A stretch of DNA of 64,000 bases from Candidatus Latescibacterota bacterium (GCA_965204375.1 OZ241986.1:4064001-4128000), one strand, 5' to 3'. Shown: positions 1-64,000, numbered from the stretch's first letter. Notes: generated from the sequence alone by a model not told the origin. Numbers and translations are program-made.

Positions 1-99
1 GTTTCGCATGGCGCAACAGGGGTTAAAGTAAATCTGGAAAGGCTCTCTATTTGACAACACCAATTTGATTATCCGGCTAAAAAAACGGGAGGACCGAAC

Positions 100-1956
100 A
101 TGAGCCAGACACTCAAGGACTTATTGAATGACAGTTTTGACCGGCATGCGGAGCGCACGGCGGTTCGCGTATTGCGCCAGCCAGAGGAACCCGGCGAAAG
201 AAGATTGCAATATCTGCCGTTGACATATCGGCAATTGAAGGTACAGCGAGACCGATTGGCATCGGGCCTGGCGCAACTGGGATTGGAAAAGGGGCAGCGC
301 ATCGGGTTATTGACCGATGGCGGCCTGGAGTCCGTCCTGGTCTTTTTATCCTGTGATATGCTGGGATTATCCGCAGTGCCCATCTGTAACAAACTGCCCG
401 ACGATCTGCTCGTACACAGCATCAACCACTCGGGCATTGCCTATTTGTTCACAGACACAAAAAGCCTGGAACAGGTCAACCGCGTACGCGAGCAACTGAA
501 CAATCCCCCCCAGATCGTCCTGACAGAAGGACAGAGCGATAACACACGCTCATTTTTTGAACTAACCCAAAAAGGCGCAGAATCACCACCGCCAGACATA
601 GCAATTGACCCCGACGACGAATCGAAAATCGTGTACACATCGGGATCATCTGGATTGCCCAAAGGCGTGATACAAACCCATCGCAATCTCGTCGGCAATA
701 TCCTGTCCGTATGGGATACGATCAGCAACCGCGACCCGCTCATCTTATTCAAATCCGCGCCCGACTATCACACCATGGGCATATTAAACATCTATTACCC
801 CCTATCAAAAGGCTGGACACTGGACCTGGCTCGGTCGCCGGATCGCGTACTCGTGGATATTCGATATTCTGAACCCGAAGGCTTTTTAACTGTCCCCCTG
901 ATCTTAGACAAAGTATTTGGCAACGTGCGAAAAGAAATTGATGCCGGCGGTGCAAAAGGCACATTAATCGCCCGGTCACTGCGCGCCAAACAGCGCATTA
1001 CACGCGGTGAAGCATCGGTCATTGACCGCCTCGTCAATGCCACACTGGGCAAAAAGGTCGTCGGACAAATCAAAGAAAAACTCTCGCAACGCGTGGGCAG
1101 CCGTCTCGAATTGTTAATCGTCGGCTCGGCAAAAGCCGACCCCGAAGCCCTCGACTTTTTCCAGGACGTACTGGACATCACCTCCCTCGAAGGTTATGGC
1201 GTCACCGAATGCAGCCCCCTGATCGCGGCAAATGTCCTGAACGGACAAAAAACAGGCACCGTTGGAAAGCCATTACAAGAAGTAAAAATCATCGCCGAAA
1301 CAGGCGAGGAAATCGCCCACGGTGACCCAAAGACAGAGACCTATAGCGGCAGTGGCGATGGCATTGGCGAATTGTGGGTACACGGCAACCACGTCATGAC
1401 GGGGTACCTCAACGACCCCGAACGCACCGCCGAAGTACTCGTAACCGATGAAACGGGCAAAGTGTGGTATCGCACGGGTGATTTGTTCAGCATGGACGAC
1501 GAGGGATTCTTGACATTCCAGGGACGCTTTGGGCGGCAATTTAAATTGAGCAACGGCGAATTTGTCAACCCAGAACGTCTCGAACGCATATTCGCTCGCG
1601 CATCGCTCATCGAACACGTCTTAATCTGCGGCGATCAGACCCGCACATTCCCGCTACCCGTCGTCACCGTAAATGTAGAAGAAGCACAATTGCAAACAGA
1701 CATTCCCGATTTGCCCACAGACGACGAGGAAGCGCTGTGCAGCCATCCCGCAATTGCCGAGCGCATCCGCGAGCAACTATTAAAAGAAGCCTCGGCATCT
1801 GGCCTTCCCGCGCACGAACGCCCGCAAAAGATACTGGTCTTGCCGGACCAGTTGAGCGAAGAAACGGGAACCCTCACCCGGGGGTTAAAAAAGGTCGTAC
1901 CCAAGAGAATAGAAGAAATCTATGAAAACGAAATCGCCGCAGCGTATGATGGATAA
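100..1956 (+). CDS. long-chain fatty acid--CoA ligase (AMP-binding family)
   Basis: YTSGSSGLPKG P-loop, EGYGVTE and YRTGD motifs; GGAGG RBS upstream. Confidence 0.85.
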   Translation: MSQTLKDLLNDSFDRHAERTAVRVLRQPEEPGERRLQYLPLTYRQLKVQRDRLASGLAQLGLEKGQRIGLLTDGGLESVLVFLSCDMLGLSAVPICNKLPDDLLVHSINHSGIAYLFTDTKSLEQVNRVREQLNNPPQIVLTEGQSDNTRSFFELTQKGAESPPPDIAIDPDDESKIVYTSGSSGLPKGVIQTHRNLVGNILSVWDTISNRDPLILFKSAPDYHTMGILNIYYPLSKGWTLDLARSPDRVLVDIRYSEPEGFLTVPLILDKVFGNVRKEIDAGGAKGTLIARSLRAKQRITRGEASVIDRLVNATLGKKVVGQIKEKLSQRVGSRLELLIVGSAKADPEALDFFQDVLDITSLEGYGVTECSPLIAANVLNGQKTGTVGKPLQEVKIIAETGEEIAHGDPKTETYSGSGDGIGELWVHGNHVMTGYLNDPERTAEVLVTDETGKVWYRTGDLFSMDDEGFLTFQGRFGRQFKLSNGEFVNPERLERIFARASLIEHVLICGDQTRTFPLPVVTVNVEEAQLQTDIPDLPTDDEEALCSHPAIAERIREQLLKEASASGLPAHERPQKILVLPDQLSEETGTLTRGLKKVVPKRIEEIYENEIAAAYDG

Positions 1957-1972
1957 ACCCAAAACCTTATGG

Positions 1973-2052
1973 ATCCACAGATGAACGCAGATAGACACAG
2001 ATGAAAGGAGATTTTTGCCTTTTATCCGCGTTCATCTGCGTTATCTGCGGAT
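1973..2052. repeat. inverted decamer-repeat hairpin element (CAGATGAACG type)
   Basis: left arm ATCCACAGATGAACGCAGATAGACACAGATGAAAGG is an imperfect reverse complement of right arm CCTTTTATCCGCGTTCATCTGCGTTATCTGCGGAT. Confidence 0.75.
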
Positions 2053-2059
2053 GCTTTTT

Positions 2060-3091
2060 ATGCCAATTTTCAACCCCGATAAACTGCGGCGCATTGGCCG
2101 CGAAGTCTTCGAACGCATAGGCGCAACACCCGAAGAAGCCCGAATCGTGGCCGATCTGCTCGTATCGTCCAATCTCGCGGGACACGACTCGCACGGCGTC
2201 GTCCGCATACCACAATACGTATCCGGCGTTCAGAGCGGTCAAATACAACTCGGAACAACCGTGGAAATCGAACGGGAAACCGATGCAACAGCCGTCGTAA
2301 ACGGACACTGGGGATTTGGGCACGTAACCGCAACAGAAGCCATGCACATCGCCATCCAGAAAGCCCGCAAAAGTGCTGTCGGCATCGTAACAGTGCATCA
2401 GTGCAACCACATCGGGCGACTGGGTGGCTATCCCGTACTCGCCGCAGCTGAAAACATGGCCGGACTGATGAGCAACAACGGCCACGGCGCCGACCTCTCA
2501 ATGGCGCCGTGGGGAGGACTGGGACGCATCCTGCCCGCGAATTGTCTCGCCGTTGCATTCCCTTCGGACCGCGACTTTCCCATTGCACTGGACCTGACCG
2601 CCGCAACCGCGGCAGGTGGCAAAATGCGGGTCGCCCTTGCCCGGGGCGAACGCGTACCCGAAAATTGGCTCATCGACGCCGAAGGCACCCCCACAACGGA
2701 CCCCGCCGACTACGTACACGGCAATGCCGCGCTAACCCCCTTTGGCGACCACAAAGGATATGGCCTATCATTCATCTTCGACATCTTATCCGGCGCCCTA
2801 TCGCCCGCCGGATGCACCCGCAAAAACTCACCTGTAACGGGCAACGCCCTATTTGTACAGGCCATTCGCATCGATGCATTCCAGCCCATCACCGACTTTA
2901 AAGCCGAAATCGGGCGATTCATCGACTATGTAAAATCGGCAAAAACCGCACCCGGATTCGACGAAATACTCGTACCGGGCGAACGCTCCCATCGCACGGG
3001 TTGTGAACGCGAGGCAAATGGAGTCCCCATAGAAGAAACGACCTGGGAACAAATTTGCGAAACCGCAAAAAAATTCGATGTAAAAACTTAA
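2060..3091 (+). CDS. Ldh_2 family (type 2 malate/L-lactate-like) oxidoreductase
   Basis: GHDSHGVVRI, HIGRLG, GDHKGYGL and VPGE motifs; start moved to the ATG at 2060, after the repeat element. Confidence 0.85.
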   Translation: MPIFNPDKLRRIGREVFERIGATPEEARIVADLLVSSNLAGHDSHGVVRIPQYVSGVQSGQIQLGTTVEIERETDATAVVNGHWGFGHVTATEAMHIAIQKARKSAVGIVTVHQCNHIGRLGGYPVLAAAENMAGLMSNNGHGADLSMAPWGGLGRILPANCLAVAFPSDRDFPIALDLTAATAAGGKMRVALARGERVPENWLIDAEGTPTTDPADYVHGNAALTPFGDHKGYGLSFIFDILSGALSPAGCTRKNSPVTGNALFVQAIRIDAFQPITDFKAEIGRFIDYVKSAKTAPGFDEILVPGERSHRTGCEREANGVPIEETTWEQICETAKKFDVKT

Positions 3092-3109
3092 TCACTGCCT
3101 CAAGCAAAC

Positions 3110-3152
3110 AAAAACCCGCCCCCTATTTACGTCTTCAGGGAGCGGGTTTTTT
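3110..3152. terminator. bidirectional rho-independent terminator
   Basis: AAAAACCCGCCCCCT...AGGGAGCGGGTTTTTT between convergent genes. Confidence 0.7.
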
Positions 3153-3163
3153 GTTAAACCGCG

Positions 3164-4501
3164 TTATTCTTTCGGTTCAGGTGGTTCGGGCGGATCGGGC
3201 GGCGTGGGCGTTTCAGGCGCATCTATCTCTTCATCTGAATACAACCTCAGATTTCCCCGACCGAGTTCAATCGCAACCTTAGAACCGCCGCCATTGAGCT
3301 GCCCAGTCACGACCTGTGAGGTACGCGACACACCGGTAATAGACAGAGGCAGGTCGGTCTGGATACTCCCGCGCCCAACATAACCGTGTACATCGACTGC
3401 CGAACCATCGGGAATGGTGAGATCAACCGCGCCAGCTTTATTTTGAATCGCATAGTCATCGCCAATGGGTTTGTGTGGATGCACCGCAATCTTGCCGCCG
3501 CGACTTTGTACAATGACGCCCGCTTCGGGATTTTCAATTTCGACAGTTCCCCGATTAATCTGGACAGTAGTTGTACCAACAATATTTGCAAGATGCGTTG
3601 CGCCGCCATTATTTTTTACAACCGCATTTCTATCAACCCGACCAACTTGAATTGAACCGCGATTGTTGTTTGCAGTAAAATCACCCCCAACATGTTGCAC
3701 CGCGACATCGCCGCGGTTCTGTTTAATGCTTATATTGCCCGAAGCACCTTCCAAAATCGTTTTGCCGCGGTTATTTTTGAGGCTTGCTGCGCCATCAATT
3801 TTGGGAAGCGTGATATTGCCGTGTCTTGCCCGCACATTGAGATCGACTTTTTCGGGATGATGCAACTCAAAGTCGATCCGCACAGATCGAATGGGATCGC
3901 CTTTTTCGCGTTTGGGCACATTGGGTCGTACTTTCACAACGCCGGACTCCCGCCGTATTTGAACATCAATTTGTTCGGCATAAGCGTTCACCGCTTCTTC
4001 ATCAGTTCCCCAAACCGAGATCGTCGCGTCAATCTTGACCTCATCGCGATCCCAAATTTTCGAAATAACATGGCCTCTTGGCGTCTGCACAGATAGACGA
4101 TCAGATACCTGGATCGGTGTTGTCTCAACAAATTGTCGAACAGCTTTTTCGGGATGCTGTCGTCTATCTTCCGTCCATTGTGAAAAGGCTTCAGATGCCG
4201 TTTGCAGGGCTTCCTGAACAATCTCGCCCACATCGGGAATTGAGCGCGTGGCTTCACGCACCGCGCGTCTGGCTTTCGGCATGGCTTCGCGGATGCGTTT
4301 TTGTACTTCAACCTGAATATCCGCACCGCCGCGCCGGCGTCTGCGCTGGCGCTGACGACTTTCATTGCGTCTGCGTTGGCGATCTTCACCTCGCGGTTCT
4401 TCCGCGGTATCTCCGAGCGCATCGAGTAATTTCACGGCATCTTCCGCCGTTATTTTTCCATCTTGAATCATCTCCAGAACTTTCATGCGTTCTTCTTTCA
4501 C
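3164..4501 (-). CDS. DUF4097-like beta-strand repeat protein with N-terminal SHOCT-like (YvlB/LiaX-type) domain
   Basis: EERMKVLEMIQDGKITAEDAVKLLDAL N-terminus; repeated xNNRGxI beta-repeats. Confidence 0.75.
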   Translation of the reverse strand: MKEERMKVLEMIQDGKITAEDAVKLLDALGDTAEEPRGEDRQRRRNESRQRQRRRRRGGADIQVEVQKRIREAMPKARRAVREATRSIPDVGEIVQEALQTASEAFSQWTEDRRQHPEKAVRQFVETTPIQVSDRLSVQTPRGHVISKIWDRDEVKIDATISVWGTDEEAVNAYAEQIDVQIRRESGVVKVRPNVPKREKGDPIRSVRIDFELHHPEKVDLNVRARHGNITLPKIDGAASLKNNRGKTILEGASGNISIKQNRGDVAVQHVGGDFTANNNRGSIQVGRVDRNAVVKNNGGATHLANIVGTTTVQINRGTVEIENPEAGVIVQSRGGKIAVHPHKPIGDDYAIQNKAGAVDLTIPDGSAVDVHGYVGRGSIQTDLPLSITGVSRTSQVVTGQLNGGGSKVAIELGRGNLRLYSDEEIDAPETPTPPDPPEPPEPKE

Positions 4502-4516
4502 GATATACTCCTTTCT

Positions 4517-4906
4517 TTATTTTTTATTCATTCTTTTGAGTTCTTCCGCTGCATCCTCCACTGAAATCTCACCGGATTCGAGACGGTCGAGAACCTCTTG
4601 CTGGGACGCAGTGGACAAATCCTCCCCCTCGGAATGTGTTCCCGTTGCAAAACCGAGTTCTGCAATCACATCGTCGAGATGGTTGCGAATCGTGCTATAG
4701 GGCACGCGGAGTTCGCGCGTCATCTCTTTGACATTGCCGCGCAATCGGACAAATGTCTCGACAAAAGTCAGGTTTTCGGGTGACAGCCGGTTAAAAATAG
4801 TGGGCTGAAATTCTCCGATAACCTCACAGGCACATCGCGTGCAGCGAATGCGCGTGACAATCACATCATTTTGGCAGGCAGGGCATTTCTCAATAATTTT
4901 ACGCAT
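4517..4906 (-). CDS. DUF2089 family protein (Zn ribbon, HTH, SHOCT-like tail)
   Basis: CPAC..CTRC, FVRLRGNVKEMTRELRVPYSTIR, LESGEISVEDAAEEL; AAGGA RBS before ATG 4906. Confidence 0.8.
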   Translation of the reverse strand: MRKIIEKCPACQNDVIVTRIRCTRCACEVIGEFQPTIFNRLSPENLTFVETFVRLRGNVKEMTRELRVPYSTIRNHLDDVIAELGFATGTHSEGEDLSTASQQEVLDRLESGEISVEDAAEELKRMNKK

Positions 4907-5159
4907 TTTTATCCTTTTTTTCATTTTAGACACCAATTTAAACAAAAAGTTTCACAAAAATATAAAATATTTCAGTATTAGATGCAATTTATTTTTTACA
5001 AATATTGGTCTTTTAAATAAATTTGACTACGTTTTTATATTTATCTGACAGACGGGATCAAGACAATAAACTGATTTGAAGGACCAAAACCTTCTCATTT
5101 GACTTTTTCTAATATTTTCTTTCCTTGTTATATCTTCTCACCCCACAACGAGGCATCTA

Positions 5160-7781
5160 ATGACACGCCTATTAATCGTCCTCATCGCATTGATCAGTCT
5201 GAATACATCGGCTCATGCTCGCGTTGACCTCAGCTATTACTTGCCCGAGGGTACGACCTACGATTCCGACATCCCCACACCCGAAGCATTTTTCGGATTT
5301 CAGATTGGCGACTGGCACCTGCGGCATGACCTCATCGTGAACTACATGCGCACATTGGCCGAACGCTCCGAACGCATAGTCCTCACACAATACGCCCAAA
5401 CACACCAGCAGCGCCCCCTATTATTACTCACCATCACATCGCCGCAAAATCACCAAAACCTCGAAACCATCCAGACACAACACCGGCAACTCACAAACCC
5501 GGATCAGTCATCCGCACTCGACATCAACACAATGCCCGTAGTCGTGTACATGGGATATAGCATCCACGGCAATGAACCCAGCGGCGGCAACGCCGCGCCA
5601 TTAATTGCATATCACCTATCAGCGGCGCAAGGTCCTGCCATAGACAACCTGCTCACCAACGCCGTCATCTTGCTCGACCCCGTATCCAATCCCGACGGCT
5701 TCGGCCGCTTTGCACACTGGGCAAATATGCACCGCAGCAAACAACTCGTTGCCGATCCCGGACACCGGGAACATCGAGAAATCTGGCCGAGCGGACGCAC
5801 CAACCACTACTGGTTTGATCTCAACCGCGACTGGGTATTTATTCAACACCCCGAAAGCAGGGGGCGGATTGAAACATTCCACGCCTGGAAACCCAACATG
5901 CTCACCGACCACCATGAAATGAACACCAATTCCACTTACTTTTTTCAACCCGGCATACCCTCGCGCAACAACCCCCTCACGCCAGCACGCACCTATGAAC
6001 TCACCGCTGCAATCGCCGAACGCCACGTCAGCGCCCTCGATAAAATCGGCACGCTATATTACACACGGGAGTCATTCGACGACTTTTACATCGGCAAAGG
6101 ATCGACCTATCCCGACCTCAACGGCGGCGTGGGCCTTCTCTTTGAGCAAGCCAGCGCACGCGGACTCCTGCAAGAAAGCATTCACGGATCCATCTCATTT
6201 CCCTTTGCCATACGCAACCAGGTGCGAACTGCCCTATCAGCGCTCCAGGCGGCCCGTGAACTGCGCACCGAACTGCTATCGCATCAACGCGATTTTTATA
6301 CCTCCGCAATCCGAGAAGCCGGGGCTGCCGCCATCAAAGCTTATGTTGTTGGCGATCCGGATGACATAGCGCGCACCCATCATTTTCTCGACATACTCCA
6401 GCAGCACCACATACAGATCTACGACCTCGCGCGCCCCATGCGCGTCGGTGGTCAGACCTTCCAGCCCGGCTCGGCCTATATCATTCCCACCGCGCAACCG
6501 CAATACCGCTTGCTCACCAGCCTGTTTGAGCGCCGCACGACCTTTCGTGACAGCTTATTCTACGATGTCTCAGCCTGGACATTACCCCTGGCATTTAACA
6601 TGCCCCTGATAGAGATCAAATCGTCATCCCAGGAATTTATCGGCGACCTCTTGCCGCCGTCTAAATTTCCTCGTGGCCGTCTATCTGTATTCAACTCAGA
6701 GGTCAATACACAGACGGGTTATATTGGCGAACAGAGAGCTTATGCGTACCTCTTTGAATGGAACGGACATTACGCACCTCGCGCACTTTACCGCCTGCAA
6801 AAAGCCGGTATAAGAGCCAAAGTGGCCTCGCGACAATTCAGCATGCATATTTCCTCAGACTCGGAGAATGAGCACTTATTTGACTACGGCACCATACTCA
6901 TCCCCATGGGCATTCAAAAAAATGATCCACAAACAATTCGAAACCTCATGCAAACAATCGCACGCGAAGATGCTCTTGATGTATTTGCCGTCTCCACCGG
7001 ACAAACCGACAGCGGTATTGACCTGGGCAGCCCGGGGTTTGTCCCCCTCAAAATACCTCAAATAGCCCTTTTAATTGGCAAAGGCGCCGATGTCTATAAC
7101 GCCGGTGAAGTGTGGCATTTGTTAGACCAGCGCTATAACATGTCGATCAGCCTCATAGACGCCAGCCATGTGCGCGATATAGACCTCAATCGCTATAATA
7201 CAGTAATCGCAGCAGGCGGATCTTATAGCAACCTCGACTCTACTGGCGTCAACGCCTTAAAACAGTGGCTGCGTCAGGGCAACACACTCATTGCCCTCAA
7301 CAGTGCTGTTCACTGGGCCATCGATTCCAAACTCGCCAGTGCCCAATTCATCAAGCGATCTCGAGAAAATTCCGGTGAACGCAAAGCTTATATCAATGCG
7401 CCCAGCGATCGGGGAGCGCAAATTATTGGCGGTGCTATCTTTCGGGTGCACCTGGATCGCACCCATCCCCTCGCCTATGGGTATCGCAATGATAACCTGC
7501 CAGTCTTTCGGCGCGGCACACTCTTTATCAAACCCGTAAACCCTTATGCCACCCCTTTGCAATACACCAAACAGCCCTTGCTCGCAGGTTATATCTCTGA
7601 ACAGAACCACAATTACATCGCCGAAACCGCATCCACCCTCGTCGCCAAACAGGGCAATGGCCGCGTCATACTCATGCTCGACAACCCCACCTTCCGCGCC
7701 TATTGGTACGGCACCCAAAAACTCTTTGCCAACGCCCTCTTTTTCGGTCCCACCATCAGCCTTCGCACATTAGGCGAGTAA
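5160..7781 (+). CDS. secreted M14 zinc carboxypeptidase
   Basis: signal peptide; HGNE, DLNRD and DHHEM zinc motifs; glutamine-amidotransferase-like C-terminus. Confidence 0.85.
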   Translation: MTRLLIVLIALISLNTSAHARVDLSYYLPEGTTYDSDIPTPEAFFGFQIGDWHLRHDLIVNYMRTLAERSERIVLTQYAQTHQQRPLLLLTITSPQNHQNLETIQTQHRQLTNPDQSSALDINTMPVVVYMGYSIHGNEPSGGNAAPLIAYHLSAAQGPAIDNLLTNAVILLDPVSNPDGFGRFAHWANMHRSKQLVADPGHREHREIWPSGRTNHYWFDLNRDWVFIQHPESRGRIETFHAWKPNMLTDHHEMNTNSTYFFQPGIPSRNNPLTPARTYELTAAIAERHVSALDKIGTLYYTRESFDDFYIGKGSTYPDLNGGVGLLFEQASARGLLQESIHGSISFPFAIRNQVRTALSALQAARELRTELLSHQRDFYTSAIREAGAAAIKAYVVGDPDDIARTHHFLDILQQHHIQIYDLARPMRVGGQTFQPGSAYIIPTAQPQYRLLTSLFERRTTFRDSLFYDVSAWTLPLAFNMPLIEIKSSSQEFIGDLLPPSKFPRGRLSVFNSEVNTQTGYIGEQRAYAYLFEWNGHYAPRALYRLQKAGIRAKVASRQFSMHISSDSENEHLFDYGTILIPMGIQKNDPQTIRNLMQTIAREDALDVFAVSTGQTDSGIDLGSPGFVPLKIPQIALLIGKGADVYNAGEVWHLLDQRYNMSISLIDASHVRDIDLNRYNTVIAAGGSYSNLDSTGVNALKQWLRQGNTLIALNSAVHWAIDSKLASAQFIKRSRENSGERKAYINAPSDRGAQIIGGAIFRVHLDRTHPLAYGYRNDNLPVFRRGTLFIKPVNPYATPLQYTKQPLLAGYISEQNHNYIAETASTLVAKQGNGRVILMLDNPTFRAYWYGTQKLFANALFFGPTISLRTLGE

Positions 7782-7807
7782 CAGGCGCGTTCCACCTTGC
7801 ACAAAAT

Positions 7808-7844
7808 AAAAGAGCACTGATTCTCACAAATCAGTGCTCTTTTT
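7808..7844. terminator. bidirectional terminator
   Basis: AAAAGAGCACTGATT-loop-AATCAGTGCTCTTTTT. Confidence 0.85.
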
Positions 7845-7863
7845 ATCATCCTCATCACGGTAT

Positions 7864-8634
7864 TCACCGTTGAATATCATGGCGCGTGGCATCTCTCGGC
7901 ACGGGCAAAACAAAGTCCTCGTCGGACAAACCCGTATTAATAGCGCGCGATTTGACCTGGATGAGAATGACATCCTCGCCCTGCTGAATCTCGATACGCC
8001 GGGGCAGTGCAAAGCCGCCATCCATGCGATAATCGGACAGAATGCGCGCCGACACGAATTGTCCATCGCCGTTATAGACCCTCTCCTCGCGTAAAAAACC
8101 CGTATGCGCCTCAATCCAGAGACGGCGCAAATAAAGATCGTATTGCAACTCGAGAAAAATATTTTCTTTCCCGGGTTCAAAACGCACCACGCGGGCGGCA
8201 TCTATGGGGGAAAGATTGGGCAAGCCGAGAATAGCGCGATCATACGCATAATAGGACAGATCGACATCCGTGAGCACGTAGAGCACATCTTCGGGAGGAC
8301 CCACGAGATAGCGGTTTTCTCGGGGCAGGTGAACGTGCAGCGTATCATCCTGGGCACGCGCGGCCATGACCACGGTACCAAAACCACCAACGACGAGTTT
8401 GAGATCTGAAGGCAATCGGTGGCGCACAAGCGCAGAAGCCCTGCGTTCGCGCACCCCATCAATAGTGAGGTCAATACTCGCGCGAACCTCCTGACTGCGC
8501 AGGCTGTCGTAGCGGGTAGCGATGAGATCGAAAAATTCGGCTGAAGAAGTAACAGGCGGCAACAGAGGGGGACGGTTGGCGACACAGCCGCCGAGGAAAA
8601 AGAAAAAAATTAGCAGGAATCTATGATTGCGCAT
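7864..8634 (-). CDS. lipoprotein, DUF4292/LolB-like fold
   Basis: lipobox LGGC after a hydrophobic stretch from ATG 8634; beta-rich with DYR..GGFALPRRIEI tail; follows a TPR gene. Confidence 0.55.
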   Translation of the reverse strand: MRNHRFLLIFFFFLGGCVANRPPLLPPVTSSAEFFDLIATRYDSLRSQEVRASIDLTIDGVRERRASALVRHRLPSDLKLVVGGFGTVVMAARAQDDTLHVHLPRENRYLVGPPEDVLYVLTDVDLSYYAYDRAILGLPNLSPIDAARVVRFEPGKENIFLELQYDLYLRRLWIEAHTGFLREERVYNGDGQFVSARILSDYRMDGGFALPRRIEIQQGEDVILIQVKSRAINTGLSDEDFVLPVPRDATRHDIQR

Positions 8635-8665
8635 TTGGCATTTAAGACGGGGGAACGGAGTACGT

Positions 8666-10570
8666 CTATTCGGAATAACTGGCGTCTTTGGAAAAATTTT
8701 CGAATTTTTTCCGCAGAGTCTGGTTATCGGGATCAAATTCTATAGCGCGTTCATAGTGGTGGCTTGCGCGGGAGAAATCGCCCATTTTGTGCGCTGCGTC
8801 GCCCGCGTGCTCGTGAATAACCGCGAGATTTTCGCGCAGACCATCTACAATTGGGGAATTGGGATCGGTTTGGCGAAGGGTTTCTTCCTCTACGGCGAGT
8901 GCGCGGTCCAGCCAGCGCGCGGCGTTCTCGTACTGCTTGAGCTGATAATAGACCCAGCCGAGGCTGTCGAGATAAGCGCCGTTCTCTGGATCAATCTTCA
9001 GAGCGCGTTCAATTAACTTTTTTGCCTCGGTGAGGCGTTCACCGCGCTCGGCGAGCATATACCCCAAATAATTGCTGGCATCTGCGTGATCCTGATCCAG
9101 CGCCAAAAGGCGCTGAAATATTGCGACAGCGCGATCGAACTGTCCCGCACGTTCAAGGCTGCGCCCCAGATCAAAGAGCACATGCTCGAGAAACTCGGGA
9201 TTATTTTCCGTATCGGCGACGAGTGGCTCCAGCAGGGGAATGGCTTTTTCCCAGTTGCGATCAAAAAGATATGTACGTGCCAGTTCGTAGCGAAAACCCG
9301 TATTTTGGGGTCTCGCGTCAACAGCCTGTTGATAGATCGTGCGCGCACTGGCAATTTCGTTTTGGCGCAAATAAACGCGGGCAAGATCAAACGCGATTTG
9401 ATCGTAATACTCGCTTTCAGGGCGCGCATCTCGATGGAGCTTTTCCAGGACCTGTTGCGCGCTTGCCCAGTTTTCCTCGGCCCTGTACGAACGGGCAATG
9501 CCGAGATGATATTCGGTCTTTTCACCCTGTAAATTGGCGTGGCGATAGGTTTTGCGCGCATCGGCCGTACGGTTGGCATCGAGCAACAAACGGGCTTTTA
9601 TGCCCAGCAGAGTCTGGTTTTCGGGATCGGTTTGCAACTGGTGATTGAGAACGCGTTCGGCCATATCGACAAATAGCATTTTCTCGTCGTGATCGTGACG
9701 TCCCTTCACCATTCTGAGGAGCACATTGCCCAACTGATTGACCAAACGAGCATCTGGTTCTTCAAAGAGGTAATTGAGATAGGGTTCGTGGCTGTAAATG
9801 TGTACTAACTGAACCCAGACCGGGACGGTCTCCTTGGTAACGCGATAATCTTGCCGCGCGATTATTCCCCGAAAATTTTGTTCTGCAGCCAACGTATCGC
9901 CCCGAGAGAGATGTGTTATGCCCAGCTTAAACTGGAGATCATCGTTATTGGGGTCCTCTTCGAGAATATCGCGATAAATCTGCGCTGCTTTGTCAAACGC
10001 GCGCTGCCGATTGTAGATGTCAGCGGCAAAGCGCTTTTCGCGCGCGCCCATCAGTCCGGGCATAGCAACAATGCTATCGAGCAATGTCAGAACCTTGCCG
10101 CGCTGGCCCCTGGCCCTGTAAATCTGGAAAAGATGTTGATAAGCACTCAGATCTCGTGGCACGAGGCGCACAATGGCATTTAACTGGTCAATCGCTCTGG
10201 TAGTATCGCGCAGGCCCCGGCTGAGAGCTTCGTAATAGAGCCAGCGAATTTGCACATCTTTCGGATCGATTTGGACGGCTCGCCGCGCGGGTTCAACCGC
10301 CTGTTGAAATCGCCGAACAGCATTGAGATTGCGAGCCAGTGCGCTATAGAGTGTCGCAGAGGTTGAGTCGTATTGCACAGCGGCTTGCAATTCTTCAATA
10401 GCCCGATCGCGTTGGCCTGCGGATTCTGCAAATCGCGCCCGCAAAAAGTGCGTGACAGCATGGGGATGAGGGGGTGCTTTTTTGGGTACAGAGCGCAAGC
10501 TAATCTGCGGTTGCTGCGGTGATACACAGCCGATGAGCAGTGTGAACAAAAAACAGAATGTGTAACGCAT
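8666..10570 (-). CDS. tetratricopeptide-repeat lipoprotein
   Basis: lipobox LIGC; many TPRs; NYLGYMLAE and AYLDSLGWVYY motifs. Confidence 0.85.
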   Translation of the reverse strand: MRYTFCFLFTLLIGCVSPQQPQISLRSVPKKAPPHPHAVTHFLRARFAESAGQRDRAIEELQAAVQYDSTSATLYSALARNLNAVRRFQQAVEPARRAVQIDPKDVQIRWLYYEALSRGLRDTTRAIDQLNAIVRLVPRDLSAYQHLFQIYRARGQRGKVLTLLDSIVAMPGLMGAREKRFAADIYNRQRAFDKAAQIYRDILEEDPNNDDLQFKLGITHLSRGDTLAAEQNFRGIIARQDYRVTKETVPVWVQLVHIYSHEPYLNYLFEEPDARLVNQLGNVLLRMVKGRHDHDEKMLFVDMAERVLNHQLQTDPENQTLLGIKARLLLDANRTADARKTYRHANLQGEKTEYHLGIARSYRAEENWASAQQVLEKLHRDARPESEYYDQIAFDLARVYLRQNEIASARTIYQQAVDARPQNTGFRYELARTYLFDRNWEKAIPLLEPLVADTENNPEFLEHVLFDLGRSLERAGQFDRAVAIFQRLLALDQDHADASNYLGYMLAERGERLTEAKKLIERALKIDPENGAYLDSLGWVYYQLKQYENAARWLDRALAVEEETLRQTDPNSPIVDGLRENLAVIHEHAGDAAHKMGDFSRASHHYERAIEFDPDNQTLRKKFENFSKDASYSE

Positions 10571-10575
10571 GATCG

Positions 10576-11826
10576 TTAATCCCTATGTGGGCGAGTTTTT
10601 GATTTGGGTTTTTTGAACTCCCACATCAGTTCGCTGCGGCCAAAATCGGTTTCGTGAGACTGTACGATGAGTTTGATATACTTTGTCTGATCTGAAACAA
10701 CCGGTGTTTTCATAACAGTATGCGCGGAAAAATAGAGTATAAGCAATTTTTCATTGCCCACATAAGTAATATTCACGGGCGGCTCTGCAAAATAGCGCAC
10801 TTTTTCACCAGGCGTATAAGTGGGATAAATATACGTGCCAAATACATCTGTGACTTCGATTTCTCTACCCGGCACAGAAACCTGGAGTGCTTCGAGCGGA
10901 TAAAATGCCCGCTCTTCAATTTTGTCGGGCTCATACCCGATGTCTTCGCTGTCTTCGAGATAAATTGTCCAGCGACTCAGATCGAGATATGCCTTGTCGT
11001 AGATGGTATTGAATTTTAAGCGAATTTGAATATCGTCACCGAGTTGGTTCTGGCGCGCATAATCGTCCCAGGTCTGCGCAGAAATGCTATCGGGGCCGTA
11101 GTGGGTCTGCAACATATCAAATTCTGAACGCACGAGATCCGGAACGTACAGCGTCGCTGAAATGAGCAACGGGGAACGCACGACGCGATAGCGTTCGGAA
11201 ACCCCCAACTCTCGGAATTGCAAATCGGGATGCTCGGCAATACTCGGCGCCTGCGGCAAATCATCTATGGGACGCACCGAGGGAATAAAGCTGCGCACAG
11301 TCCATAACCTGAGCAATTGGGGATATGTCCAGGTGTTACCCGGATCGGGTTCTGAAGGCAGGGTGAGTTTATAGACCTCCTTTTTTCCCGAAAACTCCGG
11401 AAAAAGCGGAGAGTTTTGAACGTGGTAATAGGGATATTGCGCGATGGGAATGGCAAAAACATCGCCCTTGTCGATCAGCTTATCCAGGCGTTCAATTTGC
11501 TTGCTATCGAGCGCAGTTTTGAGCGCATCAAATACGGCACTGGCACTGTCATTCGCGCTCTGGCGCAGACTTCTCAGATCCTTGAGTTTTGGAATATAGC
11601 CCTGCCACAAAAGGGCTTCGTTGGTTCGGCGCGCGCGTTCAGTTTGATATGCAATCACGATATCGCGAAGTGCGGAAACGTGTTTGGCAACATGTTCTTT
11701 CTGATCGCCCTGCGCCTTGAGGTGCTTGCTCAACCGGTCCGCTTCAAGCAGATCCTTCGTATTGGCACCCCAGGCGGTCTGAAGCGCAAAAAGTAAAACC
11801 GCGACAAAACTGGCTCGGAAAAACAT
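10576..11826 (-). CDS. hypothetical secreted protein
   Basis: long ORF in operon with rnr and the TPR gene; signal peptide from ATG 11826 (..AWGA). Confidence 0.6.
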   Translation of the reverse strand: MFFRASFVAVLLFALQTAWGANTKDLLEADRLSKHLKAQGDQKEHVAKHVSALRDIVIAYQTERARRTNEALLWQGYIPKLKDLRSLRQSANDSASAVFDALKTALDSKQIERLDKLIDKGDVFAIPIAQYPYYHVQNSPLFPEFSGKKEVYKLTLPSEPDPGNTWTYPQLLRLWTVRSFIPSVRPIDDLPQAPSIAEHPDLQFRELGVSERYRVVRSPLLISATLYVPDLVRSEFDMLQTHYGPDSISAQTWDDYARQNQLGDDIQIRLKFNTIYDKAYLDLSRWTIYLEDSEDIGYEPDKIEERAFYPLEALQVSVPGREIEVTDVFGTYIYPTYTPGEKVRYFAEPPVNITYVGNEKLLILYFSAHTVMKTPVVSDQTKYIKLIVQSHETDFGRSELMWEFKKPKSKTRPHRD

Positions 11827-11906
11827 GATATATCCCGTGTTTATTTTATGTTTAAAACCAACCCTCTTTTTTAATGTTTGAGAGTCCAAAAGGTTCAAAA
11901 TTGTGT

Positions 11907-14054
11907 TTATCTCCTCCCATGTCTCTTCCGCGAGCCTTTGGGGCGATCATTTTGCGCATGTGACAAAAGGTGAAAATCTATCCGCAGGCGTTGCTGGTCG
12001 AGTTGGGCGAGTTGTACTTGAACCGAATCCCCAAGTCGGAAAATCGTTCCCGTGGATTCGCCAACGAGAGCGCCTTGCAACTCGTGGTAAATATAATAAT
12101 CATCCCAGAGATATTTTACGTGAACCAGGCCCTCGATGAGCACATCATTGAGTTGAACAAAAAAACCAATAGAACGCACATCGACGATAACAGCATCAAA
12201 ACACTCGCCTATCTTATCTTTCAAATAGAGAATTTGCATAAGCCGAATAGCATCCCACTCGGCTTGTTGCGCGGCGATCTCGCGTTGCGTCGCCAGATCC
12301 CCAATATCGGACAGACGACGTGCGCGGCGCGCCATCTGTCCGGACGTGCTATCATCGTTAATCGCATCGCGCAAAATCCGGTGAAGAATCAGATCGGGAT
12401 AGCGCCGAATGGGCGATGTAAAATGCGTATAAGTATCACAAGCCAACCCGAAATGACCGACATTGTCGGGTGTGTACACCGCTTTCTTCATCGAGCGCAA
12501 CAGGCGATTACTCAAAATATAACCAACAGGCTCATCCTTGAAATTTGCGAGAAACGCCTGGATATTTTCCGCCCGCGAAGGATTGGAAAGGCGATACCCC
12601 AATGTTCTCGCCAGATCGCAAAACGCGGCGAGTTTTTCACCGTCGGGCGGTTCGTGGACGCGATAGAGAATCGGGATACCGCTATCGGCCATGCGCCGGG
12701 CAACGATTTCATTTGCCAGAAGCATAAATTCTTCAATAAGACGATGACTATTCAAACGAGCGCGGGGACCAATGTGAATGGGATGGCCCTGATCGTCGAG
12801 AATAATACGCGGTTCGGGAATCTCAAAGTCAATCGTCCCCCTTGCCATGCGTTTCTCTGTCAGACGACTTCTCAGAGCCTCCATATACATGAGAACATCG
12901 GCATACGGTTCGGCGGGATTGGCCGCGCCCTTATCGCAATCGAGCACGCGCTGAACCTCTTCATAAGACAGGCTCGCGCAGCTGCGTATAACCGTCTCTG
13001 CAATTTGGGCGTCAATCAACTCGCCATCGGGGGTGATATGCGCCAGAATACTCAGAGCAAGGCGATCTTCACCGGGCTGCAAAGAACAAATGTCCGCAGA
13101 GAGCTTTTCCGGCAACATGGGAATGACGCGGTCGGGAAAATACACACTACTCCCGCGTGCGAGGGCTTCGTGATCGAGGGGCGAGCCTTCGGGAACATAG
13201 TAGCTGACATCGGCAATGTGAATACCCAGACAATAGGTCTGATCATCGAGAACCTGAAGCGACACGGCATCGTCGTGATCGCGCGCATCAACTGGATCAA
13301 TGGTAAAACAGGTCAAATCGCGCAAATCGAGGCGACGGTCAATCTCCTCTGCGGGAATATCTTCTGGAATCGCTTCTATAACATCGAGTACATGTTGAGG
13401 AAAATCGAGAGGAAGGCCGAGTTTTTTGATGAGAATCAGGGTCTCAATCCCCGCATCGTCCGCATTGCCCAGAACCTCGACAATCTGACCATCGGGATGG
13501 GCATTGGGTGAGGAATATTTAAGGCGCACAACCACCTTTTGCCCCGCCTGAGCGCCACAGGTCAGGTCATCGGGGATATGAACGCGTGCGCGGATGCGCG
13601 GATCGTCGGAAGTAACGAGAGAAACGCCATCATACGTACCCACCATTGTTTGCTCGGCGCGTTCCACAATGCGAACCAACTCGCCCTCTGCGCGATCGTT
13701 ACCCCGTGCCCTGCGCGTAAGGCGCACCAGAGCGCGATCACCGTGTCGCGCACGCCTCATGTATCTCGCACCAATAAAAATATCTGCGCCGCCATCGTCG
13801 GGCGCGAGCAAGCCATATCCACTGGCCTGAACACTGATGCGACCAACGACGAGATTGTGTTCAGACGGAATGCCGTAACGGCTGCGACGCAACTTTACGA
13901 GGTCACCATCGCGCACCATGCGGCGAATCAGTCGGCGAAAATCTGAATAAGCCCGATCGGAAACGCGAAGCGCGCGAGCAAGTTCCCTGATCTTGAGTGG
14001 ACGCCTGTGTTGTTGACGCACAAAATTCAGTACTTGATCACGAGAGACAGACAT
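11907..14054 (-). CDS. rnr: ribonuclease R
   Basis: N-terminal HTH, OB domains, TIDPVDARDHDDAVS, HFTSPIRRYPDL, S1 domain, basic tail. Confidence 0.93.
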   Translation of the reverse strand: MSVSRDQVLNFVRQQHRRPLKIRELARALRVSDRAYSDFRRLIRRMVRDGDLVKLRRSRYGIPSEHNLVVGRISVQASGYGLLAPDDGGADIFIGARYMRRARHGDRALVRLTRRARGNDRAEGELVRIVERAEQTMVGTYDGVSLVTSDDPRIRARVHIPDDLTCGAQAGQKVVVRLKYSSPNAHPDGQIVEVLGNADDAGIETLILIKKLGLPLDFPQHVLDVIEAIPEDIPAEEIDRRLDLRDLTCFTIDPVDARDHDDAVSLQVLDDQTYCLGIHIADVSYYVPEGSPLDHEALARGSSVYFPDRVIPMLPEKLSADICSLQPGEDRLALSILAHITPDGELIDAQIAETVIRSCASLSYEEVQRVLDCDKGAANPAEPYADVLMYMEALRSRLTEKRMARGTIDFEIPEPRIILDDQGHPIHIGPRARLNSHRLIEEFMLLANEIVARRMADSGIPILYRVHEPPDGEKLAAFCDLARTLGYRLSNPSRAENIQAFLANFKDEPVGYILSNRLLRSMKKAVYTPDNVGHFGLACDTYTHFTSPIRRYPDLILHRILRDAINDDSTSGQMARRARRLSDIGDLATQREIAAQQAEWDAIRLMQILYLKDKIGECFDAVIVDVRSIGFFVQLNDVLIEGLVHVKYLWDDYYIYHELQGALVGESTGTIFRLGDSVQVQLAQLDQQRLRIDFHLLSHAQNDRPKGSRKRHGRR

Positions 14055-14175
14055 ATTTTTTACAGGAGCCAATGGCAGACAAATAGGCGGGAGATATGGT
14101 GGCGGTGTTTGAGCTAAAGTATTATACTGCTGTGGAAAACTCAGGGCAAATATACGGAAAGGGCGCGAAAAAGCA

Positions 14176-15255
14176 ATGCAAAACCTCTACTACCTGATCG
14201 CTCTCTTGTGCTTTGGGGGATGCGCCGCGCAATATGTTCTGGCACCCGATGGGGAATACGATTATCGCGTACCCGTTGGGCGAGGCGATGCCCAGGCGGG
14301 ATTTGAAACCCTGTTCACCTCCACCGTTAAAGTAGTATGGACACCCCAATATGCCAACGTGTTCTACACACATAATATGAGAGATGACAGGGGCTTTTCG
14401 CTCCATTTGCCTTTAACAGATGAAAACAGCCCAACGGGCTATCGGCTGACGCGAGATGGTATCCGCGAAACCGTCGATTCTTATTCCAAAGTGGGCACTG
14501 CGCTTGTGGTCACGCGGCAAACATCGACCAATCGATACGACATGGCAATTGCACTGACAAATGCACATGTGGTAACAGCACCAGATACCATTCGGTATTT
14601 TATGCGGGACGCCCGGGGCATGGAAACGAAGGTACTCGAACGGATTTCCATCAAAATCAGCTCCTCATTGCACATGGTCAATCGCAATGGCGAAAGCATC
14701 TCTGCAAAAATCGTGCGCCTCGACCCTGAAGTAGATCTGGCTTTGCTCAAACTCAATATTCCCAATCCGATGAGAGACCCATCGCCTTTTTCTCGGCGGC
14801 TGGGCAAAACATCGGATCTGCAATGGGGCAATTTTGTCTATATCGCAGGTCATCCAAAAAACAAGATGCGCCTCACCGCGGGCACAGTGAGTTTGGACGA
14901 TGACAAAGATCGGTTTTTTGTCGATGCACCCATCCGTGCGGGCTACAGTGGCGGGCCTGTCGTTGCCGTGCGAGATGGACTGCCCAATTTTGAACTCGTG
15001 GGCCTTTGTCGGGGAGCCACAACAGAAACATTCCGATTGCTGGTACCCAACCGAAAACTGAATGAAGGGGCGACATTATCGCCCGACTTGCTCGGTCACA
15101 TCTCGGTTGAAGAGCGCGAGGTCGTGGAACCCGGTTTGGGTATCATCGTGGGAATAGAAGCCGTCAAACGCTTTTTATTGGACAGTCGCGAACCGCTCCG
15201 CGAGATCGGTGTAAATATCAAAACCGACGCGGCAATGCGAATGTGGGGGTTTTGA
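14176..15255 (+). CDS. trypsin-like (S1C) serine protease lipoprotein without PDZ domain
   Basis: lipobox FGGC; catalytic triad motifs LTNAHVV, VDLALL and GYSGGP. Confidence 0.75.
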   Translation: MQNLYYLIALLCFGGCAAQYVLAPDGEYDYRVPVGRGDAQAGFETLFTSTVKVVWTPQYANVFYTHNMRDDRGFSLHLPLTDENSPTGYRLTRDGIRETVDSYSKVGTALVVTRQTSTNRYDMAIALTNAHVVTAPDTIRYFMRDARGMETKVLERISIKISSSLHMVNRNGESISAKIVRLDPEVDLALLKLNIPNPMRDPSPFSRRLGKTSDLQWGNFVYIAGHPKNKMRLTAGTVSLDDDKDRFFVDAPIRAGYSGGPVVAVRDGLPNFELVGLCRGATTETFRLLVPNRKLNEGATLSPDLLGHISVEEREVVEPGLGIIVGIEAVKRFLLDSREPLREIGVNIKTDAAMRMWGF

Positions 15256-15320
15256 ATCCGGGCGATTTGAGTTATATTGTTAATCCGCTTTTTCTAACCG
15301 CTTTTTACAAGGAGACCAAA

Positions 15321-15767
15321 ATGAAACATCTTACTGCTTCTTTGCTGACCTTATTCCTCTTACCCGCGCTCGTCGGGGCGCACTGCGAGATACCGTGTGG
15401 GATCTATGGCGATGAGGGTCGGTTTGCTCTGCTATTGGAAAATGTGACCACCATTGAAAAGTCGATGAATGAAATCAACAAATTATCGGGAGAAAGCGAG
15501 AAAAACAACAACCAGATCGTGCGTTGGGTCGTCAACAAAGAGCACCATGCCGATCAGATTCGCGATATCGTCGCACAATACTTCCTATCGCAACGGATCA
15601 CAGAACCTGCTGAAGGGACGGCAGCAAAAGCCTATACTGAAAAACTAATAGCCCTGCACAAAATTATACGCACAGCAATGAAATGCAAGCAAACCACAGA
15701 CCCGAAAAACGCGCAAACCCTGCGCGATCACATAAATGCTTTCCAAGCCCTTTACAATGCGAAATGA
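15321..15767 (+). CDS. sodN: nickel superoxide dismutase precursor
   Basis: Ni-hook HCEIPCGIY directly after a hydrophobic leader; RWVVNKEHHA, KCKQTTD; AAGGAG RBS. Confidence 0.9.
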   Translation: MKHLTASLLTLFLLPALVGAHCEIPCGIYGDEGRFALLLENVTTIEKSMNEINKLSGESEKNNNQIVRWVVNKEHHADQIRDIVAQYFLSQRITEPAEGTAAKAYTEKLIALHKIIRTAMKCKQTTDPKNAQTLRDHINAFQALYNAK

Positions 15768-15792
15768 TTAGTTATTCATCATTGCTTTTTAT

Positions 15793-15830
15793 GGGACAAT
15801 CTCCATCGAGATTGTCCTATTTTTTTTATT
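15793..15830 (+). terminator. terminator after sodN
   Basis: GGGACAATCT-loop-AGATTGTCCT followed by T run. Confidence 0.7.
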
Positions 15831-15834
15831 TTTC

Positions 15835-15863
15835 TTGCGCTACTGAAAGGTCTTTGATATATT
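15835..15863 (+). promoter_or_regulatory. sigma70-type promoter of groESL
   Basis: TTGCGC-N17-TATATT with extended TG, immediately before CIRCE. Confidence 0.6.
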
Positions 15864-15873
15864 CTCCGCCCCA

Positions 15874-15900
15874 TTAGCACTCGACAGGTGAGAGTGCTAA
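15874..15900 (+). promoter_or_regulatory. CIRCE element (HrcA operator)
   Basis: perfect TTAGCACTC-N9-GAGTGCTAA. Confidence 0.97.
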
Positions 15901-15951
15901 AACACATCATCCGTTTCTTTTCACTCCACCTCGCAGAAGGAGGCTATAACA

Positions 15952-16242
15952 ATGGCGAAGGTGAAACCCCTCGGGGATCGCGTGCTGGTCAGACCTGTTG
16001 AAGAAGACGAGCAAATCAAGGGCGGCATCATTATTCCCGACACAGCCAAAGAAAAACCCCAGCGGGGCGAAATCGTGGCTGTTGGCGATGGCAAGCCCGA
16101 CGATTCGGGCAACCGGATCCCGTTGTCGGTCGCATCCGGCGACACAGTACTTTACGGCAAGTATTCGGGCACAGAAGTCCGTCTGGACGACGAAGACTAT
16201 CTGATCATGCCCGAAGGCGATATTTTAGCGATCATTGATTAA
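15952..16242 (+). CDS. groES: co-chaperonin GroES
   Basis: [23 protein letters not shown]. Confidence 0.98.
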
Positions 16243-16253
16243 TACCGCATTAA

Positions 16254-17909
<1,656 letters not shown>

Positions 17910-17924
17910 GAAGCTGTCTTTCAC

Positions 17925-17959
17925 AAAAAAGGGACACTCAATTGAGTGTCCCTTTTTTT
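17925..17959. terminator. bidirectional terminator
   Basis: AAAAAAGGGACACTCAA|TTGAGTGTCCCTTTTTT palindrome. Confidence 0.9.
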
Positions 17960-17988
17960 ATGCTCTTTTGATGTTGACCGTGCGACAG

Positions 17989-20571
17989 CTACCCAGTGAC
18001 TGTTTTGCCAAAAGAATCCACGAAGATGAGGAAGTCGGAAATGTCAATGGTTCCATTGTTGTCGAGGTCAAATTTTGGATCGAAGTTTTCCTGTCCGCTC
18101 TGGGTTCCAAATACTTCAGCAAAAAGCAAAAAGTCTGCCATATCGACCTGTCCACTGCCATCAAAGTCGGAAGAGACAAGAGGGGTCTCTTCTACCACAA
18201 AGCGGATGATTTCAGTAAAGTTTGCCCGAAGGATGTTCAGCGCCTTGTCCCATACATTCATTTCGGCAAGTCCCCATGTTCCTGGGATGCTGCCAACCGG
18301 CAAGATGATCGTTTTATGATAGGTTTCATAGATGGTTGGATCGCGTGTAAAATAGACTTTGTGATAATCCTTCGGATCGTAATGCCTAAAGTGGTGCATC
18401 ACGCCATTGGGGTCGCGTAAATACATGTCTGTCGAACGATATCCACTGATGTTGTCCTTGGTTCTAAAGCTAATATCGACCTGTGTTTCGCCGTTTGGAG
18501 CTTCTGGATTGGTCGGTTCTGACTGAATAGTAATCTGATTCAAATCGAGCACAGGTGGTATGTCATCCGGATTTGTCGTTTGAATGTCAATGGTGGCGGG
18601 TTCTTCATCTACTATTACATCATCATCCGCTAATCCATGCCCTGGATCGGTAAAGTACACGCCTCGCACGTTTAAGGCAATATCCTCCATCGAGATGTAA
18701 TTGAGTTTGTACGTGCCATTCTGGAAGTAATCCGGAATTTTAAGTTCAACACTCGCTTCACCGGTTTGTGGATTATAACTTCCATATTCCTGCGCGCGAC
18801 GAGAATAGGTTTCGGCATTTGCATCATTTACATTTGCAAAGACGTGACTTATACCGATTTCTTCAAAAAGTCGCCAACGTGCGGTGAGAATTTGCAGGGA
18901 CCTGTCTTCTGCTGTGCCTGGTGACAATGAGAGTTGCATTGTATTTTTGATGTAATCCGGTGGTTTATAATCGGCAAACGGATTGTTGAGATACAGCTTC
19001 CATCCAAAATCGACCTGAGATTCGTGGCGTTCATTGCCCTGAGCATCCCTGAGAGTAATTTGATCTGGACCCCAATAGCCATGCGCCGCGTGCTTTGATA
19101 GTGTCTTCTGGCCTCGCAAAATGTGGCTTGCATTGATGTACCTGCCATCGGAGCTTACAGGATAAAGATAGATGTCAAAATAAGTGCCTTTTGTACTGAA
19201 AAGCCTGATAGGTGTTGCTTGAGCAGTGTCAAAACCATTCTCACGGTGAAGCTCAAGCTCTATTGTTATATCCTTATCCTTTTCCGGTTCGCCATGTACC
19301 CGTATGTCAACACGTATGATTCGTCCCGGATACACCAAATCGGGATACAGATTATAGACCTGAAACGTCAAGTCTTCGCGTATCCGCGATATGTAGCGCG
19401 TGCCGTGCATGACCCGATCGCGAATAAATTCGTATTTGGCAGGGGAACGCGAGCGCAATTTGTCGGGATCCACGATGTAATAACTGACCGTTTCTGCCAT
19501 GTCCTCATTCGGATTCTTACCGTGTGCATAAGCGGAGACAAACTCAGTCTGCTTAGTCGTTGACCAGCCATCGCCATCGTCTGGATTTTCATACCAGCCT
19601 CCGAGTTCAATCCAATCCTGTTTGAGTTGATCGTCAAAGAGGTGTTCCCATAAGAAGTGTGCTTTTTCATGGAGAATTAAGCGGTGGATGTAGTCGAGGC
19701 CCTGATCCTTAAAAGCGGATTCCATGAACTCAATATAGCCCGCCCTCGTCCATGCCACAGCAGGTGCAGTCGGATAAAGCGGATGGGGTGTTCCATCTAA
19801 TCGCCGCACCAGATATCGCAAACCTGGCGTCGTGAGCATCCCTTGTGGGTATTCTTCAAGCATACTCACAAGAGCCATCAGTTCCTCGTTTTTGAACTCT
19901 CCAAACCGGCCTGCGTGTTCCCCCGTGGTGTTCCGCGTCAGTTCGGTATAGTCCGGTACATATATGCTTACACCGTAGCGGTTCTCTAAAATTCGTTCCA
20001 TCGCACGTCTATCCATGCCACCATCGGTTACGTAGCGAACGACGGCATGGTGGAGTCTTTTGGAGAAGAAACGGCCTCTCACGCCTTCTATTTCTGCCAG
20101 CAATGGATCGGCATAAGTGAAGGCTTCCCGGGACAGGGTGACGATTTTTTGCCCGTCCTGGATGCGAATCTCTATGTCATTTTCAATATGCTGGTCTGTC
20201 AATTGCCATAATGAGGATGGAACTTCGGGTATCTCTTCGGAATAGTCGTTACTCAATTGTGGGATAGACTCAAAGGTTTGGAGCAGTCGGTAAGCCTGGT
20301 CTGCGTTCCATTCGGTGCCGAGTAATACTGAATATTTTTGCATGAGACGCAATGATGCGCTGTGGGGCACAACCTGTATCGGCTGGTGTAAGAACATGAC
20401 CTGCACGGGTTGAACAAGGGTGGCCGATTCTACCCCTTCATAGGTTTTATCGGTTTTCCAGGTATAGGTGTATTGTGCAACAGCGTGTCCGCTGAAGATG
20501 AGTGTCAGCAGGAGGATTATGCAGCTCAGGGACGCAAATTTAGAGATGCGGTGATATGTTTTTTTATCCAT
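17989..20571 (-). CDS. secreted zincin-type metallopeptidase with Ig-like repeats and C-terminal dockerin/EF-hand pair
   Basis: signal peptide (AVA|Q); HEKAH then SAYA..NPNEDMAE; three DxxxN beta-sandwich-like repeats; DFDGSGQVDMADF and DLDNNGTIDISDF. Confidence 0.7.
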   Translation of the reverse strand: MDKKTYHRISKFASLSCIILLLTLIFSGHAVAQYTYTWKTDKTYEGVESATLVQPVQVMFLHQPIQVVPHSASLRLMQKYSVLLGTEWNADQAYRLLQTFESIPQLSNDYSEEIPEVPSSLWQLTDQHIENDIEIRIQDGQKIVTLSREAFTYADPLLAEIEGVRGRFFSKRLHHAVVRYVTDGGMDRRAMERILENRYGVSIYVPDYTELTRNTTGEHAGRFGEFKNEELMALVSMLEEYPQGMLTTPGLRYLVRRLDGTPHPLYPTAPAVAWTRAGYIEFMESAFKDQGLDYIHRLILHEKAHFLWEHLFDDQLKQDWIELGGWYENPDDGDGWSTTKQTEFVSAYAHGKNPNEDMAETVSYYIVDPDKLRSRSPAKYEFIRDRVMHGTRYISRIREDLTFQVYNLYPDLVYPGRIIRVDIRVHGEPEKDKDITIELELHRENGFDTAQATPIRLFSTKGTYFDIYLYPVSSDGRYINASHILRGQKTLSKHAAHGYWGPDQITLRDAQGNERHESQVDFGWKLYLNNPFADYKPPDYIKNTMQLSLSPGTAEDRSLQILTARWRLFEEIGISHVFANVNDANAETYSRRAQEYGSYNPQTGEASVELKIPDYFQNGTYKLNYISMEDIALNVRGVYFTDPGHGLADDDVIVDEEPATIDIQTTNPDDIPPVLDLNQITIQSEPTNPEAPNGETQVDISFRTKDNISGYRSTDMYLRDPNGVMHHFRHYDPKDYHKVYFTRDPTIYETYHKTIILPVGSIPGTWGLAEMNVWDKALNILRANFTEIIRFVVEETPLVSSDFDGSGQVDMADFLLFAEVFGTQSGQENFDPKFDLDNNGTIDISDFLIFVDSFGKTVTG

Positions 20572-20646
20572 TGTGTTCCCCTAAAATGTGAAAGTTTAGT
20601 GAATCGCTTTCATCAAGCCTGACGGGATCCGAACTCAATTTATATA

Positions 20647-20662
20647 TGCAAAAATCGTGCCA
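20647..20662 (-). promoter_or_regulatory. sigma54 (-24/-12) promoter of the peptidase gene
   Basis: minus strand TGGCAC-GATTT-TTGCA, about 75 bp upstream of the ATG. Confidence 0.85.
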
Positions 20663-20712
20663 ATGTGAGCGTTGTTTCAGAGAGCTATACTCATAAAATG
20701 TTGTTTTATATC

Positions 20713-20768
20713 AAAAAAAGAGCCAATCTGACTATATCATATCGTCGCTGAATAGTCGGATTGGCTCT
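20713..20768 (-). terminator. long inverted repeat, terminator-like
   Basis: AAGAGCCAATC(C/T)GACTAT 18-bp arms; T run follows on the minus strand. Confidence 0.55.
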
Positions 20769-20873
20769 TACACAAGACTTTATATGGTCTTGTGGAGGAC
20801 GTACTATGGTCTCCATGGTCCCGAGAGCATCATTCATTATTATTTTTCGTTCTGTTCACCTCGAGTACAAATA

Positions 20874-20910
20874 AAAGCCCGTCAATCACCACCGATTGAC
20901 GAGCTTTTTT
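20874..20910. terminator. terminator downstream of the sigma54 activator
   Basis: AAAAGCCCGTCAATC-loop-GATTGACGAGCTTTTTT. Confidence 0.65.
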
Positions 20911-21031
20911 ATTTTATGGTCGCCCAACTGTACCACTCACTAAACCAATGGCACAGGATGATGGGTTTGAAACTTCTACACTATCCACTCAAGCGGGATA
21001 ATTCCAGGGTATAAACTACGATAGCAGCTTA

Positions 21032-24000
21032 TCAGTGATGATTTATTTTGATACCCAGTCTTTTCATTTTCCCATACAGAGTAGAAGGTGGTACTCCAAG
21101 CAACTTCGCCGCGCCCTCAGGACCCTTTATCTGATAGTTCGTAGCTTTTAGAGCATCAAGGATGTAGCGGCGTTCATATTCATTTAAAGGCACAAATTCA
21201 CGGTCTTGAGAAGCCGATAAAGTCCGCTGACCCTTATCTGCGATTCGAGAACCATACAGTCCCAGATCTCCCACTCCGATTTGAGACTCAGGACACAAGA
21301 TGACAGCCCGCTGCATCGTATGCTCTAATTCCCGCACATTCCCTGGCCAATCGCAGGCTTGCAACACCTCTATAACCTCTGGCGTCAAGGGAGCTATTTG
21401 CTTGCCCAAATGCGCCGCCAGGCGATCTTTGAAATACTCGGCCAACTCCGGGATATCCTCCTTGCGCTCGCGCAGAGGCGGCAAATACATTGGAAAGGCA
21501 TTGAGGCGGTAATACAGATCCTCCCGAAAAGCACCTGCACTGACCATCTCCTCAAGATTGCGATTCGTCGCTGCCACAATCCGCGTCTTTGCCCTCAGCG
21601 TCTCGCTGCTGCCAACGCGCTCAAACGTGCCCTCTTCCAGCAAGCGCAACAGCTTGCCCTGCGTTTCCAGCGCCATATCGCTGATCTCATCTAAAAAGAG
21701 CGTGCCACCCTCCGCCAGTTCCACCCTACCCAGTCTGCGAGAAACTGCGCCGGTAAATGCTCCTTTCTCATGACCAAAAAATTCACTATCGATCAACGCT
21801 CCGGGCAATGCACCGCAACTAACCTCTATAAAAGGCCCATCGCTATGGGCACTCAGCGCGTGTAGTGTCCGCGCTGCCAGTCCCTTGCCCACACCCGTCT
21901 CACCCAGAATCAGCACCGTTATATCAGTCGATCCTACCTTTCTAAGCTGATTTTGAAACGCCTGCAGGGCCACACTCTGACCGATAAACTCGTTGTTCCT
22001 CTGACCGTTGAGTGCGGCTGTCAGAGCTTCCATGCGCAAGTCTGGTTCGACTGAGATTTCAACCTGCGCGATCTCTGAGTAATTGAGATCGCGATCTATC
22101 GCCCGGACCTGGAATGTGTAGTCTCCCGGTGGCAATTCCCGGTAATGCGCCCGCACCTTTCGGGTTGCTGGTTGCCAATCTGCATCATAGCCCTTCAGGC
22201 GATGAATATAGAGCATATCACGGGAGGGTGTAGAAAAACTCAGACCCTTGTACTCGAAAATCACATTCTGGTCTGCTTTAGATAAGATGCCTTCCTCTAA
22301 GTCCTCATAGACCTGATCAGCGATCACCTGCAGCAGACGAATCCGGGGTGGAATGTATCGCAGACGGTAGCGGATTATAGAACCCTGAACAGTGCCAAAA
22401 TAGAAGATTCCATCGCGATCTTCGAATATCTGGCAAACCAGTCCTATATGCGGTGAATTGATGGTCTGAAAAAGCTGACCATCAAAGTGAACCACGCCCC
22501 CGTCTGTACCAAACCATAGATGACCGCGCGAATCCTCGAACAAACAACGGATGCGATTATGCGGCAAACCATCTGCTGTTGTGAAATTGTGAAAGACGCG
22601 ACCATCAAAGCAAGCCAGACCGCCCTGAGTAGCGATCCACAGGTTGCCATCGCGGTCTAAGAGCAGATCGTTGATCTTGTGGTCTATCAGCCCATCATCA
22701 ACCCCATAAAATTTAAGACCCTCTTCAGGATGCCAGCGCGCCAGACCCCTGTCGTCATTTGAGAAATGGTGGCAGGCCAAATGAAAATAGATCTCGCCAT
22801 CGCACCCGGCGACCACAGTGCCAATGCGGTCTAAAATATTTTCTTTTTTCTCCTCCAAAAAAATGGTTTGAAACTCCTCGCCCTGCTGGTAAATGAGCTT
22901 TAATGGGCTGGCCAAAAGCGCTTCTCTTTTGTTATTACAGCCCCGTTCCCAATAGCCGAAAAGGAAATTCCCCTGAGCACCCTGGACAATTGTGCTGATA
23001 CTCTTTTTCCCTAAACCTGCGGGTGATTCCATCTTTTTCAACTTCTTCCCATCATAGCGGAACAGGCCATTGCGACCACCGAACCACAGATACCCTTCAT
23101 GGTCCTCATAGATAGAGAAACAGTTGTCAACATCAAAGCCCTGCTCACGACCTAAAACTGTAACGTGCCCGTCATCAATGCGAGCGATGCTTTTGTGCAG
23201 GGTGGTGAGAACAGGAGACACAAACCCAATCCATATATCACTGCGCCGGTCTTGCACGATCTGCGAGATCTCGATAAAATCTTTGCCGAACAGCTTACCC
23301 AGATCGAAAATGCTGATACTGTGTTCTTCGTAGAGCACGATACCGCCCCAGGTGGCGAACCAATACTGATGCTCCCGATCCTGGAACACGGCTATGACCG
23401 CGGGATGGGGCAGGCCATCGGCAAGAGTAAATTCGCTGAACCCATCGCCATCCTCGTAGAGCACCCCTTCCAGGGTACAAAACCACATCCGGCCTTCCCG
23501 ATCACACTGAATTTTGCGTAGCCAACCACTCAAATCTACCTGAATAGACTGGAAGTTGCCATCGGCATAGCACCAGAGCCTGTCTCCATATCCAAGCCGA
23601 CCGATCCACACCTTGCCGGTATGGTCCTGACTCACGGCATAGCTGACTTCAGCCTGGGAAAAGCCCTCCTCTTCTTCGTAGCGGTGAAAGGATGTACCGT
23701 CAAAGCGGATGGGATATTCAGCGCCAATCCACAGATGGCCTTGTGGATCCTGGGTGATGCCCCAGCAATGGGGGATATTCCAATCCGGAATAAGCGGAAT
23801 GATGTCGTGGAAGGTCGTACCGTCGTAATACCCCAGAGTATGCTGGCCTCCGCACCATATACGCCCCTCACGGTCTTCGTAGATGGATTGCACCGTTCTG
23901 CCTGCAATGCCGTCGTCCTCCAAATGGTGAAAATTTACGCCGTCATACCAGCAAACACCCTTTGATGTACCGAACCACAATCGCTTTTGACTATCCAGAT

Positions 24001-24214
24001 AGATGGTAATAATCTGGTTGCTACAAAGACCATCCTGTTGGGTAAATGTCTGAAACGCATTGCCATCAAAGCGGCAGGTACCGTTGTCCCAGGTGGCGAA
24101 CCAGAGATAACCCTCGCTATCTTCGGCGATGTGTTGGATGCGTAAACTGGACAGGCCTTCGGATATGGAATAAGTCCGATAGGTGCCCGTGCGGTCAAGT
24201 GGCTTGATCATCAA
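21032..24214 (-). CDS. sigma54-dependent activator (bEBP) with N-terminal Reg_prop beta-propellers and Y_Y_Y domain
   Basis: repeated EDxxGxLWFGT blades; YRELPPGDYTFQVRAID; GETGVGK, GAFTGA, LFLDEI, WPGNVRELE; Fis-type HTH; no signal peptide or TM helix. Confidence 0.9.
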   Translation of the reverse strand: MMIKPLDRTGTYRTYSISEGLSSLRIQHIAEDSEGYLWFATWDNGTCRFDGNAFQTFTQQDGLCSNQIITIYLDSQKRLWFGTSKGVCWYDGVNFHHLEDDGIAGRTVQSIYEDREGRIWCGGQHTLGYYDGTTFHDIIPLIPDWNIPHCWGITQDPQGHLWIGAEYPIRFDGTSFHRYEEEEGFSQAEVSYAVSQDHTGKVWIGRLGYGDRLWCYADGNFQSIQVDLSGWLRKIQCDREGRMWFCTLEGVLYEDGDGFSEFTLADGLPHPAVIAVFQDREHQYWFATWGGIVLYEEHSISIFDLGKLFGKDFIEISQIVQDRRSDIWIGFVSPVLTTLHKSIARIDDGHVTVLGREQGFDVDNCFSIYEDHEGYLWFGGRNGLFRYDGKKLKKMESPAGLGKKSISTIVQGAQGNFLFGYWERGCNNKREALLASPLKLIYQQGEEFQTIFLEEKKENILDRIGTVVAGCDGEIYFHLACHHFSNDDRGLARWHPEEGLKFYGVDDGLIDHKINDLLLDRDGNLWIATQGGLACFDGRVFHNFTTADGLPHNRIRCLFEDSRGHLWFGTDGGVVHFDGQLFQTINSPHIGLVCQIFEDRDGIFYFGTVQGSIIRYRLRYIPPRIRLLQVIADQVYEDLEEGILSKADQNVIFEYKGLSFSTPSRDMLYIHRLKGYDADWQPATRKVRAHYRELPPGDYTFQVRAIDRDLNYSEIAQVEISVEPDLRMEALTAALNGQRNNEFIGQSVALQAFQNQLRKVGSTDITVLILGETGVGKGLAARTLHALSAHSDGPFIEVSCGALPGALIDSEFFGHEKGAFTGAVSRRLGRVELAEGGTLFLDEISDMALETQGKLLRLLEEGTFERVGSSETLRAKTRIVAATNRNLEEMVSAGAFREDLYYRLNAFPMYLPPLRERKEDIPELAEYFKDRLAAHLGKQIAPLTPEVIEVLQACDWPGNVRELEHTMQRAVILCPESQIGVGDLGLYGSRIADKGQRTLSASQDREFVPLNEYERRYILDALKATNYQIKGPEGAAKLLGVPPSTLYGKMKRLGIKINHH

Positions 24215-24274
24215 AAAGAACCCTATGATATGAATAAAAAACTGGTTTATAAATTGTAGCTCGCATCTGTAAAC

Positions 24275-24480
24275 TAAATAATAATGATTTCTAAATATTC
24301 AAGAACAAAATGCGCCTTGATCATTTGCCAAAATTTCCTTCTTTATTTTTTCATACTTTTAAGTTGGAGTAACGGCTGCAACCGATAGACAGATAGGAAA
24401 CTTAGTCCTGGGTCTGAGTCGTCTATCTTCAAGATAAGGTCTTTAATTTTCTCATCCAGTTTGAGCAACTGTAGAATCAA
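24275..24480 (-). pseudogene. degraded fragment of a small protein resembling recombinase-cassette accessory proteins
   Basis: hand translation ILQLLKLDEKIKDLILKIDDSDPGLSFLSVYRLQPLLQLKSMKK*RRKFWQMI; no proper start, internal TAA. Confidence 0.4.
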
Positions 24481-24749
24481 TGCGATCAACTCTTTCACCA
24501 CATCGCCCATTCACCGATCAAAATATACACTTTTGTCGCCAACGCTCGATCCCCGCGTCAACAGACAATCCACAAATTCAAGTTGTGAACAATCCCCCAA
24601 TACAGCATATTAAATGCATAATGAGGTGCCTGAGTTTCTGTCGAGCTTTTTTGTTGCTCAATTTTGTGATATTGGCCTGATATTTGCTTGAGTTCTGACT
24701 GTTGCGTTTGTCCAAAATACGACCAACCTTCAGAACAGAGGAAGCAGAA

Positions 24750-25133
24750 GTGTCAGACGTCCACAATTCAATTAAAGAATATAAAGGCATTCTGGGACAG
24801 GTCACTTCACCCCTAATATTTTTTGCTCTGGCACTTCTGGTCATTGAAGGAATCATTGGGATTACAGTCGTCAAATCAAAACTCGACGCTATACAGCAAT
24901 TCTACATGATTCTTGTTATGGCCTTTTTATTTTTGGCTGTTGTTGGTCTCGTTGCCTGGATTACTGTGAAATATCCGTTGAACTTAATGGATAAAGTTGA
25001 TGAAAGCATAGCACGCAATGAAGTGATTGAAAATTTTGTTGAAAGTGACATGTTTAGAGATACTGTCATCGACATCGTAACTGATATTGTCCAGCAGGCA
25101 CAATCAAAGGAGCGAGAAAATGGATCAAAATGA
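24750..25133 (+). CDS. hypothetical two-TM membrane protein
   Basis: two hydrophobic helices; GAGGA RBS before GTG 24750. Confidence 0.55.
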   Translation: MSDVHNSIKEYKGILGQVTSPLIFFALALLVIEGIIGITVVKSKLDAIQQFYMILVMAFLFLAVVGLVAWITVKYPLNLMDKVDESIARNEVIENFVESDMFRDTVIDIVTDIVQQAQSKERENGSK

Positions 25134-25389
25134 ACGAGGAACGATAAAGGAGATTGTCAAAGTGATCTATCACTCCAGGGGAGATTGGCGCACGCCGGGG
25201 GGTATTGCAAGGGCTCTCCAACTTCCTTCTGAGACTGTAACCCAAATCGTAAAAAGCCATCCCGAATTTTTTATTTTAGCAGGTGACGACCGTGCGAAAT
25301 ATGCTCTTCGTCCCGGCGGTCTCGATGCCGTGTCACTCACTGATAATGCGCGAGACTTATATCTCCAGGAACTAACGCTGAGTTCATAG
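25120..25389 (+). CDS. small putative winged-helix protein
   Basis: AAGGAG RBS; overlaps the upstream gene; WRTPGGIARALQLPSETV HTH-like segment. Confidence 0.5.
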   Translation: MDQNERGTIKEIVKVIYHSRGDWRTPGGIARALQLPSETVTQIVKSHPEFFILAGDDRAKYALRPGGLDAVSLTDNARDLYLQELTLSS

Positions 25390-25420
25390 CTCACGACACA
25401 TCTCACCCTATCTTCAATCT

Positions 25421-26686
25421 TTAAGGACTAAAAAACACGCGATTATTGATCACCTCACCTGCCTCTTTATCCGGATAACGAGACTCCCCATCAAAAAAAA
25501 CAAAAGGTGGGAATTGCCCTGCGGGAATGGTATTGGCGCCAGTGGGACGTTCCAGATTCGCCTCATTAAAAATCGCATCCTGCGGCAAAGCGAGCTGCGA
25601 TTCCCAATCCCCATCCTGCAAAGTCAACCAGATCAGGCGTTTATCCTCTGTCTCCCAGTTCAATCCACGCGTGGGTTTGCCATCATTCCAGCCCTTCCCA
25701 AGCGGCTGAAGCTCCAGCAACGCATAAAGCGTACCCGCTTCATCCACACTAAACGCCCCTCGACACCCCGTCGGACGGTGATCTGGAAAACCCGCATCAA
25801 TGGACTTTCGCTGCCACACACCCTGTGCATCGAGCCGGGCATATACAATCTCCCCCGGCTCATCCAGATGCGAAACATAGAGAATATGTGGTCCCTCAGA
25901 AGAAACCACAATACACCCCTGTGAGAGCACCTCGGGACGGGGCATAGGCTCGTGGCGTTCATCCTCCTCAGAACGAACGAGAATATCGAGCTGCTCGGGC
26001 CGCGCTGGCAACTCGACGCGCGCACCATCGGCCCTCTCCCAAGACTCGCCACCATCTCGACTGCACATATAACACACAGCCTGATGTAACCCACGCTGAT
26101 CGCGGATGCCTATACCCTCATAAAAATCCACCACAAGATGAATAACGCCATCAGCATCGATAGCCATACCCGTTTGAAACGCACCGTAACCAGTATAATC
26201 CTCACGGCGTTTAATCAACTTCCCGCGTTCTCGCCAGGCTTCACCCTTATCTTTAGAATAAAAATCCACACCATCCCAGCGATTGGGCGACCGCACCGTT
26301 AAAAAAAGCGCATCATCCAAACCGCACACAACAACCGGATAAGTCCCCGAACCAGCCGGCTCACCCTCCGTCCATTCACTCGCATCATTGGGCCGCACCG
26401 ACCGCCGATATGTCACTGGCGAATTATGACCGCTCATAATAGCCTGCAAATAGCCCTCGTGGTCAATGGTCATAACCGGACGCGCGTGATTATCGCGCCC
26501 CTGATTAAGCGTGAACGGTCCCAAACATTCCCCAGTATCGCGATCAAAAGTGCAAACCCTGTTAAAATAGCCCTCACCTGTCACATCCTGCCAGACCACA
26601 TGCGTTCTGCCATCGTGCGTAACAACCTTATTCCCCGCGCCAGAAGTTGCGCGTTCACTGCCAACTTGAGAGATTAATCTGGACAT
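25421..26686 (-). CDS. BNR-4 repeat-containing protein
   Basis: DNHARPVMTIDHEGYL..SGHNS motif, TYP, Asp-box SRDGGESW; GGGAG RBS. Confidence 0.7.
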   Translation of the reverse strand: MSRLISQVGSERATSGAGNKVVTHDGRTHVVWQDVTGEGYFNRVCTFDRDTGECLGPFTLNQGRDNHARPVMTIDHEGYLQAIMSGHNSPVTYRRSVRPNDASEWTEGEPAGSGTYPVVVCGLDDALFLTVRSPNRWDGVDFYSKDKGEAWRERGKLIKRREDYTGYGAFQTGMAIDADGVIHLVVDFYEGIGIRDQRGLHQAVCYMCSRDGGESWERADGARVELPARPEQLDILVRSEEDERHEPMPRPEVLSQGCIVVSSEGPHILYVSHLDEPGEIVYARLDAQGVWQRKSIDAGFPDHRPTGCRGAFSVDEAGTLYALLELQPLGKGWNDGKPTRGLNWETEDKRLIWLTLQDGDWESQLALPQDAIFNEANLERPTGANTIPAGQFPPFVFFDGESRYPDKEAGEVINNRVFFSP

Positions 26687-26788
26687 ATCGAACTCCCTTG
26701 AGTGTATCATATCCTGAACCGCTCAAAAACCGATCACGGATTAATCGGATGACGCGGAAATACGCGGATTAGAAACCAAAGCTACTGA

Positions 26789-27814
26789 TCACATGCTAAA
26801 CCGCTCAAAAATCAGATATTGATACGAATGTTCTTCCCCCGCCTCATACAAACACCCAACATCTCCATCGGGTAACAGAGCCAGACAGGAATACGCTGCC
26901 GGACCCTCGTGCAACAACTTTTCCCGGGACCACGTCTGCCCACCATCCTCGCTCAACCGCACAGTCATATTCTCGCGCTCCCCTCGTCCCTTCCCCGGAT
27001 AAAACCGATCTCCAGCTTCGGGACTTTCTATCGGCGTGAGCGACACGGGATTTGAAAAAAACAATCGGTCGCCTTCGCCTATCAAACTCGCCTGACATTT
27101 TGGACACGGCAAATTCGCATCGTGTACAACCTCCGACCAACTGTGTCCACCATCCCCACTCACCGAAATCCCCCGCAACCCTTCGCTATACGTCTGCATC
27201 CGAATATTCATCTTCAACGACCCATCTGATAATTCCACAACCTGGCATTCATTCGCACCCGGCGCGATCAACGCGCTCAATTGCCATGTCTCACCATGGT
27301 CATCGCTATAAATCGTATGCGAACCATTGCCATAAGTCTCATCCTCCCGATGATCGCACGGAATCACCAGCCGCCCCCTGTGCTCCCCCCATTGCAATTG
27401 AATACCAACACCCGGACCCGTCGCATACCAATTCCACGAAGGCTTCTTCACAACCGCAGTAATCTCCGTGGGATCGGCCCACGTCTTCCCATCATCCCCA
27501 CTATGCGTAATGAACACATCGTCATTCTCCCGACAAAACGGCAACCAGATCACACCCGTATCACCATCCACCGCAGGACACGGATTGCCAATCGTCACCT
27601 CTCCAGGCTCCCCGTAAATCAACAACTGTTCAGACCACGTCTCCCCGCCGTCCTCCGACCGCTTCACCAGCAAATCGAGATCCCCGTGATCCCCCCGCCC
27701 GGTGCGCCGCCCCTCGCAAAACGCCAGCAAAGTCCCCGCCTGTGTCACCAGCAATGCGGGAATGCGATACGTGTGATACCCATCTTGTCCACTGGTATAT
27801 ACATGTGTCTTCAT
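26789..27814 (-). CDS. exo-alpha-sialidase (GH33), cytoplasmic
   Basis: YRIP motif; Asp-boxes SEDGGETW, SGDDGKTW, SDDHGETW and SEDGGQTW; AAYS; LYE. Confidence 0.9.
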   Translation of the reverse strand: MKTHVYTSGQDGYHTYRIPALLVTQAGTLLAFCEGRRTGRGDHGDLDLLVKRSEDGGETWSEQLLIYGEPGEVTIGNPCPAVDGDTGVIWLPFCRENDDVFITHSGDDGKTWADPTEITAVVKKPSWNWYATGPGVGIQLQWGEHRGRLVIPCDHREDETYGNGSHTIYSDDHGETWQLSALIAPGANECQVVELSDGSLKMNIRMQTYSEGLRGISVSGDGGHSWSEVVHDANLPCPKCQASLIGEGDRLFFSNPVSLTPIESPEAGDRFYPGKGRGERENMTVRLSEDGGQTWSREKLLHEGPAAYSCLALLPDGDVGCLYEAGEEHSYQYLIFERFSM

Positions 27815-27829
27815 TTTTCCTCCCTTATA

Positions 27830-28705
27830 TTATGACCTCTCCACAGGAACCAAACGCAGCGCATTCTCGCAATAAATCTTTCGCCTGACATCCTGTGGCA
27901 AATCCAGCCTCTCCAAATGCACCTGCAGCGCATTCCCCGGAGCATCGCGCCCAAAAAGTAAACGATCCTGATATTCGATCAAAAAGCCCTGCCCCTCATC
28001 CGCCATCCGCTGTAACGCATTCAAACCAGAACCCGCCGACAAATCCGCCCACAGATTCGCATATTGTGCAAACAGATCAAACAAACGCCCCCCCGGCACA
28101 ATCGGGCCCGAAGGATATACATCCGGATCCGTCGCCTCATCCCCACTCACATGCCGCCAGAAACCAGGCGCGTGACCGACAAATATCGTATCGGGACACG
28201 CCTGCAACGCCTGCTCCAACGCGCCAATCTCCCCCCCATACCAGTGCTCCTGATACACCCCATTCAAAAACGGCGTATCAATATGCAAAACCACTGGCGC
28301 ACCCAACTCACCTGCCTTGCGAAACAACAAAATCGCACGCGGATCGTTCAACAACATGCGATAGCTCCACTCCCCACACACCCGAACGCCATGCGAATAA
28401 CACGCAGCCTCAAAAAGCCCTGCTGCATCGCCCTCCGAAGGACAGGGACAATATCCCGCCACAAACCGATCCGGATACTTCTCACACGCCCGCGAAAGAT
28501 CACTCAACGTCGTACCCGCATGTGTGCCATCGGGCCGTGCATTGACCGGATTAAATACCCGGTGGCTACTCGCGACATGCTCACCCGGCGGCAAATACCA
28601 CGTCAGCAACCACGCCACATCATACCCGAACTGATCCATCTCATTCAACACACCCTCGGCATTCAAACCGTGATAATAAACGTGATTGTGTGCATCAATA
28701 ATCAT
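27830..28705 (-). CDS. amidohydrolase family 2 protein
   Basis: IIDAHNH, VVLH, FVGHA, RLLFGRD, ENALRL. Confidence 0.85.
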   Translation of the reverse strand: MIIDAHNHVYYHGLNAEGVLNEMDQFGYDVAWLLTWYLPPGEHVASSHRVFNPVNARPDGTHAGTTLSDLSRACEKYPDRFVAGYCPCPSEGDAAGLFEAACYSHGVRVCGEWSYRMLLNDPRAILLFRKAGELGAPVVLHIDTPFLNGVYQEHWYGGEIGALEQALQACPDTIFVGHAPGFWRHVSGDEATDPDVYPSGPIVPGGRLFDLFAQYANLWADLSAGSGLNALQRMADEGQGFLIEYQDRLLFGRDAPGNALQVHLERLDLPQDVRRKIYCENALRLVPVERS

Positions 28706-28805
28706 TGTTAAACCTCTATTTCGTGATTTTTCTTGACGAAGATTCAATCCGAAAATAATATTAAGCACTGCACGATTCAAGAACGAAAATCCCAATCACG
28801 GTCAA

Positions 28806-29744
28806 ATGTCCAACTCTCAATTAGATCTCTCGACAAAAATCGCCAAAAGGCTCACCCTTAAAAACCCCGTCATCATGGCATCGGGCACTTTTGGACACGG
28901 CGCCGAATACGCGTCCCTCTTTGACCTGAGCAAAATCGGTGGCATCGTCACAAAAACCATCACCTATCACCCCCGGGCGGGCAACCCACCGCAGCGCACT
29001 GCCGAAACGCCATCCGGCATGCTCAACGCCATTGGACTGACCAACCCGGGCATCGACGCATTCATCGCCGAAAAAGTCCCACCCCTTGCCGCACTCAACA
29101 CCGGACGCATCGTCAGCATAGCGGGAACATCGGACCGGGAATTTGCCGACATGGCCGCCCGGTTCAACGACCTCGAAGGCATAGACGCCCTCGAACTCAA
29201 CATCTCATCGCCCAACATGAAAGACGGCGGCATGCTCTTTGGCTGTTCCGAACGCGCCGCCCACAACGTAACCCGAGCCGTCAAAGCCGTATCGCAATTG
29301 CCCATCATCGTCAAACTCACCCCAAACGTAACCGACATCGCCGCCATAGCCGGCGCAGTCGAAGAAGGCGGAGCAGACGGCATCGCCCTCATCAACACTC
29401 TGTTGGGCATGGCAATCGACATAGACACGCGCCGTCCCATCCTGGGAAACATCACAGGCGGTTTATCTGGACCCGCGATCAAACCCGTCGCCCTCGCCCT
29501 CCTCTGGAAAGTCGTCGAACGGGTCTCTGTCCCGGTCATCGGCATGGGCGGCATAGCCACAGCGCGCGACGCCATTGAATTTCTCATCATTGGCGCATCC
29601 GCCATACAGGTTGGAACCACAACCTTTGTTCGCCCTCTTGCAGCCCTGGAGATACTCGATGGCATTGCAGACTATTGCAAAACACACGAAATCGACCGCA
29701 TATCCGACCTCGTCGGCAGCATGCAACCACCTGCGGCGCATTAA
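28806..29744 (+). CDS. pyrD: dihydroorotate dehydrogenase (class 1)
   Basis: ASGTFG, NAIGLTNPG, ELNISSPN (Ser in place of the usual Cys), KLTPN, GGLSGPAIKP. Confidence 0.9.
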   Translation: MSNSQLDLSTKIAKRLTLKNPVIMASGTFGHGAEYASLFDLSKIGGIVTKTITYHPRAGNPPQRTAETPSGMLNAIGLTNPGIDAFIAEKVPPLAALNTGRIVSIAGTSDREFADMAARFNDLEGIDALELNISSPNMKDGGMLFGCSERAAHNVTRAVKAVSQLPIIVKLTPNVTDIAAIAGAVEEGGADGIALINTLLGMAIDIDTRRPILGNITGGLSGPAIKPVALALLWKVVERVSVPVIGMGGIATARDAIEFLIIGASAIQVGTTTFVRPLAALEILDGIADYCKTHEIDRISDLVGSMQPPAAH

Positions 29745-30177
29745 AATTTCCCACTTACTCTGCATCCTCCTCTGCGTCTCCATCATGGGATGTGCCTCGC
29801 ACCCCCGCTATCGCGCCAAACCCATCACAGACAAACCAAAAACTTCCAAACCCTCCAGGACCGTATCCCCATCTCCAAAATACCGATCATCTCAAATAGG
29901 CTACACATCTTACTACGCGCACAAATTCCACGGACGACCAACAGCCAGCGGTGAAATCTACGACATGAACGGCTTATCCGCCGCACACCGCGAACTGCCC
30001 CTCGGCACAATCATCCGCGTCACACATCTAAGCAACGGCAAATCCGTCGTCGTCAAAGTAAATGACCGCGGGCCTTTCGTTGACGGACGCATCCTCGACC
30101 TCTCCCTCGGCGCAGCCAAAAAGCTCGACATGGTCAATGAAGGCGTTGCCCGAGTCAAAATCGAAATTGTCAAATAG
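29731..30177 (+). CDS. rlpA: septal ring lytic transglycosylase RlpA family lipoprotein (start uncertain)
   Basis: lipobox IMGC; SYYA..FHGRPTASGE, AAHRELPLG, VNDRGPF..RILDLS. Confidence 0.85.
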   Translation: MRRIKISHLLCILLCVSIMGCASHPRYRAKPITDKPKTSKPSRTVSPSPKYRSSQIGYTSYYAHKFHGRPTASGEIYDMNGLSAAHRELPLGTIIRVTHLSNGKSVVVKVNDRGPFVDGRILDLSLGAAKKLDMVNEGVARVKIEIVK

Positions 30178-30183
30178 GATAAT

Positions 30184-30564
30184 ATGATGAAATGGAAAGA
30201 ATGGCAAACTGTAGCAGACGATGAAACTCTGTGGATAGATAATAAAGAAAAAGGGCTACTCAAAGCCGAATATCTGACCGCTTACGTCTTGCGCCTCTGG
30301 TTTGAAGAAGACCTCGATGTTTCAATTTATGATCTGGATTTTTATCCCCTCTTTGTTGAAGAAAATCCAGGAGGCGTTTTTGAGTTGCTACGCAATAAAG
30401 AGCGATTTCATCAGGTAATTGGCAACTATGCCTTGATTTGGCCCAATCCCGAAACAGGTGAATATGACGAACAAGCCATTGATCTTGCTCCCGAATGTGT
30501 GCGTTTTTTTTGTGAACGTTTTGGCAAAATTGTAAAAGGCCTCCAGGAAGAGCAGGTCGCCTGA
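30184..30564 (+). CDS. DUF2442-like protein (putative antitoxin)
   Basis: YVLRLWFE..GGVFELL..F..LIWPN..IDLAPE pattern. Confidence 0.6.
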   Translation: MMKWKEWQTVADDETLWIDNKEKGLLKAEYLTAYVLRLWFEEDLDVSIYDLDFYPLFVEENPGGVFELLRNKERFHQVIGNYALIWPNPETGEYDEQAIDLAPECVRFFCERFGKIVKGLQEEQVA

Positions 30565-30601
30565 TACGAAGATCGATATTTTAACAAGTCCATTCCCGTG
30601 C

Positions 30602-30845
30602 TCATTCTGCACTACCCCGCCCAATGCGGCGGCTGATATGGAGAACATTATAGCTAAACCCCATATCTAAAAAACCGCGAACAAGCGCGGCATAACCCAG
30701 CATAAACACAATCTGATCGCGCGACCACAGGCCAATACCCTCAAACCGCTCCGCCAGAAGAAAAACCGCTGTAACACCCGCCAGATTGAGAATAATATCG
30801 GAAACAATATTAATGAGAAAAAACCGAAAATCCCGCGTCATCCAC
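30602..30845 (-). pseudogene. ABC-2 family (DUF990-like) permease, 3' fragment, also truncated
   Basis: WMTRDFRFFL..IGLWSRDQIVFMLGY..ISRRIGRG; joins in frame to the 5' fragment across the IS. Confidence 0.75.
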
Positions 30846-30886
30846 GTGATTACTCCCAACGCTAAAGCAGTTGGGCTTCTTGGCGG

Positions 30887-32005
30887 TCAAGCCACCTGAC
30901 TTTGTAATCCCAAAGTCAATATGTTTAGCGCAGCATTGTGGTCTCTGTCAGTGGTATAGCCACACTTTTTGCAATGATGCACACGATCAGAGAGGGCTTT
31001 CTTCTGTCTATGTCCACAAGAAGAGCAATCTTGTGAGGTGTATTCAGGATCAACAGGCTTGAATCCAATACCAGCTTCTTCCGCTTTGTATTCGAGACAA
31101 TGCCGAAACAGGAACCACGCTGCGTCTGAGATGCTTTTTGACAAGCGACGATTCTTTTGCATCTTTTTCGCGTCTAACTTTTCTGTTGCAACAAAGCCAT
31201 ACTTATTGACGACTTTTCGAGCTTCTTGGTGGACAAAATTATGTCGTCTATTACGGATACGCTCATGCACTCTGGCAACAGTCTTACGTGCTTTCTCTCG
31301 TTTTTTTGGCGACGCTTTTTTTACTTTGTCCCACTTGCGCTGTGCTTTTGCAAGTGCCTTTTCCTCTTTACGAAAAAAGCGAGGATTAGCGATCTTTTCT
31401 CTATCAGAAAACATAGCAAAATTATCAAGTCCCACGTCAATGCCAACGGCGGGGCCAGCGTCTGTTTTTTCAGGCGCAGTGCCTATATCACAAGAGATAG
31501 TAACAAACCACTTGCCCGTCGCTGTGCGTCTGAGCGTGCAAGACTTAGGCATACCCTCAAGGGGTCTGTGCTGCACAATCCGAATACAGCCTATTTTGCC
31601 CAATCGCAAGCCCTTATCGTCCAATCGGCAACCATTGGAAAACTGAGGATAGGTGATAGAATCATAGCGATTCTGACCTTTGTATCTGGGAAAGCCAGCT
31701 TTCTCACCCGTCTTTGCCCGCTCTTTGACACGACGAAAGAACGCCTTGAATGCAAGATCAACCCGTACCGCGACCTGTTGCAACACCTGACTATACACTT
31801 GCGTAAATTCAGGTCGTTGTTTCTTCATCAATGGCATGGTTTTTATCTGGTCATAGCAGGACAAAGACTGATGCTTTTGCTGCCATGCTTGTACTCTCAC
31901 ACAAAGAAGCTGGTTATACAGCAAGCGACATTCTTCGCTATGCGCCGTCAGGATTTTCTCCTGTTTTTTCGTCGGGCGCAATCTGTATTTTACGGACTTA
32001 AACAT
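30887..32005 (-). CDS. tnpB: RNA-guided endonuclease TnpB
   Basis: N-terminal KYRLRPT; RuvC motifs GIDVG, ATEKL and DRDHNAALNI; Zn finger CSSC..CKKC. Confidence 0.93.
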   Translation of the reverse strand: MFKSVKYRLRPTKKQEKILTAHSEECRLLYNQLLCVRVQAWQQKHQSLSCYDQIKTMPLMKKQRPEFTQVYSQVLQQVAVRVDLAFKAFFRRVKERAKTGEKAGFPRYKGQNRYDSITYPQFSNGCRLDDKGLRLGKIGCIRIVQHRPLEGMPKSCTLRRTATGKWFVTISCDIGTAPEKTDAGPAVGIDVGLDNFAMFSDREKIANPRFFRKEEKALAKAQRKWDKVKKASPKKREKARKTVARVHERIRNRRHNFVHQEARKVVNKYGFVATEKLDAKKMQKNRRLSKSISDAAWFLFRHCLEYKAEEAGIGFKPVDPEYTSQDCSSCGHRQKKALSDRVHHCKKCGYTTDRDHNAALNILTLGLQSQVA

Positions 32006-32011
32006 AATAAA

Positions 32012-32040
32012 AATATACATTTATGAGTGTGTTTTGTCAA
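32012..32040 (-). promoter_or_regulatory. sigma70 promoter of tnpB, probably giving a leaderless mRNA
   Basis: TTGACA-N17-TATATT; ATG lies 7 nt past the -10. Confidence 0.7.
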
Positions 32041-32241
32041 CCCATTTTTCGTGGAACTATCGGACGAATCACAATGACTCACCGCCCACAATCCCTTGAT
32101 GATTGTGCCCCAACGCTAAAGCACTACCCCATAAGCATGTCCCTGCGAAAGCAGGGATTCGTAGAGCCACTTGCAAAACAACGCTCGCTAACTCGCGTCT
32201 GCTTCCCATCGCTAAAGCCGATGGGTTTTACGGGCTATCTG

Positions 32242-32300
32242 ATAAAATCCAGATAGGCCTGCACCCGCCAGCGGGAGATAAGTATTGTCAATATTTTCAC
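32242..32300 (-). pseudogene. ABC-2 permease, 5' fragment
   Basis: AGGAGG RBS, GTG start, MKILTILISRWRVQAYLDF-AT| then IS. Confidence 0.75.
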
Positions 32301-32372
32301 AATGTTTAAACCTCCTGGATCGCGGTTACACCATGCCTGCCCCTGTATGATTTAAGCAGGGGCCGCGATGAC

Positions 32373-32396
32373 GGGCGAGGCATGCCTCGCCCCTAC
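32373..32396 (-). repeat. GTAG-family REP-like palindrome
   Basis: minus strand GTAGGGGCGAGGCATGCCTCGCCC. Confidence 0.7.
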
Positions 32397-32403
32397 AGTT
32401 GTT

Positions 32404-32446
32404 CCCACTCCTCACTTCACACTTCACACTTCACACTTCTACACTT
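32404..32446. repeat. heptamer tandem repeat (CACACTT/CTCACTT)
   Basis: about 5 units abutting the TAG stop of hemY. Confidence 0.8.
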
Positions 32447-33818
32447 CCCCAAAAATCCGATCCACTGTATCCACCGCCTGCACAACACAATCGGGAATCG
32501 CCGACCCGCGATACGCACTCCCCGTCAAAAACAACCCATCCACCTGCGCGGCGAGACGATCCATTTCAGCCACGCGATCCAGATGCCCCACATCGAACTG
32601 GGGGCGCCCTCTTCTCCAGCGAAAAACGCGCGCAAACAGAGGATCAGCCGTCAACCCCATCAAATCTTCCAACTCCTCGCGCGACAGTGCAATCAGCGCC
32701 TCATCATCCAGATCCACCAGATCTTCCTGCCCTGTTCCCCCCACAAAAGTACGCACCAGAACCCCATCGTCTGGCGCGCGAAAATTCAGCTTTGTCGAAA
32801 CATAGGTACACGCCGTAATCCGCCGCCCCTCGTGTTTCGGCGACAAAAATCCAAACCCCTCAAAATCGTGTTGACCCTCAACATCTCTCTTCCGATACGC
32901 CAGCGAAACCGTCGCCGTTGAAACATAGCGAATATCGCGCAACAAAAGACTCAAATCAGGCGCAAAATCCGCCACCAGATCAGCACTCACATAAGCCGGC
33001 GTCGCCATCACCACGGCATCTGTCCCGATCACCTCATCGCCAGCGACAACCTCAAATCCACCATCCACCTTTCGCACAGCCCCAACAGCAACCCCCAGAC
33101 GCAAATCCCCATTTAGGCGCGCGACCAGAGCATCGACCAACTCACCCATCCCGCCAATTGGCGTTTGAAACATCGCAGCCCCCGTAGAAGCGCGCGTCTT
33201 CCTCATCGCCCGCACCCCCTTAATCAAACTCCCATAACGCTGCTCCATCGCCACATACATCGGAAACGCACACCGCATACTCAAACGCTCTGCATCTGCA
33301 CTGTGGATACCAGCCAGCATTGCCCCGCCAATACTCACAGCCTCCCTGCCCAAACGCCGCCGAATAAAACTCGCCAGACTCTCATCGCCCTCGTCTCTCC
33401 GCCGCGGAACAAACACCTCCAGCCCCATCCTCACCTTTCCGAAAAACGAATACAAAGGTGACGTCACCAGAGACCAAAATCTCGCGGGCACCAGAGAAAA
33501 ATCCTCCGGAAAAGCCACCAGTTCCCCATCCCGCACCAGAAATGTCCGCTGCCGATCATTATTCGTCGAAATCAACCGATCCGCCAACCCCAGATCCTTA
33601 CACAACTGAATACCCGCGGGCTTTTGCGTCAGCAGCAAATCCGGACCGCCCTCAATCAAAAAACCATCCACCGACTCCGTCGCGATCATTCCCCCCCACC
33701 GGTCACTGCGCTCCAGCAAGGAATACTGGACATCCCGCCCCTGTTCTCGTGCTCTTTTTTCCAAATAAAAAGCGGTCGCAAGACCCGCTATGCCACCGCC
33801 AATAATAGTTATATGCAT
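32439..33818 (-). CDS. hemY: HemY-type (copro/proto)porphyrinogen oxidase
   Basis: IIGGGIAGL FAD motif, EGGPD, FIRRRLG, YRG.AIPDCV. Confidence 0.9.
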   Translation of the reverse strand: MHITIIGGGIAGLATAFYLEKRAREQGRDVQYSLLERSDRWGGMIATESVDGFLIEGGPDLLLTQKPAGIQLCKDLGLADRLISTNNDRQRTFLVRDGELVAFPEDFSLVPARFWSLVTSPLYSFFGKVRMGLEVFVPRRRDEGDESLASFIRRRLGREAVSIGGAMLAGIHSADAERLSMRCAFPMYVAMEQRYGSLIKGVRAMRKTRASTGAAMFQTPIGGMGELVDALVARLNGDLRLGVAVGAVRKVDGGFEVVAGDEVIGTDAVVMATPAYVSADLVADFAPDLSLLLRDIRYVSTATVSLAYRKRDVEGQHDFEGFGFLSPKHEGRRITACTYVSTKLNFRAPDDGVLVRTFVGGTGQEDLVDLDDEALIALSREELEDLMGLTADPLFARVFRWRRGRPQFDVGHLDRVAEMDRLAAQVDGLFLTGSAYRGSAIPDCVVQAVDTVDRIFGEV

Positions 33819-33832
33819 ATCGCTATCACCCC

Positions 33833-34765
33833 TCAAATCACCTCTTCCACCGCATCTGCAACCGCCTCGATAAACACGGAATCGCTATTCATCATCTCCG
33901 TGCGTTCGAGGCGAATCCCGCGTTGTTGTGCAATCTCCTGGCAACCGATATCAATATCGTAAAGCACCTCGACGTGATCGCACACAAAACCAATAGGCGC
34001 AACCAGAACATCGCGGTAATTCCCATCGGCCAGTGCCGGAATCACATCTTCAATCTGCGGACCCAACCATGGCTCGCCCGTATGTGCGGCACTCTGATAT
34101 GAAAACATCCAATCCACCGGACCCAATCGATCCACAATCGCCTGTGCATTGCGCTTTAATTCATCGTCATAGGGATCGCCCATCTTCAGCAACCGGGCCG
34201 GCAAACTATGCGCCGAAAAAACCACCTTTGCCTTCCGCCTCGCATCCTCCGGAAACCTCTCCAACCCCGCCCGTACCTTTGCCGCCTGCGCCTCAATCAA
34301 CCGGGGCTGATCCCACCACGAATTGACATAGACAAAATCAATAGCACTCCCCACCTCTTTTTGCGCATCCTCAACCTTCTGCTGATAAAGTCCAATACTC
34401 ATCCGCGAATAATGCGGCGCCATCACAATGCCCACAGCCTTTTCAACACCATCCCCTTGCATCTTCGCCACCGCCTCAACAATCCGCGGCTTCCAGTGAC
34501 GCATCCCCGTATATGCCTTCACATCCCGCCCGCGCTTCTTCAACACCGCCTCAACATGCCCTGCCTGCTCAAACGTGCGTTCATTCAGCGGCGACCTGCC
34601 ACCGATCTGCGCGTAGCGACTGCGAAACTCCGCAACAAATTCTGGCGACATCGGCCTACCACCCCGAATATCGCTCAAATAAGCCGCCATATCATCCAGC
34701 GAATCGGGGCTGCCATAAGCCATCAAAAGCACACCGATTGTCTTCTCATCGCGCCGTATATTCAT
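33833..34765 (-). CDS. hemH: ferrochelatase, Bacillus (CpfC-like) type
   Basis: LMAYGSP, IGGRSPL, FSAHSLP, PWLGP, GFVCDHVEVLYDID. Confidence 0.93.
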   Translation of the reverse strand: MNIRRDEKTIGVLLMAYGSPDSLDDMAAYLSDIRGGRPMSPEFVAEFRSRYAQIGGRSPLNERTFEQAGHVEAVLKKRGRDVKAYTGMRHWKPRIVEAVAKMQGDGVEKAVGIVMAPHYSRMSIGLYQQKVEDAQKEVGSAIDFVYVNSWWDQPRLIEAQAAKVRAGLERFPEDARRKAKVVFSAHSLPARLLKMGDPYDDELKRNAQAIVDRLGPVDWMFSYQSAAHTGEPWLGPQIEDVIPALADGNYRDVLVAPIGFVCDHVEVLYDIDIGCQEIAQQRGIRLERTEMMNSDSVFIEAVADAVEEVI

Positions 34766-35786
34766 GCACAAAATCAACCAATCTCCGCACATTCTCCACA
34801 GGTGTGCGCTGTAAAATCCCATGACCCAGATTAAAAATATGCCCCGGCTTTCCCCTCACCGAATCCAATATCCGCCTCGTCTGCCGCTCAATCTCCTCAA
34901 AAGGCGCGAACAACACAACGGGATCCAGATTGCCCTGCACACCCACATCATCGCCCAAACGGCGCCACGCCACATCTATATCAATGCGCCAATCAACGCC
35001 AATAACATCGCCCCCCGCCTCCTTCAACAACTCGAGAATACCCGCCGTACCCGTACCAAAGTGAATAAGCGGCACATCCATCTCTTCTTTCGCAATCGCA
35101 ATCGCCTTTTGCGAATGCGGCAACACGTACTCGCGATAATCTGCCGAACTCAACGCACCGACCCAGCTATCAAACACCTGCAACACCCGGGCACCCGCCC
35201 TGACCTGGGCGATGAGATAATCGCCAATCGCCGTCGCCATCATATCCATCAAACGATGCCATTGCGCTGGCTCGCCGTACATCAACCCCTTGGCAATCTC
35301 GTAATTGCGCGACGAACCGCCCTCCACCGCATAACAAACCAGCGTAAAAGGCGCACCTGCAAAACCGATCAGCGGAACGCGACCATCGAGTTCTGCAACA
35401 GCCATCCGAATGGCATCACCCGCATAAGGCATCGCCTCTTCGGCGGGTCTCATGGTCAACGCATCGATATCTGCCACCGTGCGAATCGGATTGTGAATAA
35501 CCGGACCCTCGCCCGTTACATAGTCCAGATCCAAACCCATCGACTCCAGAATCGGCAGCAAATCCTGAAAAATAATCGCAGCATCCACATCATAAGCATT
35601 CACAGGTTGCATCGTAATCGCCGTAGAGATCTCGGGCGTCTTCACCATATCGAGAAAACGGTAGCGATCGCGATACGTCCAGTACTCCTTCATATACCGC
35701 CCGGCCTGACGCATAAACCAGACAGGCGTCGCATCCACACACTCGCGGCGACACGCCTTTAAAAAACGATCTGAACCATCACCCAT
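34746..35786 (-). CDS. hemE: uroporphyrinogen decarboxylase
   Basis: PVWFMRQAGRY, IGFAGAPFTL, QVFDSW, HIFNLGHGI. Confidence 0.97.
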   Translation of the reverse strand: MGDGSDRFLKACRRECVDATPVWFMRQAGRYMKEYWTYRDRYRFLDMVKTPEISTAITMQPVNAYDVDAAIIFQDLLPILESMGLDLDYVTGEGPVIHNPIRTVADIDALTMRPAEEAMPYAGDAIRMAVAELDGRVPLIGFAGAPFTLVCYAVEGGSSRNYEIAKGLMYGEPAQWHRLMDMMATAIGDYLIAQVRAGARVLQVFDSWVGALSSADYREYVLPHSQKAIAIAKEEMDVPLIHFGTGTAGILELLKEAGGDVIGVDWRIDIDVAWRRLGDDVGVQGNLDPVVLFAPFEEIERQTRRILDSVRGKPGHIFNLGHGILQRTPVENVRRLVDFVHEYTAR

Positions 35787-36024
35787 CGTCCATTCCCTCC
35801 AGCACCCGCATCAAATCTTCCAGCGATACAATTTCTTCGCCAGTTCTGAGAGCCTCTGGCGCGGCATCTTCCCCAGAAGTACCAAACACAAACCACTCAA
35901 ACTCGCGCAAAAACTTCAGACAATGCCACTCACCTGTGCGCGCGTAATCTTCGCTACACAACTCCCGCGGAATCGGGCACCCGTCGTATAAACCTCGGGG
36001 ACATGGTCTGCGTTTTTTACCCAT
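35779..36024 (-). CDS. small Cys-rich hypothetical protein (two CP motifs)
   Basis: fills the glnA-hemE gap; GAGG RBS; stop overlaps the hemE start. Confidence 0.6.
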   Translation of the reverse strand: MGKKRRPCPRGLYDGCPIPRELCSEDYARTGEWHCLKFLREFEWFVFGTSGEDAAPEALRTGEEIVSLEDLMRVLEGMDDG

Positions 36025-36033
36025 CCCTGTACC

Positions 36034-37368
36034 TCACAAAATTTTAAGATGTTGATCCAATTCATAACCCGTCACCTGCGCCCTATAATTGGCCCACTCG
36101 ATCTTCTTATTCGCAATAAACTTCTCAAAAATATGATCGCCCAGGGCATTGCGAAGCAAATCGCTACGCTCGGCCAGATCAATAGCCTGCGACAGATCCA
36201 GAGGCAAAGTCTTAATACCCGCACGCTCCCGTTCCACACGGGACATCTCAGCCACATTTTTTTCCATAGGCGGCGGCACCTCATACTGTTTTTCAACGCC
36301 CTCCAATCCCGCAGATAGCATAATAGCGAATGCCAGATAGGGATTGCAAGCCGGATCGGGCGACCGGTATTCGATGCGCGTCGTACTCTCCTTATCCAGA
36401 GAATAGGCCGGCACGCGCACCAGATCCGATCGATTGACCACCGACCACGTCGTGTACAAAGGCGCCTCGTAACCCGGCACCAACCGCTTATACGAATTGA
36501 CCCACTGATTCGTCACCAGCGTAATCTCACAGGCATGTTTGAGCAAACCCGCGATAAAATACCGCGCCGTATCCGACAGATGGTATTCATCTTCAGCATC
36601 GTAAAACGCATTATTCTCCCCCTTAAACAGCGACATATTCGTATGCATACCATTGCCATTGACACCAAAAAGGGGCTTGGGCATAAACGTCGCCCAAACG
36701 CCGTGTTTCACGGCAATCTCCTTCACCACCAAACGATAAGTCATCGCATTATCCGCCATCGTCAGCGCATCGGTATAAAGCAAATCGATCTCGTGCTGGC
36801 TCGGCGCATCCTCGTGATGGCTGGACGCCACCTCAATCCCCATCTTCTCCAGCGTCAACACCGTATCCCGGCGCAAATCACTCGCCACATCCAGAGACGT
36901 CTGATCAAAATACCCCCCCTCATCCAAACCCGTGAGAGGAACCTCGGGTTTCTCAAAATAGAAAAACTCCATCTCTGGACTCACGTAAAACGCAAAACCC
37001 ATATCGCCTGCGCGTCTCAAATTCTTTTTCAGCACCCAGCGCGGATCTCCCCGATATGGGTTCCCCCCCGGCTGGAGAATATCGCAAAACATACGCGCAA
37101 CCGTACCGCCTTCTTGCGGGCGAAAAGGCAGCACCTGAAAAGTATTGGGATCGGGCATAGCGATCATATCGCTCTCGTCAATGCGTGCAAAACCCTCTAC
37201 GGACGACCCATCAAAACCGATCCCCTCGGTCAAAGCACCATCGAGTTGCTCAACGGGAATTGCGACACTCTTTAGAAAACCCAAAATATCCGTAAACCAG
37301 AGCCTGATAAATTTGACCCCGTGTTCTGACGCGGCATTCAGCACGTATTCGCGGCTTCCTTCATTCAT
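36034..37368 (-). CDS. glnA: glutamine synthetase type I family
   Basis: FDGSSVEGF, HHEDAPSQHEI, FMPKP..NGNGMH, NSYKRLVPGYEAP, RIEYRSPD. Confidence 0.93.
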   Translation of the reverse strand: MNEGSREYVLNAASEHGVKFIRLWFTDILGFLKSVAIPVEQLDGALTEGIGFDGSSVEGFARIDESDMIAMPDPNTFQVLPFRPQEGGTVARMFCDILQPGGNPYRGDPRWVLKKNLRRAGDMGFAFYVSPEMEFFYFEKPEVPLTGLDEGGYFDQTSLDVASDLRRDTVLTLEKMGIEVASSHHEDAPSQHEIDLLYTDALTMADNAMTYRLVVKEIAVKHGVWATFMPKPLFGVNGNGMHTNMSLFKGENNAFYDAEDEYHLSDTARYFIAGLLKHACEITLVTNQWVNSYKRLVPGYEAPLYTTWSVVNRSDLVRVPAYSLDKESTTRIEYRSPDPACNPYLAFAIMLSAGLEGVEKQYEVPPPMEKNVAEMSRVERERAGIKTLPLDLSQAIDLAERSDLLRNALGDHIFEKFIANKKIEWANYRAQVTGYELDQHLKIL

Positions 37369-37575
37369 AGTTCTATCCCGTATTTTAACCTGTGAAACAA
37401 CGCGGAAATAACAGTCAAACGTACGCTTATTACATTTCCAGCAGGTTTCATAAGTGTTTCGCCAATATTAAAAGCAATGGAATTTATGCATAGAAAATTG
37501 ATTTGCTGATCAAAATATTCTTCACTATCTTCTCTGCGCCTATTCCTTACCATCCATTCCAAGAGGGAGGACCGT

Positions 37576-39402
37576 ATGAAAACTCGAACATCATTCACGA
37601 TTCCCATTGTCGGCCTGCTCCTGCTGGCCGGTGCCTTTTCCAATGCGCCTCCCGCCCTGGCAGATTGTCCACTCCCTCCCGGCGTGTCGCCTCCTGCGGC
37701 CCCGGCTGTGACGGCACAACAGGTGGAAGACGGCAGCGCTACCCTGCAGGAATTCGCGCTGGTGACGAGAGATCAATTCAAGCAGGGACAAGCGACTCCG
37801 GAAGAATCGTTTTACTTTGGATGTCTCATCAGGCAAGACGGGAGCTATTGGCATTCCGGTTCCACCTACATCGTGTCACTGCTGGCCGACGGCAGGATAT
37901 TCGTTCACGCAAAGGATATGGCATTGTCGGGCAGGTTGCTCAACCCGGTGATCTATGGAACGATCCTTTCTGCGTTGGGAGTATCCTTAACCGATCTGGC
38001 CAACCTGGCTTCTCCCGATCCTGCTGTCGCCGCCCAGGCTTTTGGCGCCGTCTTTAACACATTGTTGCAAGAACCGGATGCCCCATTCGATGCGACCACC
38101 CCTATTCCGGGTCTAAGTCCGGGGATACCAGGTGCCTCCGGCTATGCCACCGTACATCTCTCGGGCAATTTCGGGGTCCCGATCATAATGCTCGTCGGGT
38201 TCGATCTCAATGAATCTCACGTGGTTGAGGAAGAAATCGATTACGGCGACCCGGCCGTTACCGCCGAGGACGTGGTAGATCGAGAAACTCTGAAGGCATT
38301 CGTCACGCAAGCAGGGGAATTCATGCTCGAACTCCAGAAGAGCGGCGACCTGGCCGCTTCCTCGAAACTCAGAATCGCCTTGCGGGATCCGAACGGACCC
38401 TATAGACACGGTAACGTGTACCTCTACGTCCTGGATCTTACCAGCAACATAGTCCTATTGCACGCCGCGTTTCCAAACCGATTCGAGCTTCGGCCTCTGG
38501 TAGGGATTGCCCGAGACGGCGTTACCGGAGAACTCATACTACCGCAGGTCATCGAAGCGGCGAAAAGTGATCCGGAAGGCGGCTTCGTGGAGTATTTCTA
38601 CGACGATCCCACCGACGACACAGACAGGGCCGATATCCCCAAGGTGGGATACGCACGCCAGTTCACCGGTGAACTCAGTTTAAGCGGACGCATGGTCCCA
38701 TACAACTTCATCATTGGGTCGGGTTTTTATGGGCGCGCACCCGATGTTATCCCGGACGGTCCCCTTACACAAGTGGAGGCCACGGTCTCAGGCGACGCCG
38801 TCGAAGGATTGACCGTCGCGTTTGCTCAATCCATCGCCGGCCAGCCTGCCGACTACGCCCATAACGCTGTCACAGATGCCAATGGCTATTTGTCCCTCAC
38901 CATCTCCAACCCAGATGGCGTGAGTGGTTACTATACAGCCCGCGCCAGCAACGCCGATGGCGAAATCGTCGGCCAGTGGCACTCCATTCCCCTCAATCAC
39001 AATCAGCGCCAGATATTAGAACTGACGCTGGGCGGCGGTATGAAGATCGTACGCGTCGAACCACTCGCCGCAGCCAAGCCAGTGGTCACAGCCGAGACAG
39101 AGACCGTATCCGAGACAGTACCGGAAGTTAGTGGTCTGGCACCCAACTTTCCCAACCCGTTCAACAGCGCCACCCTGATAACCTACCATCTATCCACCCC
39201 CGGCCCGGTGCAGTTGGTGATCTACAATGTGCTGGGTCAGCCCGTACGCACATTGGTGGATCAGTCCCAGGCCGCTGGCACCTACCAGATTCGGTGGGAT
39301 GTCCTCGACCAGCGGGGCGTCTCGCTATCGACGGGGATCTATATCGCACGTTTGAGCTATCCCGGCGGGGTGCAGACGCAACGGCTGCTCTACCTCAAGT
39401 AG
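37576..39402 (+). CDS. secreted Cache-domain protein with FlgD/T9SS-like C-terminal domain (copy 1)
   Basis: signal peptide ALA|DC; sCache-like LKAFV..YLYVLD..LH..GGFVEYFY..KVGYA..IIGSGFY; NFPNPFN..IYNVLGQ..STGIY..LYLK tail. Confidence 0.75.
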   Translation: MKTRTSFTIPIVGLLLLAGAFSNAPPALADCPLPPGVSPPAAPAVTAQQVEDGSATLQEFALVTRDQFKQGQATPEESFYFGCLIRQDGSYWHSGSTYIVSLLADGRIFVHAKDMALSGRLLNPVIYGTILSALGVSLTDLANLASPDPAVAAQAFGAVFNTLLQEPDAPFDATTPIPGLSPGIPGASGYATVHLSGNFGVPIIMLVGFDLNESHVVEEEIDYGDPAVTAEDVVDRETLKAFVTQAGEFMLELQKSGDLAASSKLRIALRDPNGPYRHGNVYLYVLDLTSNIVLLHAAFPNRFELRPLVGIARDGVTGELILPQVIEAAKSDPEGGFVEYFYDDPTDDTDRADIPKVGYARQFTGELSLSGRMVPYNFIIGSGFYGRAPDVIPDGPLTQVEATVSGDAVEGLTVAFAQSIAGQPADYAHNAVTDANGYLSLTISNPDGVSGYYTARASNADGEIVGQWHSIPLNHNQRQILELTLGGGMKIVRVEPLAAAKPVVTAETETVSETVPEVSGLAPNFPNPFNSATLITYHLSTPGPVQLVIYNVLGQPVRTLVDQSQAAGTYQIRWDVLDQRGVSLSTGIYIARLSYPGGVQTQRLLYLK

Positions 39403-39420
39403 CACCGATTTCTCATAGCT

Positions 39421-39462
39421 AAAAAAAAGGCCCCTGACTGAAAATTCAGGGGCCTTTTTTTT
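39421..39462 (+). terminator. terminator
   Basis: AAAAAAAAGGCCCCTGA..TCAGGGGCCTTTTTTT. Confidence 0.85.
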
Positions 39463-39608
39463 ACGCCGATATTCCGTTTGCGTGCTGTCAAGCGCAAAAA
39501 AGCAATGGAATTTATGCATAGAAAATTGATTTGCTGATCAAAATATTCTTCATTATCTTCTCTGCACTTATTCCTTACCACCCATTCCTTAAAGGGAGGA
39601 CCATCGCG

Positions 39609-41372
39609 ATGAAAACTCGAACATTACTCACGATTCCCATTGTCGGACTGCTCGTGCTGGCCGGCGTCTTTTCCAATGCGCCGCCCGCCCTGGCAGATTG
39701 TCCACCTCCTCCCGGCATGACGCCACCTGCGGGTCCGAGCGTGACGGCGCAACAGGTGGAAAACGGAAGCGCGAGCCTGCAGGCGTTCGCGCTGGCCGCG
39801 AAAGATCGATACATAGCCCTGCACGGTGAAGTCACGGATTTTGCAGAGATACTGTACATTCAATGTCTCACCAGGCAGGAGGGAACCCCCTGGCGTTCCG
39901 GTTCCACCTACCTTGTGTACGTTACACCCGACGGCAGGGTGTTCCAACACGCGAAGAGTATGTCACTGTCGGCCAGGCTACTTAACCCCGTGATTTACGG
40001 CGCGATCCTTCAGGCCTTGGGAATCAACCCGGCGGATCTGGCTGACCCTGCTGCGGCCCACGCCGCCTTCATTGCCGCCGCAGCCGGGAATGGCGGGTAC
40101 TTCGACGTCCCCAGCATCCCGGACGCCTCCGGCTATGCCGTCATGTTTGCGCCCCATGTGATCTGGCTGGCCGGGTTCGATCTCGGTGAGGCTCACCTGG
40201 TTCCCATCGGTGATGAAGATATCGATTATGGCGACCCGTCCGTCACTGCCAGAGACGTGGTGGACCGGGAAAGCCTGAAGGCCTTCGTCACGGAAGCGAT
40301 AAATCATATTATCTCATTGTCCGGGGACAATCTCGCGCTCTCGACAGTAAGGATCGCCTTTCGGGATGAGAACGGGCCCTGGAGACACGGTTCCGTGTAC
40401 CTCTACATCCTGGAAACGACCAGCAACCTCGTCATGTTTCACGCCGCGTTCCCGGACAGATTCGAGCTTCAGCCTCTGGTGGGGATTGCCCGAGACGGCG
40501 TTACCGGAGAGCTCATTCTGCCGCAGGTCCTCGAAGCGGCGAGGAGTGACCCGGAAGGTGGCTTCGTGGAGTATTTCTACGACGACCCCGCTGACGACAC
40601 CGACAGGGCCGACATCCCCAAGGTAGGCTACGCCCGCGAGTTCACCCTTACGGGCATAAATGAAAGACCCCAAACCTTCATCATTGGGTCGGGTTATTAT
40701 GGGCGCGCACCCGACGTTGTCCCGGACGGTCCCCTTACACAAGTGGAGGCCACGGTCTCAGGCGACGCCGTCGAAGGATTGACCGTCGCGTTTGCTCAAT
40801 CCATCGCCGGCCAACAGCCCGACTACGCCTATAGTGCTGTCACCGATGCCAATGGCTATTTGTCCCTCACCATCTCCAACGCAGATGGGGTGAATGGTTA
40901 CTATACAGCCCGCGCCAGCAACGCCGATGGCGAAATCGTCGGTCAGTGGCACTCCATTCCCCTCAATCACAATCAGCGCCAGGTCCTGGAACTGCCCCTG
41001 GGCGGCGGTATGAAGATCGTAAGCGTCGGACCACTCGCCGCATCCAAGCCAATGGTCGTATCCGAGACAGAGACCGTATCCGAGACAGTACCGGAAGTTA
41101 GTGGTCTGGCACCCAACTTTCCCAACCCTTTCAACAGCGCCACCCTGATAACCTACCACCTGTCCAACCCCGGTCCGGTGCAGTTGGTGATCTACAATGT
41201 GCTGGGTCAGCCGGTACGCACGTTGGTGGATCAGTCTCAGGCCGCAGGCTCCTACCAGATTCGGTGGGATGTCCTCGACCAGCAAGGCGTCTCGCTATCG
41301 ACGGGGATCTATATCGCACGTCTGAGCTATCCCGGCGGGGTGCAGACGCAACGGCTACTCTACCTCAAGTAG
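39609..41372 (+). CDS. secreted Cache-domain protein with FlgD/T9SS-like C-terminal domain (copy 2)
   Basis: same architecture as copy 1; GGGAGG RBS before ATG 39609. Confidence 0.75.
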   Translation: MKTRTLLTIPIVGLLVLAGVFSNAPPALADCPPPPGMTPPAGPSVTAQQVENGSASLQAFALAAKDRYIALHGEVTDFAEILYIQCLTRQEGTPWRSGSTYLVYVTPDGRVFQHAKSMSLSARLLNPVIYGAILQALGINPADLADPAAAHAAFIAAAAGNGGYFDVPSIPDASGYAVMFAPHVIWLAGFDLGEAHLVPIGDEDIDYGDPSVTARDVVDRESLKAFVTEAINHIISLSGDNLALSTVRIAFRDENGPWRHGSVYLYILETTSNLVMFHAAFPDRFELQPLVGIARDGVTGELILPQVLEAARSDPEGGFVEYFYDDPADDTDRADIPKVGYAREFTLTGINERPQTFIIGSGYYGRAPDVVPDGPLTQVEATVSGDAVEGLTVAFAQSIAGQQPDYAYSAVTDANGYLSLTISNADGVNGYYTARASNADGEIVGQWHSIPLNHNQRQVLELPLGGGMKIVSVGPLAASKPMVVSETETVSETVPEVSGLAPNFPNPFNSATLITYHLSNPGPVQLVIYNVLGQPVRTLVDQSQAAGSYQIRWDVLDQQGVSLSTGIYIARLSYPGGVQTQRLLYLK

Positions 41373-41390
41373 CACCGATTTCTCATAGCT

Positions 41391-41425
41391 AAAAAAATGC
41401 CCCTGAAAATTCAGGGGCTTTTTTT
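41391..41425. terminator. bidirectional terminator
   Basis: GCCCCTGAA-TTCAGGGGC flanked by A and T runs. Confidence 0.8.
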
Positions 41426-41448
41426 GTACGCCTCTTTTTTACAACACC

Positions 41449-41955
41449 CTACTGAACCCGCATCCATGTATCAACCCATGCCCCCTCATAAGATGCCGTC
41501 ATCGTATTGCCTTCAAAAACCCACTGCTGCTCATCGTGTGCAATCTCAATTTTATCGCCCTCAACCGTAATTTTGCCCTTCACACTTTTGCCTTTGGGAT
41601 AAATCGACATCGGTGCTTCGGCAGAAGAGCGATACCCCTGGCGAACCAGCACATGCCTGGCTCGCGTAATCGCCGATGTAGAAATTTCATACGTACTGGC
41701 AGCGTAATTAAATCGCCTGGGCGTACCGTCTTTTAAGTCTTCGAGAAGATTGAGCGTAATATGTGCTTTGCGAGAACTGATTGGCACCCAAAAAAGTGAT
41801 CCTTTTATATGCGGGGCACGCAACACAGTCCCATCTTGCAACTGGCGAGTTTGCAAGACCCAGGTACCTGATAGTTGTGTTTGCATATCTGACAAACGAT
41901 CACTACAGCCCTGCAGCGCGAACGCGGATAAAAGACATATCATCAGGCGTTTCAT
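41449..41955 (-). CDS. lipoprotein, lipocalin-like
   Basis: lipobox LQGC; LSGTWVL motif; GGAG RBS. Confidence 0.55.
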   Translation of the reverse strand: MKRLMICLLSAFALQGCSDRLSDMQTQLSGTWVLQTRQLQDGTVLRAPHIKGSLFWVPISSRKAHITLNLLEDLKDGTPRRFNYAASTYEISTSAITRARHVLVRQGYRSSAEAPMSIYPKGKSVKGKITVEGDKIEIAHDEQQWVFEGNTMTASYEGAWVDTWMRVQ

Positions 41956-42040
41956 TTCGATCTCCCAGCAAGTTATCATCCGAAAAACGAACAACTACAG
42001 TATATTTTTCGATTTGCGCGCTGTCAAGCCAAAAAAGGGA

Positions 42041-42067
42041 AAAAAAAGAGCACCAAAAGGTGCTCTT
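42041..42067 (-). terminator. terminator after the sigma factor gene
   Basis: AAGAGCACC-TTTT-GGTGCTCTTTTTT on the minus strand. Confidence 0.8.
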
Positions 42068-42073
42068 AAAAAA

Positions 42074-42925
42074 TCAGGTCACTTCCAGCAACGGCTCAAG
42101 CCGTGAGCGACGGCGCGGATGGCGCAACCTGCGAAGTGCTTTCTCCTTAATTTGCCGCACGCGCTCTCGGGTCAAATTGAACCGAACGCCGATCTCTTCG
42201 AGCGTAAGCGGCTCTTCACCGCCCAGACCAAAATACAGGCGCAAAACCTCGGTCTCGCGGTCATCCAGAGACGTGAGCACATCTTTTACCTGTTCGCGCA
42301 CTGAATCCTCTACAACTTCCTCATCCGGTGCCTTTTGCGTCTTATCGGGCAACACATGCAACAAACTGTGGTCATCCTCCTCGCGGAAAGACGCATCCAG
42401 AGACCAGACATCGCGCGCGCGCATCAGCGTATCCTGAACCATCTCCACCGACACGCCGAGTTCTTTGGCCACAGTTTCGGGTTCTGGTTCGGTCTCACTC
42501 GACTGCCTCAACTCGCGCGACACCTTTGAAATATTGTGCAACAAATCAATGCGGTTAATAGGCAACCGCACAACCCGCGAATCCTGTGCCAGACTCTGGT
42601 GAATCGCCTGTCGGATCCACCATACCGCATAAGAAATAAACTTAAAGCCCCGCGTGCCATCAAAGCGCTCGGCAGCTGTCATCAGGCCCATATTGCCCGC
42701 GCTGATCAAATCCGCCAGAGGCACCCCGTGATTTTGATATTCGCGCGCCACACTCACCACAAAACGGAGATTGGCTGCAACCAGTTTATCTCTGGACCTC
42801 TGACAACCTTTGTGGATTTTCTTTGCCAGCTCAATCTCTTCTGCACTCGAAAGGGGTTCAGACGAGGCAATGTCTCGCAGATACAAATCCAGAGACTCAC
42901 TATCTTGTATCATAATTCCAGGCAA
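42074..42925 (-). CDS. RpoD/SigA-family sigma factor lacking region 1.1
   Basis: LDLYLRDI, ANLRFVVSVA, GFKFISYAVWWIRQAI, TRERVRQIKEKAL; AGGAGG RBS before TTG. Confidence 0.92.
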   Translation of the reverse strand: MPGIMIQDSESLDLYLRDIASSEPLSSAEEIELAKKIHKGCQRSRDKLVAANLRFVVSVAREYQNHGVPLADLISAGNMGLMTAAERFDGTRGFKFISYAVWWIRQAIHQSLAQDSRVVRLPINRIDLLHNISKVSRELRQSSETEPEPETVAKELGVSVEMVQDTLMRARDVWSLDASFREEDDHSLLHVLPDKTQKAPDEEVVEDSVREQVKDVLTSLDDRETEVLRLYFGLGGEEPLTLEEIGVRFNLTRERVRQIKEKALRRLRHPRRRSRLEPLLEVT

Positions 42926-42956
42926 GGGGAACCTCCTGTAAAAAATGGGGGAGCTA

Positions 42957-43523
42957 CTATAAAACAGAATGGGGAGCCGACACCTTGCGAATTTGCGCCA
43001 GGTGTTTCGTCATAAACTGATACATACTCATCGATGTGTCGCAAGCCATCAAACCCGCTCGCACATCTGAATCTTTAAACAACAGAGCCAAATTGCTCAA
43101 CACCGATAGATAAGGCACAGGAGCCGCATCGGGTACTGCAACCATGCATATCACGTGAACGGGTTCTGCATCTGGGGGAAAAGCAATACCCGTCTGAGAA
43201 ATGCCCAACGCCACACCGGGCTGAGCAACGGAGCGGCATCGCGCATGGGGCAGTGCAACACCCCTGCCCAAAACAGTACTCATCTGATCTTCTCGATCCA
43301 AAATAGTTTGCAAAAACTTCAGACTATCGACCACCTTCCTGCGCCCATAGAGCCGATCGACCAATTCTTTGATCGCCCCCAGGCGATCTTGTGATTGCAA
43401 CTCGGGTACAAGAAGCGAAACGTCAAAATGAAAAACATCGTCTTCCGGTAAAATTGTCGTTTGAGTCACCTGGCCCCCACACGCAACAAAATGCAGAATT
43501 TGCACCTTCAAACTATAAAACAT
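42957..43523 (-). CDS. PTS EIIA domain protein (Ntr/Fru-type)
   Basis: DRE..ST..G.GVALPHAR phospho-His motif. Confidence 0.8.
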   Translation of the reverse strand: MFYSLKVQILHFVACGGQVTQTTILPEDDVFHFDVSLLVPELQSQDRLGAIKELVDRLYGRRKVVDSLKFLQTILDREDQMSTVLGRGVALPHARCRSVAQPGVALGISQTGIAFPPDAEPVHVICMVAVPDAAPVPYLSVLSNLALLFKDSDVRAGLMACDTSMSMYQFMTKHLAQIRKVSAPHSVL

Positions 43524-43618
43524 TTCCTATAAAGGGAAAACAACGCATTAACATCAATAAAAACAAAATGTTAATCCCAAATATCAAAAATCCGCGATAA
43601 ACGCACTCCAAATATTAT

Positions 43619-43634
43619 AGCAATATCCGTGCCA
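43619..43634 (-). promoter_or_regulatory. sigma54 (-24/-12) promoter
   Basis: minus strand TGGCAC-GGATA-TTGCT. Confidence 0.85.
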
Positions 43635-43721
43635 AAAAATTGCCTATATACATAACTTATTGTTTATATTGAACAAAAATCAGAAAACCCGATCTCCATA
43701 TTCTTTTTTTTTCATTTAGCC

Positions 43722-43766
43722 TGCAAAAATTGCACCCTATTTTATAACCAAAATGCAAAAATTGCG
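43722..43766. promoter_or_regulatory. paired putative bEBP enhancer (UAS) sites
   Basis: TGCAAAAATTGCA (43722) and TGCAAAAATTGCG (43754), 32 bp apart, about 90-130 bp upstream of the -24 element. Confidence 0.65.
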
Positions 43767-43776
43767 TTTTTAAAAA

Positions 43777-45135
43777 TTAGCGCAGATTATACGCCTTAAT
43801 TTTGTATTGCAACGCGCGCACACTGATCCCCAACAGAGCCGCGGCCTCTTTGCGATTTGCCGTCACATGTGCAAGTGTTTTTTCGATCAACGCGCGTTCC
43901 ACGTCTGCAAGCGAAGAACCGAGTTCAACCGTTATGGTATCTGTCGCATTCTGGGCATCGCGTATTCGAGAAGGCAAATGATCGACATCCACCTTTTGAT
44001 CTGCGCAGGTTACCACAATGCGCTCAACCGTATTTTTTAACTCGCGCACATTGCCGGGCCAGAAATAAGCCAGAACCCTGTCCATCGCATCCGGAGTCAA
44101 CTCCTTGCGCGCTTTGTGGTGCAACGCACACAGATTGTCAAAAAACACATCGATCAAAAGCGGAATATCTTCGACGCGCTCGCGAAGCGGTGGCAGGCGA
44201 ATGGGCACCACATTGATGCGATAATACAAATCTTCTCTAAACCGTCCTTCTGCCACTTCTCGCTCGAGATCGCGATTCGTGACAAAAATAGTTCGCACAT
44301 CTGCGACCACCGCTTTGGTACTCCCCACCGGGCGATAGGCTTTTTCTTCTAATACGCGGAGCAAATCGACTTGATTGGGCAATGGGATCTCACCCACCTC
44401 ATCAAAAAAAAGCGTCCCGCCTTCAGCCGCGGCAAAAAAACCCGCCTTATCCGCTGTCGCGCCCGTAAACGCGCCTTTGACATAACCGAACAACTCGCTA
44501 CCAAATAACGCCTCGGCAAACGCCCCACAATTCATCGCCACCAGAGGCGCATTCCGCCGCGCACTCGCCTGATGAATTGCACGCGCCACGAGTTCTTTCC
44601 CCGTCCCCGTTTCCCCGGTAATCAAAACCGGCACATCGGTCATTGCCGCCTGCGCTAAGGTATCACAGACCTGTTCCATCGCAGCACTTCGATGCACAAT
44701 CTCTCCATTTTCGCCATTGGAATCCAGCCGCGCCCGCAATACGCGATTCTCCGCGACCAGTGCCTGGTGATCCAGCAAACGCTCCAAAGACAGGCGCAAC
44801 CGCTTCAAATCTACGGGCTTGGTCAAATAATCATAAGCCCCTCGCCGCATGGCTTCAACAGCCGTCTCCACTTCTCCATAAGCCGTAATCACAATAACGC
44901 CAATTTCGCGATTTGCACCGCGCACCCACTTCAAAAGTGATAGACCATCCTGCCCCGGCATCTTGAGATCAAAAATTGCGGCATCGTACTCATGGGCTTC
45001 CATAAGCGCTTTTGCCTGATTCCCATCATAAGCCACATCAACCCGATAACCGTCTTTGGTCATCGCCTCCCGCAGACCCTCGCAGATATAGTACTCATCA
45101 TCTGCAATTAAAATCCGAATCTCACTCGCGTCCAT
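43777..45135 (-). CDS. NtrC-family sigma54-dependent response regulator
   Basis: REC (ADDE, FDLKMP), GETGTGKE, GAFTGA, Fis HTH. Confidence 0.93.
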   Translation of the reverse strand: MDASEIRILIADDEYYICEGLREAMTKDGYRVDVAYDGNQAKALMEAHEYDAAIFDLKMPGQDGLSLLKWVRGANREIGVIVITAYGEVETAVEAMRRGAYDYLTKPVDLKRLRLSLERLLDHQALVAENRVLRARLDSNGENGEIVHRSAAMEQVCDTLAQAAMTDVPVLITGETGTGKELVARAIHQASARRNAPLVAMNCGAFAEALFGSELFGYVKGAFTGATADKAGFFAAAEGGTLFFDEVGEIPLPNQVDLLRVLEEKAYRPVGSTKAVVADVRTIFVTNRDLEREVAEGRFREDLYYRINVVPIRLPPLRERVEDIPLLIDVFFDNLCALHHKARKELTPDAMDRVLAYFWPGNVRELKNTVERIVVTCADQKVDVDHLPSRIRDAQNATDTITVELGSSLADVERALIEKTLAHVTANRKEAAALLGISVRALQYKIKAYNLR

Positions 45136-45138
45136 AAG

Positions 45139-46191
45139 TTACCTCTCAGGCACGGGCAAATACACCCGGAAAGTCGTTCCCAGTTCGGGGCGGCTCTCGA
45201 CATCGATATGCCCTCCGTGCTGATAAATGATGCGCTGGGCAATAGACAGCCCCAACCCGGTACCCTCATCCTTCGTCGTATAATAAAACTCGAAAATGCG
45301 ATCCACCTCTTCTTCCGGAATCCCGCAACCCGTATCTGTAAGCATCAAACACACCTGCCCCGACTCGGTTTGTGTTTGGGCAACCAAATCCCCACCAGCG
45401 GCCATAGACTGAAAAGCATTCACCACAATATTGAGCACAGCTTGACCGAGTTGGTCTTCATCTCCATTAATCGCGGGCAGACCGTCGGAAAGCTCCAGAC
45501 GCAACACAATGCCGCGCTCGCGTGCTTCGGGCGAAACCAGCTCAAAAACGCGGCGAACCACATCGTTGAGAGACACCTGCCGCAAATGAAGTTTGGGCGT
45601 ACGCGAAAAACGCAAAAAATTATACACGAGGCGGTCGAGACGTTTCATCTCTGTCTGCGCGATATTGAGCCGTCCCACAAGGCGTTCTTTTAACGCACTT
45701 GACAACGCGCTGAGATCCTCCTCCAACAACTGCAACTGAATATCAATCGCCCCCAGAGGATTGCGCACTTCATGGGCAACAGAAGCGGCCAAACGCCCCA
45801 ATGCCGTCATCTTTTCAACCTGAAAGATCTCCCACTCCATCCGCTTTATCTCAGACACATCGCGCACTGCCAGCACCAGACCGCCCTGCGTATTCAAAAA
45901 CGACGTACTCACGCGCAAATGTTGCAATCCACCATCGGCATTGTGGTGTACCAGATCCGTATCTGACACCAGCACCTTGTTTTTCATACCCTCGTTCAAA
46001 ATCCGCAACAACTCAGGGCGTTGGGCAAATAGCACCTCTGGCGAAGCGCCACAAACAGCCTGTTTGTCCCACCCCATCAACGCAATCAGATGTGCATTGG
46101 CCATCACGGCCCGATGTGTTTTGTCAAAAGCCACGATGCCCTCCCCCAGACCCTCCAGAATCGAAGCACTATAATCCGTAGCCATGTCCAT
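45139..46191 (-). CDS. PAS-domain sensor histidine kinase (cytoplasmic)
   Basis: PAS; AHEVRNPL; N, G1 and G2 boxes (DTGCGI, GTGLGL). Confidence 0.9.
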   Translation of the reverse strand: MDMATDYSASILEGLGEGIVAFDKTHRAVMANAHLIALMGWDKQAVCGASPEVLFAQRPELLRILNEGMKNKVLVSDTDLVHHNADGGLQHLRVSTSFLNTQGGLVLAVRDVSEIKRMEWEIFQVEKMTALGRLAASVAHEVRNPLGAIDIQLQLLEEDLSALSSALKERLVGRLNIAQTEMKRLDRLVYNFLRFSRTPKLHLRQVSLNDVVRRVFELVSPEARERGIVLRLELSDGLPAINGDEDQLGQAVLNIVVNAFQSMAAGGDLVAQTQTESGQVCLMLTDTGCGIPEEEVDRIFEFYYTTKDEGTGLGLSIAQRIIYQHGGHIDVESRPELGTTFRVYLPVPER

Positions 46192-46233
46192 GTGTGTCCT
46201 CTAAAGACGGAACGGGGTACAACTGCGTCAGCA

Positions 46234-46277
46234 GTTCATCTGCGTTCATCTGCGTTCATCTGCGTTCATCTGTGGAT
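46234..46277. repeat. decamer tandem repeat (GTTCATCTGC)x4
   Basis: minus strand begins ATCCACAGATGAACGCAGAT, the same terminus as the element at 1973. Confidence 0.85.
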
Positions 46278-46323
46278 TAATCTTAATTTGGGGATTTATA
46301 TCCAAAGCGCAAGCCCAAATATC

Positions 46324-46353
46324 TTGACACTTATACATTTGGCGTGATATTAT
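46324..46353 (+). promoter_or_regulatory. sigma70-type promoter
   Basis: TTGACA..TGnTATTAT. Confidence 0.55.
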
Positions 46354-46389
46354 TAACGGTTATAGGTTAACAACCCTCCTTTTATCTCA

Positions 46390-48057
46390 ATGAAAAACAC
46401 AAAACAAAACCTGCATCACATACTCACCACCCAGCGCGCAAGCCTGCTATCTGAATGGCAAAAGCGCGTACACCGCACATCTGTCTTGCAACTGCGCGAA
46501 GATTTTGACGGTCACACGCCCGACAATGTGCTCGAAGAGTTCTTTGATCTAATCGTCAAACAGATCACCACCAAACAGGATTATCACGTGCTCCGCCAGC
46601 GCATCTTTTCAGGCGAAATCAACGCTTTTACCCCCGATGCGGCTTGTCGATTGCTCATTGCCTTGAAGAAAACCGTTCTGAGACGCCTGAAAAATTTTAC
46701 GCACAACGCCGAAGCCATATTTGACGAAATCTTGCTGCGCATATCGGCGTACTACCACGAAATGCGTTATCGAAACCTGGCGCAAAGACAATCTCAAAAT
46801 CTGCGCCAGCGCAACATCGAAATCGCCCGCCTCCTCGCAGTGGAAAAACAGCGCGCCGCGCACCTGACCACCAACAATCGCATTGCACAAATGGCCCTAT
46901 CAACCCTCGACCCATCTGAAATTTTCAGACGCATCGTACACGAAGTACAACAGAGTTTCAATTACCAGCACGTCTCACTTTATTTTGTCGAAACGCATTC
47001 CAACCAGATGATCATGAAAGCCAGAGCCGGTGTTTATGAAAAGCACTTCCCCGAGGGATATCGCCAAAATGTGGGCGAAGGCATCGTAGGCCATGTCGTC
47101 GCATCTGGCAATCCCATCATGGCCAATGACGTGGCCAATGATCTCAGGCGTATCATTGCTTTTCCACAAGAAAAAAACACGCGCTCAGAACTCTGTGTGC
47201 CAATCAAAACAGCAGACCGTGTATTGGGCGCACTCGATGTGCTCAGTCGAAAAAAAAATGGCTTTAACTGGACCGATGTACAATCGCTCATGGTCTTGAC
47301 CGATCAACTGGCATGGGTCATCCACAACGCGCATCTCTTTCAGGAAACGCGAGAGCTCCAGGACGAACTCGTACAATCGGAACGCCTCGCTGTAATCGGC
47401 GAAATGTCTGCGCGCATAGCACACGAGATTCGCAATCCACTCGCGACAATTGGCGGCTTTGCGCGCGCGCTTCAGCGCGCCCCAACACCCGACCGCATCG
47501 ACACGGCATCGCGCATCATATCTTGTGAAGTCACGCGCCTGGAAGAACTACTGACCGACATACTCAACTACACGCGACCGCGCAAGCTCGAACTCGAACC
47601 CATCAATCTCCCGGACCTCATCACCGACATTTATCATCAGGTTGGCGAGGGCCTCGAAGGCCGGGGCATCGCCTATCGACAAAACGCACCACCTGACCTG
47701 CCTGAAATACCCTTAGATCCCGCACAATTTAAACAAGTACTCATCAACATCTTCAAAAACGCATTTCAAGCAATGCCCAATGGCGGCAAATTGCACGTCC
47801 ATATTCGAAAAAAAGAGGATCAGCCACATATCGAAATAGAAGTACGAGATACGGGACCGGGGATCCCCGCCGAAATTCAGGACGAAATTTTCAAGCCCTA
47901 TTTCACCACCAAAACCACTGGTACAGGTCTCGGATTGGTCATCAGCAAACAAATCGTCGAACGCCACGGCGGAACCCTCTCATTCACGAGCCACAGCGAC
48001 TCTGGCACCTCCCTTTTCATCCATCTCCCCGATCTCTCCCCAAGGAAATCATTATGA
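46390..48057 (+). CDS. GAF-domain sensor histidine kinase with helical (RsbRD_N-like) N-terminus
   Basis: GEGIVG..SELCVPI GAF; AHEIRNPL; GTGLGL. Confidence 0.88.
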   Translation: MKNTKQNLHHILTTQRASLLSEWQKRVHRTSVLQLREDFDGHTPDNVLEEFFDLIVKQITTKQDYHVLRQRIFSGEINAFTPDAACRLLIALKKTVLRRLKNFTHNAEAIFDEILLRISAYYHEMRYRNLAQRQSQNLRQRNIEIARLLAVEKQRAAHLTTNNRIAQMALSTLDPSEIFRRIVHEVQQSFNYQHVSLYFVETHSNQMIMKARAGVYEKHFPEGYRQNVGEGIVGHVVASGNPIMANDVANDLRRIIAFPQEKNTRSELCVPIKTADRVLGALDVLSRKKNGFNWTDVQSLMVLTDQLAWVIHNAHLFQETRELQDELVQSERLAVIGEMSARIAHEIRNPLATIGGFARALQRAPTPDRIDTASRIISCEVTRLEELLTDILNYTRPRKLELEPINLPDLITDIYHQVGEGLEGRGIAYRQNAPPDLPEIPLDPAQFKQVLINIFKNAFQAMPNGGKLHVHIRKKEDQPHIEIEVRDTGPGIPAEIQDEIFKPYFTTKTTGTGLGLVISKQIVERHGGTLSFTSHSDSGTSLFIHLPDLSPRKSL

Positions 48058-48416
48058 AAAACATCCTCATTGCCGACGACGACCAAAATCTGGCATTGCT
48101 CTACGAGCAAGAACTCACCGATGAAGGGTATCGCGTCGATGTGGTCCACGACGCGCAAACCGCGATTGAGCGCGTCAAAGAAAATCCGCCAGACCTCTTA
48201 ATACTCGACATTCGAATGCCCGGCATGGACGGCATTGAAGCCCTCAACCACATTCTGGGGATAAACAACCAGTTACCCGTTATTCTCAACACCGCCTATA
48301 GCAATCACAAAGACAACTATCTCACCTGGTCGGCCAATGCGTATGTGGTCAAATCATCGGACCTGTCTAAACTCAAAACCGCCATAAGCAATGTGCTGAC
48401 CGGTGAAAGGTCTTGA
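48054..48416 (+). CDS. single-domain response regulator
   Basis: ADDD, LDIRMP, VVKS; ATGA overlap with the kinase. Confidence 0.9.
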   Translation: MKNILIADDDQNLALLYEQELTDEGYRVDVVHDAQTAIERVKENPPDLLILDIRMPGMDGIEALNHILGINNQLPVILNTAYSNHKDNYLTWSANAYVVKSSDLSKLKTAISNVLTGERS

Positions 48417-49626
48417 CATGCCCGATGAACTGCAAAATACGCTAACCATGATCCTCGCCGGAGGCCAGGGATCGCGGCTTTATCCCCTCACGCGCAATCA
48501 GGCCAAACCCGCCGTGCCCTTCGGCGGCATGTACCGCATCATTGACTTTACCCTTTCCAACTGCCTCAACTCCAACTTGCGCCGGATATATGTTCTCACG
48601 CAATACATGTCAACATCTCTCGACCGGCATTTGCAACGCGGTTGGTCCATTTTTAATCCCGAACTCGACGAATTTATCTTTGAAGTCCCGCCTCAATTCC
48701 GCCTTGCCGGCAACTGGTATCGCGGCACAGCCGATGCCATTTTTCAAAATATCGACATCCTCGAACGCGAGCGTCCCGACCGCGTCCTCATCCTGGGCGG
48801 CGACCACGTGTACAAAATGGATTACAGCAAGATGCTCGCCTTTCACAACAACGCAAATGCCGACCTCACGGTAGCCTGCATTGAAGTACCCATCAAAAAT
48901 GCCACCGAATTGGGCGTCATGGCAATCGACGATGAATCTCGCATTGTCGGCTTTGAGGAAAAACCCGACCACCCCAAACCCACACCACACAATCCCAATC
49001 TCGCCCTGGCCTCAATGGGCATCTACATCTTCAGCACAGAAGTTCTCGTGCGCCAGCTCTCCGAAGATGCCAAACGCGACACAGCCCACGACTTTGGGCA
49101 AAACATCATCCCCTCAATGGTCGATTCGGGGCGCGTCTTTGCCTACAACTTCAAGCACGGCAATCGCAATTCGACCGTGTACTGGCGCGACATCGGCCTC
49201 CTCGACGCGTATTGGGAAGCCAACATGGACCTCGTTTCTGAAACCCCCGAATTTGACCTGCACGACCCGAACTGGCCCATCCGCACACACGCACACCCGT
49301 ATCCGCCTTCGCGCCTGCACATTCGACCGCAAAACAGTTCTCTTCTCGTCGTCGCCCAGGGATGTGTTATTGCCAATGCGCGGGTCGAGCGCTCAGTCAT
49401 CTCTGCAGGGGTTCACATAGACTCCGGCGCACAAATTACCGATTCGGTGCTCATGGAAGGCGTCAAAGTCGGTGCCAATGCCCAACTCCACCGCGTCATA
49501 GCCGACGAAGGCGTCGTCATTCCGTCCGGTACACAAATCGGGATGAACCGCGAAGACGACCGCCGGCGTTTCACTGTAACAGATGGTGGCGTCATAGCCA
49601 TTTCCCAAGGACTGCCCATTGAATAA
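48403..49626 (+). CDS. glgC: glucose-1-phosphate adenylyltransferase
   Basis: LAGGQGSRLYPLT..AKPAVPFGG, WYRGTADA, FEEKP, ASMGIY, YWRDIG; start may be ATG 48418. Confidence 0.96.
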   Translation: MKGLDMPDELQNTLTMILAGGQGSRLYPLTRNQAKPAVPFGGMYRIIDFTLSNCLNSNLRRIYVLTQYMSTSLDRHLQRGWSIFNPELDEFIFEVPPQFRLAGNWYRGTADAIFQNIDILERERPDRVLILGGDHVYKMDYSKMLAFHNNANADLTVACIEVPIKNATELGVMAIDDESRIVGFEEKPDHPKPTPHNPNLALASMGIYIFSTEVLVRQLSEDAKRDTAHDFGQNIIPSMVDSGRVFAYNFKHGNRNSTVYWRDIGLLDAYWEANMDLVSETPEFDLHDPNWPIRTHAHPYPPSRLHIRPQNSSLLVVAQGCVIANARVERSVISAGVHIDSGAQITDSVLMEGVKVGANAQLHRVIADEGVVIPSGTQIGMNREDDRRRFTVTDGGVIAISQGLPIE

Positions 49627-52288
49627 ACAAATCTCTATATGCGATACCCTCTCACGCGATCTGCTCAACGAAAAAAAAAGATTCGACACCTGGCCCACCG
49701 AACGCCTGTCGTACCTGCGAACCTATCTCGACACTGCCTGGGAAACGATTTATGCACACCACCAGAGCGGGGCATCGGGCAACGCTGTGGTGGCAGCACT
49801 CACACAGCGCGTCGATACACTCATCCAGGCACTGTATGCCGAAGCGATAGAAGAACACGGTGAGCCAACCGGATTTGCCGTAATCGCGCAAGGGGGATAT
49901 GGCCGAGGTGCGCTCAATCCCCACTCGGATATCGACCTGTTATTTCTCTTTCAAAAAAAAGTCCACGAAGGCGACCCCATAACGCGCGCGATTCTCCACA
50001 CCCTGTGGGATCTGCGATTTGACGTGGGATACGGCACACGCACCCTTTCCGATTGCATCACTGCAGCGCAAGACGATACCGATTCCATGACTGCAATGCT
50101 CGAAACCCGCCATCTCGCGGGCGATCCCTCCCTGAAGACCCAACTGCAAGACGCCCTTGCGCGGCGGTTTTTTGGTCGGCGCGCGCGCGGTTTTGTGGAA
50201 AAAAAATATCAGGAACGCATCCAGCGACACAGCAGATCCAAATTTTCGGTCCAACTCCTCGAACCCAATGTCAAAGAAAGCCCGGGGGGATTGCGAGATA
50301 TTCACACAGCGGGCTGGTTTTTGATGGCGCGCCGCGGCCTTCGCGCGCCCGAGGGTTTGGTAGAAGGCCATGTGCTCACGCGCAGAAATTATCAGAACTA
50401 TATTAAAGCCTTTGATTTCATGCTGCGCACGCGCAGCGAACTGCACTTTCACACGGGCAAACCCTTCGATGTACTCGAGCACGAATTGCAGCCCGCTATT
50501 GCCAAAAATCTGGGCTACAAAGACCGGGACAATGAACTGGGTGTGGAACACTTTATGCGAGACTACTACACCCATGCGCGTGCAATCAAACACCTCAGCG
50601 ACCTGATATGTGAACGCCTCAAAGGCCAATCTTCCACCGGTCGGGCTGTGGGATTGCTCACGCGCCGTCAACTCGATGACGGCACCGTGCTACACCACAC
50701 GCACATTGCCCTGCCCCAAAAGCGACGCCATTTTTTTGACAACACGCCCCATCGCCTCCTCTCCCTTTTCCTCAATTCACAGCGATTCGGCGTTCCCCTC
50801 AATGAAGCCGCCAAACAGGGAATAAAAGACCACATCCACCTCATTGACGACAGCTTCAGGTCTTCTGAGCGCGCCAGTCGCATTTTTCTCGACCTCTTCC
50901 GCGCACCCGTCGGCATTGGCACCACCCTTCGCACCATGCACGAACTCGACGTTTTGGGCACTTACGTACCCGAATTCGGCAGCCTGACCTGTTTGGTACA
51001 ATACAATCGCTATCACATCTACACAGCAGACGAACACACCCTGGTCGCTGTGGAGCGCCTCGACCATCTCGCGCGATCTCCTTCTTTACCCCACGATTTG
51101 CAGCACCTCAGACGCGTGTACAATGAAATCCCGAGAAAAGAGCTGCTCTATCTCGCACTGATGATGCACGACGTGGGAAAATCTGTTCGCGACAAAGATC
51201 ACAGCATTGTCGGCGCAGAAATGACACGGGACTTTCTCAAACGCCTTCAATTGCCCGATGACCAGATAGAAACCGTTGTTTTTCTCGTGCGCCACCACCT
51301 CTCAATGTCTGCCATTGCCCAGCGCCGCGACCTGTCAGATCAGCGCATGATCGTCGAATTTGCCAATACATTTTCACACCCCGATACTTTGCGCATGCTC
51401 TATGTCCTCACTTATGCCGACCTGTCTGCCGTCACACAAACTGCGTGGACCGCCTGGAAAGGTCACCTCTTGCGAGAACTCTACGAAAACACCTTTTATC
51501 TCCTCACCCAAAGCACCCTGCCCGACCGCGAGCAACCCGAACTACAAGACATTCAAAAAATCCTCGCTGCTCTGGAATCGCGCATCCCATATCAGACCCT
51601 TATCGAACACCTCAACAACATGCCCCCGCGCTATCCCGAGCAAAACAGCCCGGAAGAAATTGCACAGCACCTGCAACTCATCGACGCAATGGGATCCTCG
51701 CTGGTCGCCGTTAGCGTACAACCCGGCGAACTCTTTTTGGAAATCACCATCTGTACGCACGACCAATCCTTTCGCCTATCTGAAATTTGTGGTGTACTGG
51801 CAACCCACGACATCAACATCTTCAGCGCCCATGCTTATACGCGCAACGACGGCACAGTCATAGACATCTTCCAGGTCACTTCCGATATGGATGACGACGC
51901 TGCATTACGAGAAAAAATTCAACAAACCCTGACCGATGTCTTTCAAAAAAAAGAGCGCGTATCAGACCTGTTTGCCAGCTACAGTCAAAGGTGGTCCCTG
52001 AGGCGGAAGCCCACCGTTCCCATTTCTCCCAAAATCACATACGACAACAATGTTTCCATGCGCTCCACCGTCATCGATATCACGGCACAAGACGCAACAG
52101 GCCTCCTGTATCGCATCGCGCGCACCTTATCAGACCTTGGCCTCGACATCTACACCGCTCGCATTGGCACACAGGCAGATCGCGCTGTGGATGCCTTTTA
52201 CGTGCGTAAAAATGGCGATAAAATCACAGATACCGCATTGCTCGAACACATCACCCGCGAACTCACGCACGCGATTGAAAATCCTTGA
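49619..52288 (+). CDS. glnD: [protein-PII] uridylyltransferase
   Basis: GGYGRG..SDIDLL, EPNVKESPGGLRD, YH.YT.DEH, HD domain, two ACT domains. Confidence 0.95.
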   Translation: MNKQISICDTLSRDLLNEKKRFDTWPTERLSYLRTYLDTAWETIYAHHQSGASGNAVVAALTQRVDTLIQALYAEAIEEHGEPTGFAVIAQGGYGRGALNPHSDIDLLFLFQKKVHEGDPITRAILHTLWDLRFDVGYGTRTLSDCITAAQDDTDSMTAMLETRHLAGDPSLKTQLQDALARRFFGRRARGFVEKKYQERIQRHSRSKFSVQLLEPNVKESPGGLRDIHTAGWFLMARRGLRAPEGLVEGHVLTRRNYQNYIKAFDFMLRTRSELHFHTGKPFDVLEHELQPAIAKNLGYKDRDNELGVEHFMRDYYTHARAIKHLSDLICERLKGQSSTGRAVGLLTRRQLDDGTVLHHTHIALPQKRRHFFDNTPHRLLSLFLNSQRFGVPLNEAAKQGIKDHIHLIDDSFRSSERASRIFLDLFRAPVGIGTTLRTMHELDVLGTYVPEFGSLTCLVQYNRYHIYTADEHTLVAVERLDHLARSPSLPHDLQHLRRVYNEIPRKELLYLALMMHDVGKSVRDKDHSIVGAEMTRDFLKRLQLPDDQIETVVFLVRHHLSMSAIAQRRDLSDQRMIVEFANTFSHPDTLRMLYVLTYADLSAVTQTAWTAWKGHLLRELYENTFYLLTQSTLPDREQPELQDIQKILAALESRIPYQTLIEHLNNMPPRYPEQNSPEEIAQHLQLIDAMGSSLVAVSVQPGELFLEITICTHDQSFRLSEICGVLATHDINIFSAHAYTRNDGTVIDIFQVTSDMDDDAALREKIQQTLTDVFQKKERVSDLFASYSQRWSLRRKPTVPISPKITYDNNVSMRSTVIDITAQDATGLLYRIARTLSDLGLDIYTARIGTQADRAVDAFYVRKNGDKITDTALLEHITRELTHAIENP

Positions 52289-52502
52289 CAAGCCACATTG
52301 TTTGTTTTAGGTTAACTTCAAAATGCATTCCCTCGCACTAATGCTCCGCATCCTGCCCCACAATCTTCCAAAACATTGTTCTCCGCAGGCTTCGCAGTAA
52401 TCCTAATGATTTCGCATAGCGTCTGTTTTGCGCCCCACATGGCATGGTGTCGTCCGGGCATGTATTTCATCTCCCCTTCCAACCCATCAGGAACCCTCAA
52501 AA
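52285..52502 (+). promoter_or_regulatory. rho promoter and long C-rich leader
   Basis: TTGACA-N17-TAGGTT followed by about 185 nt of pyrimidine-rich UTR. Confidence 0.5.
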
Positions 52503-53786
52503 ATGGCAATCACCGAAGAAAAATTGAACATGTTTGAGTTGCAAGAATGCAGCATACCCGAACTCAACAAACACGCACAAGCACTCAATATACAAGGCTA
52601 TAGCAGCCTGCGAAGACAAGAGCTTATCTTCGCTATTCTCCAGAGCCAAACCGCCAAAAGTGGGCGTATCTTCGCACAGGGTGTTCTCGACATCCTCGAA
52701 GACGGATTTGGCTTCCTCAGATCACCAAAGTACAATTATTTGCCCGGTCCCGACGACATTTATGTGGGCCACTCGCAAATCAAACGCTTCAACCTGCGAA
52801 CTGGAGACACCATATCGGGACATATTCGTCCACCGAGAGGCGACGAAAAATACTTCGCACTCATTCGCGTTGAAGCCGTCAATTTTGAAGATCCTGAAGT
52901 CGCAAAACAAAAAATCCTATTTGACAATCTCACACCACTACACCCGGACGAACGCATCGATCTCGAGTACGACTCCCAGGACATCTCTACTCGCATCATG
53001 AATCTCCTCACCCCAATAGGCAAAGGTCAACGCGGCATGATTGTCGCGCCCCCATTTACGGGCAAAACCATGCTCTTGCAAAAAATTGCCAATGCCATTA
53101 CCCAAAACCATCCCGAAATCACGCTCATTGTCCTCCTCATTGACGAGCGCCCCGAAGAAGTCACAGACATGCTCCGTTCGGTCGAAGGCGAAGTCGTCAG
53201 CTCCACCTTTGACGAACCCCCACCCCGACATGTCCAGGTAGCCGACATGGTCATAGAAAAAGCCAAGCGATTGGTCGAACACCAGCAGGATGTCGTCATC
53301 TTGCTCGACAGCATCACCCGCTTAGCCCGAGCCTATAACACCGTAGCCCCCCACAGTGGGCGCGTTCTCACCGGGGGCCTCGACTCGACGGCCATGCAGT
53401 GGCCCAAGCGATTTTTTGGCGCAGCGCGCAATATCGAAGAAGGGGGTAGCCTGACCATCCTGGCAACGGCCCTCGTCGAAACCGGAAGCCGTATGGATGA
53501 AGTCATCTTCGAAGAATTTAAAGGCACGGGCAACATGGAACTCAAACTGGACCGTCGGCTCTCCAACCGCCGCATCTTTCCCGCCATTGACGTATCCATG
53601 TCCAGCACGCGCAAAGAAGAACTCCTGCTCAAAGAAAAAGAACTCAATCGCGTTTGGGTCTTGCGAAAACTACTCAACCAGATGCAACCTCTGGAAGCGA
53701 TGGAATTCTTCACAGAACGCACCAAAGAAAACAAAACCAACGAAGACTTTCTCAATGCCATGAGCGAACCGGTCCACGCCTTCTAA
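52503..53786 (+). CDS. rho: transcription termination factor Rho
   Basis: [39 protein letters not shown]. Confidence 0.98.
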
Positions 53787-53900
53787 GCTCTGCAACTTGA
53801 TTATTTTTGGGCATTTTGGTATATTCTTTGGCCCGCGGAAGTCTCGCAACCTGTTTTACTTTTTCAACATACTGAAATTGAACAACTTGAGGATAATCTC

Positions 53901-54191
53901 ATGAAACCCGATATTCATCCAGAATACCGCGACGTGATCTTTGAAGACGTCAGTGCCAACCCACCATTTCGGGTCAAAACGCGATCGACGCGCACCTCTG
54001 AAGAAACCATCGAATGGGAAGACGGCAACACCTATCCACTGATCAAAATGGAAATCAGTTCGGCTACCCATCCCTTCTTCACGGGCAAGATGATGCTCGT
54101 TGACACCGCCGGTATGGTCGAGCGCTATCGCCGCCGGTATGGTATTGAAAGCGACGAAGAAGAAAACGCAGAAGAAAAAACGGACAGTTAG
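53901..54191 (+). CDS. rpmE2: 50S ribosomal protein L31, type B (Zn-free)
   Basis: [27 protein letters not shown]; no Cys. Confidence 0.9.
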
Positions 54192-54208
54192 CAACGCAAT
54201 CCACATTC

Positions 54209-54252
54209 AAAAGGGTGAAACGGCCGCATGCCGCGACTGTTTCGCCCTTTTT
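54209..54252 (+). terminator. terminator-like hairpin after L31
   Basis: AAAAGGGTGAAACGG..CTGTTTCGCCCTTTTT. Confidence 0.6.
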
Positions 54253-54281
54253 GTATAGCTATCGGCTTTTAGCTTCCCGCC

Positions 54282-54308
54282 CTTCACACTTCTCACTTCA
54301 CACTTCTA
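54282..54308. repeat. heptamer repeat (CACACTT/CTCACTT) directly before the prfA ATG
   Basis: CACACTT CTCACTT CACACTT CTA AA ATG. Confidence 0.7.
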
Positions 54309-54310
54309 AA

Positions 54311-55378
54311 ATGTTTGAACAACTCAAAACCATTGAAACCCGCTATTTCAAACTCGGCGAAGAAATGGCCAGGCCCGAAGTCGCCTCAAACCCCAACCGC
54401 CTTCGCAAACTCGGCAAAGAATACCGCGACCTCGAAGAAATCGTCACAACTTACCGAAACTACAACAACGTGCGCGAAGAACTGGGCGATATAAATGACA
54501 TCATCAGCACTTCCGATGATGCCGAACTCGTCGATATGGCCCAAATGGAAAAAGAGGACCTCGATCAACGGGAATCGGACCTGTCCAACACGCTCAAAAT
54601 GCTCTTAATCCCCAAAGACCCCAACGACGACAAAGACACCGTCGTCGAAATACGCGCAGGCGCGGGAGGAGAAGAAGCCGCCCTCTTTGCCGCCGACCTC
54701 CACCGCATGTATTCGCGCTATGCAGAACACACCGGGGGACGCTGTGAAATCCTCAGCTCAAACCCCACGGGAATTGGTGGATACAAAGAGATCATATTCT
54801 TAGCCGTTGGCAACGGCATCTACGGCAGATTAAAATACGAAAGCGGCGTACACCGGGTCCAGCGCATACCCGAAACCGAATCCAGCGGTCGCATCCACAC
54901 CTCGACAGCTACCGTAGCCGTTCTTCCCGATGCAGAAGACGTCGATATAGACATCGACCTCAACGACCTCAAAATAGATGTCTTTCGCTCATCAGGTCCC
55001 GGAGGCCAAAGCGTCAACACCACCGACTCGGCCGTGCGCATCACCCACCTGCCATCGGGACTCGTCGTTACGTGTCAGGACGAAAAATCCCAGCACAAAA
55101 ACAGAGCCAAAGCACTCAAAGTCTTGCGCTCGCGCCTGCTGGATCAGGCCATCCGCGAACAACAGGCCAAAACCGCCGCCGACCGCCGCTCACAAATTGG
55201 CAGCGGCGACCGAAGCGCGAAAATTCGCACCTACAATTTCCCACAGGGACGCGTAACCGACCACCGCATCAAACTCACCCTGCACAGACTCGAAGACATT
55301 CTGGACGGCAACATCGCAGAATTCATCGAAGCCCTTCGCCTCTCTGACCAAACGGAAAAACTCAAACAGCAAGAATAA
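54311..55378 (+). CDS. prfA: peptide chain release factor 1
   Basis: PET recognition motif, [11 protein letters not shown]. Confidence 0.97.
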
Positions 55379-55398
55379 ATCTTCTAATCCCCACCCCC

Positions 55399-56265
55399 AT
55401 GTCCTCCTCCATTCCCCACCTCCTGACCTGGGCCAGAGACATCCTCATCAAAGCGGGTGTACCCAGTCCACAGGCAGATGCCGAATGGACACTCGCCCAT
55501 GTGCTCGAATGCGCGCGTTCAGAACTGCTTATGCGGGCGCACCAGCCGCTCACACCTGCACAAAACGCGACCTTTCGCAATTTGATACACCGCCGCGCCA
55601 ATCGCATCCCCCTGCAACACCTTTTGGGCAACACCGAATTTTACGGCCTCCCATTTCACACCTCGCCCGATGCCCTGATCCCTCGGCCGGAAACAGAAAC
55701 CCTTGTCGAAGTAGTCCTCAACCAATTAAACACCTGCACAAATCCCCGCATCCTCGACATTGGCACCGGATCGGGAATCATCGCCATCACCCTGGGCAAA
55801 ACACTCACAGGATCGCATGTAATCGCCACAGACATATCGCGCAAAGCACTCCACCTCGCCCGCCAAAACGCCCATCTCAATGGCATTGCCGACCGCATTT
55901 CCTTTCTCCAAACCGACCTCCTCGCACCCTTTGCAACGCCAGAAAGCTTCAATGCCATCCTCTCCAACCCCCCCTATATTCCCAGCAACGCAATCGACGC
56001 GCTACAACCCGAAGTCCGCGACTTTGATCCTCGCCTCGCCCTGGACGGAGGCAGAGACGGCCTCGACTTCTATCGCAAAATCATACCCACAAGCGTCCCC
56101 TTGCTCGCGCGGGGCGGGCTATTGGGTTTGGAAATCGGCCACGACCAGGCTCGCGCCGTCGCCCAACTGCTCAACCGACAAATTGGCCTCACCCACATCA
56201 CGACCCACACCGACCTGAGTGGATATCCCCGCGTTGTGCTTGCACGAGCAACCGCCAATTGCTAA
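55399..56265 (+). CDS. prmC: release factor glutamine methyltransferase
   Basis: LIPRPETE, LDIGTGSG, SNPPY. Confidence 0.95.
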   Translation: MSSSIPHLLTWARDILIKAGVPSPQADAEWTLAHVLECARSELLMRAHQPLTPAQNATFRNLIHRRANRIPLQHLLGNTEFYGLPFHTSPDALIPRPETETLVEVVLNQLNTCTNPRILDIGTGSGIIAITLGKTLTGSHVIATDISRKALHLARQNAHLNGIADRISFLQTDLLAPFATPESFNAILSNPPYIPSNAIDALQPEVRDFDPRLALDGGRDGLDFYRKIIPTSVPLLARGGLLGLEIGHDQARAVAQLLNRQIGLTHITTHTDLSGYPRVVLARATANC

Positions 56266-56355
56266 TCATTGACTTTTACGACCTTTTTTGTTAATTTCTC
56301 ACGCCTTAAACCCATCGTTTTTTATACGTTTGTCTCACCCCTTGATAAACGCGCC

Positions 56356-57324
56356 ATGTTAGACCAAATTTTCGCGCCTATCCAATATCAGATCGCACGC
56401 TTTGAAACCCGTCTCGAAGAAATTATGACGGCCTCTGATGTCGGAGGCATACAAGAAATGGCCTATCACGTTGTTAAAAACAGGGGCAGGCGTTTTCGAC
56501 CTGCTCTTGCATTCTTAACAGCGCAGGCCGTGGGCGAGTGTTCAGACGCGGTAATCGATGCTGCTGTAGGCGTTGAAATTATACAAACGGCATCGCTCAT
56601 TCACGATGACGTAATCGACAACGCAGAAACGCGCCGGGGAGACGACGTCCTGCATCTGCAATGGGGCAACCGCGCAGCCATTTTGATGGGCGATTTTCTC
56701 TTTGCCAAATCAATGCAAGTGCTCGTTGGCCTCAACTCTCTACCGGTCATGAACGCCACGACCCACGCGATTCAGCGCGTCGTTGAAGGAGAAATCCTCG
56801 AGGGCGAAGTATCTTCTGCAGGTGAAGCCGCGCTCTATTTCCGCATGATCAACCAAAAAACGGCATCTCTGCTCGCGCTGGCTTGCGAATTGGGTGCTAT
56901 TTTGGGAAAAGGATCGCCCAACCAGATCGCTCGCATGGCGTCTTTCGGCAGCGAAATAGGCGTCGCCTTCCAGATTACCGACGACGTCCTCGACCTGATG
57001 GGCAGTGCAAATAACATGGGCAAGCCTACGGGAAATGACCTTCGAGAAAAAAAATTGACCTTGCCCTTAATTCGGGCACTGTCAAATTGCAAAAATGGCG
57101 AAGCTGCCCACATTCGCAACAAAGTACTCAATGGTGTAGAAAGCGACAGCGACTGGCGAGAAATCATTCGCTTTGTCCAGCGCTATCGGGGCGTAGAAGC
57201 CGCGCGAGAAGAAGCGCGTTCTTATGCCCAATCCGCCCTCAAAAACCTGAACGCACTACACACCTCCCGCGCGCGCGACGCGCTCGTATTGGCGGTTCAA
57301 CACGTAGTTGAACGCGACCGATAA
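56356..57324 (+). CDS. polyprenyl diphosphate synthase
   Basis: HDDVID..RRG and FQITDDVLD motifs. Confidence 0.9.
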   Translation: MLDQIFAPIQYQIARFETRLEEIMTASDVGGIQEMAYHVVKNRGRRFRPALAFLTAQAVGECSDAVIDAAVGVEIIQTASLIHDDVIDNAETRRGDDVLHLQWGNRAAILMGDFLFAKSMQVLVGLNSLPVMNATTHAIQRVVEGEILEGEVSSAGEAALYFRMINQKTASLLALACELGAILGKGSPNQIARMASFGSEIGVAFQITDDVLDLMGSANNMGKPTGNDLREKKLTLPLIRALSNCKNGEAAHIRNKVLNGVESDSDWREIIRFVQRYRGVEAAREEARSYAQSALKNLNALHTSRARDALVLAVQHVVERDR

Positions 57325-57354
57325 ATCACACTATAAACGGAGTAACCCCCTGCG

Positions 57355-59883
57355 ATGACCCGAGAATACTGGCGTTTGTTAATTATAGGTGCGACCATAG
57401 TGCTCGCACTTTTTTATCTCTATCCCACCTACCAATTTTACTACGCACCTCCAGAAAATTTAGACCAACGAGAGCGCGTAAAACAGCAAGCCATCAACCT
57501 CGGATTAGACTTACAAGGGGGCATCCACCTCGTTCTCGAAGTGGATCAAACCAATCTATCAGAAGATGAAAAAACAGACGTGGTTGCGCGCGCCCTCGAA
57601 ATTATCCGCAATCGCATTGACCAATTTGGCGTCTCTGAACCCATTATTCACCGCGAAGGCGATTGGCGCCTCGTGGTCGAATTGCCGGGTGTGCAAGACA
57701 TCGAACGCGCCAAGGGCCTGATCGGCAAAACCGCGCGCCTCGAATTCAAAATCCTCAAATCCGACGCCGACCGCGTTGGCATAATTGAAAAAATCGACCG
57801 ACACCTTGCCGTACAAGCACCTGTTGACAGCGCGCAAGCCGCAGACCCGCTCCTCGGACAAACAGCCGAAGACACCCCCTCTCTCGCCCGCTATGTGCGC
57901 GCTTATGGGCCGGACCTCGTGGTCATGGAAGACAACATCCTGACCGTGCGGGAACTTCTGAGTCGCCCGGACATACAAAAGCTCCTGCCACCCGACGCGC
58001 AATTCCTGTGGAATTCCAAAGTCGAAGAAATGGGCGATGGTCAACTCTATCGCGCGCTCTATTATCTCAAAACGCGCATAGAAATGACGGGTGAAATCCT
58101 CTCTGATGCCTCTGTCACAACCGGGCAATCCTTTGAAAACGCCGGTCAACCCATTGTCAACTTTACCACCACCAGCCAGGGCGTGCGCCTCTTTGGACGG
58201 GTCACGGGCGCCAATGTGGGCGAACGCATGGCCATCATCCTCGACGATCAGGTCTATTCCGCGCCCACAATCCGCTCCAAAATCAGCCAGGGATCGGGCA
58301 TTATCGAAGGCACTGGCACGGTTGATGAAGCCAAAGACCTCGCCATAGTCCTGCGCGCAGGTGCGCTACCCGCCGACGTCAACATCGTCGAAGACCGCAC
58401 CGTGGGACCATCGCTTGGGCGCGACTCCATAGAACAGGGCAGAAATGCAGCCCTCATTGGCCTCGTCATCGTCATCATCTTCATGGTCATCTACTACGGT
58501 TTTTCGGGCCTTGTCGCAGACCTCGCGCTCGTACTCAACCTCGTCTTTGTCCTGGCCGTACTCGCGGCATTTCAAGGCACGCTCACCCTGCCCGGCATAG
58601 CGGGTATTATCCTGACCATAGGTATGGCAGTAGATGCCAACGTGCTGATCCTCGAACGCATCCGCGAGGAACTGCGCGCGGAAAAAACCCTGCGAGTAGC
58701 CATTGAAAATGGTTATGCGCGCGCCGTACAGACCATTGTAGATGCCAACGTAACCACCATCATCACAGCCATCGTGCTCTACCAATACGGCACCGGTCCC
58801 ATCAAGGGATTTGCACTCACCCTGATGATCGGTATCATCTCCTCGATGTTCACCGCCATCTTTGTCACGCGCACCATTTACGACACCATTGTCTCGCGCC
58901 AGGTCAATCCCCGCCTCAGCATCGGCAGGCTGCGCGTATTTGGCGACACCAGCATCAACTTTCTCGGTGTTCGACGGGGCGCTTTCATCTTATCGGCTGT
59001 TCTCATCCTGTTCGGCCTGGGATCCACCATCACCAAAGGCGGTTATAACCTGGGCATCGACTTTGCCGGCGGCACATTGCTCGAACTGCACTTTGATCCC
59101 CCGGCCACTGTCGGCGACATCCGCCAATCTCTGGGCGACGTCCGCGTTGAGGACCAGAGCATGGACCTGCGCAACAGCGAAATCAAAGAATTCGGCTCGG
59201 TCAACGACATCCTCATTCGCGTTGAAGAAGAAGCCGAAGGCACAGCCATTGCAGATGCCATAAAAACCAGACTCAAATCCGATTTTGCCGGCAATATTCA
59301 AGACGAGACCGAGTGGTTGCGGCGGCAGGAAGCCGTCGGACCCAAAATTGGCGAAGAACTCAAAAACAATGCCGTATATGCCATCCTCGTCGCAATGATA
59401 CTCATTATCATTTACGTGTGGTGGCGCTTCAGACAGATCGAATTTGGGATTGCAGCCGTCATCGCCCTATTCCACGACGTCATGATCACCCTCGGAATCT
59501 TTTCAGTTCTAAATTGGGAGATCTCCCTGGCCATTGTGGCGGCCTTGCTCACCATTGTGGGATACTCCCTCAACGATACAATCGTGGTCTATGACCGCAT
59601 CCGCGAAGACATCAAATTGTATCGCCGAGATACATTTACCACCGTAATCAACCGCGCCATCAACGAGTGTCTCAACCGCACAGTACTCACCTCGGGCACC
59701 ACTATGCTCGTCGTCCTCTCCCTCATCTTCCTGGGCGGAGAAGTAATCCGCGACTTTGCATTCGCCCTGCTCATCGGCGTCATCGTGGGAACCTACTCCT
59801 CGGCATTTGTCGCATCGCCCATCGTGGTCGAATGGCACAACCGCCGGGAGGCAAAAGCGAGACAGGGACGGAGTGCGGCGTAG
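57355..59883 (+). CDS. secDF: fused protein translocase subunit SecDF
   Basis: LGLDLQGG, GMAVDANVLI.ERI, GIDFAGG, GYSLNDTIVVYDRIRE. Confidence 0.96.
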   Translation: MTREYWRLLIIGATIVLALFYLYPTYQFYYAPPENLDQRERVKQQAINLGLDLQGGIHLVLEVDQTNLSEDEKTDVVARALEIIRNRIDQFGVSEPIIHREGDWRLVVELPGVQDIERAKGLIGKTARLEFKILKSDADRVGIIEKIDRHLAVQAPVDSAQAADPLLGQTAEDTPSLARYVRAYGPDLVVMEDNILTVRELLSRPDIQKLLPPDAQFLWNSKVEEMGDGQLYRALYYLKTRIEMTGEILSDASVTTGQSFENAGQPIVNFTTTSQGVRLFGRVTGANVGERMAIILDDQVYSAPTIRSKISQGSGIIEGTGTVDEAKDLAIVLRAGALPADVNIVEDRTVGPSLGRDSIEQGRNAALIGLVIVIIFMVIYYGFSGLVADLALVLNLVFVLAVLAAFQGTLTLPGIAGIILTIGMAVDANVLILERIREELRAEKTLRVAIENGYARAVQTIVDANVTTIITAIVLYQYGTGPIKGFALTLMIGIISSMFTAIFVTRTIYDTIVSRQVNPRLSIGRLRVFGDTSINFLGVRRGAFILSAVLILFGLGSTITKGGYNLGIDFAGGTLLELHFDPPATVGDIRQSLGDVRVEDQSMDLRNSEIKEFGSVNDILIRVEEEAEGTAIADAIKTRLKSDFAGNIQDETEWLRRQEAVGPKIGEELKNNAVYAILVAMILIIIYVWWRFRQIEFGIAAVIALFHDVMITLGIFSVLNWEISLAIVAALLTIVGYSLNDTIVVYDRIREDIKLYRRDTFTTVINRAINECLNRTVLTSGTTMLVVLSLIFLGGEVIRDFAFALLIGVIVGTYSSAFVASPIVVEWHNRREAKARQGRSAA

Positions 59884-59900
59884 GTTGAGCTGAATACAAT

Positions 59901-59943
59901 AAAAAAAGCACCTGATCAGATGAGATTGATCGGGTGCTTTTTT
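59901..59943. terminator. bidirectional terminator
   Basis: AAAAAAAGCACCTGATCA..TGATCGGGTGCTTTTTT. Confidence 0.85.
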
Positions 59944-59961
59944 ATTCGCGTATATCCTTAT

Positions 59962-61044
59962 TTATCCCCCATCCGCATACGCCCGTGTAATATCGATAAT
60001 CAACGCGATATCATACCGCGCATCTTCCACGGGTGTGCGGCACGGCTCGCCATCTGTAATACACGCGTGAAAATGCCGAAGTTCTCGCACAAACGGACTC
60101 TCCCAATCAATCTCGGGACTGCGCGTACCGTGAGACCCATTGGCGTGGATCTCCAGCACATCGAGCGTTGACAAAATCCCCCGTGCAAAACCCGTGGGAT
60201 ACGACAGAATAACGCGCTTATCGTCCTTGTGGACCTCGAGCGTCTCCTTAAAATGCCACAAATCGGGCAAATCGATCCACGTAGCCACACACCGCGCCCC
60301 CGATGCATATTGCAAAATCGTCGTCATCGCCCGCCCGCCTTGCCACACCTCGGTACTCACCACGCGCGTCGGATTCCCCAGCATCAGACGCAAACCGTAC
60401 AAATCGTGAATCATACTCCCCGACAGCGTAAAAAACGCCCGCGCGACATCATCCGACACATCGCCCACCGCCTGTTTCAAAGCCGCCTGCCGCGCTTTGT
60501 TTCTCTCAACTGCCGCTTCGGGTGGCAAATCGTCAAAATAGGTCAACTCAAACTGCTTCAAATGCAAATTATTATTCGGATGCAAATGATTCACCTGCAC
60601 AAAACGCACATCGCCCGCAACCCCCACCTCCTCCCGTGCCAACTCATACGCCGGATCATAAACCTTCATATATCCCACCTGTCCCACTGTACCCGCTCGC
60701 TCTCTCGCAGCACATATCGCATCGACCTCCTCGAGCGAATAACACATCGGCTTCTCAATAAACACATGCTTGCCCGCCTCAAAAGCCGCCACCGCCAATT
60801 CCGTCTTCGGATCCGCATGGCACAAAATCACCGCATCCACATCCCGCGCCTGTAACAACTCCTGCGGATCCGTCGTAAAATTCGGCACGCCAAAAACCTC
60901 TGCCAGCCACCTCGCCAACCCCGGCGAAATATCGCACACCCACGTCACCTCATAAAGCGCGTGCAAAATCCCCAAATTCGGCATATGCTGCACCTGAGCA
61001 ATCGCCCCGCAACCAATAACTCCCATCCTGATTTTTGCCATCAC
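59962..61044 (-). CDS. Gfo/Idh/MocA family oxidoreductase
   Basis: GVIGCGAIA, GKHVFIEKP, HDL; AGGAGG RBS. Confidence 0.88.
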   Translation of the reverse strand: MMAKIRMGVIGCGAIAQVQHMPNLGILHALYEVTWVCDISPGLARWLAEVFGVPNFTTDPQELLQARDVDAVILCHADPKTELAVAAFEAGKHVFIEKPMCYSLEEVDAICAARERAGTVGQVGYMKVYDPAYELAREEVGVAGDVRFVQVNHLHPNNNLHLKQFELTYFDDLPPEAAVERNKARQAALKQAVGDVSDDVARAFFTLSGSMIHDLYGLRLMLGNPTRVVSTEVWQGGRAMTTILQYASGARCVATWIDLPDLWHFKETLEVHKDDKRVILSYPTGFARGILSTLDVLEIHANGSHGTRSPEIDWESPFVRELRHFHACITDGEPCRTPVEDARYDIALIIDITRAYADGG

Positions 61045-61052
61045 ATCCTCCT

Positions 61053-61252
61053 GAGAAGCAAGTTAGAAGGAAGAAGTGAGAAGTGAGAAGGCCCCGCCCA
61101 ACCCTTCTCACGTCTCACATTTTGCGTTTCACCTGCCTTTCCTACTTCACACTTCCTACTTCACACTTCCTACTTCACACTTCCTACTTCACACTTCCTA
61201 CTTCACACTTCCTACTTCACACTTCCTACTTCACACTTCCTACTTCACACTT
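61053..61252. repeat. heptamer-based repeat element: (CCTACTTCACACTT)x8 plus inverted AAGTGAG arm
   Basis: 8 perfect 14-mers at 61141-61252; complementary purine arm at about 61060-61091. Confidence 0.9.
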
Positions 61253-61837
61253 CTATATGTTTTCCACCACAGCCGCAACCCCGGCAACCACACCTGTCCG
61301 AATCGTCTCCAACGCCATACTCGGCTGCGACCTGCCCAGTTCTGTAACAAGCTCCGGCGTAGGCGGCACATGAATAAACCCCGCAGGCAAATCATCCTCA
61401 GCAACCAGATGCAACACAGAATACATAATATGATTGCACAAAAACGTACCCGCCGAATACGTCAACCGCGCCGGCACCCCGGCATCCGCCATCCGCTGAA
61501 TCATAGCTCGGGTCGGCAACGTGGAAAAATAGGCATTCGGACCCCCTTCAACAATAGGATAATCAACCCCATCTATCACCTTCAAATTAATCCCAACGCG
61601 CTCGACATGCAGCGCAGACGCAGAACCGTGCAACCCCAAACACACCACCGCCACCGGCTCGTGCGCTGCAATCAGCGGAGCAACCCGATCAATATCCGCC
61701 CCGTGAACAACCGGTAACACAGCAGAAACAACCTCGCATCCCGCAATCGAAGACCCATTTAGAGACTCCGCCACAGTACCCGATGGATTGGACGACCACT
61801 CCGCCCAGGGTTCAAAACCCGTCAGTAAAATCTTCAC
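61253..61837 (-). CDS. pcp: pyroglutamyl-peptidase I
   Basis: ILLTGFEP, NPS, VER, SAGTFLCN, GFIHVP; GTGA overlap with the upstream gene. Confidence 0.92.
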   Translation of the reverse strand: MKILLTGFEPWAEWSSNPSGTVAESLNGSSIAGCEVVSAVLPVVHGADIDRVAPLIAAHEPVAVVCLGLHGSASALHVERVGINLKVIDGVDYPIVEGGPNAYFSTLPTRAMIQRMADAGVPARLTYSAGTFLCNHIMYSVLHLVAEDDLPAGFIHVPPTPELVTELGRSQPSMALETIRTGVVAGVAAVVENI

Positions 61838-63894
61838 GCGCCCTCCTCCGCTGTAATACAAGAAACCACACGCCCCCCCGTAATCTTGACACCCGCGCAC
61901 TGGACAGCTTCGATGGTAACATCCCCCTTATCCCAGACAACAGTACCCGTCCCCATCGCTTCGATATGGGCCTCACCTCCCGGCACCGTCAGCGTCAGCG
62001 GCTCTGGCTCCACCCCATAAAAAGCCGCCACATAGCGGTCGGTCTGAGAACATGCAAAAAGCCATGCGGGCTGTCTGCCGCAGATCAGCGTAGCATTCTC
62101 AACCGAAATCTCGCCCGCACTGCTTTGACGGGCGACCGGCGACTCGAGCGCGGGCCAGCCCAGAACACCCTTGTGAGTCCAGCGCTTCTGCAGAACCCAC
62201 GCCAGCAAATCGATCTCAATCCCGAGACGCTCCCCATCCCGGGTATATTCCACAGACCACGGCCGCGTCCTCCCCGCATCATAAGTCACAGGCGGCGCAG
62301 CATCATCCTTAAGAGCACCGCCAGCAACCACCCGCACAAAAGACTGCACATCGGGATAATCCGAACGCTCAACCATCTCCGCGAAAAAACCGCACCGGGG
62401 CTTACCCTGAAAAAAAGACCCGGGATGCCCCTGTTCCCAGAACGTCTTGGACGGACCGAGATAATTGTAGAGTTCGAGAAAAAGATGGGTATCGTATGCC
62501 ACCAGACGCAGAGGCGCATTGCGCCCCAGATCCGTACGCGCCAGCGGACGAATCGCGGAAAGAACGGGACCAATCGCAACACCAACCGTAGCACCTTCCG
62601 GAACATCGAACGGAAGGGACTCTACCTTCTCATCACCAACCCAAATCTCATCCACCAAACTGCGATCGTGCCAGCACACAACGGCTTTGGCACTGCTCCG
62701 CGGCGCCATTGCGCCCAGATCTTTCGGCGAATAGAGCACAATCGCCTGGGAACCATCCTGAACATTGTGACACTGCCCCTCCTCAAAAAGAATCTGATCA
62801 TTAGATCGCGCAGGCGTTGACCGAAACGAACCGAGCCAGTGGTCATCCAGCACATACCGGGAATAAAGAACACCCGGTTGACCCGTATCCGTCTTGTGAT
62901 GCGCGATAAAAACACTCGACTGCCCGGTAATAAAGCGATTCGTCTGACTGCGAAGCTCCTGAGACGAAACCCCCAGCGCAAACGAAGGACTGTGATACGT
63001 AGAGATCCCCACGCCATTCTGCGAATCCGCAGTCTCCGAAAGAAAAAACGTCTCCGGCCGGTAATCGAGTGCATCGGACAACCAGGCGGGCAAAAGACCC
63101 GTCTCAATATACGCACGAAAATCATCGATCTCCGGCGGCGACTGACAAAAAAGCGCGTGCCGGTACGCCCGGCTAAAAGGACCTGCCCAGCGACCCGTAG
63201 GCGGATGAATATGCAGCGCAGCGGAAAGGCCTATACGCGCGCACATCACCCTGGCACCAATGCGCGTGGGCTTGTGCTGGACAAGCTCACCCAGCCTGTG
63301 CAACACGCGCATCGCCACATTCGCGTAATTCGGACTATTAAACTCGTACGCACAGCCATTTCGAGTCGTAAAATCCATCCACGCCTGAAACTTCTGATAC
63401 CCCCGGCTCTTGAACCCTTCATCCTCAAGCAACTCTCCACCCAAACACGTATTGGTAATATCCTTAACCACAATATTCGTATAGCGAAAATGAACATCAA
63501 TCCGGCGAACCTCCTCCAGCCCCAGGCGAATACTCTGGCGAACGCGGTCTTGCAAACCCGCAGAAAGCGCATCCCCATAGTTAATCATCAACGGAATAAG
63601 CTGAAAAAGACAAAACTGCACCGCATTCAAATCTTCCACCACCTCGTCCTCGCGCTCCCAGAGAAAATTTCCCAAATGGGGATCGCCCTCGCGGGTCTCC
63701 TGGCATGCCAGCATCGCATCGAGAACCTTCTCAGCCAAATCGACATCCTCGCGCGCACCATTCGCCAGAAGATCGTTGGCAAACTCAGCCGCCAGACGCG
63801 GCGCGTGATACGTCTTGCCCTCCTCTTGTCGAGCCAGCATAAAAGTATCGGGATTAAAATTCGGGGGAAGTGGTAGGGGTTGAGCTTTAGACAT
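61834..63894 (-). CDS. hypothetical protein, possibly heparinase II/III-like (alpha-toroid plus beta-sandwich)
   Basis: 686 aa ORF with GGAG RBS; helical N-half with EFNSPNY and GPFSRAY; beta-rich C-half; fold assignment is inference. Confidence 0.5.
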   Translation of the reverse strand: MSKAQPLPLPPNFNPDTFMLARQEEGKTYHAPRLAAEFANDLLANGAREDVDLAEKVLDAMLACQETREGDPHLGNFLWEREDEVVEDLNAVQFCLFQLIPLMINYGDALSAGLQDRVRQSIRLGLEEVRRIDVHFRYTNIVVKDITNTCLGGELLEDEGFKSRGYQKFQAWMDFTTRNGCAYEFNSPNYANVAMRVLHRLGELVQHKPTRIGARVMCARIGLSAALHIHPPTGRWAGPFSRAYRHALFCQSPPEIDDFRAYIETGLLPAWLSDALDYRPETFFLSETADSQNGVGISTYHSPSFALGVSSQELRSQTNRFITGQSSVFIAHHKTDTGQPGVLYSRYVLDDHWLGSFRSTPARSNDQILFEEGQCHNVQDGSQAIVLYSPKDLGAMAPRSSAKAVVCWHDRSLVDEIWVGDEKVESLPFDVPEGATVGVAIGPVLSAIRPLARTDLGRNAPLRLVAYDTHLFLELYNYLGPSKTFWEQGHPGSFFQGKPRCGFFAEMVERSDYPDVQSFVRVVAGGALKDDAAPPVTYDAGRTRPWSVEYTRDGERLGIEIDLLAWVLQKRWTHKGVLGWPALESPVARQSSAGEISVENATLICGRQPAWLFACSQTDRYVAAFYGVEPEPLTLTVPGGEAHIEAMGTGTVVWDKGDVTIEAVQCAGVKITGGRVVSCITAEEGA

Positions 63895-63911
63895 AATGCA
63901 CTCCGATAGTA

Positions 63912-63940
63912 TTGACACTTCATTGAAAGATGTGTAAAAT
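63912..63940 (+). promoter_or_regulatory. sigma70-type promoter reading into the terminal repeat array
   Basis: TTGACA-N17-TAAAAT with extended TG. Confidence 0.65.
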
Positions 63941-63951
63941 GCGGTCAGAAA

Positions 63952-64000
63952 AAGTTAGAAGTTAGAAGTTAGAAGTTAGAAGTTAGAAGTTAGAAGTTAG
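63952..64000. repeat. heptamer tandem repeat (AAGTTAG)x7, runs off the window
   Basis: 7 perfect copies. Confidence 0.9.

Follow-up and report, generated by a model that had tools for sequence, protein, structure and literature searches.

To our knowledge, the double-propeller/Y_Y_Y sensor is experimentally known only as a periplasmic glycan receptor. The locus described here, from a Candidatus Latescibacterota bacterium, raises the question of whether such a sensor, fused to a sigma-54 activator, may work inside the cell and control the neighboring gene for an exported protein. We analysed a stretch of 64,000 nucleotides (GCA_965204375.1 OZ241986.1:4064001-4128000), hereafter the window, and ORF finding reproduced the coordinates and minus-strand placement that an earlier note on this DNA had given for the activator gene and the peptidase gene, here called the cargo gene (Table 1). 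The ORF finder opens the activator at TTG 24214 (1060 aa). The following codon, ATG 24211, is the start in all four aligned relatives from three related loci (L001, L002, and L003), so the likely product has 1059 residues. An N-terminal extension carrying a leader was considered and rejected, as no open frame continues upstream of 24214 and the relatives share the same start methionine. Pfam at a permissive threshold found nothing credible in the three ORFs upstream of the activator (24578-25389), and no rpoN gene lies within the window.

Table 1 Features of the activator, cassette, and cargo gene, in window coordinates.
Feature	Position	Strand	Details
Palindromic T/A-flanked hairpin between cargo gene and convergent groEL	17925..17958	.	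Likely two-way terminator closing the unit
Cargo gene	17989..20571	-	860 aa; signal peptide, HEXXH, dockerin-like module
Dockerin-like module	17998-18174	-	C-terminal part of cargo
EDMAE, E356-E360	19492-19506	-	Invariant in 30-homologue alignment
HEKAH, residue 301	19657-19671	-	HEXXH motif of cargo
Sigma-54 promoter TGGCAC-N5-TTGCA, TGGCACGATTTTTGCA	20647-20662	-	Exact consensus; GG and GC ten bases apart
Conserved cassette, ~170 bp, sigma-54 promoter at its end	20646..20815	-	Candidate enhancer; alignment A1, nhmmer
Dyad 3, arms GAGCCAATCCGACTAT / ATAGTCAGATTGGCTC	20718..20769	-	Variable 15-nt spacer, then T-run; centre about -107 from inferred start
Dyad 2, ACAAGAC-N8-GTCTTGT	20769..20796	-	Centre about -146
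Dyad 1 remnant	20797..20822	-	About -176
Terminator-like hairpin after activator gene	20873..20908	-	16 pairs, then T-rich tail; -22.7 kcal/mol, z -7.35
Activator gene	21032..24211	-	Soluble Reg_prop/Y_Y_Y-AAA+-HTH sigma-54 activator, 1059-1060 aa
HTH_8 Fis-type DNA-binding domain, residues 1011-1053	21056..21184	-	Pfam 29.1 bits, cut-off 22
Sigma54_activat AAA+ domain, residues 744-909	21488..21985	-	Pfam E 8.4e-64
GAFTGA, residue 818	21746-21763	-	Exact motif in AAA+ domain
Y_Y_Y domain, residues 664-722	22049..22225	-	Pfam E 3.3e-11, 43.4 bits, cut-off 26.6
Propeller region, residues 25-617	22364..24142	-	Own iterative blade profile

The Reg_prop propeller, Y_Y_Y domain, intact GAFTGA AAA+ domain, and Fis-type HTH that the earlier note had read from the activator were all recovered by Pfam and motif searches, with an E-value of 3.3e-51 for Reg_prop. 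Our iterative blade profile identified 12 clear blade motifs, seven in residues 25-297 and five in residues 315-617, and a gap of 124 residues (389-513) leaves space for two divergent blades, which would bring the total to 14. The sensor (double propeller plus Y_Y_Y) thus spans about 720 residues and is connected to the AAA+ motor by a joint of about 20 residues. The features of bacterial enhancer-binding proteins of the NtrC family are present, namely an AAA+ domain with Walker A (GETGVGKG at residue 771) and Walker B (DE pair at 842), the GAFTGA loop, and the Fis-type HTH; AAA_lid_14 was also matched. In the 44-sequence alignment A3, F820 and A823 of GAFTGA do not vary, conservation at G818, A819, and T821 is at least 90%, and G822 falls into neither group. 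The family profile matches the structures of FleQ, ZraR, NtrC, NtrC1, and PspF with E-values from 1e-107 to 1e-80. No NCBIfam equivalog model reached its cut-off, the best being NifA (322.9 bits against 528.85), which covers the ATPase part only. Judged by its sequence, the protein is a real one-component sigma-54 activator, which would bind a ligand and DNA and activate transcription.

The architecture is not rare in databases. Scoring of 8,000 candidates yielded at least 3,010 relatives with E <= 0.001. They occur several to a genome, in metagenome-assembled genomes labelled Latescibacterota or Gemmatimonadota and under generic database names. That the activator is a functionless remnant of a decayed hybrid two-component system stripped of its membrane parts is extremely improbable: the homology of its sensor to such systems, and nothing else, points that way, and it is opposed by the intact frame, the presence of all ATPase motifs, the identical domain set and uniform length (1047-1101 aa) of the best 120 of the at least 3,010 relatives, and the pairing of Reg_prop with Sigma54_activat in no fewer than 17 other clusters formed at 50% identity.

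The placement of the sensor was examined by a simple Kyte-Doolittle scan of 19-residue windows, with 1.6 as the threshold for a membrane segment. The activator peaks at 1.09, compared with 2.06 for the N-terminus of the cargo protein, and 119 of its 120 closest relatives (the best 120 of at least 3,010) have no segment reaching 1.6, the exception being P0064 with 1.63 inside the propeller. In the membrane forms, the same scan finds the expected N-terminal and post-Y_Y_Y helices, with scores of 1.7-2.9 at both positions. Furthermore, no Pfam match to HisKA, HATPase_c, Response_reg, or an AraC HTH was found in the activator at E <= 0.01, so that the reading of a protein with no signal peptide, transmembrane helix, kinase, or receiver holds by both hydropathy and Pfam. 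The sensor cannot be periplasmic, since it lacks both a leader and a membrane helix and continues directly into a DNA-binding ATPase. In a tree of 30 sensor domains, soluble and membrane forms fall on either side of a branch with 100% SH-aLRT. The proposal that the sensor had been relocated to the cytoplasm stands for the cytoplasmic place, on hydropathy and fusion, but not for the relocation, which presumes a direction; the tree is unrooted and separates the two groups only. Outside the activator family, the nearest relatives of the activator's sensor are leaderless and carry kinase or SpoIIE outputs (36-48% identity); they align colinearly from about residue 5 without a hydrophobic segment, and in the tree they group on the activator's side of the split. 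The soluble Reg_prop/Y_Y_Y sensor is therefore not peculiar to sigma-54 activators, and since leaderless sensors carry kinase and phosphatase outputs too, the equation of Reg_prop/Y_Y_Y with a periplasmic location is unsafe in genome annotation.

The gene beyond the activator had been described as a secreted HEXXH peptidase with a dockerin, and its sequence agrees in the signal-like N-terminus, the HEKAH motif, and the dockerin-like module. The predicted signal peptide covers residues 1-32, with cleavage after AVA placed by eye. Among 30 homologues, H301, E302, H305, N353, P354, E356, D357, M358, A359, and E360 are invariant, and by comparison with motifs of other zincins the glutamate of EDMAE may be the third zinc ligand. 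The protein scores 18-19 bits against Pfam Peptidase_Mx and Mx1, below their cut-offs of 25.6-27, while 25 of the 30 homologues match Peptidase_Mx at E <= 0.01 (best 7.9e-6); no solved structure matched the catalytic part by sequence. The C-terminal module likewise stays just under the Dockerin_1 cut-off (21.7 against 22.9 bits), and it matches the solved dockerin 2y3n_B at E 2.6e-7; the family profile matches 4u3s/4wi0 at about 1e-5, and Dockerin_1 is found in 13 of the 30 family members (best 4.3e-12). Calmodulin-type EF-hands also match the module weakly. No cohesin domain was detected among the 46 window ORFs scanned, and a homologue present in the Protein Atlas gave only 'hypothetical protein' clusters, below 0.9. 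On these matches, the cargo is predicted to be a zinc-peptidase-like protein exported by Sec, bearing HEXXH and ending in a dockerin-like tail.

The activator gene has a terminator-like hairpin behind it and is therefore predicted to form its own transcription unit. An operon of the activator and the peptidase was rejected in view of this strong hairpin and the 460 bp of intergenic DNA between them, and the two genes are probably separate predicted transcription units. The sigma-54 promoter that the earlier note had reported between them, on the strand of the peptidase gene, proved to be an exact match; its upstream edge (20662) lies 369 bp past the activator stop and its downstream edge (20647) 75 bp ahead of the peptidase ATG, and the peptidase gene is the single one that it faces. 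The window contains two exact copies of TGGCAC-N5-TTGCW where 0.13 would be expected, and none of 100 shuffles contained two or more. Both copies are intergenic and just downstream of an activator gene, the second adjoining an NtrC/AtoC-like response regulator gene, which serves as an internal positive control.

Linkage of homologues to a -24/-12 promoter and to genes for exported proteins had been set beforehand as a test, and it recurs in L001-L003. These loci come from a scan of genome contigs that was dominated by the ATPase motif and yielded 79 loci, three of them spanning the sensor. The activator ORF and the strict pattern TGGYAY-N5-TTGCW are 369 bp apart in the window and 169, 277, and 267 bp apart in L001, L002, and L003, that is, within 400 bp at all four loci and for four of the five activator genes; for the second paralogue of L001 the nearest copy is 524 bp upstream. 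In loci of other activator families, drawn from other phyla whose promoters may match the strict pattern less closely, the promoter is within 400 bp in 10 of 76. The difference (4/4 against 10/76) gives a one-sided Fisher p of ~6e-4 by our own arithmetic, with the reservation that the four loci are not independent, because L002 and L003 share one arrangement. The genes behind the promoter differ between loci; a segment of signal-like or membrane type is present in all four of their products, and dockerin-like repeats in two.

Three of the four loci share a conserved cassette of about 170 bp that ends with the promoter. One copy each was found by nhmmer in the window, L002, and L003 (E 7e-55, 2e-53, and 6e-53; three of four loci), while L001 gave only a weak match to the promoter-proximal part (E 0.12), and the window and all 79 loci held no further copies. 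Nucleotide identity is 79-86% in the cassette, 78-80% in the activator coding sequence, and 34-53% in the 100 nt after the promoter, where the similarity stops. In the window the cassette sits 3' of the activator gene, but in L002 and L003 it is upstream of a divergent activator, so their proximity has been kept despite the changed arrangement. This bears on the possibility that the adjacency is incidental, with the promoter served by another activator and the propeller activator acting on distant targets. A second activator is indeed present in the window, and the highly conserved HTH common to the activators would let any paralogue serve any cassette; the nearness of the promoter in four of four loci despite rearrangement, and a cassette as conserved as the activator gene, make this explanation improbable.

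Three dyad-symmetric elements lie in the cassette. Dyad 1 is whole in L002 and L003 and has a degraded left arm in the window, and in dyad 2 two pairs keep the symmetry by changes on both sides among the three sequences compared. The dyads share no common half-site in a consistent orientation, and the direct repeats of L002 and L003 (AATNTCACRCTTG) do not occur above chance in the window. Dyad 3 with its T-run also resembles an intrinsic terminator in the window, L002, and L003 (-26.3 kcal/mol with z -5.65, -24.9 with z -5.16, and -18.7 with z -3.80). RNAalifold draws the cassette as three consecutive hairpins, and the substitutions that L003 carries in dyad 3 can be accommodated by G-U pairs. 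Such folding would suit dyads that are RNA or terminator structures (for instance a terminator serving as an insulator, or a small structured RNA) and stand before the promoter by chance, with the true enhancer elsewhere or very short. We consider this rather unlikely: with the activator divergent, L002 and L003 have no co-directional upstream gene to terminate, and the symmetry-keeping changes suit a DNA palindrome equally. Rfam gave no match at gathering score over the whole window; at a relaxed threshold around the locus it gave only a sub-threshold CRISPR-DR10, and there are no direct repeats at the locus. Inspection of the sequence by eye revealed nothing convincing as a sigma-70 promoter of a small RNA. 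Finally, activators of this class typically have their enhancer sites in the range of positions seen here (-107 to -176).

We therefore favor, as the fairly probable reading, a one-component cytoplasmic sigma-54 enhancer-binding protein that switches on the adjacent exported-protein gene through the cassette. The HTH would bind the dyads at about -107, -146, and -176; the propellers would sense a cytoplasmic signal and so release the AAA+ ring or promote its assembly, and the ring would spend ATP on opening the sigma-54 promoter complex, turning on the exported protein. We infer that a ligand may drive this switching. The paralogues bear on this point. They are near-identical and several per genome, with at least four clusters listing one 6,530,187-bp contig, and their identity to the window activator is 69-72% in the sensor, 74% in the HTH, and 79% in the AAA+ domain. 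Because sensor and HTH are nearly as conserved as the AAA+ domain, they do not suit a private ligand and a private DNA site for each copy, and a problem of cross-talk arises. Such conservation differs from that of ligand-diversifying sensors, and it would suit a propeller/Y_Y_Y part that is a scaffold for protein interaction or self-association, taking its input from a partner protein or polymer, or else a constitutive activator under its own expression control. To this alternative we assign a minor chance, as the solved structures of the relatives match sensor profile A3 at E 5e-71 and the 12 clear blades are retained; the only characterised relatives bind oligosaccharides directly (PMC3243724).

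The activator and cassette may further have multiplied as a module within the lineage, each copy facing a different exported-protein gene. A portable module in many copies per genome, each before a different exported or dockerin-tagged gene, in the Latescibacterota/Gemmatimonadota-labelled lineage, is a tentative extension of the one-component reading. If true, the module would parallel the polysaccharide utilisation loci of Bacteroidota, where each locus has its own regulator, but would use sigma-54 and sense the cytoplasm. Since the copies have nearly identical sensors and DNA-binding domains, this would imply that they share signals, form mixed rings, or engage in deliberate cross-talk. Confirmation of the one-component reading itself would show the sensor fold working inside the cell, coupled to an AAA+ ring rather than a membrane kinase, and would provide a membrane-free system for studying how the propeller/Y_Y_Y sensor signals. 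It would also define the regulators and a promoter cassette for exported, dockerin-tagged proteins of an uncultured lineage, and a compact activator-promoter pair usable for testing as a heterologous switch.

Among known systems, the one-component sigma-54 activators, such as DmpR/XylR/MopR, NorR, and FhlA, share with our protein the layout of sensor, linker, GAFTGA AAA+ domain, and Fis HTH, the independence from phosphorylation, and a gene that adjoins the -24/-12 target promoter. Swapping of the N-terminal sensor is well known in sigma-54 activators. Their sensors are V4R, GAF, PAS, or similar domains, whereas that of our activator is the ~720-residue double propeller with Y_Y_Y; in agreement with the earlier note, which knew of no characterised regulator of this architecture, our literature search found no paper describing one. 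The leaderless Reg_prop/Y_Y_Y hybrid histidine kinases and SpoIIE-type phosphatases have a similar soluble sensor with another output and are database proteins only; our literature search, directed at the sigma-54 activator architecture, found no paper on them either. The sensor, Reg_prop blades and then Y_Y_Y, is homologous to the Bacteroides hybrid two-component sensors (BT4663, 4A2L/4A2M; 3V9F; 3OTT/3VA6), with an E-value of 7.6e-40 for residues 1-735 against the solved sensors, and 5.4e-71 (4a2l) and 1.2e-69 (3v9f) for family profile A3. The canonical sensor consists of two 7-bladed propellers plus YYY and binds oligosaccharides (Martens 2011, PMC3243724), and a scissor-like movement of BT4663 on signalling is reported in a review (PMC8534201). 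The Bacteroides proteins are periplasmic, flanked by helices, and signal through a kinase/receiver/AraC chain, whereas the activator described here retains the sensor without the periplasmic placement, the helices, or that chain, and its output is a sigma-54 AAA+ domain.

The activator of the window is a one-component sigma-54 activator variant, uncharacterised but widespread, and its domains, the promoter near it and the gene behind that promoter (the cargo) were found as the earlier note had described them. Pfam places Reg_prop repeats and a Y_Y_Y domain ahead of a sigma-54 ATPase with intact motifs and a C-terminal HTH, and detects neither the kinase nor the receiver domain whose absence had been claimed. 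A methionine one codon after the TTG is the first residue in all four aligned relatives, which come from the related loci L001, L002 and L003 of the genome collection, so translation likely starts at the ATG at 24211 and yields 1059 aa. NCBIfam models cover the ATPase-HTH part alone, none of them at cut-off. An iterated profile built from the protein's own blades identified 12 clear blades, seven in residues 25-297 and five in residues 315-617, and a 124-residue gap in the series leaves space for two divergent blades. Judged from this repeat pattern, the sensor fits two seven-bladed propellers.

A simple Kyte-Doolittle hydropathy scan predicts a cytoplasmic sensor. The top 19-residue hydrophobicity of the activator is 1.09, and no segment reaches 1.6 in 119 of its 120 closest relatives, the sole exception (P0064) having a value of 1.63 within the propeller. 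In the same scan, membrane-type relatives carry an N-terminal segment and a second directly after Y_Y_Y, with values of 1.7-2.9. About 20 residues connect sensor and ATPase, and they include no hydrophobic run long enough for a helix; since the DNA-binding ATPase must be cytoplasmic, the sensor joined to it should be cytoplasmic too. These values bear out the claim that the protein has no signal peptide or transmembrane helix.

The 64 kb contain two exact matches to TGGCAC-N5-TTGCW, where 0.13 would be expected, and none of 100 shuffles produced two; with one mismatch allowed, there was no notable excess in the window (10 vs 5.6 expected). One copy is the cargo promoter. The other lies between a response-regulator activator gene and a PTS-IIA-like gene, indicating that the organism uses the canonical sigma-54 consensus in the same gene-then-promoter layout. 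As a sigma-70 family factor gene follows the PTS-IIA gene behind this second copy, sigma-54 may drive an alternative sigma factor. Two hairpins, one 3' of the activator gene and one beyond the cargo gene, mark activator and cargo as separate transcription units, with the cargo gene alone in its unit.

Features of the window and of the related loci L001-L003 (window coordinates unless a locus is named; residues are those of the activator; dyads are counted from an inferred start, 12 nt past the C of TTGC)
Feature	Position	Strand	Remarks
Activator gene	21032-24214	-	1060-aa frame, TTG start, closed 5' of its start (ORF finder)
Reg_prop repeats			Pfam, E 3.3e-51
Y_Y_Y	residues 664-722		Pfam
Sigma54_activat	residues 744-909		Pfam, E 8.4e-64
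ATPase motifs	residues 771, 818, 842		Walker A, GAFTGA, DE pair
AAA_lid_14			Pfam
HTH_8	residues 1011-1053		Pfam
Hairpin 3' of activator gene	20908-20873		16 pairs, T-tail; -22.7 kcal/mol, z -7.35
Cassette	20815-20646		About 170 bp
Dyad 1	~-176		Left arm degraded in window
Dyad 2	~-146		
Dyad 3	~-107		16-nt arms, variable 15-nt spacer, then T-run
Cargo promoter TGGCACGATTTTTGCA	20647-20662	-	Downstream, same direction; upstream edge 369 bp below activator stop, downstream edge 75 bp above cargo ATG
Cargo gene	17989-20571	-	860-aa frame (ORF finder); signal peptide (by eye), HEXXH, dockerin-like; ribosome-binding site AGGGGA 6 nt 5' of ATG; GC 0.472, second lowest among 22 genes measured
Palindromic hairpin	17925-17958		Between cargo gene and convergent groEL
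Trypsin-like peptidase gene	14176-15767	+	Overlaps start of nickel superoxide dismutase gene; adjoins groES-groEL
AT-rich stretch	24212-25420		1.2 kb upstream of activator; GC 0.405 vs window 0.519; short ORFs only, no credible Pfam match, no direct repeats
CRISPR-DR10 match	24999-25033		Sub-threshold
IS605 OrfB/TnpB-like gene	30887-32020	-	Cas12f1-like TNB, OrfB_IS605, HTH_OrfB_IS605; GC 0.451, lowest among genes measured
Tandem paralogues	37576-41372	+	608 and 613 aa, FlgD_ig at C-terminal end; one-mismatch promoter-like TGGCACCCAACTTTC inside both coding regions
Second sigma-54 gene group	42074-46191	-	
Kinase gene of the AtoS/AtoC-like kinase-regulator pair	45139-46191	-	
Response-regulator activator gene	43777-45135	-	AtoC/NtrC-like
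Second exact promoter copy	43619-43634	-	
PTS-IIA gene	42957-43523	-	PtsN/FruA-like
Sigma-70 family factor gene	42074-42925	-	283 aa, RpoS/RpoD-like
L001 tandem propeller activators	L001 5304-12420		81% identical; promoter and small-protein gene between them
L001 promoter	L001 8686-8701		169 bp from activator; downstream, same direction; 124-aa protein, two membrane segments (Imm_superinfect)
L002 promoter			277 bp from activator; upstream, divergent; 260-aa protein, signal peptide, dockerin-like and leucine-rich repeats
L003 promoter			267 bp from activator; upstream, divergent; 393-aa repeat protein, signal peptide
L002 RAMP-superfamily and weakly Cmr3-like ORFs, Mutator-family transposase	L002 3487-4540 (-), 9705-11027 (+)		ORFs directly downstream of dockerin-LRR cargo; transposase adjoins activator
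Two direct repeats AATNTCACRCTTG	L002 5910-5954, L003 5911-5956 (-)		32-33 bp apart, between cassette and divergent activator start

A scan of the genome collection gave 79 loci, and the sensor was covered in L001, L002 and L003 only. All four loci, the window included, have a strict promoter (TGGYAY-N5-TTGCW) near the activator, and each gene behind it codes for a protein with a signal-like or membrane segment, in line with the linkage to -24/-12 promoters and secreted genes that the earlier note had set as a test for homologues. The second, tandem paralogue of L001 has no strict promoter of its own within 400 bp, so that the linkage holds for 4/4 loci and 4/5 activator genes. In the control, the other 76 loci of that scan with their other activator families, a strict promoter lay within 400 bp of the ORF in 10 of 76 loci and within 300 bp in eight; 4/4 against 10/76 gives a one-sided Fisher p of about 6e-4, with four loci being few, L002 and L003 sharing one layout, and the controls coming from other phyla. 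Another activator may serve the promoter; the comparative evidence for the wiring of this activator to it is stronger than is visible from the window sequence alone. No terminator-like site was found between the small gene of L001 and the second activator, and one activator copy might therefore switch on the next.

A conserved, enhancer-like cassette, missed by the earlier note, aligns in the window, L002 and L003 and has the promoter as its 3' terminus. A cassette profile recovered one copy in each of these loci (E 7e-55, 2e-53 and 6e-53, respectively) and no further copies in the window or the 79 loci. Nucleotide identity is 79-86% in the cassette vs 78-80% in the activator coding sequence, and falls to 34-53% in the 100 nt past the promoter, so the conserved unit comprises activator and cassette, and the cargo varies immediately after the promoter. 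In the window the cassette follows the 3' end of the activator gene, but L002 and L003 have it on the 5' side, with divergent orientation, which shows that proximity to the activator was maintained through rearrangement. In dyad 2, symmetry is preserved by two-sided changes at two positions among the three sequences available. In L001 the promoter is present, its dyad (about -151) is a different one, and the cassette finds a weak match in its promoter-proximal part only (E 0.12). Dyad 3 and its T-run may instead terminate transcription or act as an insulator, or all three dyads may fold as hairpins in RNA; however, the divergent layout has nothing upstream to terminate, and no Rfam family matched. 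We favour the dyads as putative binding sites of the activator HTH. The AATNTCACRCTTG repeats, of which the window has none above chance, may, where the layout is divergent, serve as promoter or operator of the activator gene itself.

The cargo is probably a secreted zinc peptidase with a dockerin-like tag. Its N-terminus, a charged stretch followed by a hydrophobic core (Kyte-Doolittle 2.06-2.67) and AVA-Q, reads by eye as a Sec signal peptide. Neither HEKAH at residue 301 nor the block N353-P354-x-E356-D357-M358-A359-E360 varies among 30 homologues. The protein scores 18-19 bits against Peptidase_Mx and Mx1, under the Pfam cut-offs of 25.6-27; Peptidase_Mx matches 25 of the 30 homologues at E <= 0.01 (best 7.9e-6), and sequence search matched no solved structure to the catalytic part. 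Over its last 60 residues the protein matches solved dockerins (2y3n_B, 2.6e-7), with Dockerin_1 at 21.7 bits, slightly below its 22.9 cut-off. The family combines a constant body with an exchanged C-terminal address tag (Dockerin_1 in 13 of the 30 relatives, FlgD_ig in 10, the type IX secretion tail Por_Secre_tail in six), and some contigs carry two copies.

The architecture is not unique to this locus. Of 8,000 candidates scored in a word-indexed search, 3,010 were relatives of the activator at E <= 0.001, and the best 120 all contain Reg_prop, Y_Y_Y and Sigma54_activat, at 1047-1101 aa and 67-89% identity to the window protein. This conservation rules out reading the gene as the relic of a decayed hybrid two-component system. 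Four clusters of relatives give the same longest contig (6,530,187 bp) and two give another (17,788 bp), which points to several copies per genome, some in tandem. Their database names are only 'sigma 54-interacting transcriptional regulator', 'AAA domain-containing protein' and 'hypothetical protein', and their MAG labels read Gemmatimonadota/Gemmatimonadetes or, in the genome collection, Candidatus Latescibacterota. GroEL of the window matches a Gemmatimonadota-labelled record at 100% and Latescibacteria/Latescibacterota-labelled ones at 96% and 88-89%; the public labels of the lineage therefore disagree. Complete chromosomes with 69-71% identical activators are filed as Latescibacterota/Latescibacteria.

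The sensor (residues 1-735) matched 109,379 of 1.84 billion cluster representatives at E <= 0.001 and 17,537 at 1e-30. Leaving aside the representative of the family itself, a Pfam scan of 67 among the best 149 found Sigma54_activat in 17, all among the 54 without a hydrophobic segment vs none of the 13 with one. Hybrid histidine kinases, SpoIIE-type phosphatases and a PAS-kinase also occur among the colinear leaderless relatives. In an unrooted tree of 30 domains picked from the best 150 (11 membrane forms and 19 leaderless ones, comparable in sensor length), soluble and membrane sensors split with 100% SH-aLRT; output types are mixed on the soluble side, where inner branches are mostly weak. 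The soluble sensor thus forms a separate group and has been joined to several outputs. The earlier note had the sensor relocated to the cytoplasm: hydropathy and fusion agree with the cytoplasmic position, and relocation from the periplasm is not established, as the tree is unrooted. Across 35 close relatives, identity to the window protein is 69-72% in the sensor, 79% in the ATPase and 74% in the HTH, and the recognition-helix region is almost identical in all five activators read. Such conservation does not fit a simple scheme in which each copy has its own ligand and its own site. Alternatively, the partner of the propellers may be a protein or a polymer instead of a small ligand.

The HTH would bind the cassette dyads, the sensor would govern assembly or activity of the ATPase ring upon a cytoplasmic signal, and the ring would remodel the sigma-54 closed complex at the cargo promoter, leading to production of the exported protein. 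Open-access papers and preprints yielded no description of a Reg_prop/Y_Y_Y sigma-54 activator, though one in a subscription journal is possible; judged by title and opening of the abstract, no open-access paper on Reg_prop deals with sigma-54 activators. Among the matches listed for enhancer-binding proteins with a sensory domain, none mentioned a beta-propeller, and open-access papers and preprints gave nothing on sigma-54 and nothing relevant on dockerin in Latescibacter.

Both halves of the protein have solved counterparts. In the family profile (the activator and its relatives, 44-sequence alignment A3), the C-terminal part matches the activators FleQ, ZraR, NtrC, NtrC1 and PspF at 1e-107 to 1e-80. 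Solved periplasmic sensors signal by a scissor-like movement, according to excerpts of PMC8534201; speculatively, by analogy, a shift between the two C-termini of a sensor dimer could pass via the short linker to the ATPase domains. The sensor part matches by sequence 4a2l/4a2m (5.4e-71), 3v9f (1.2e-69) and 3ott/3va6 (2.3e-42), and residues 1-735 searched alone also match such domains; these structures are periplasmic sensor domains of Bacteroides hybrid two-component systems, the canonical Reg_prop/Y_Y_Y architecture set out in parts of Martens et al. 2011 (PMC3243724).
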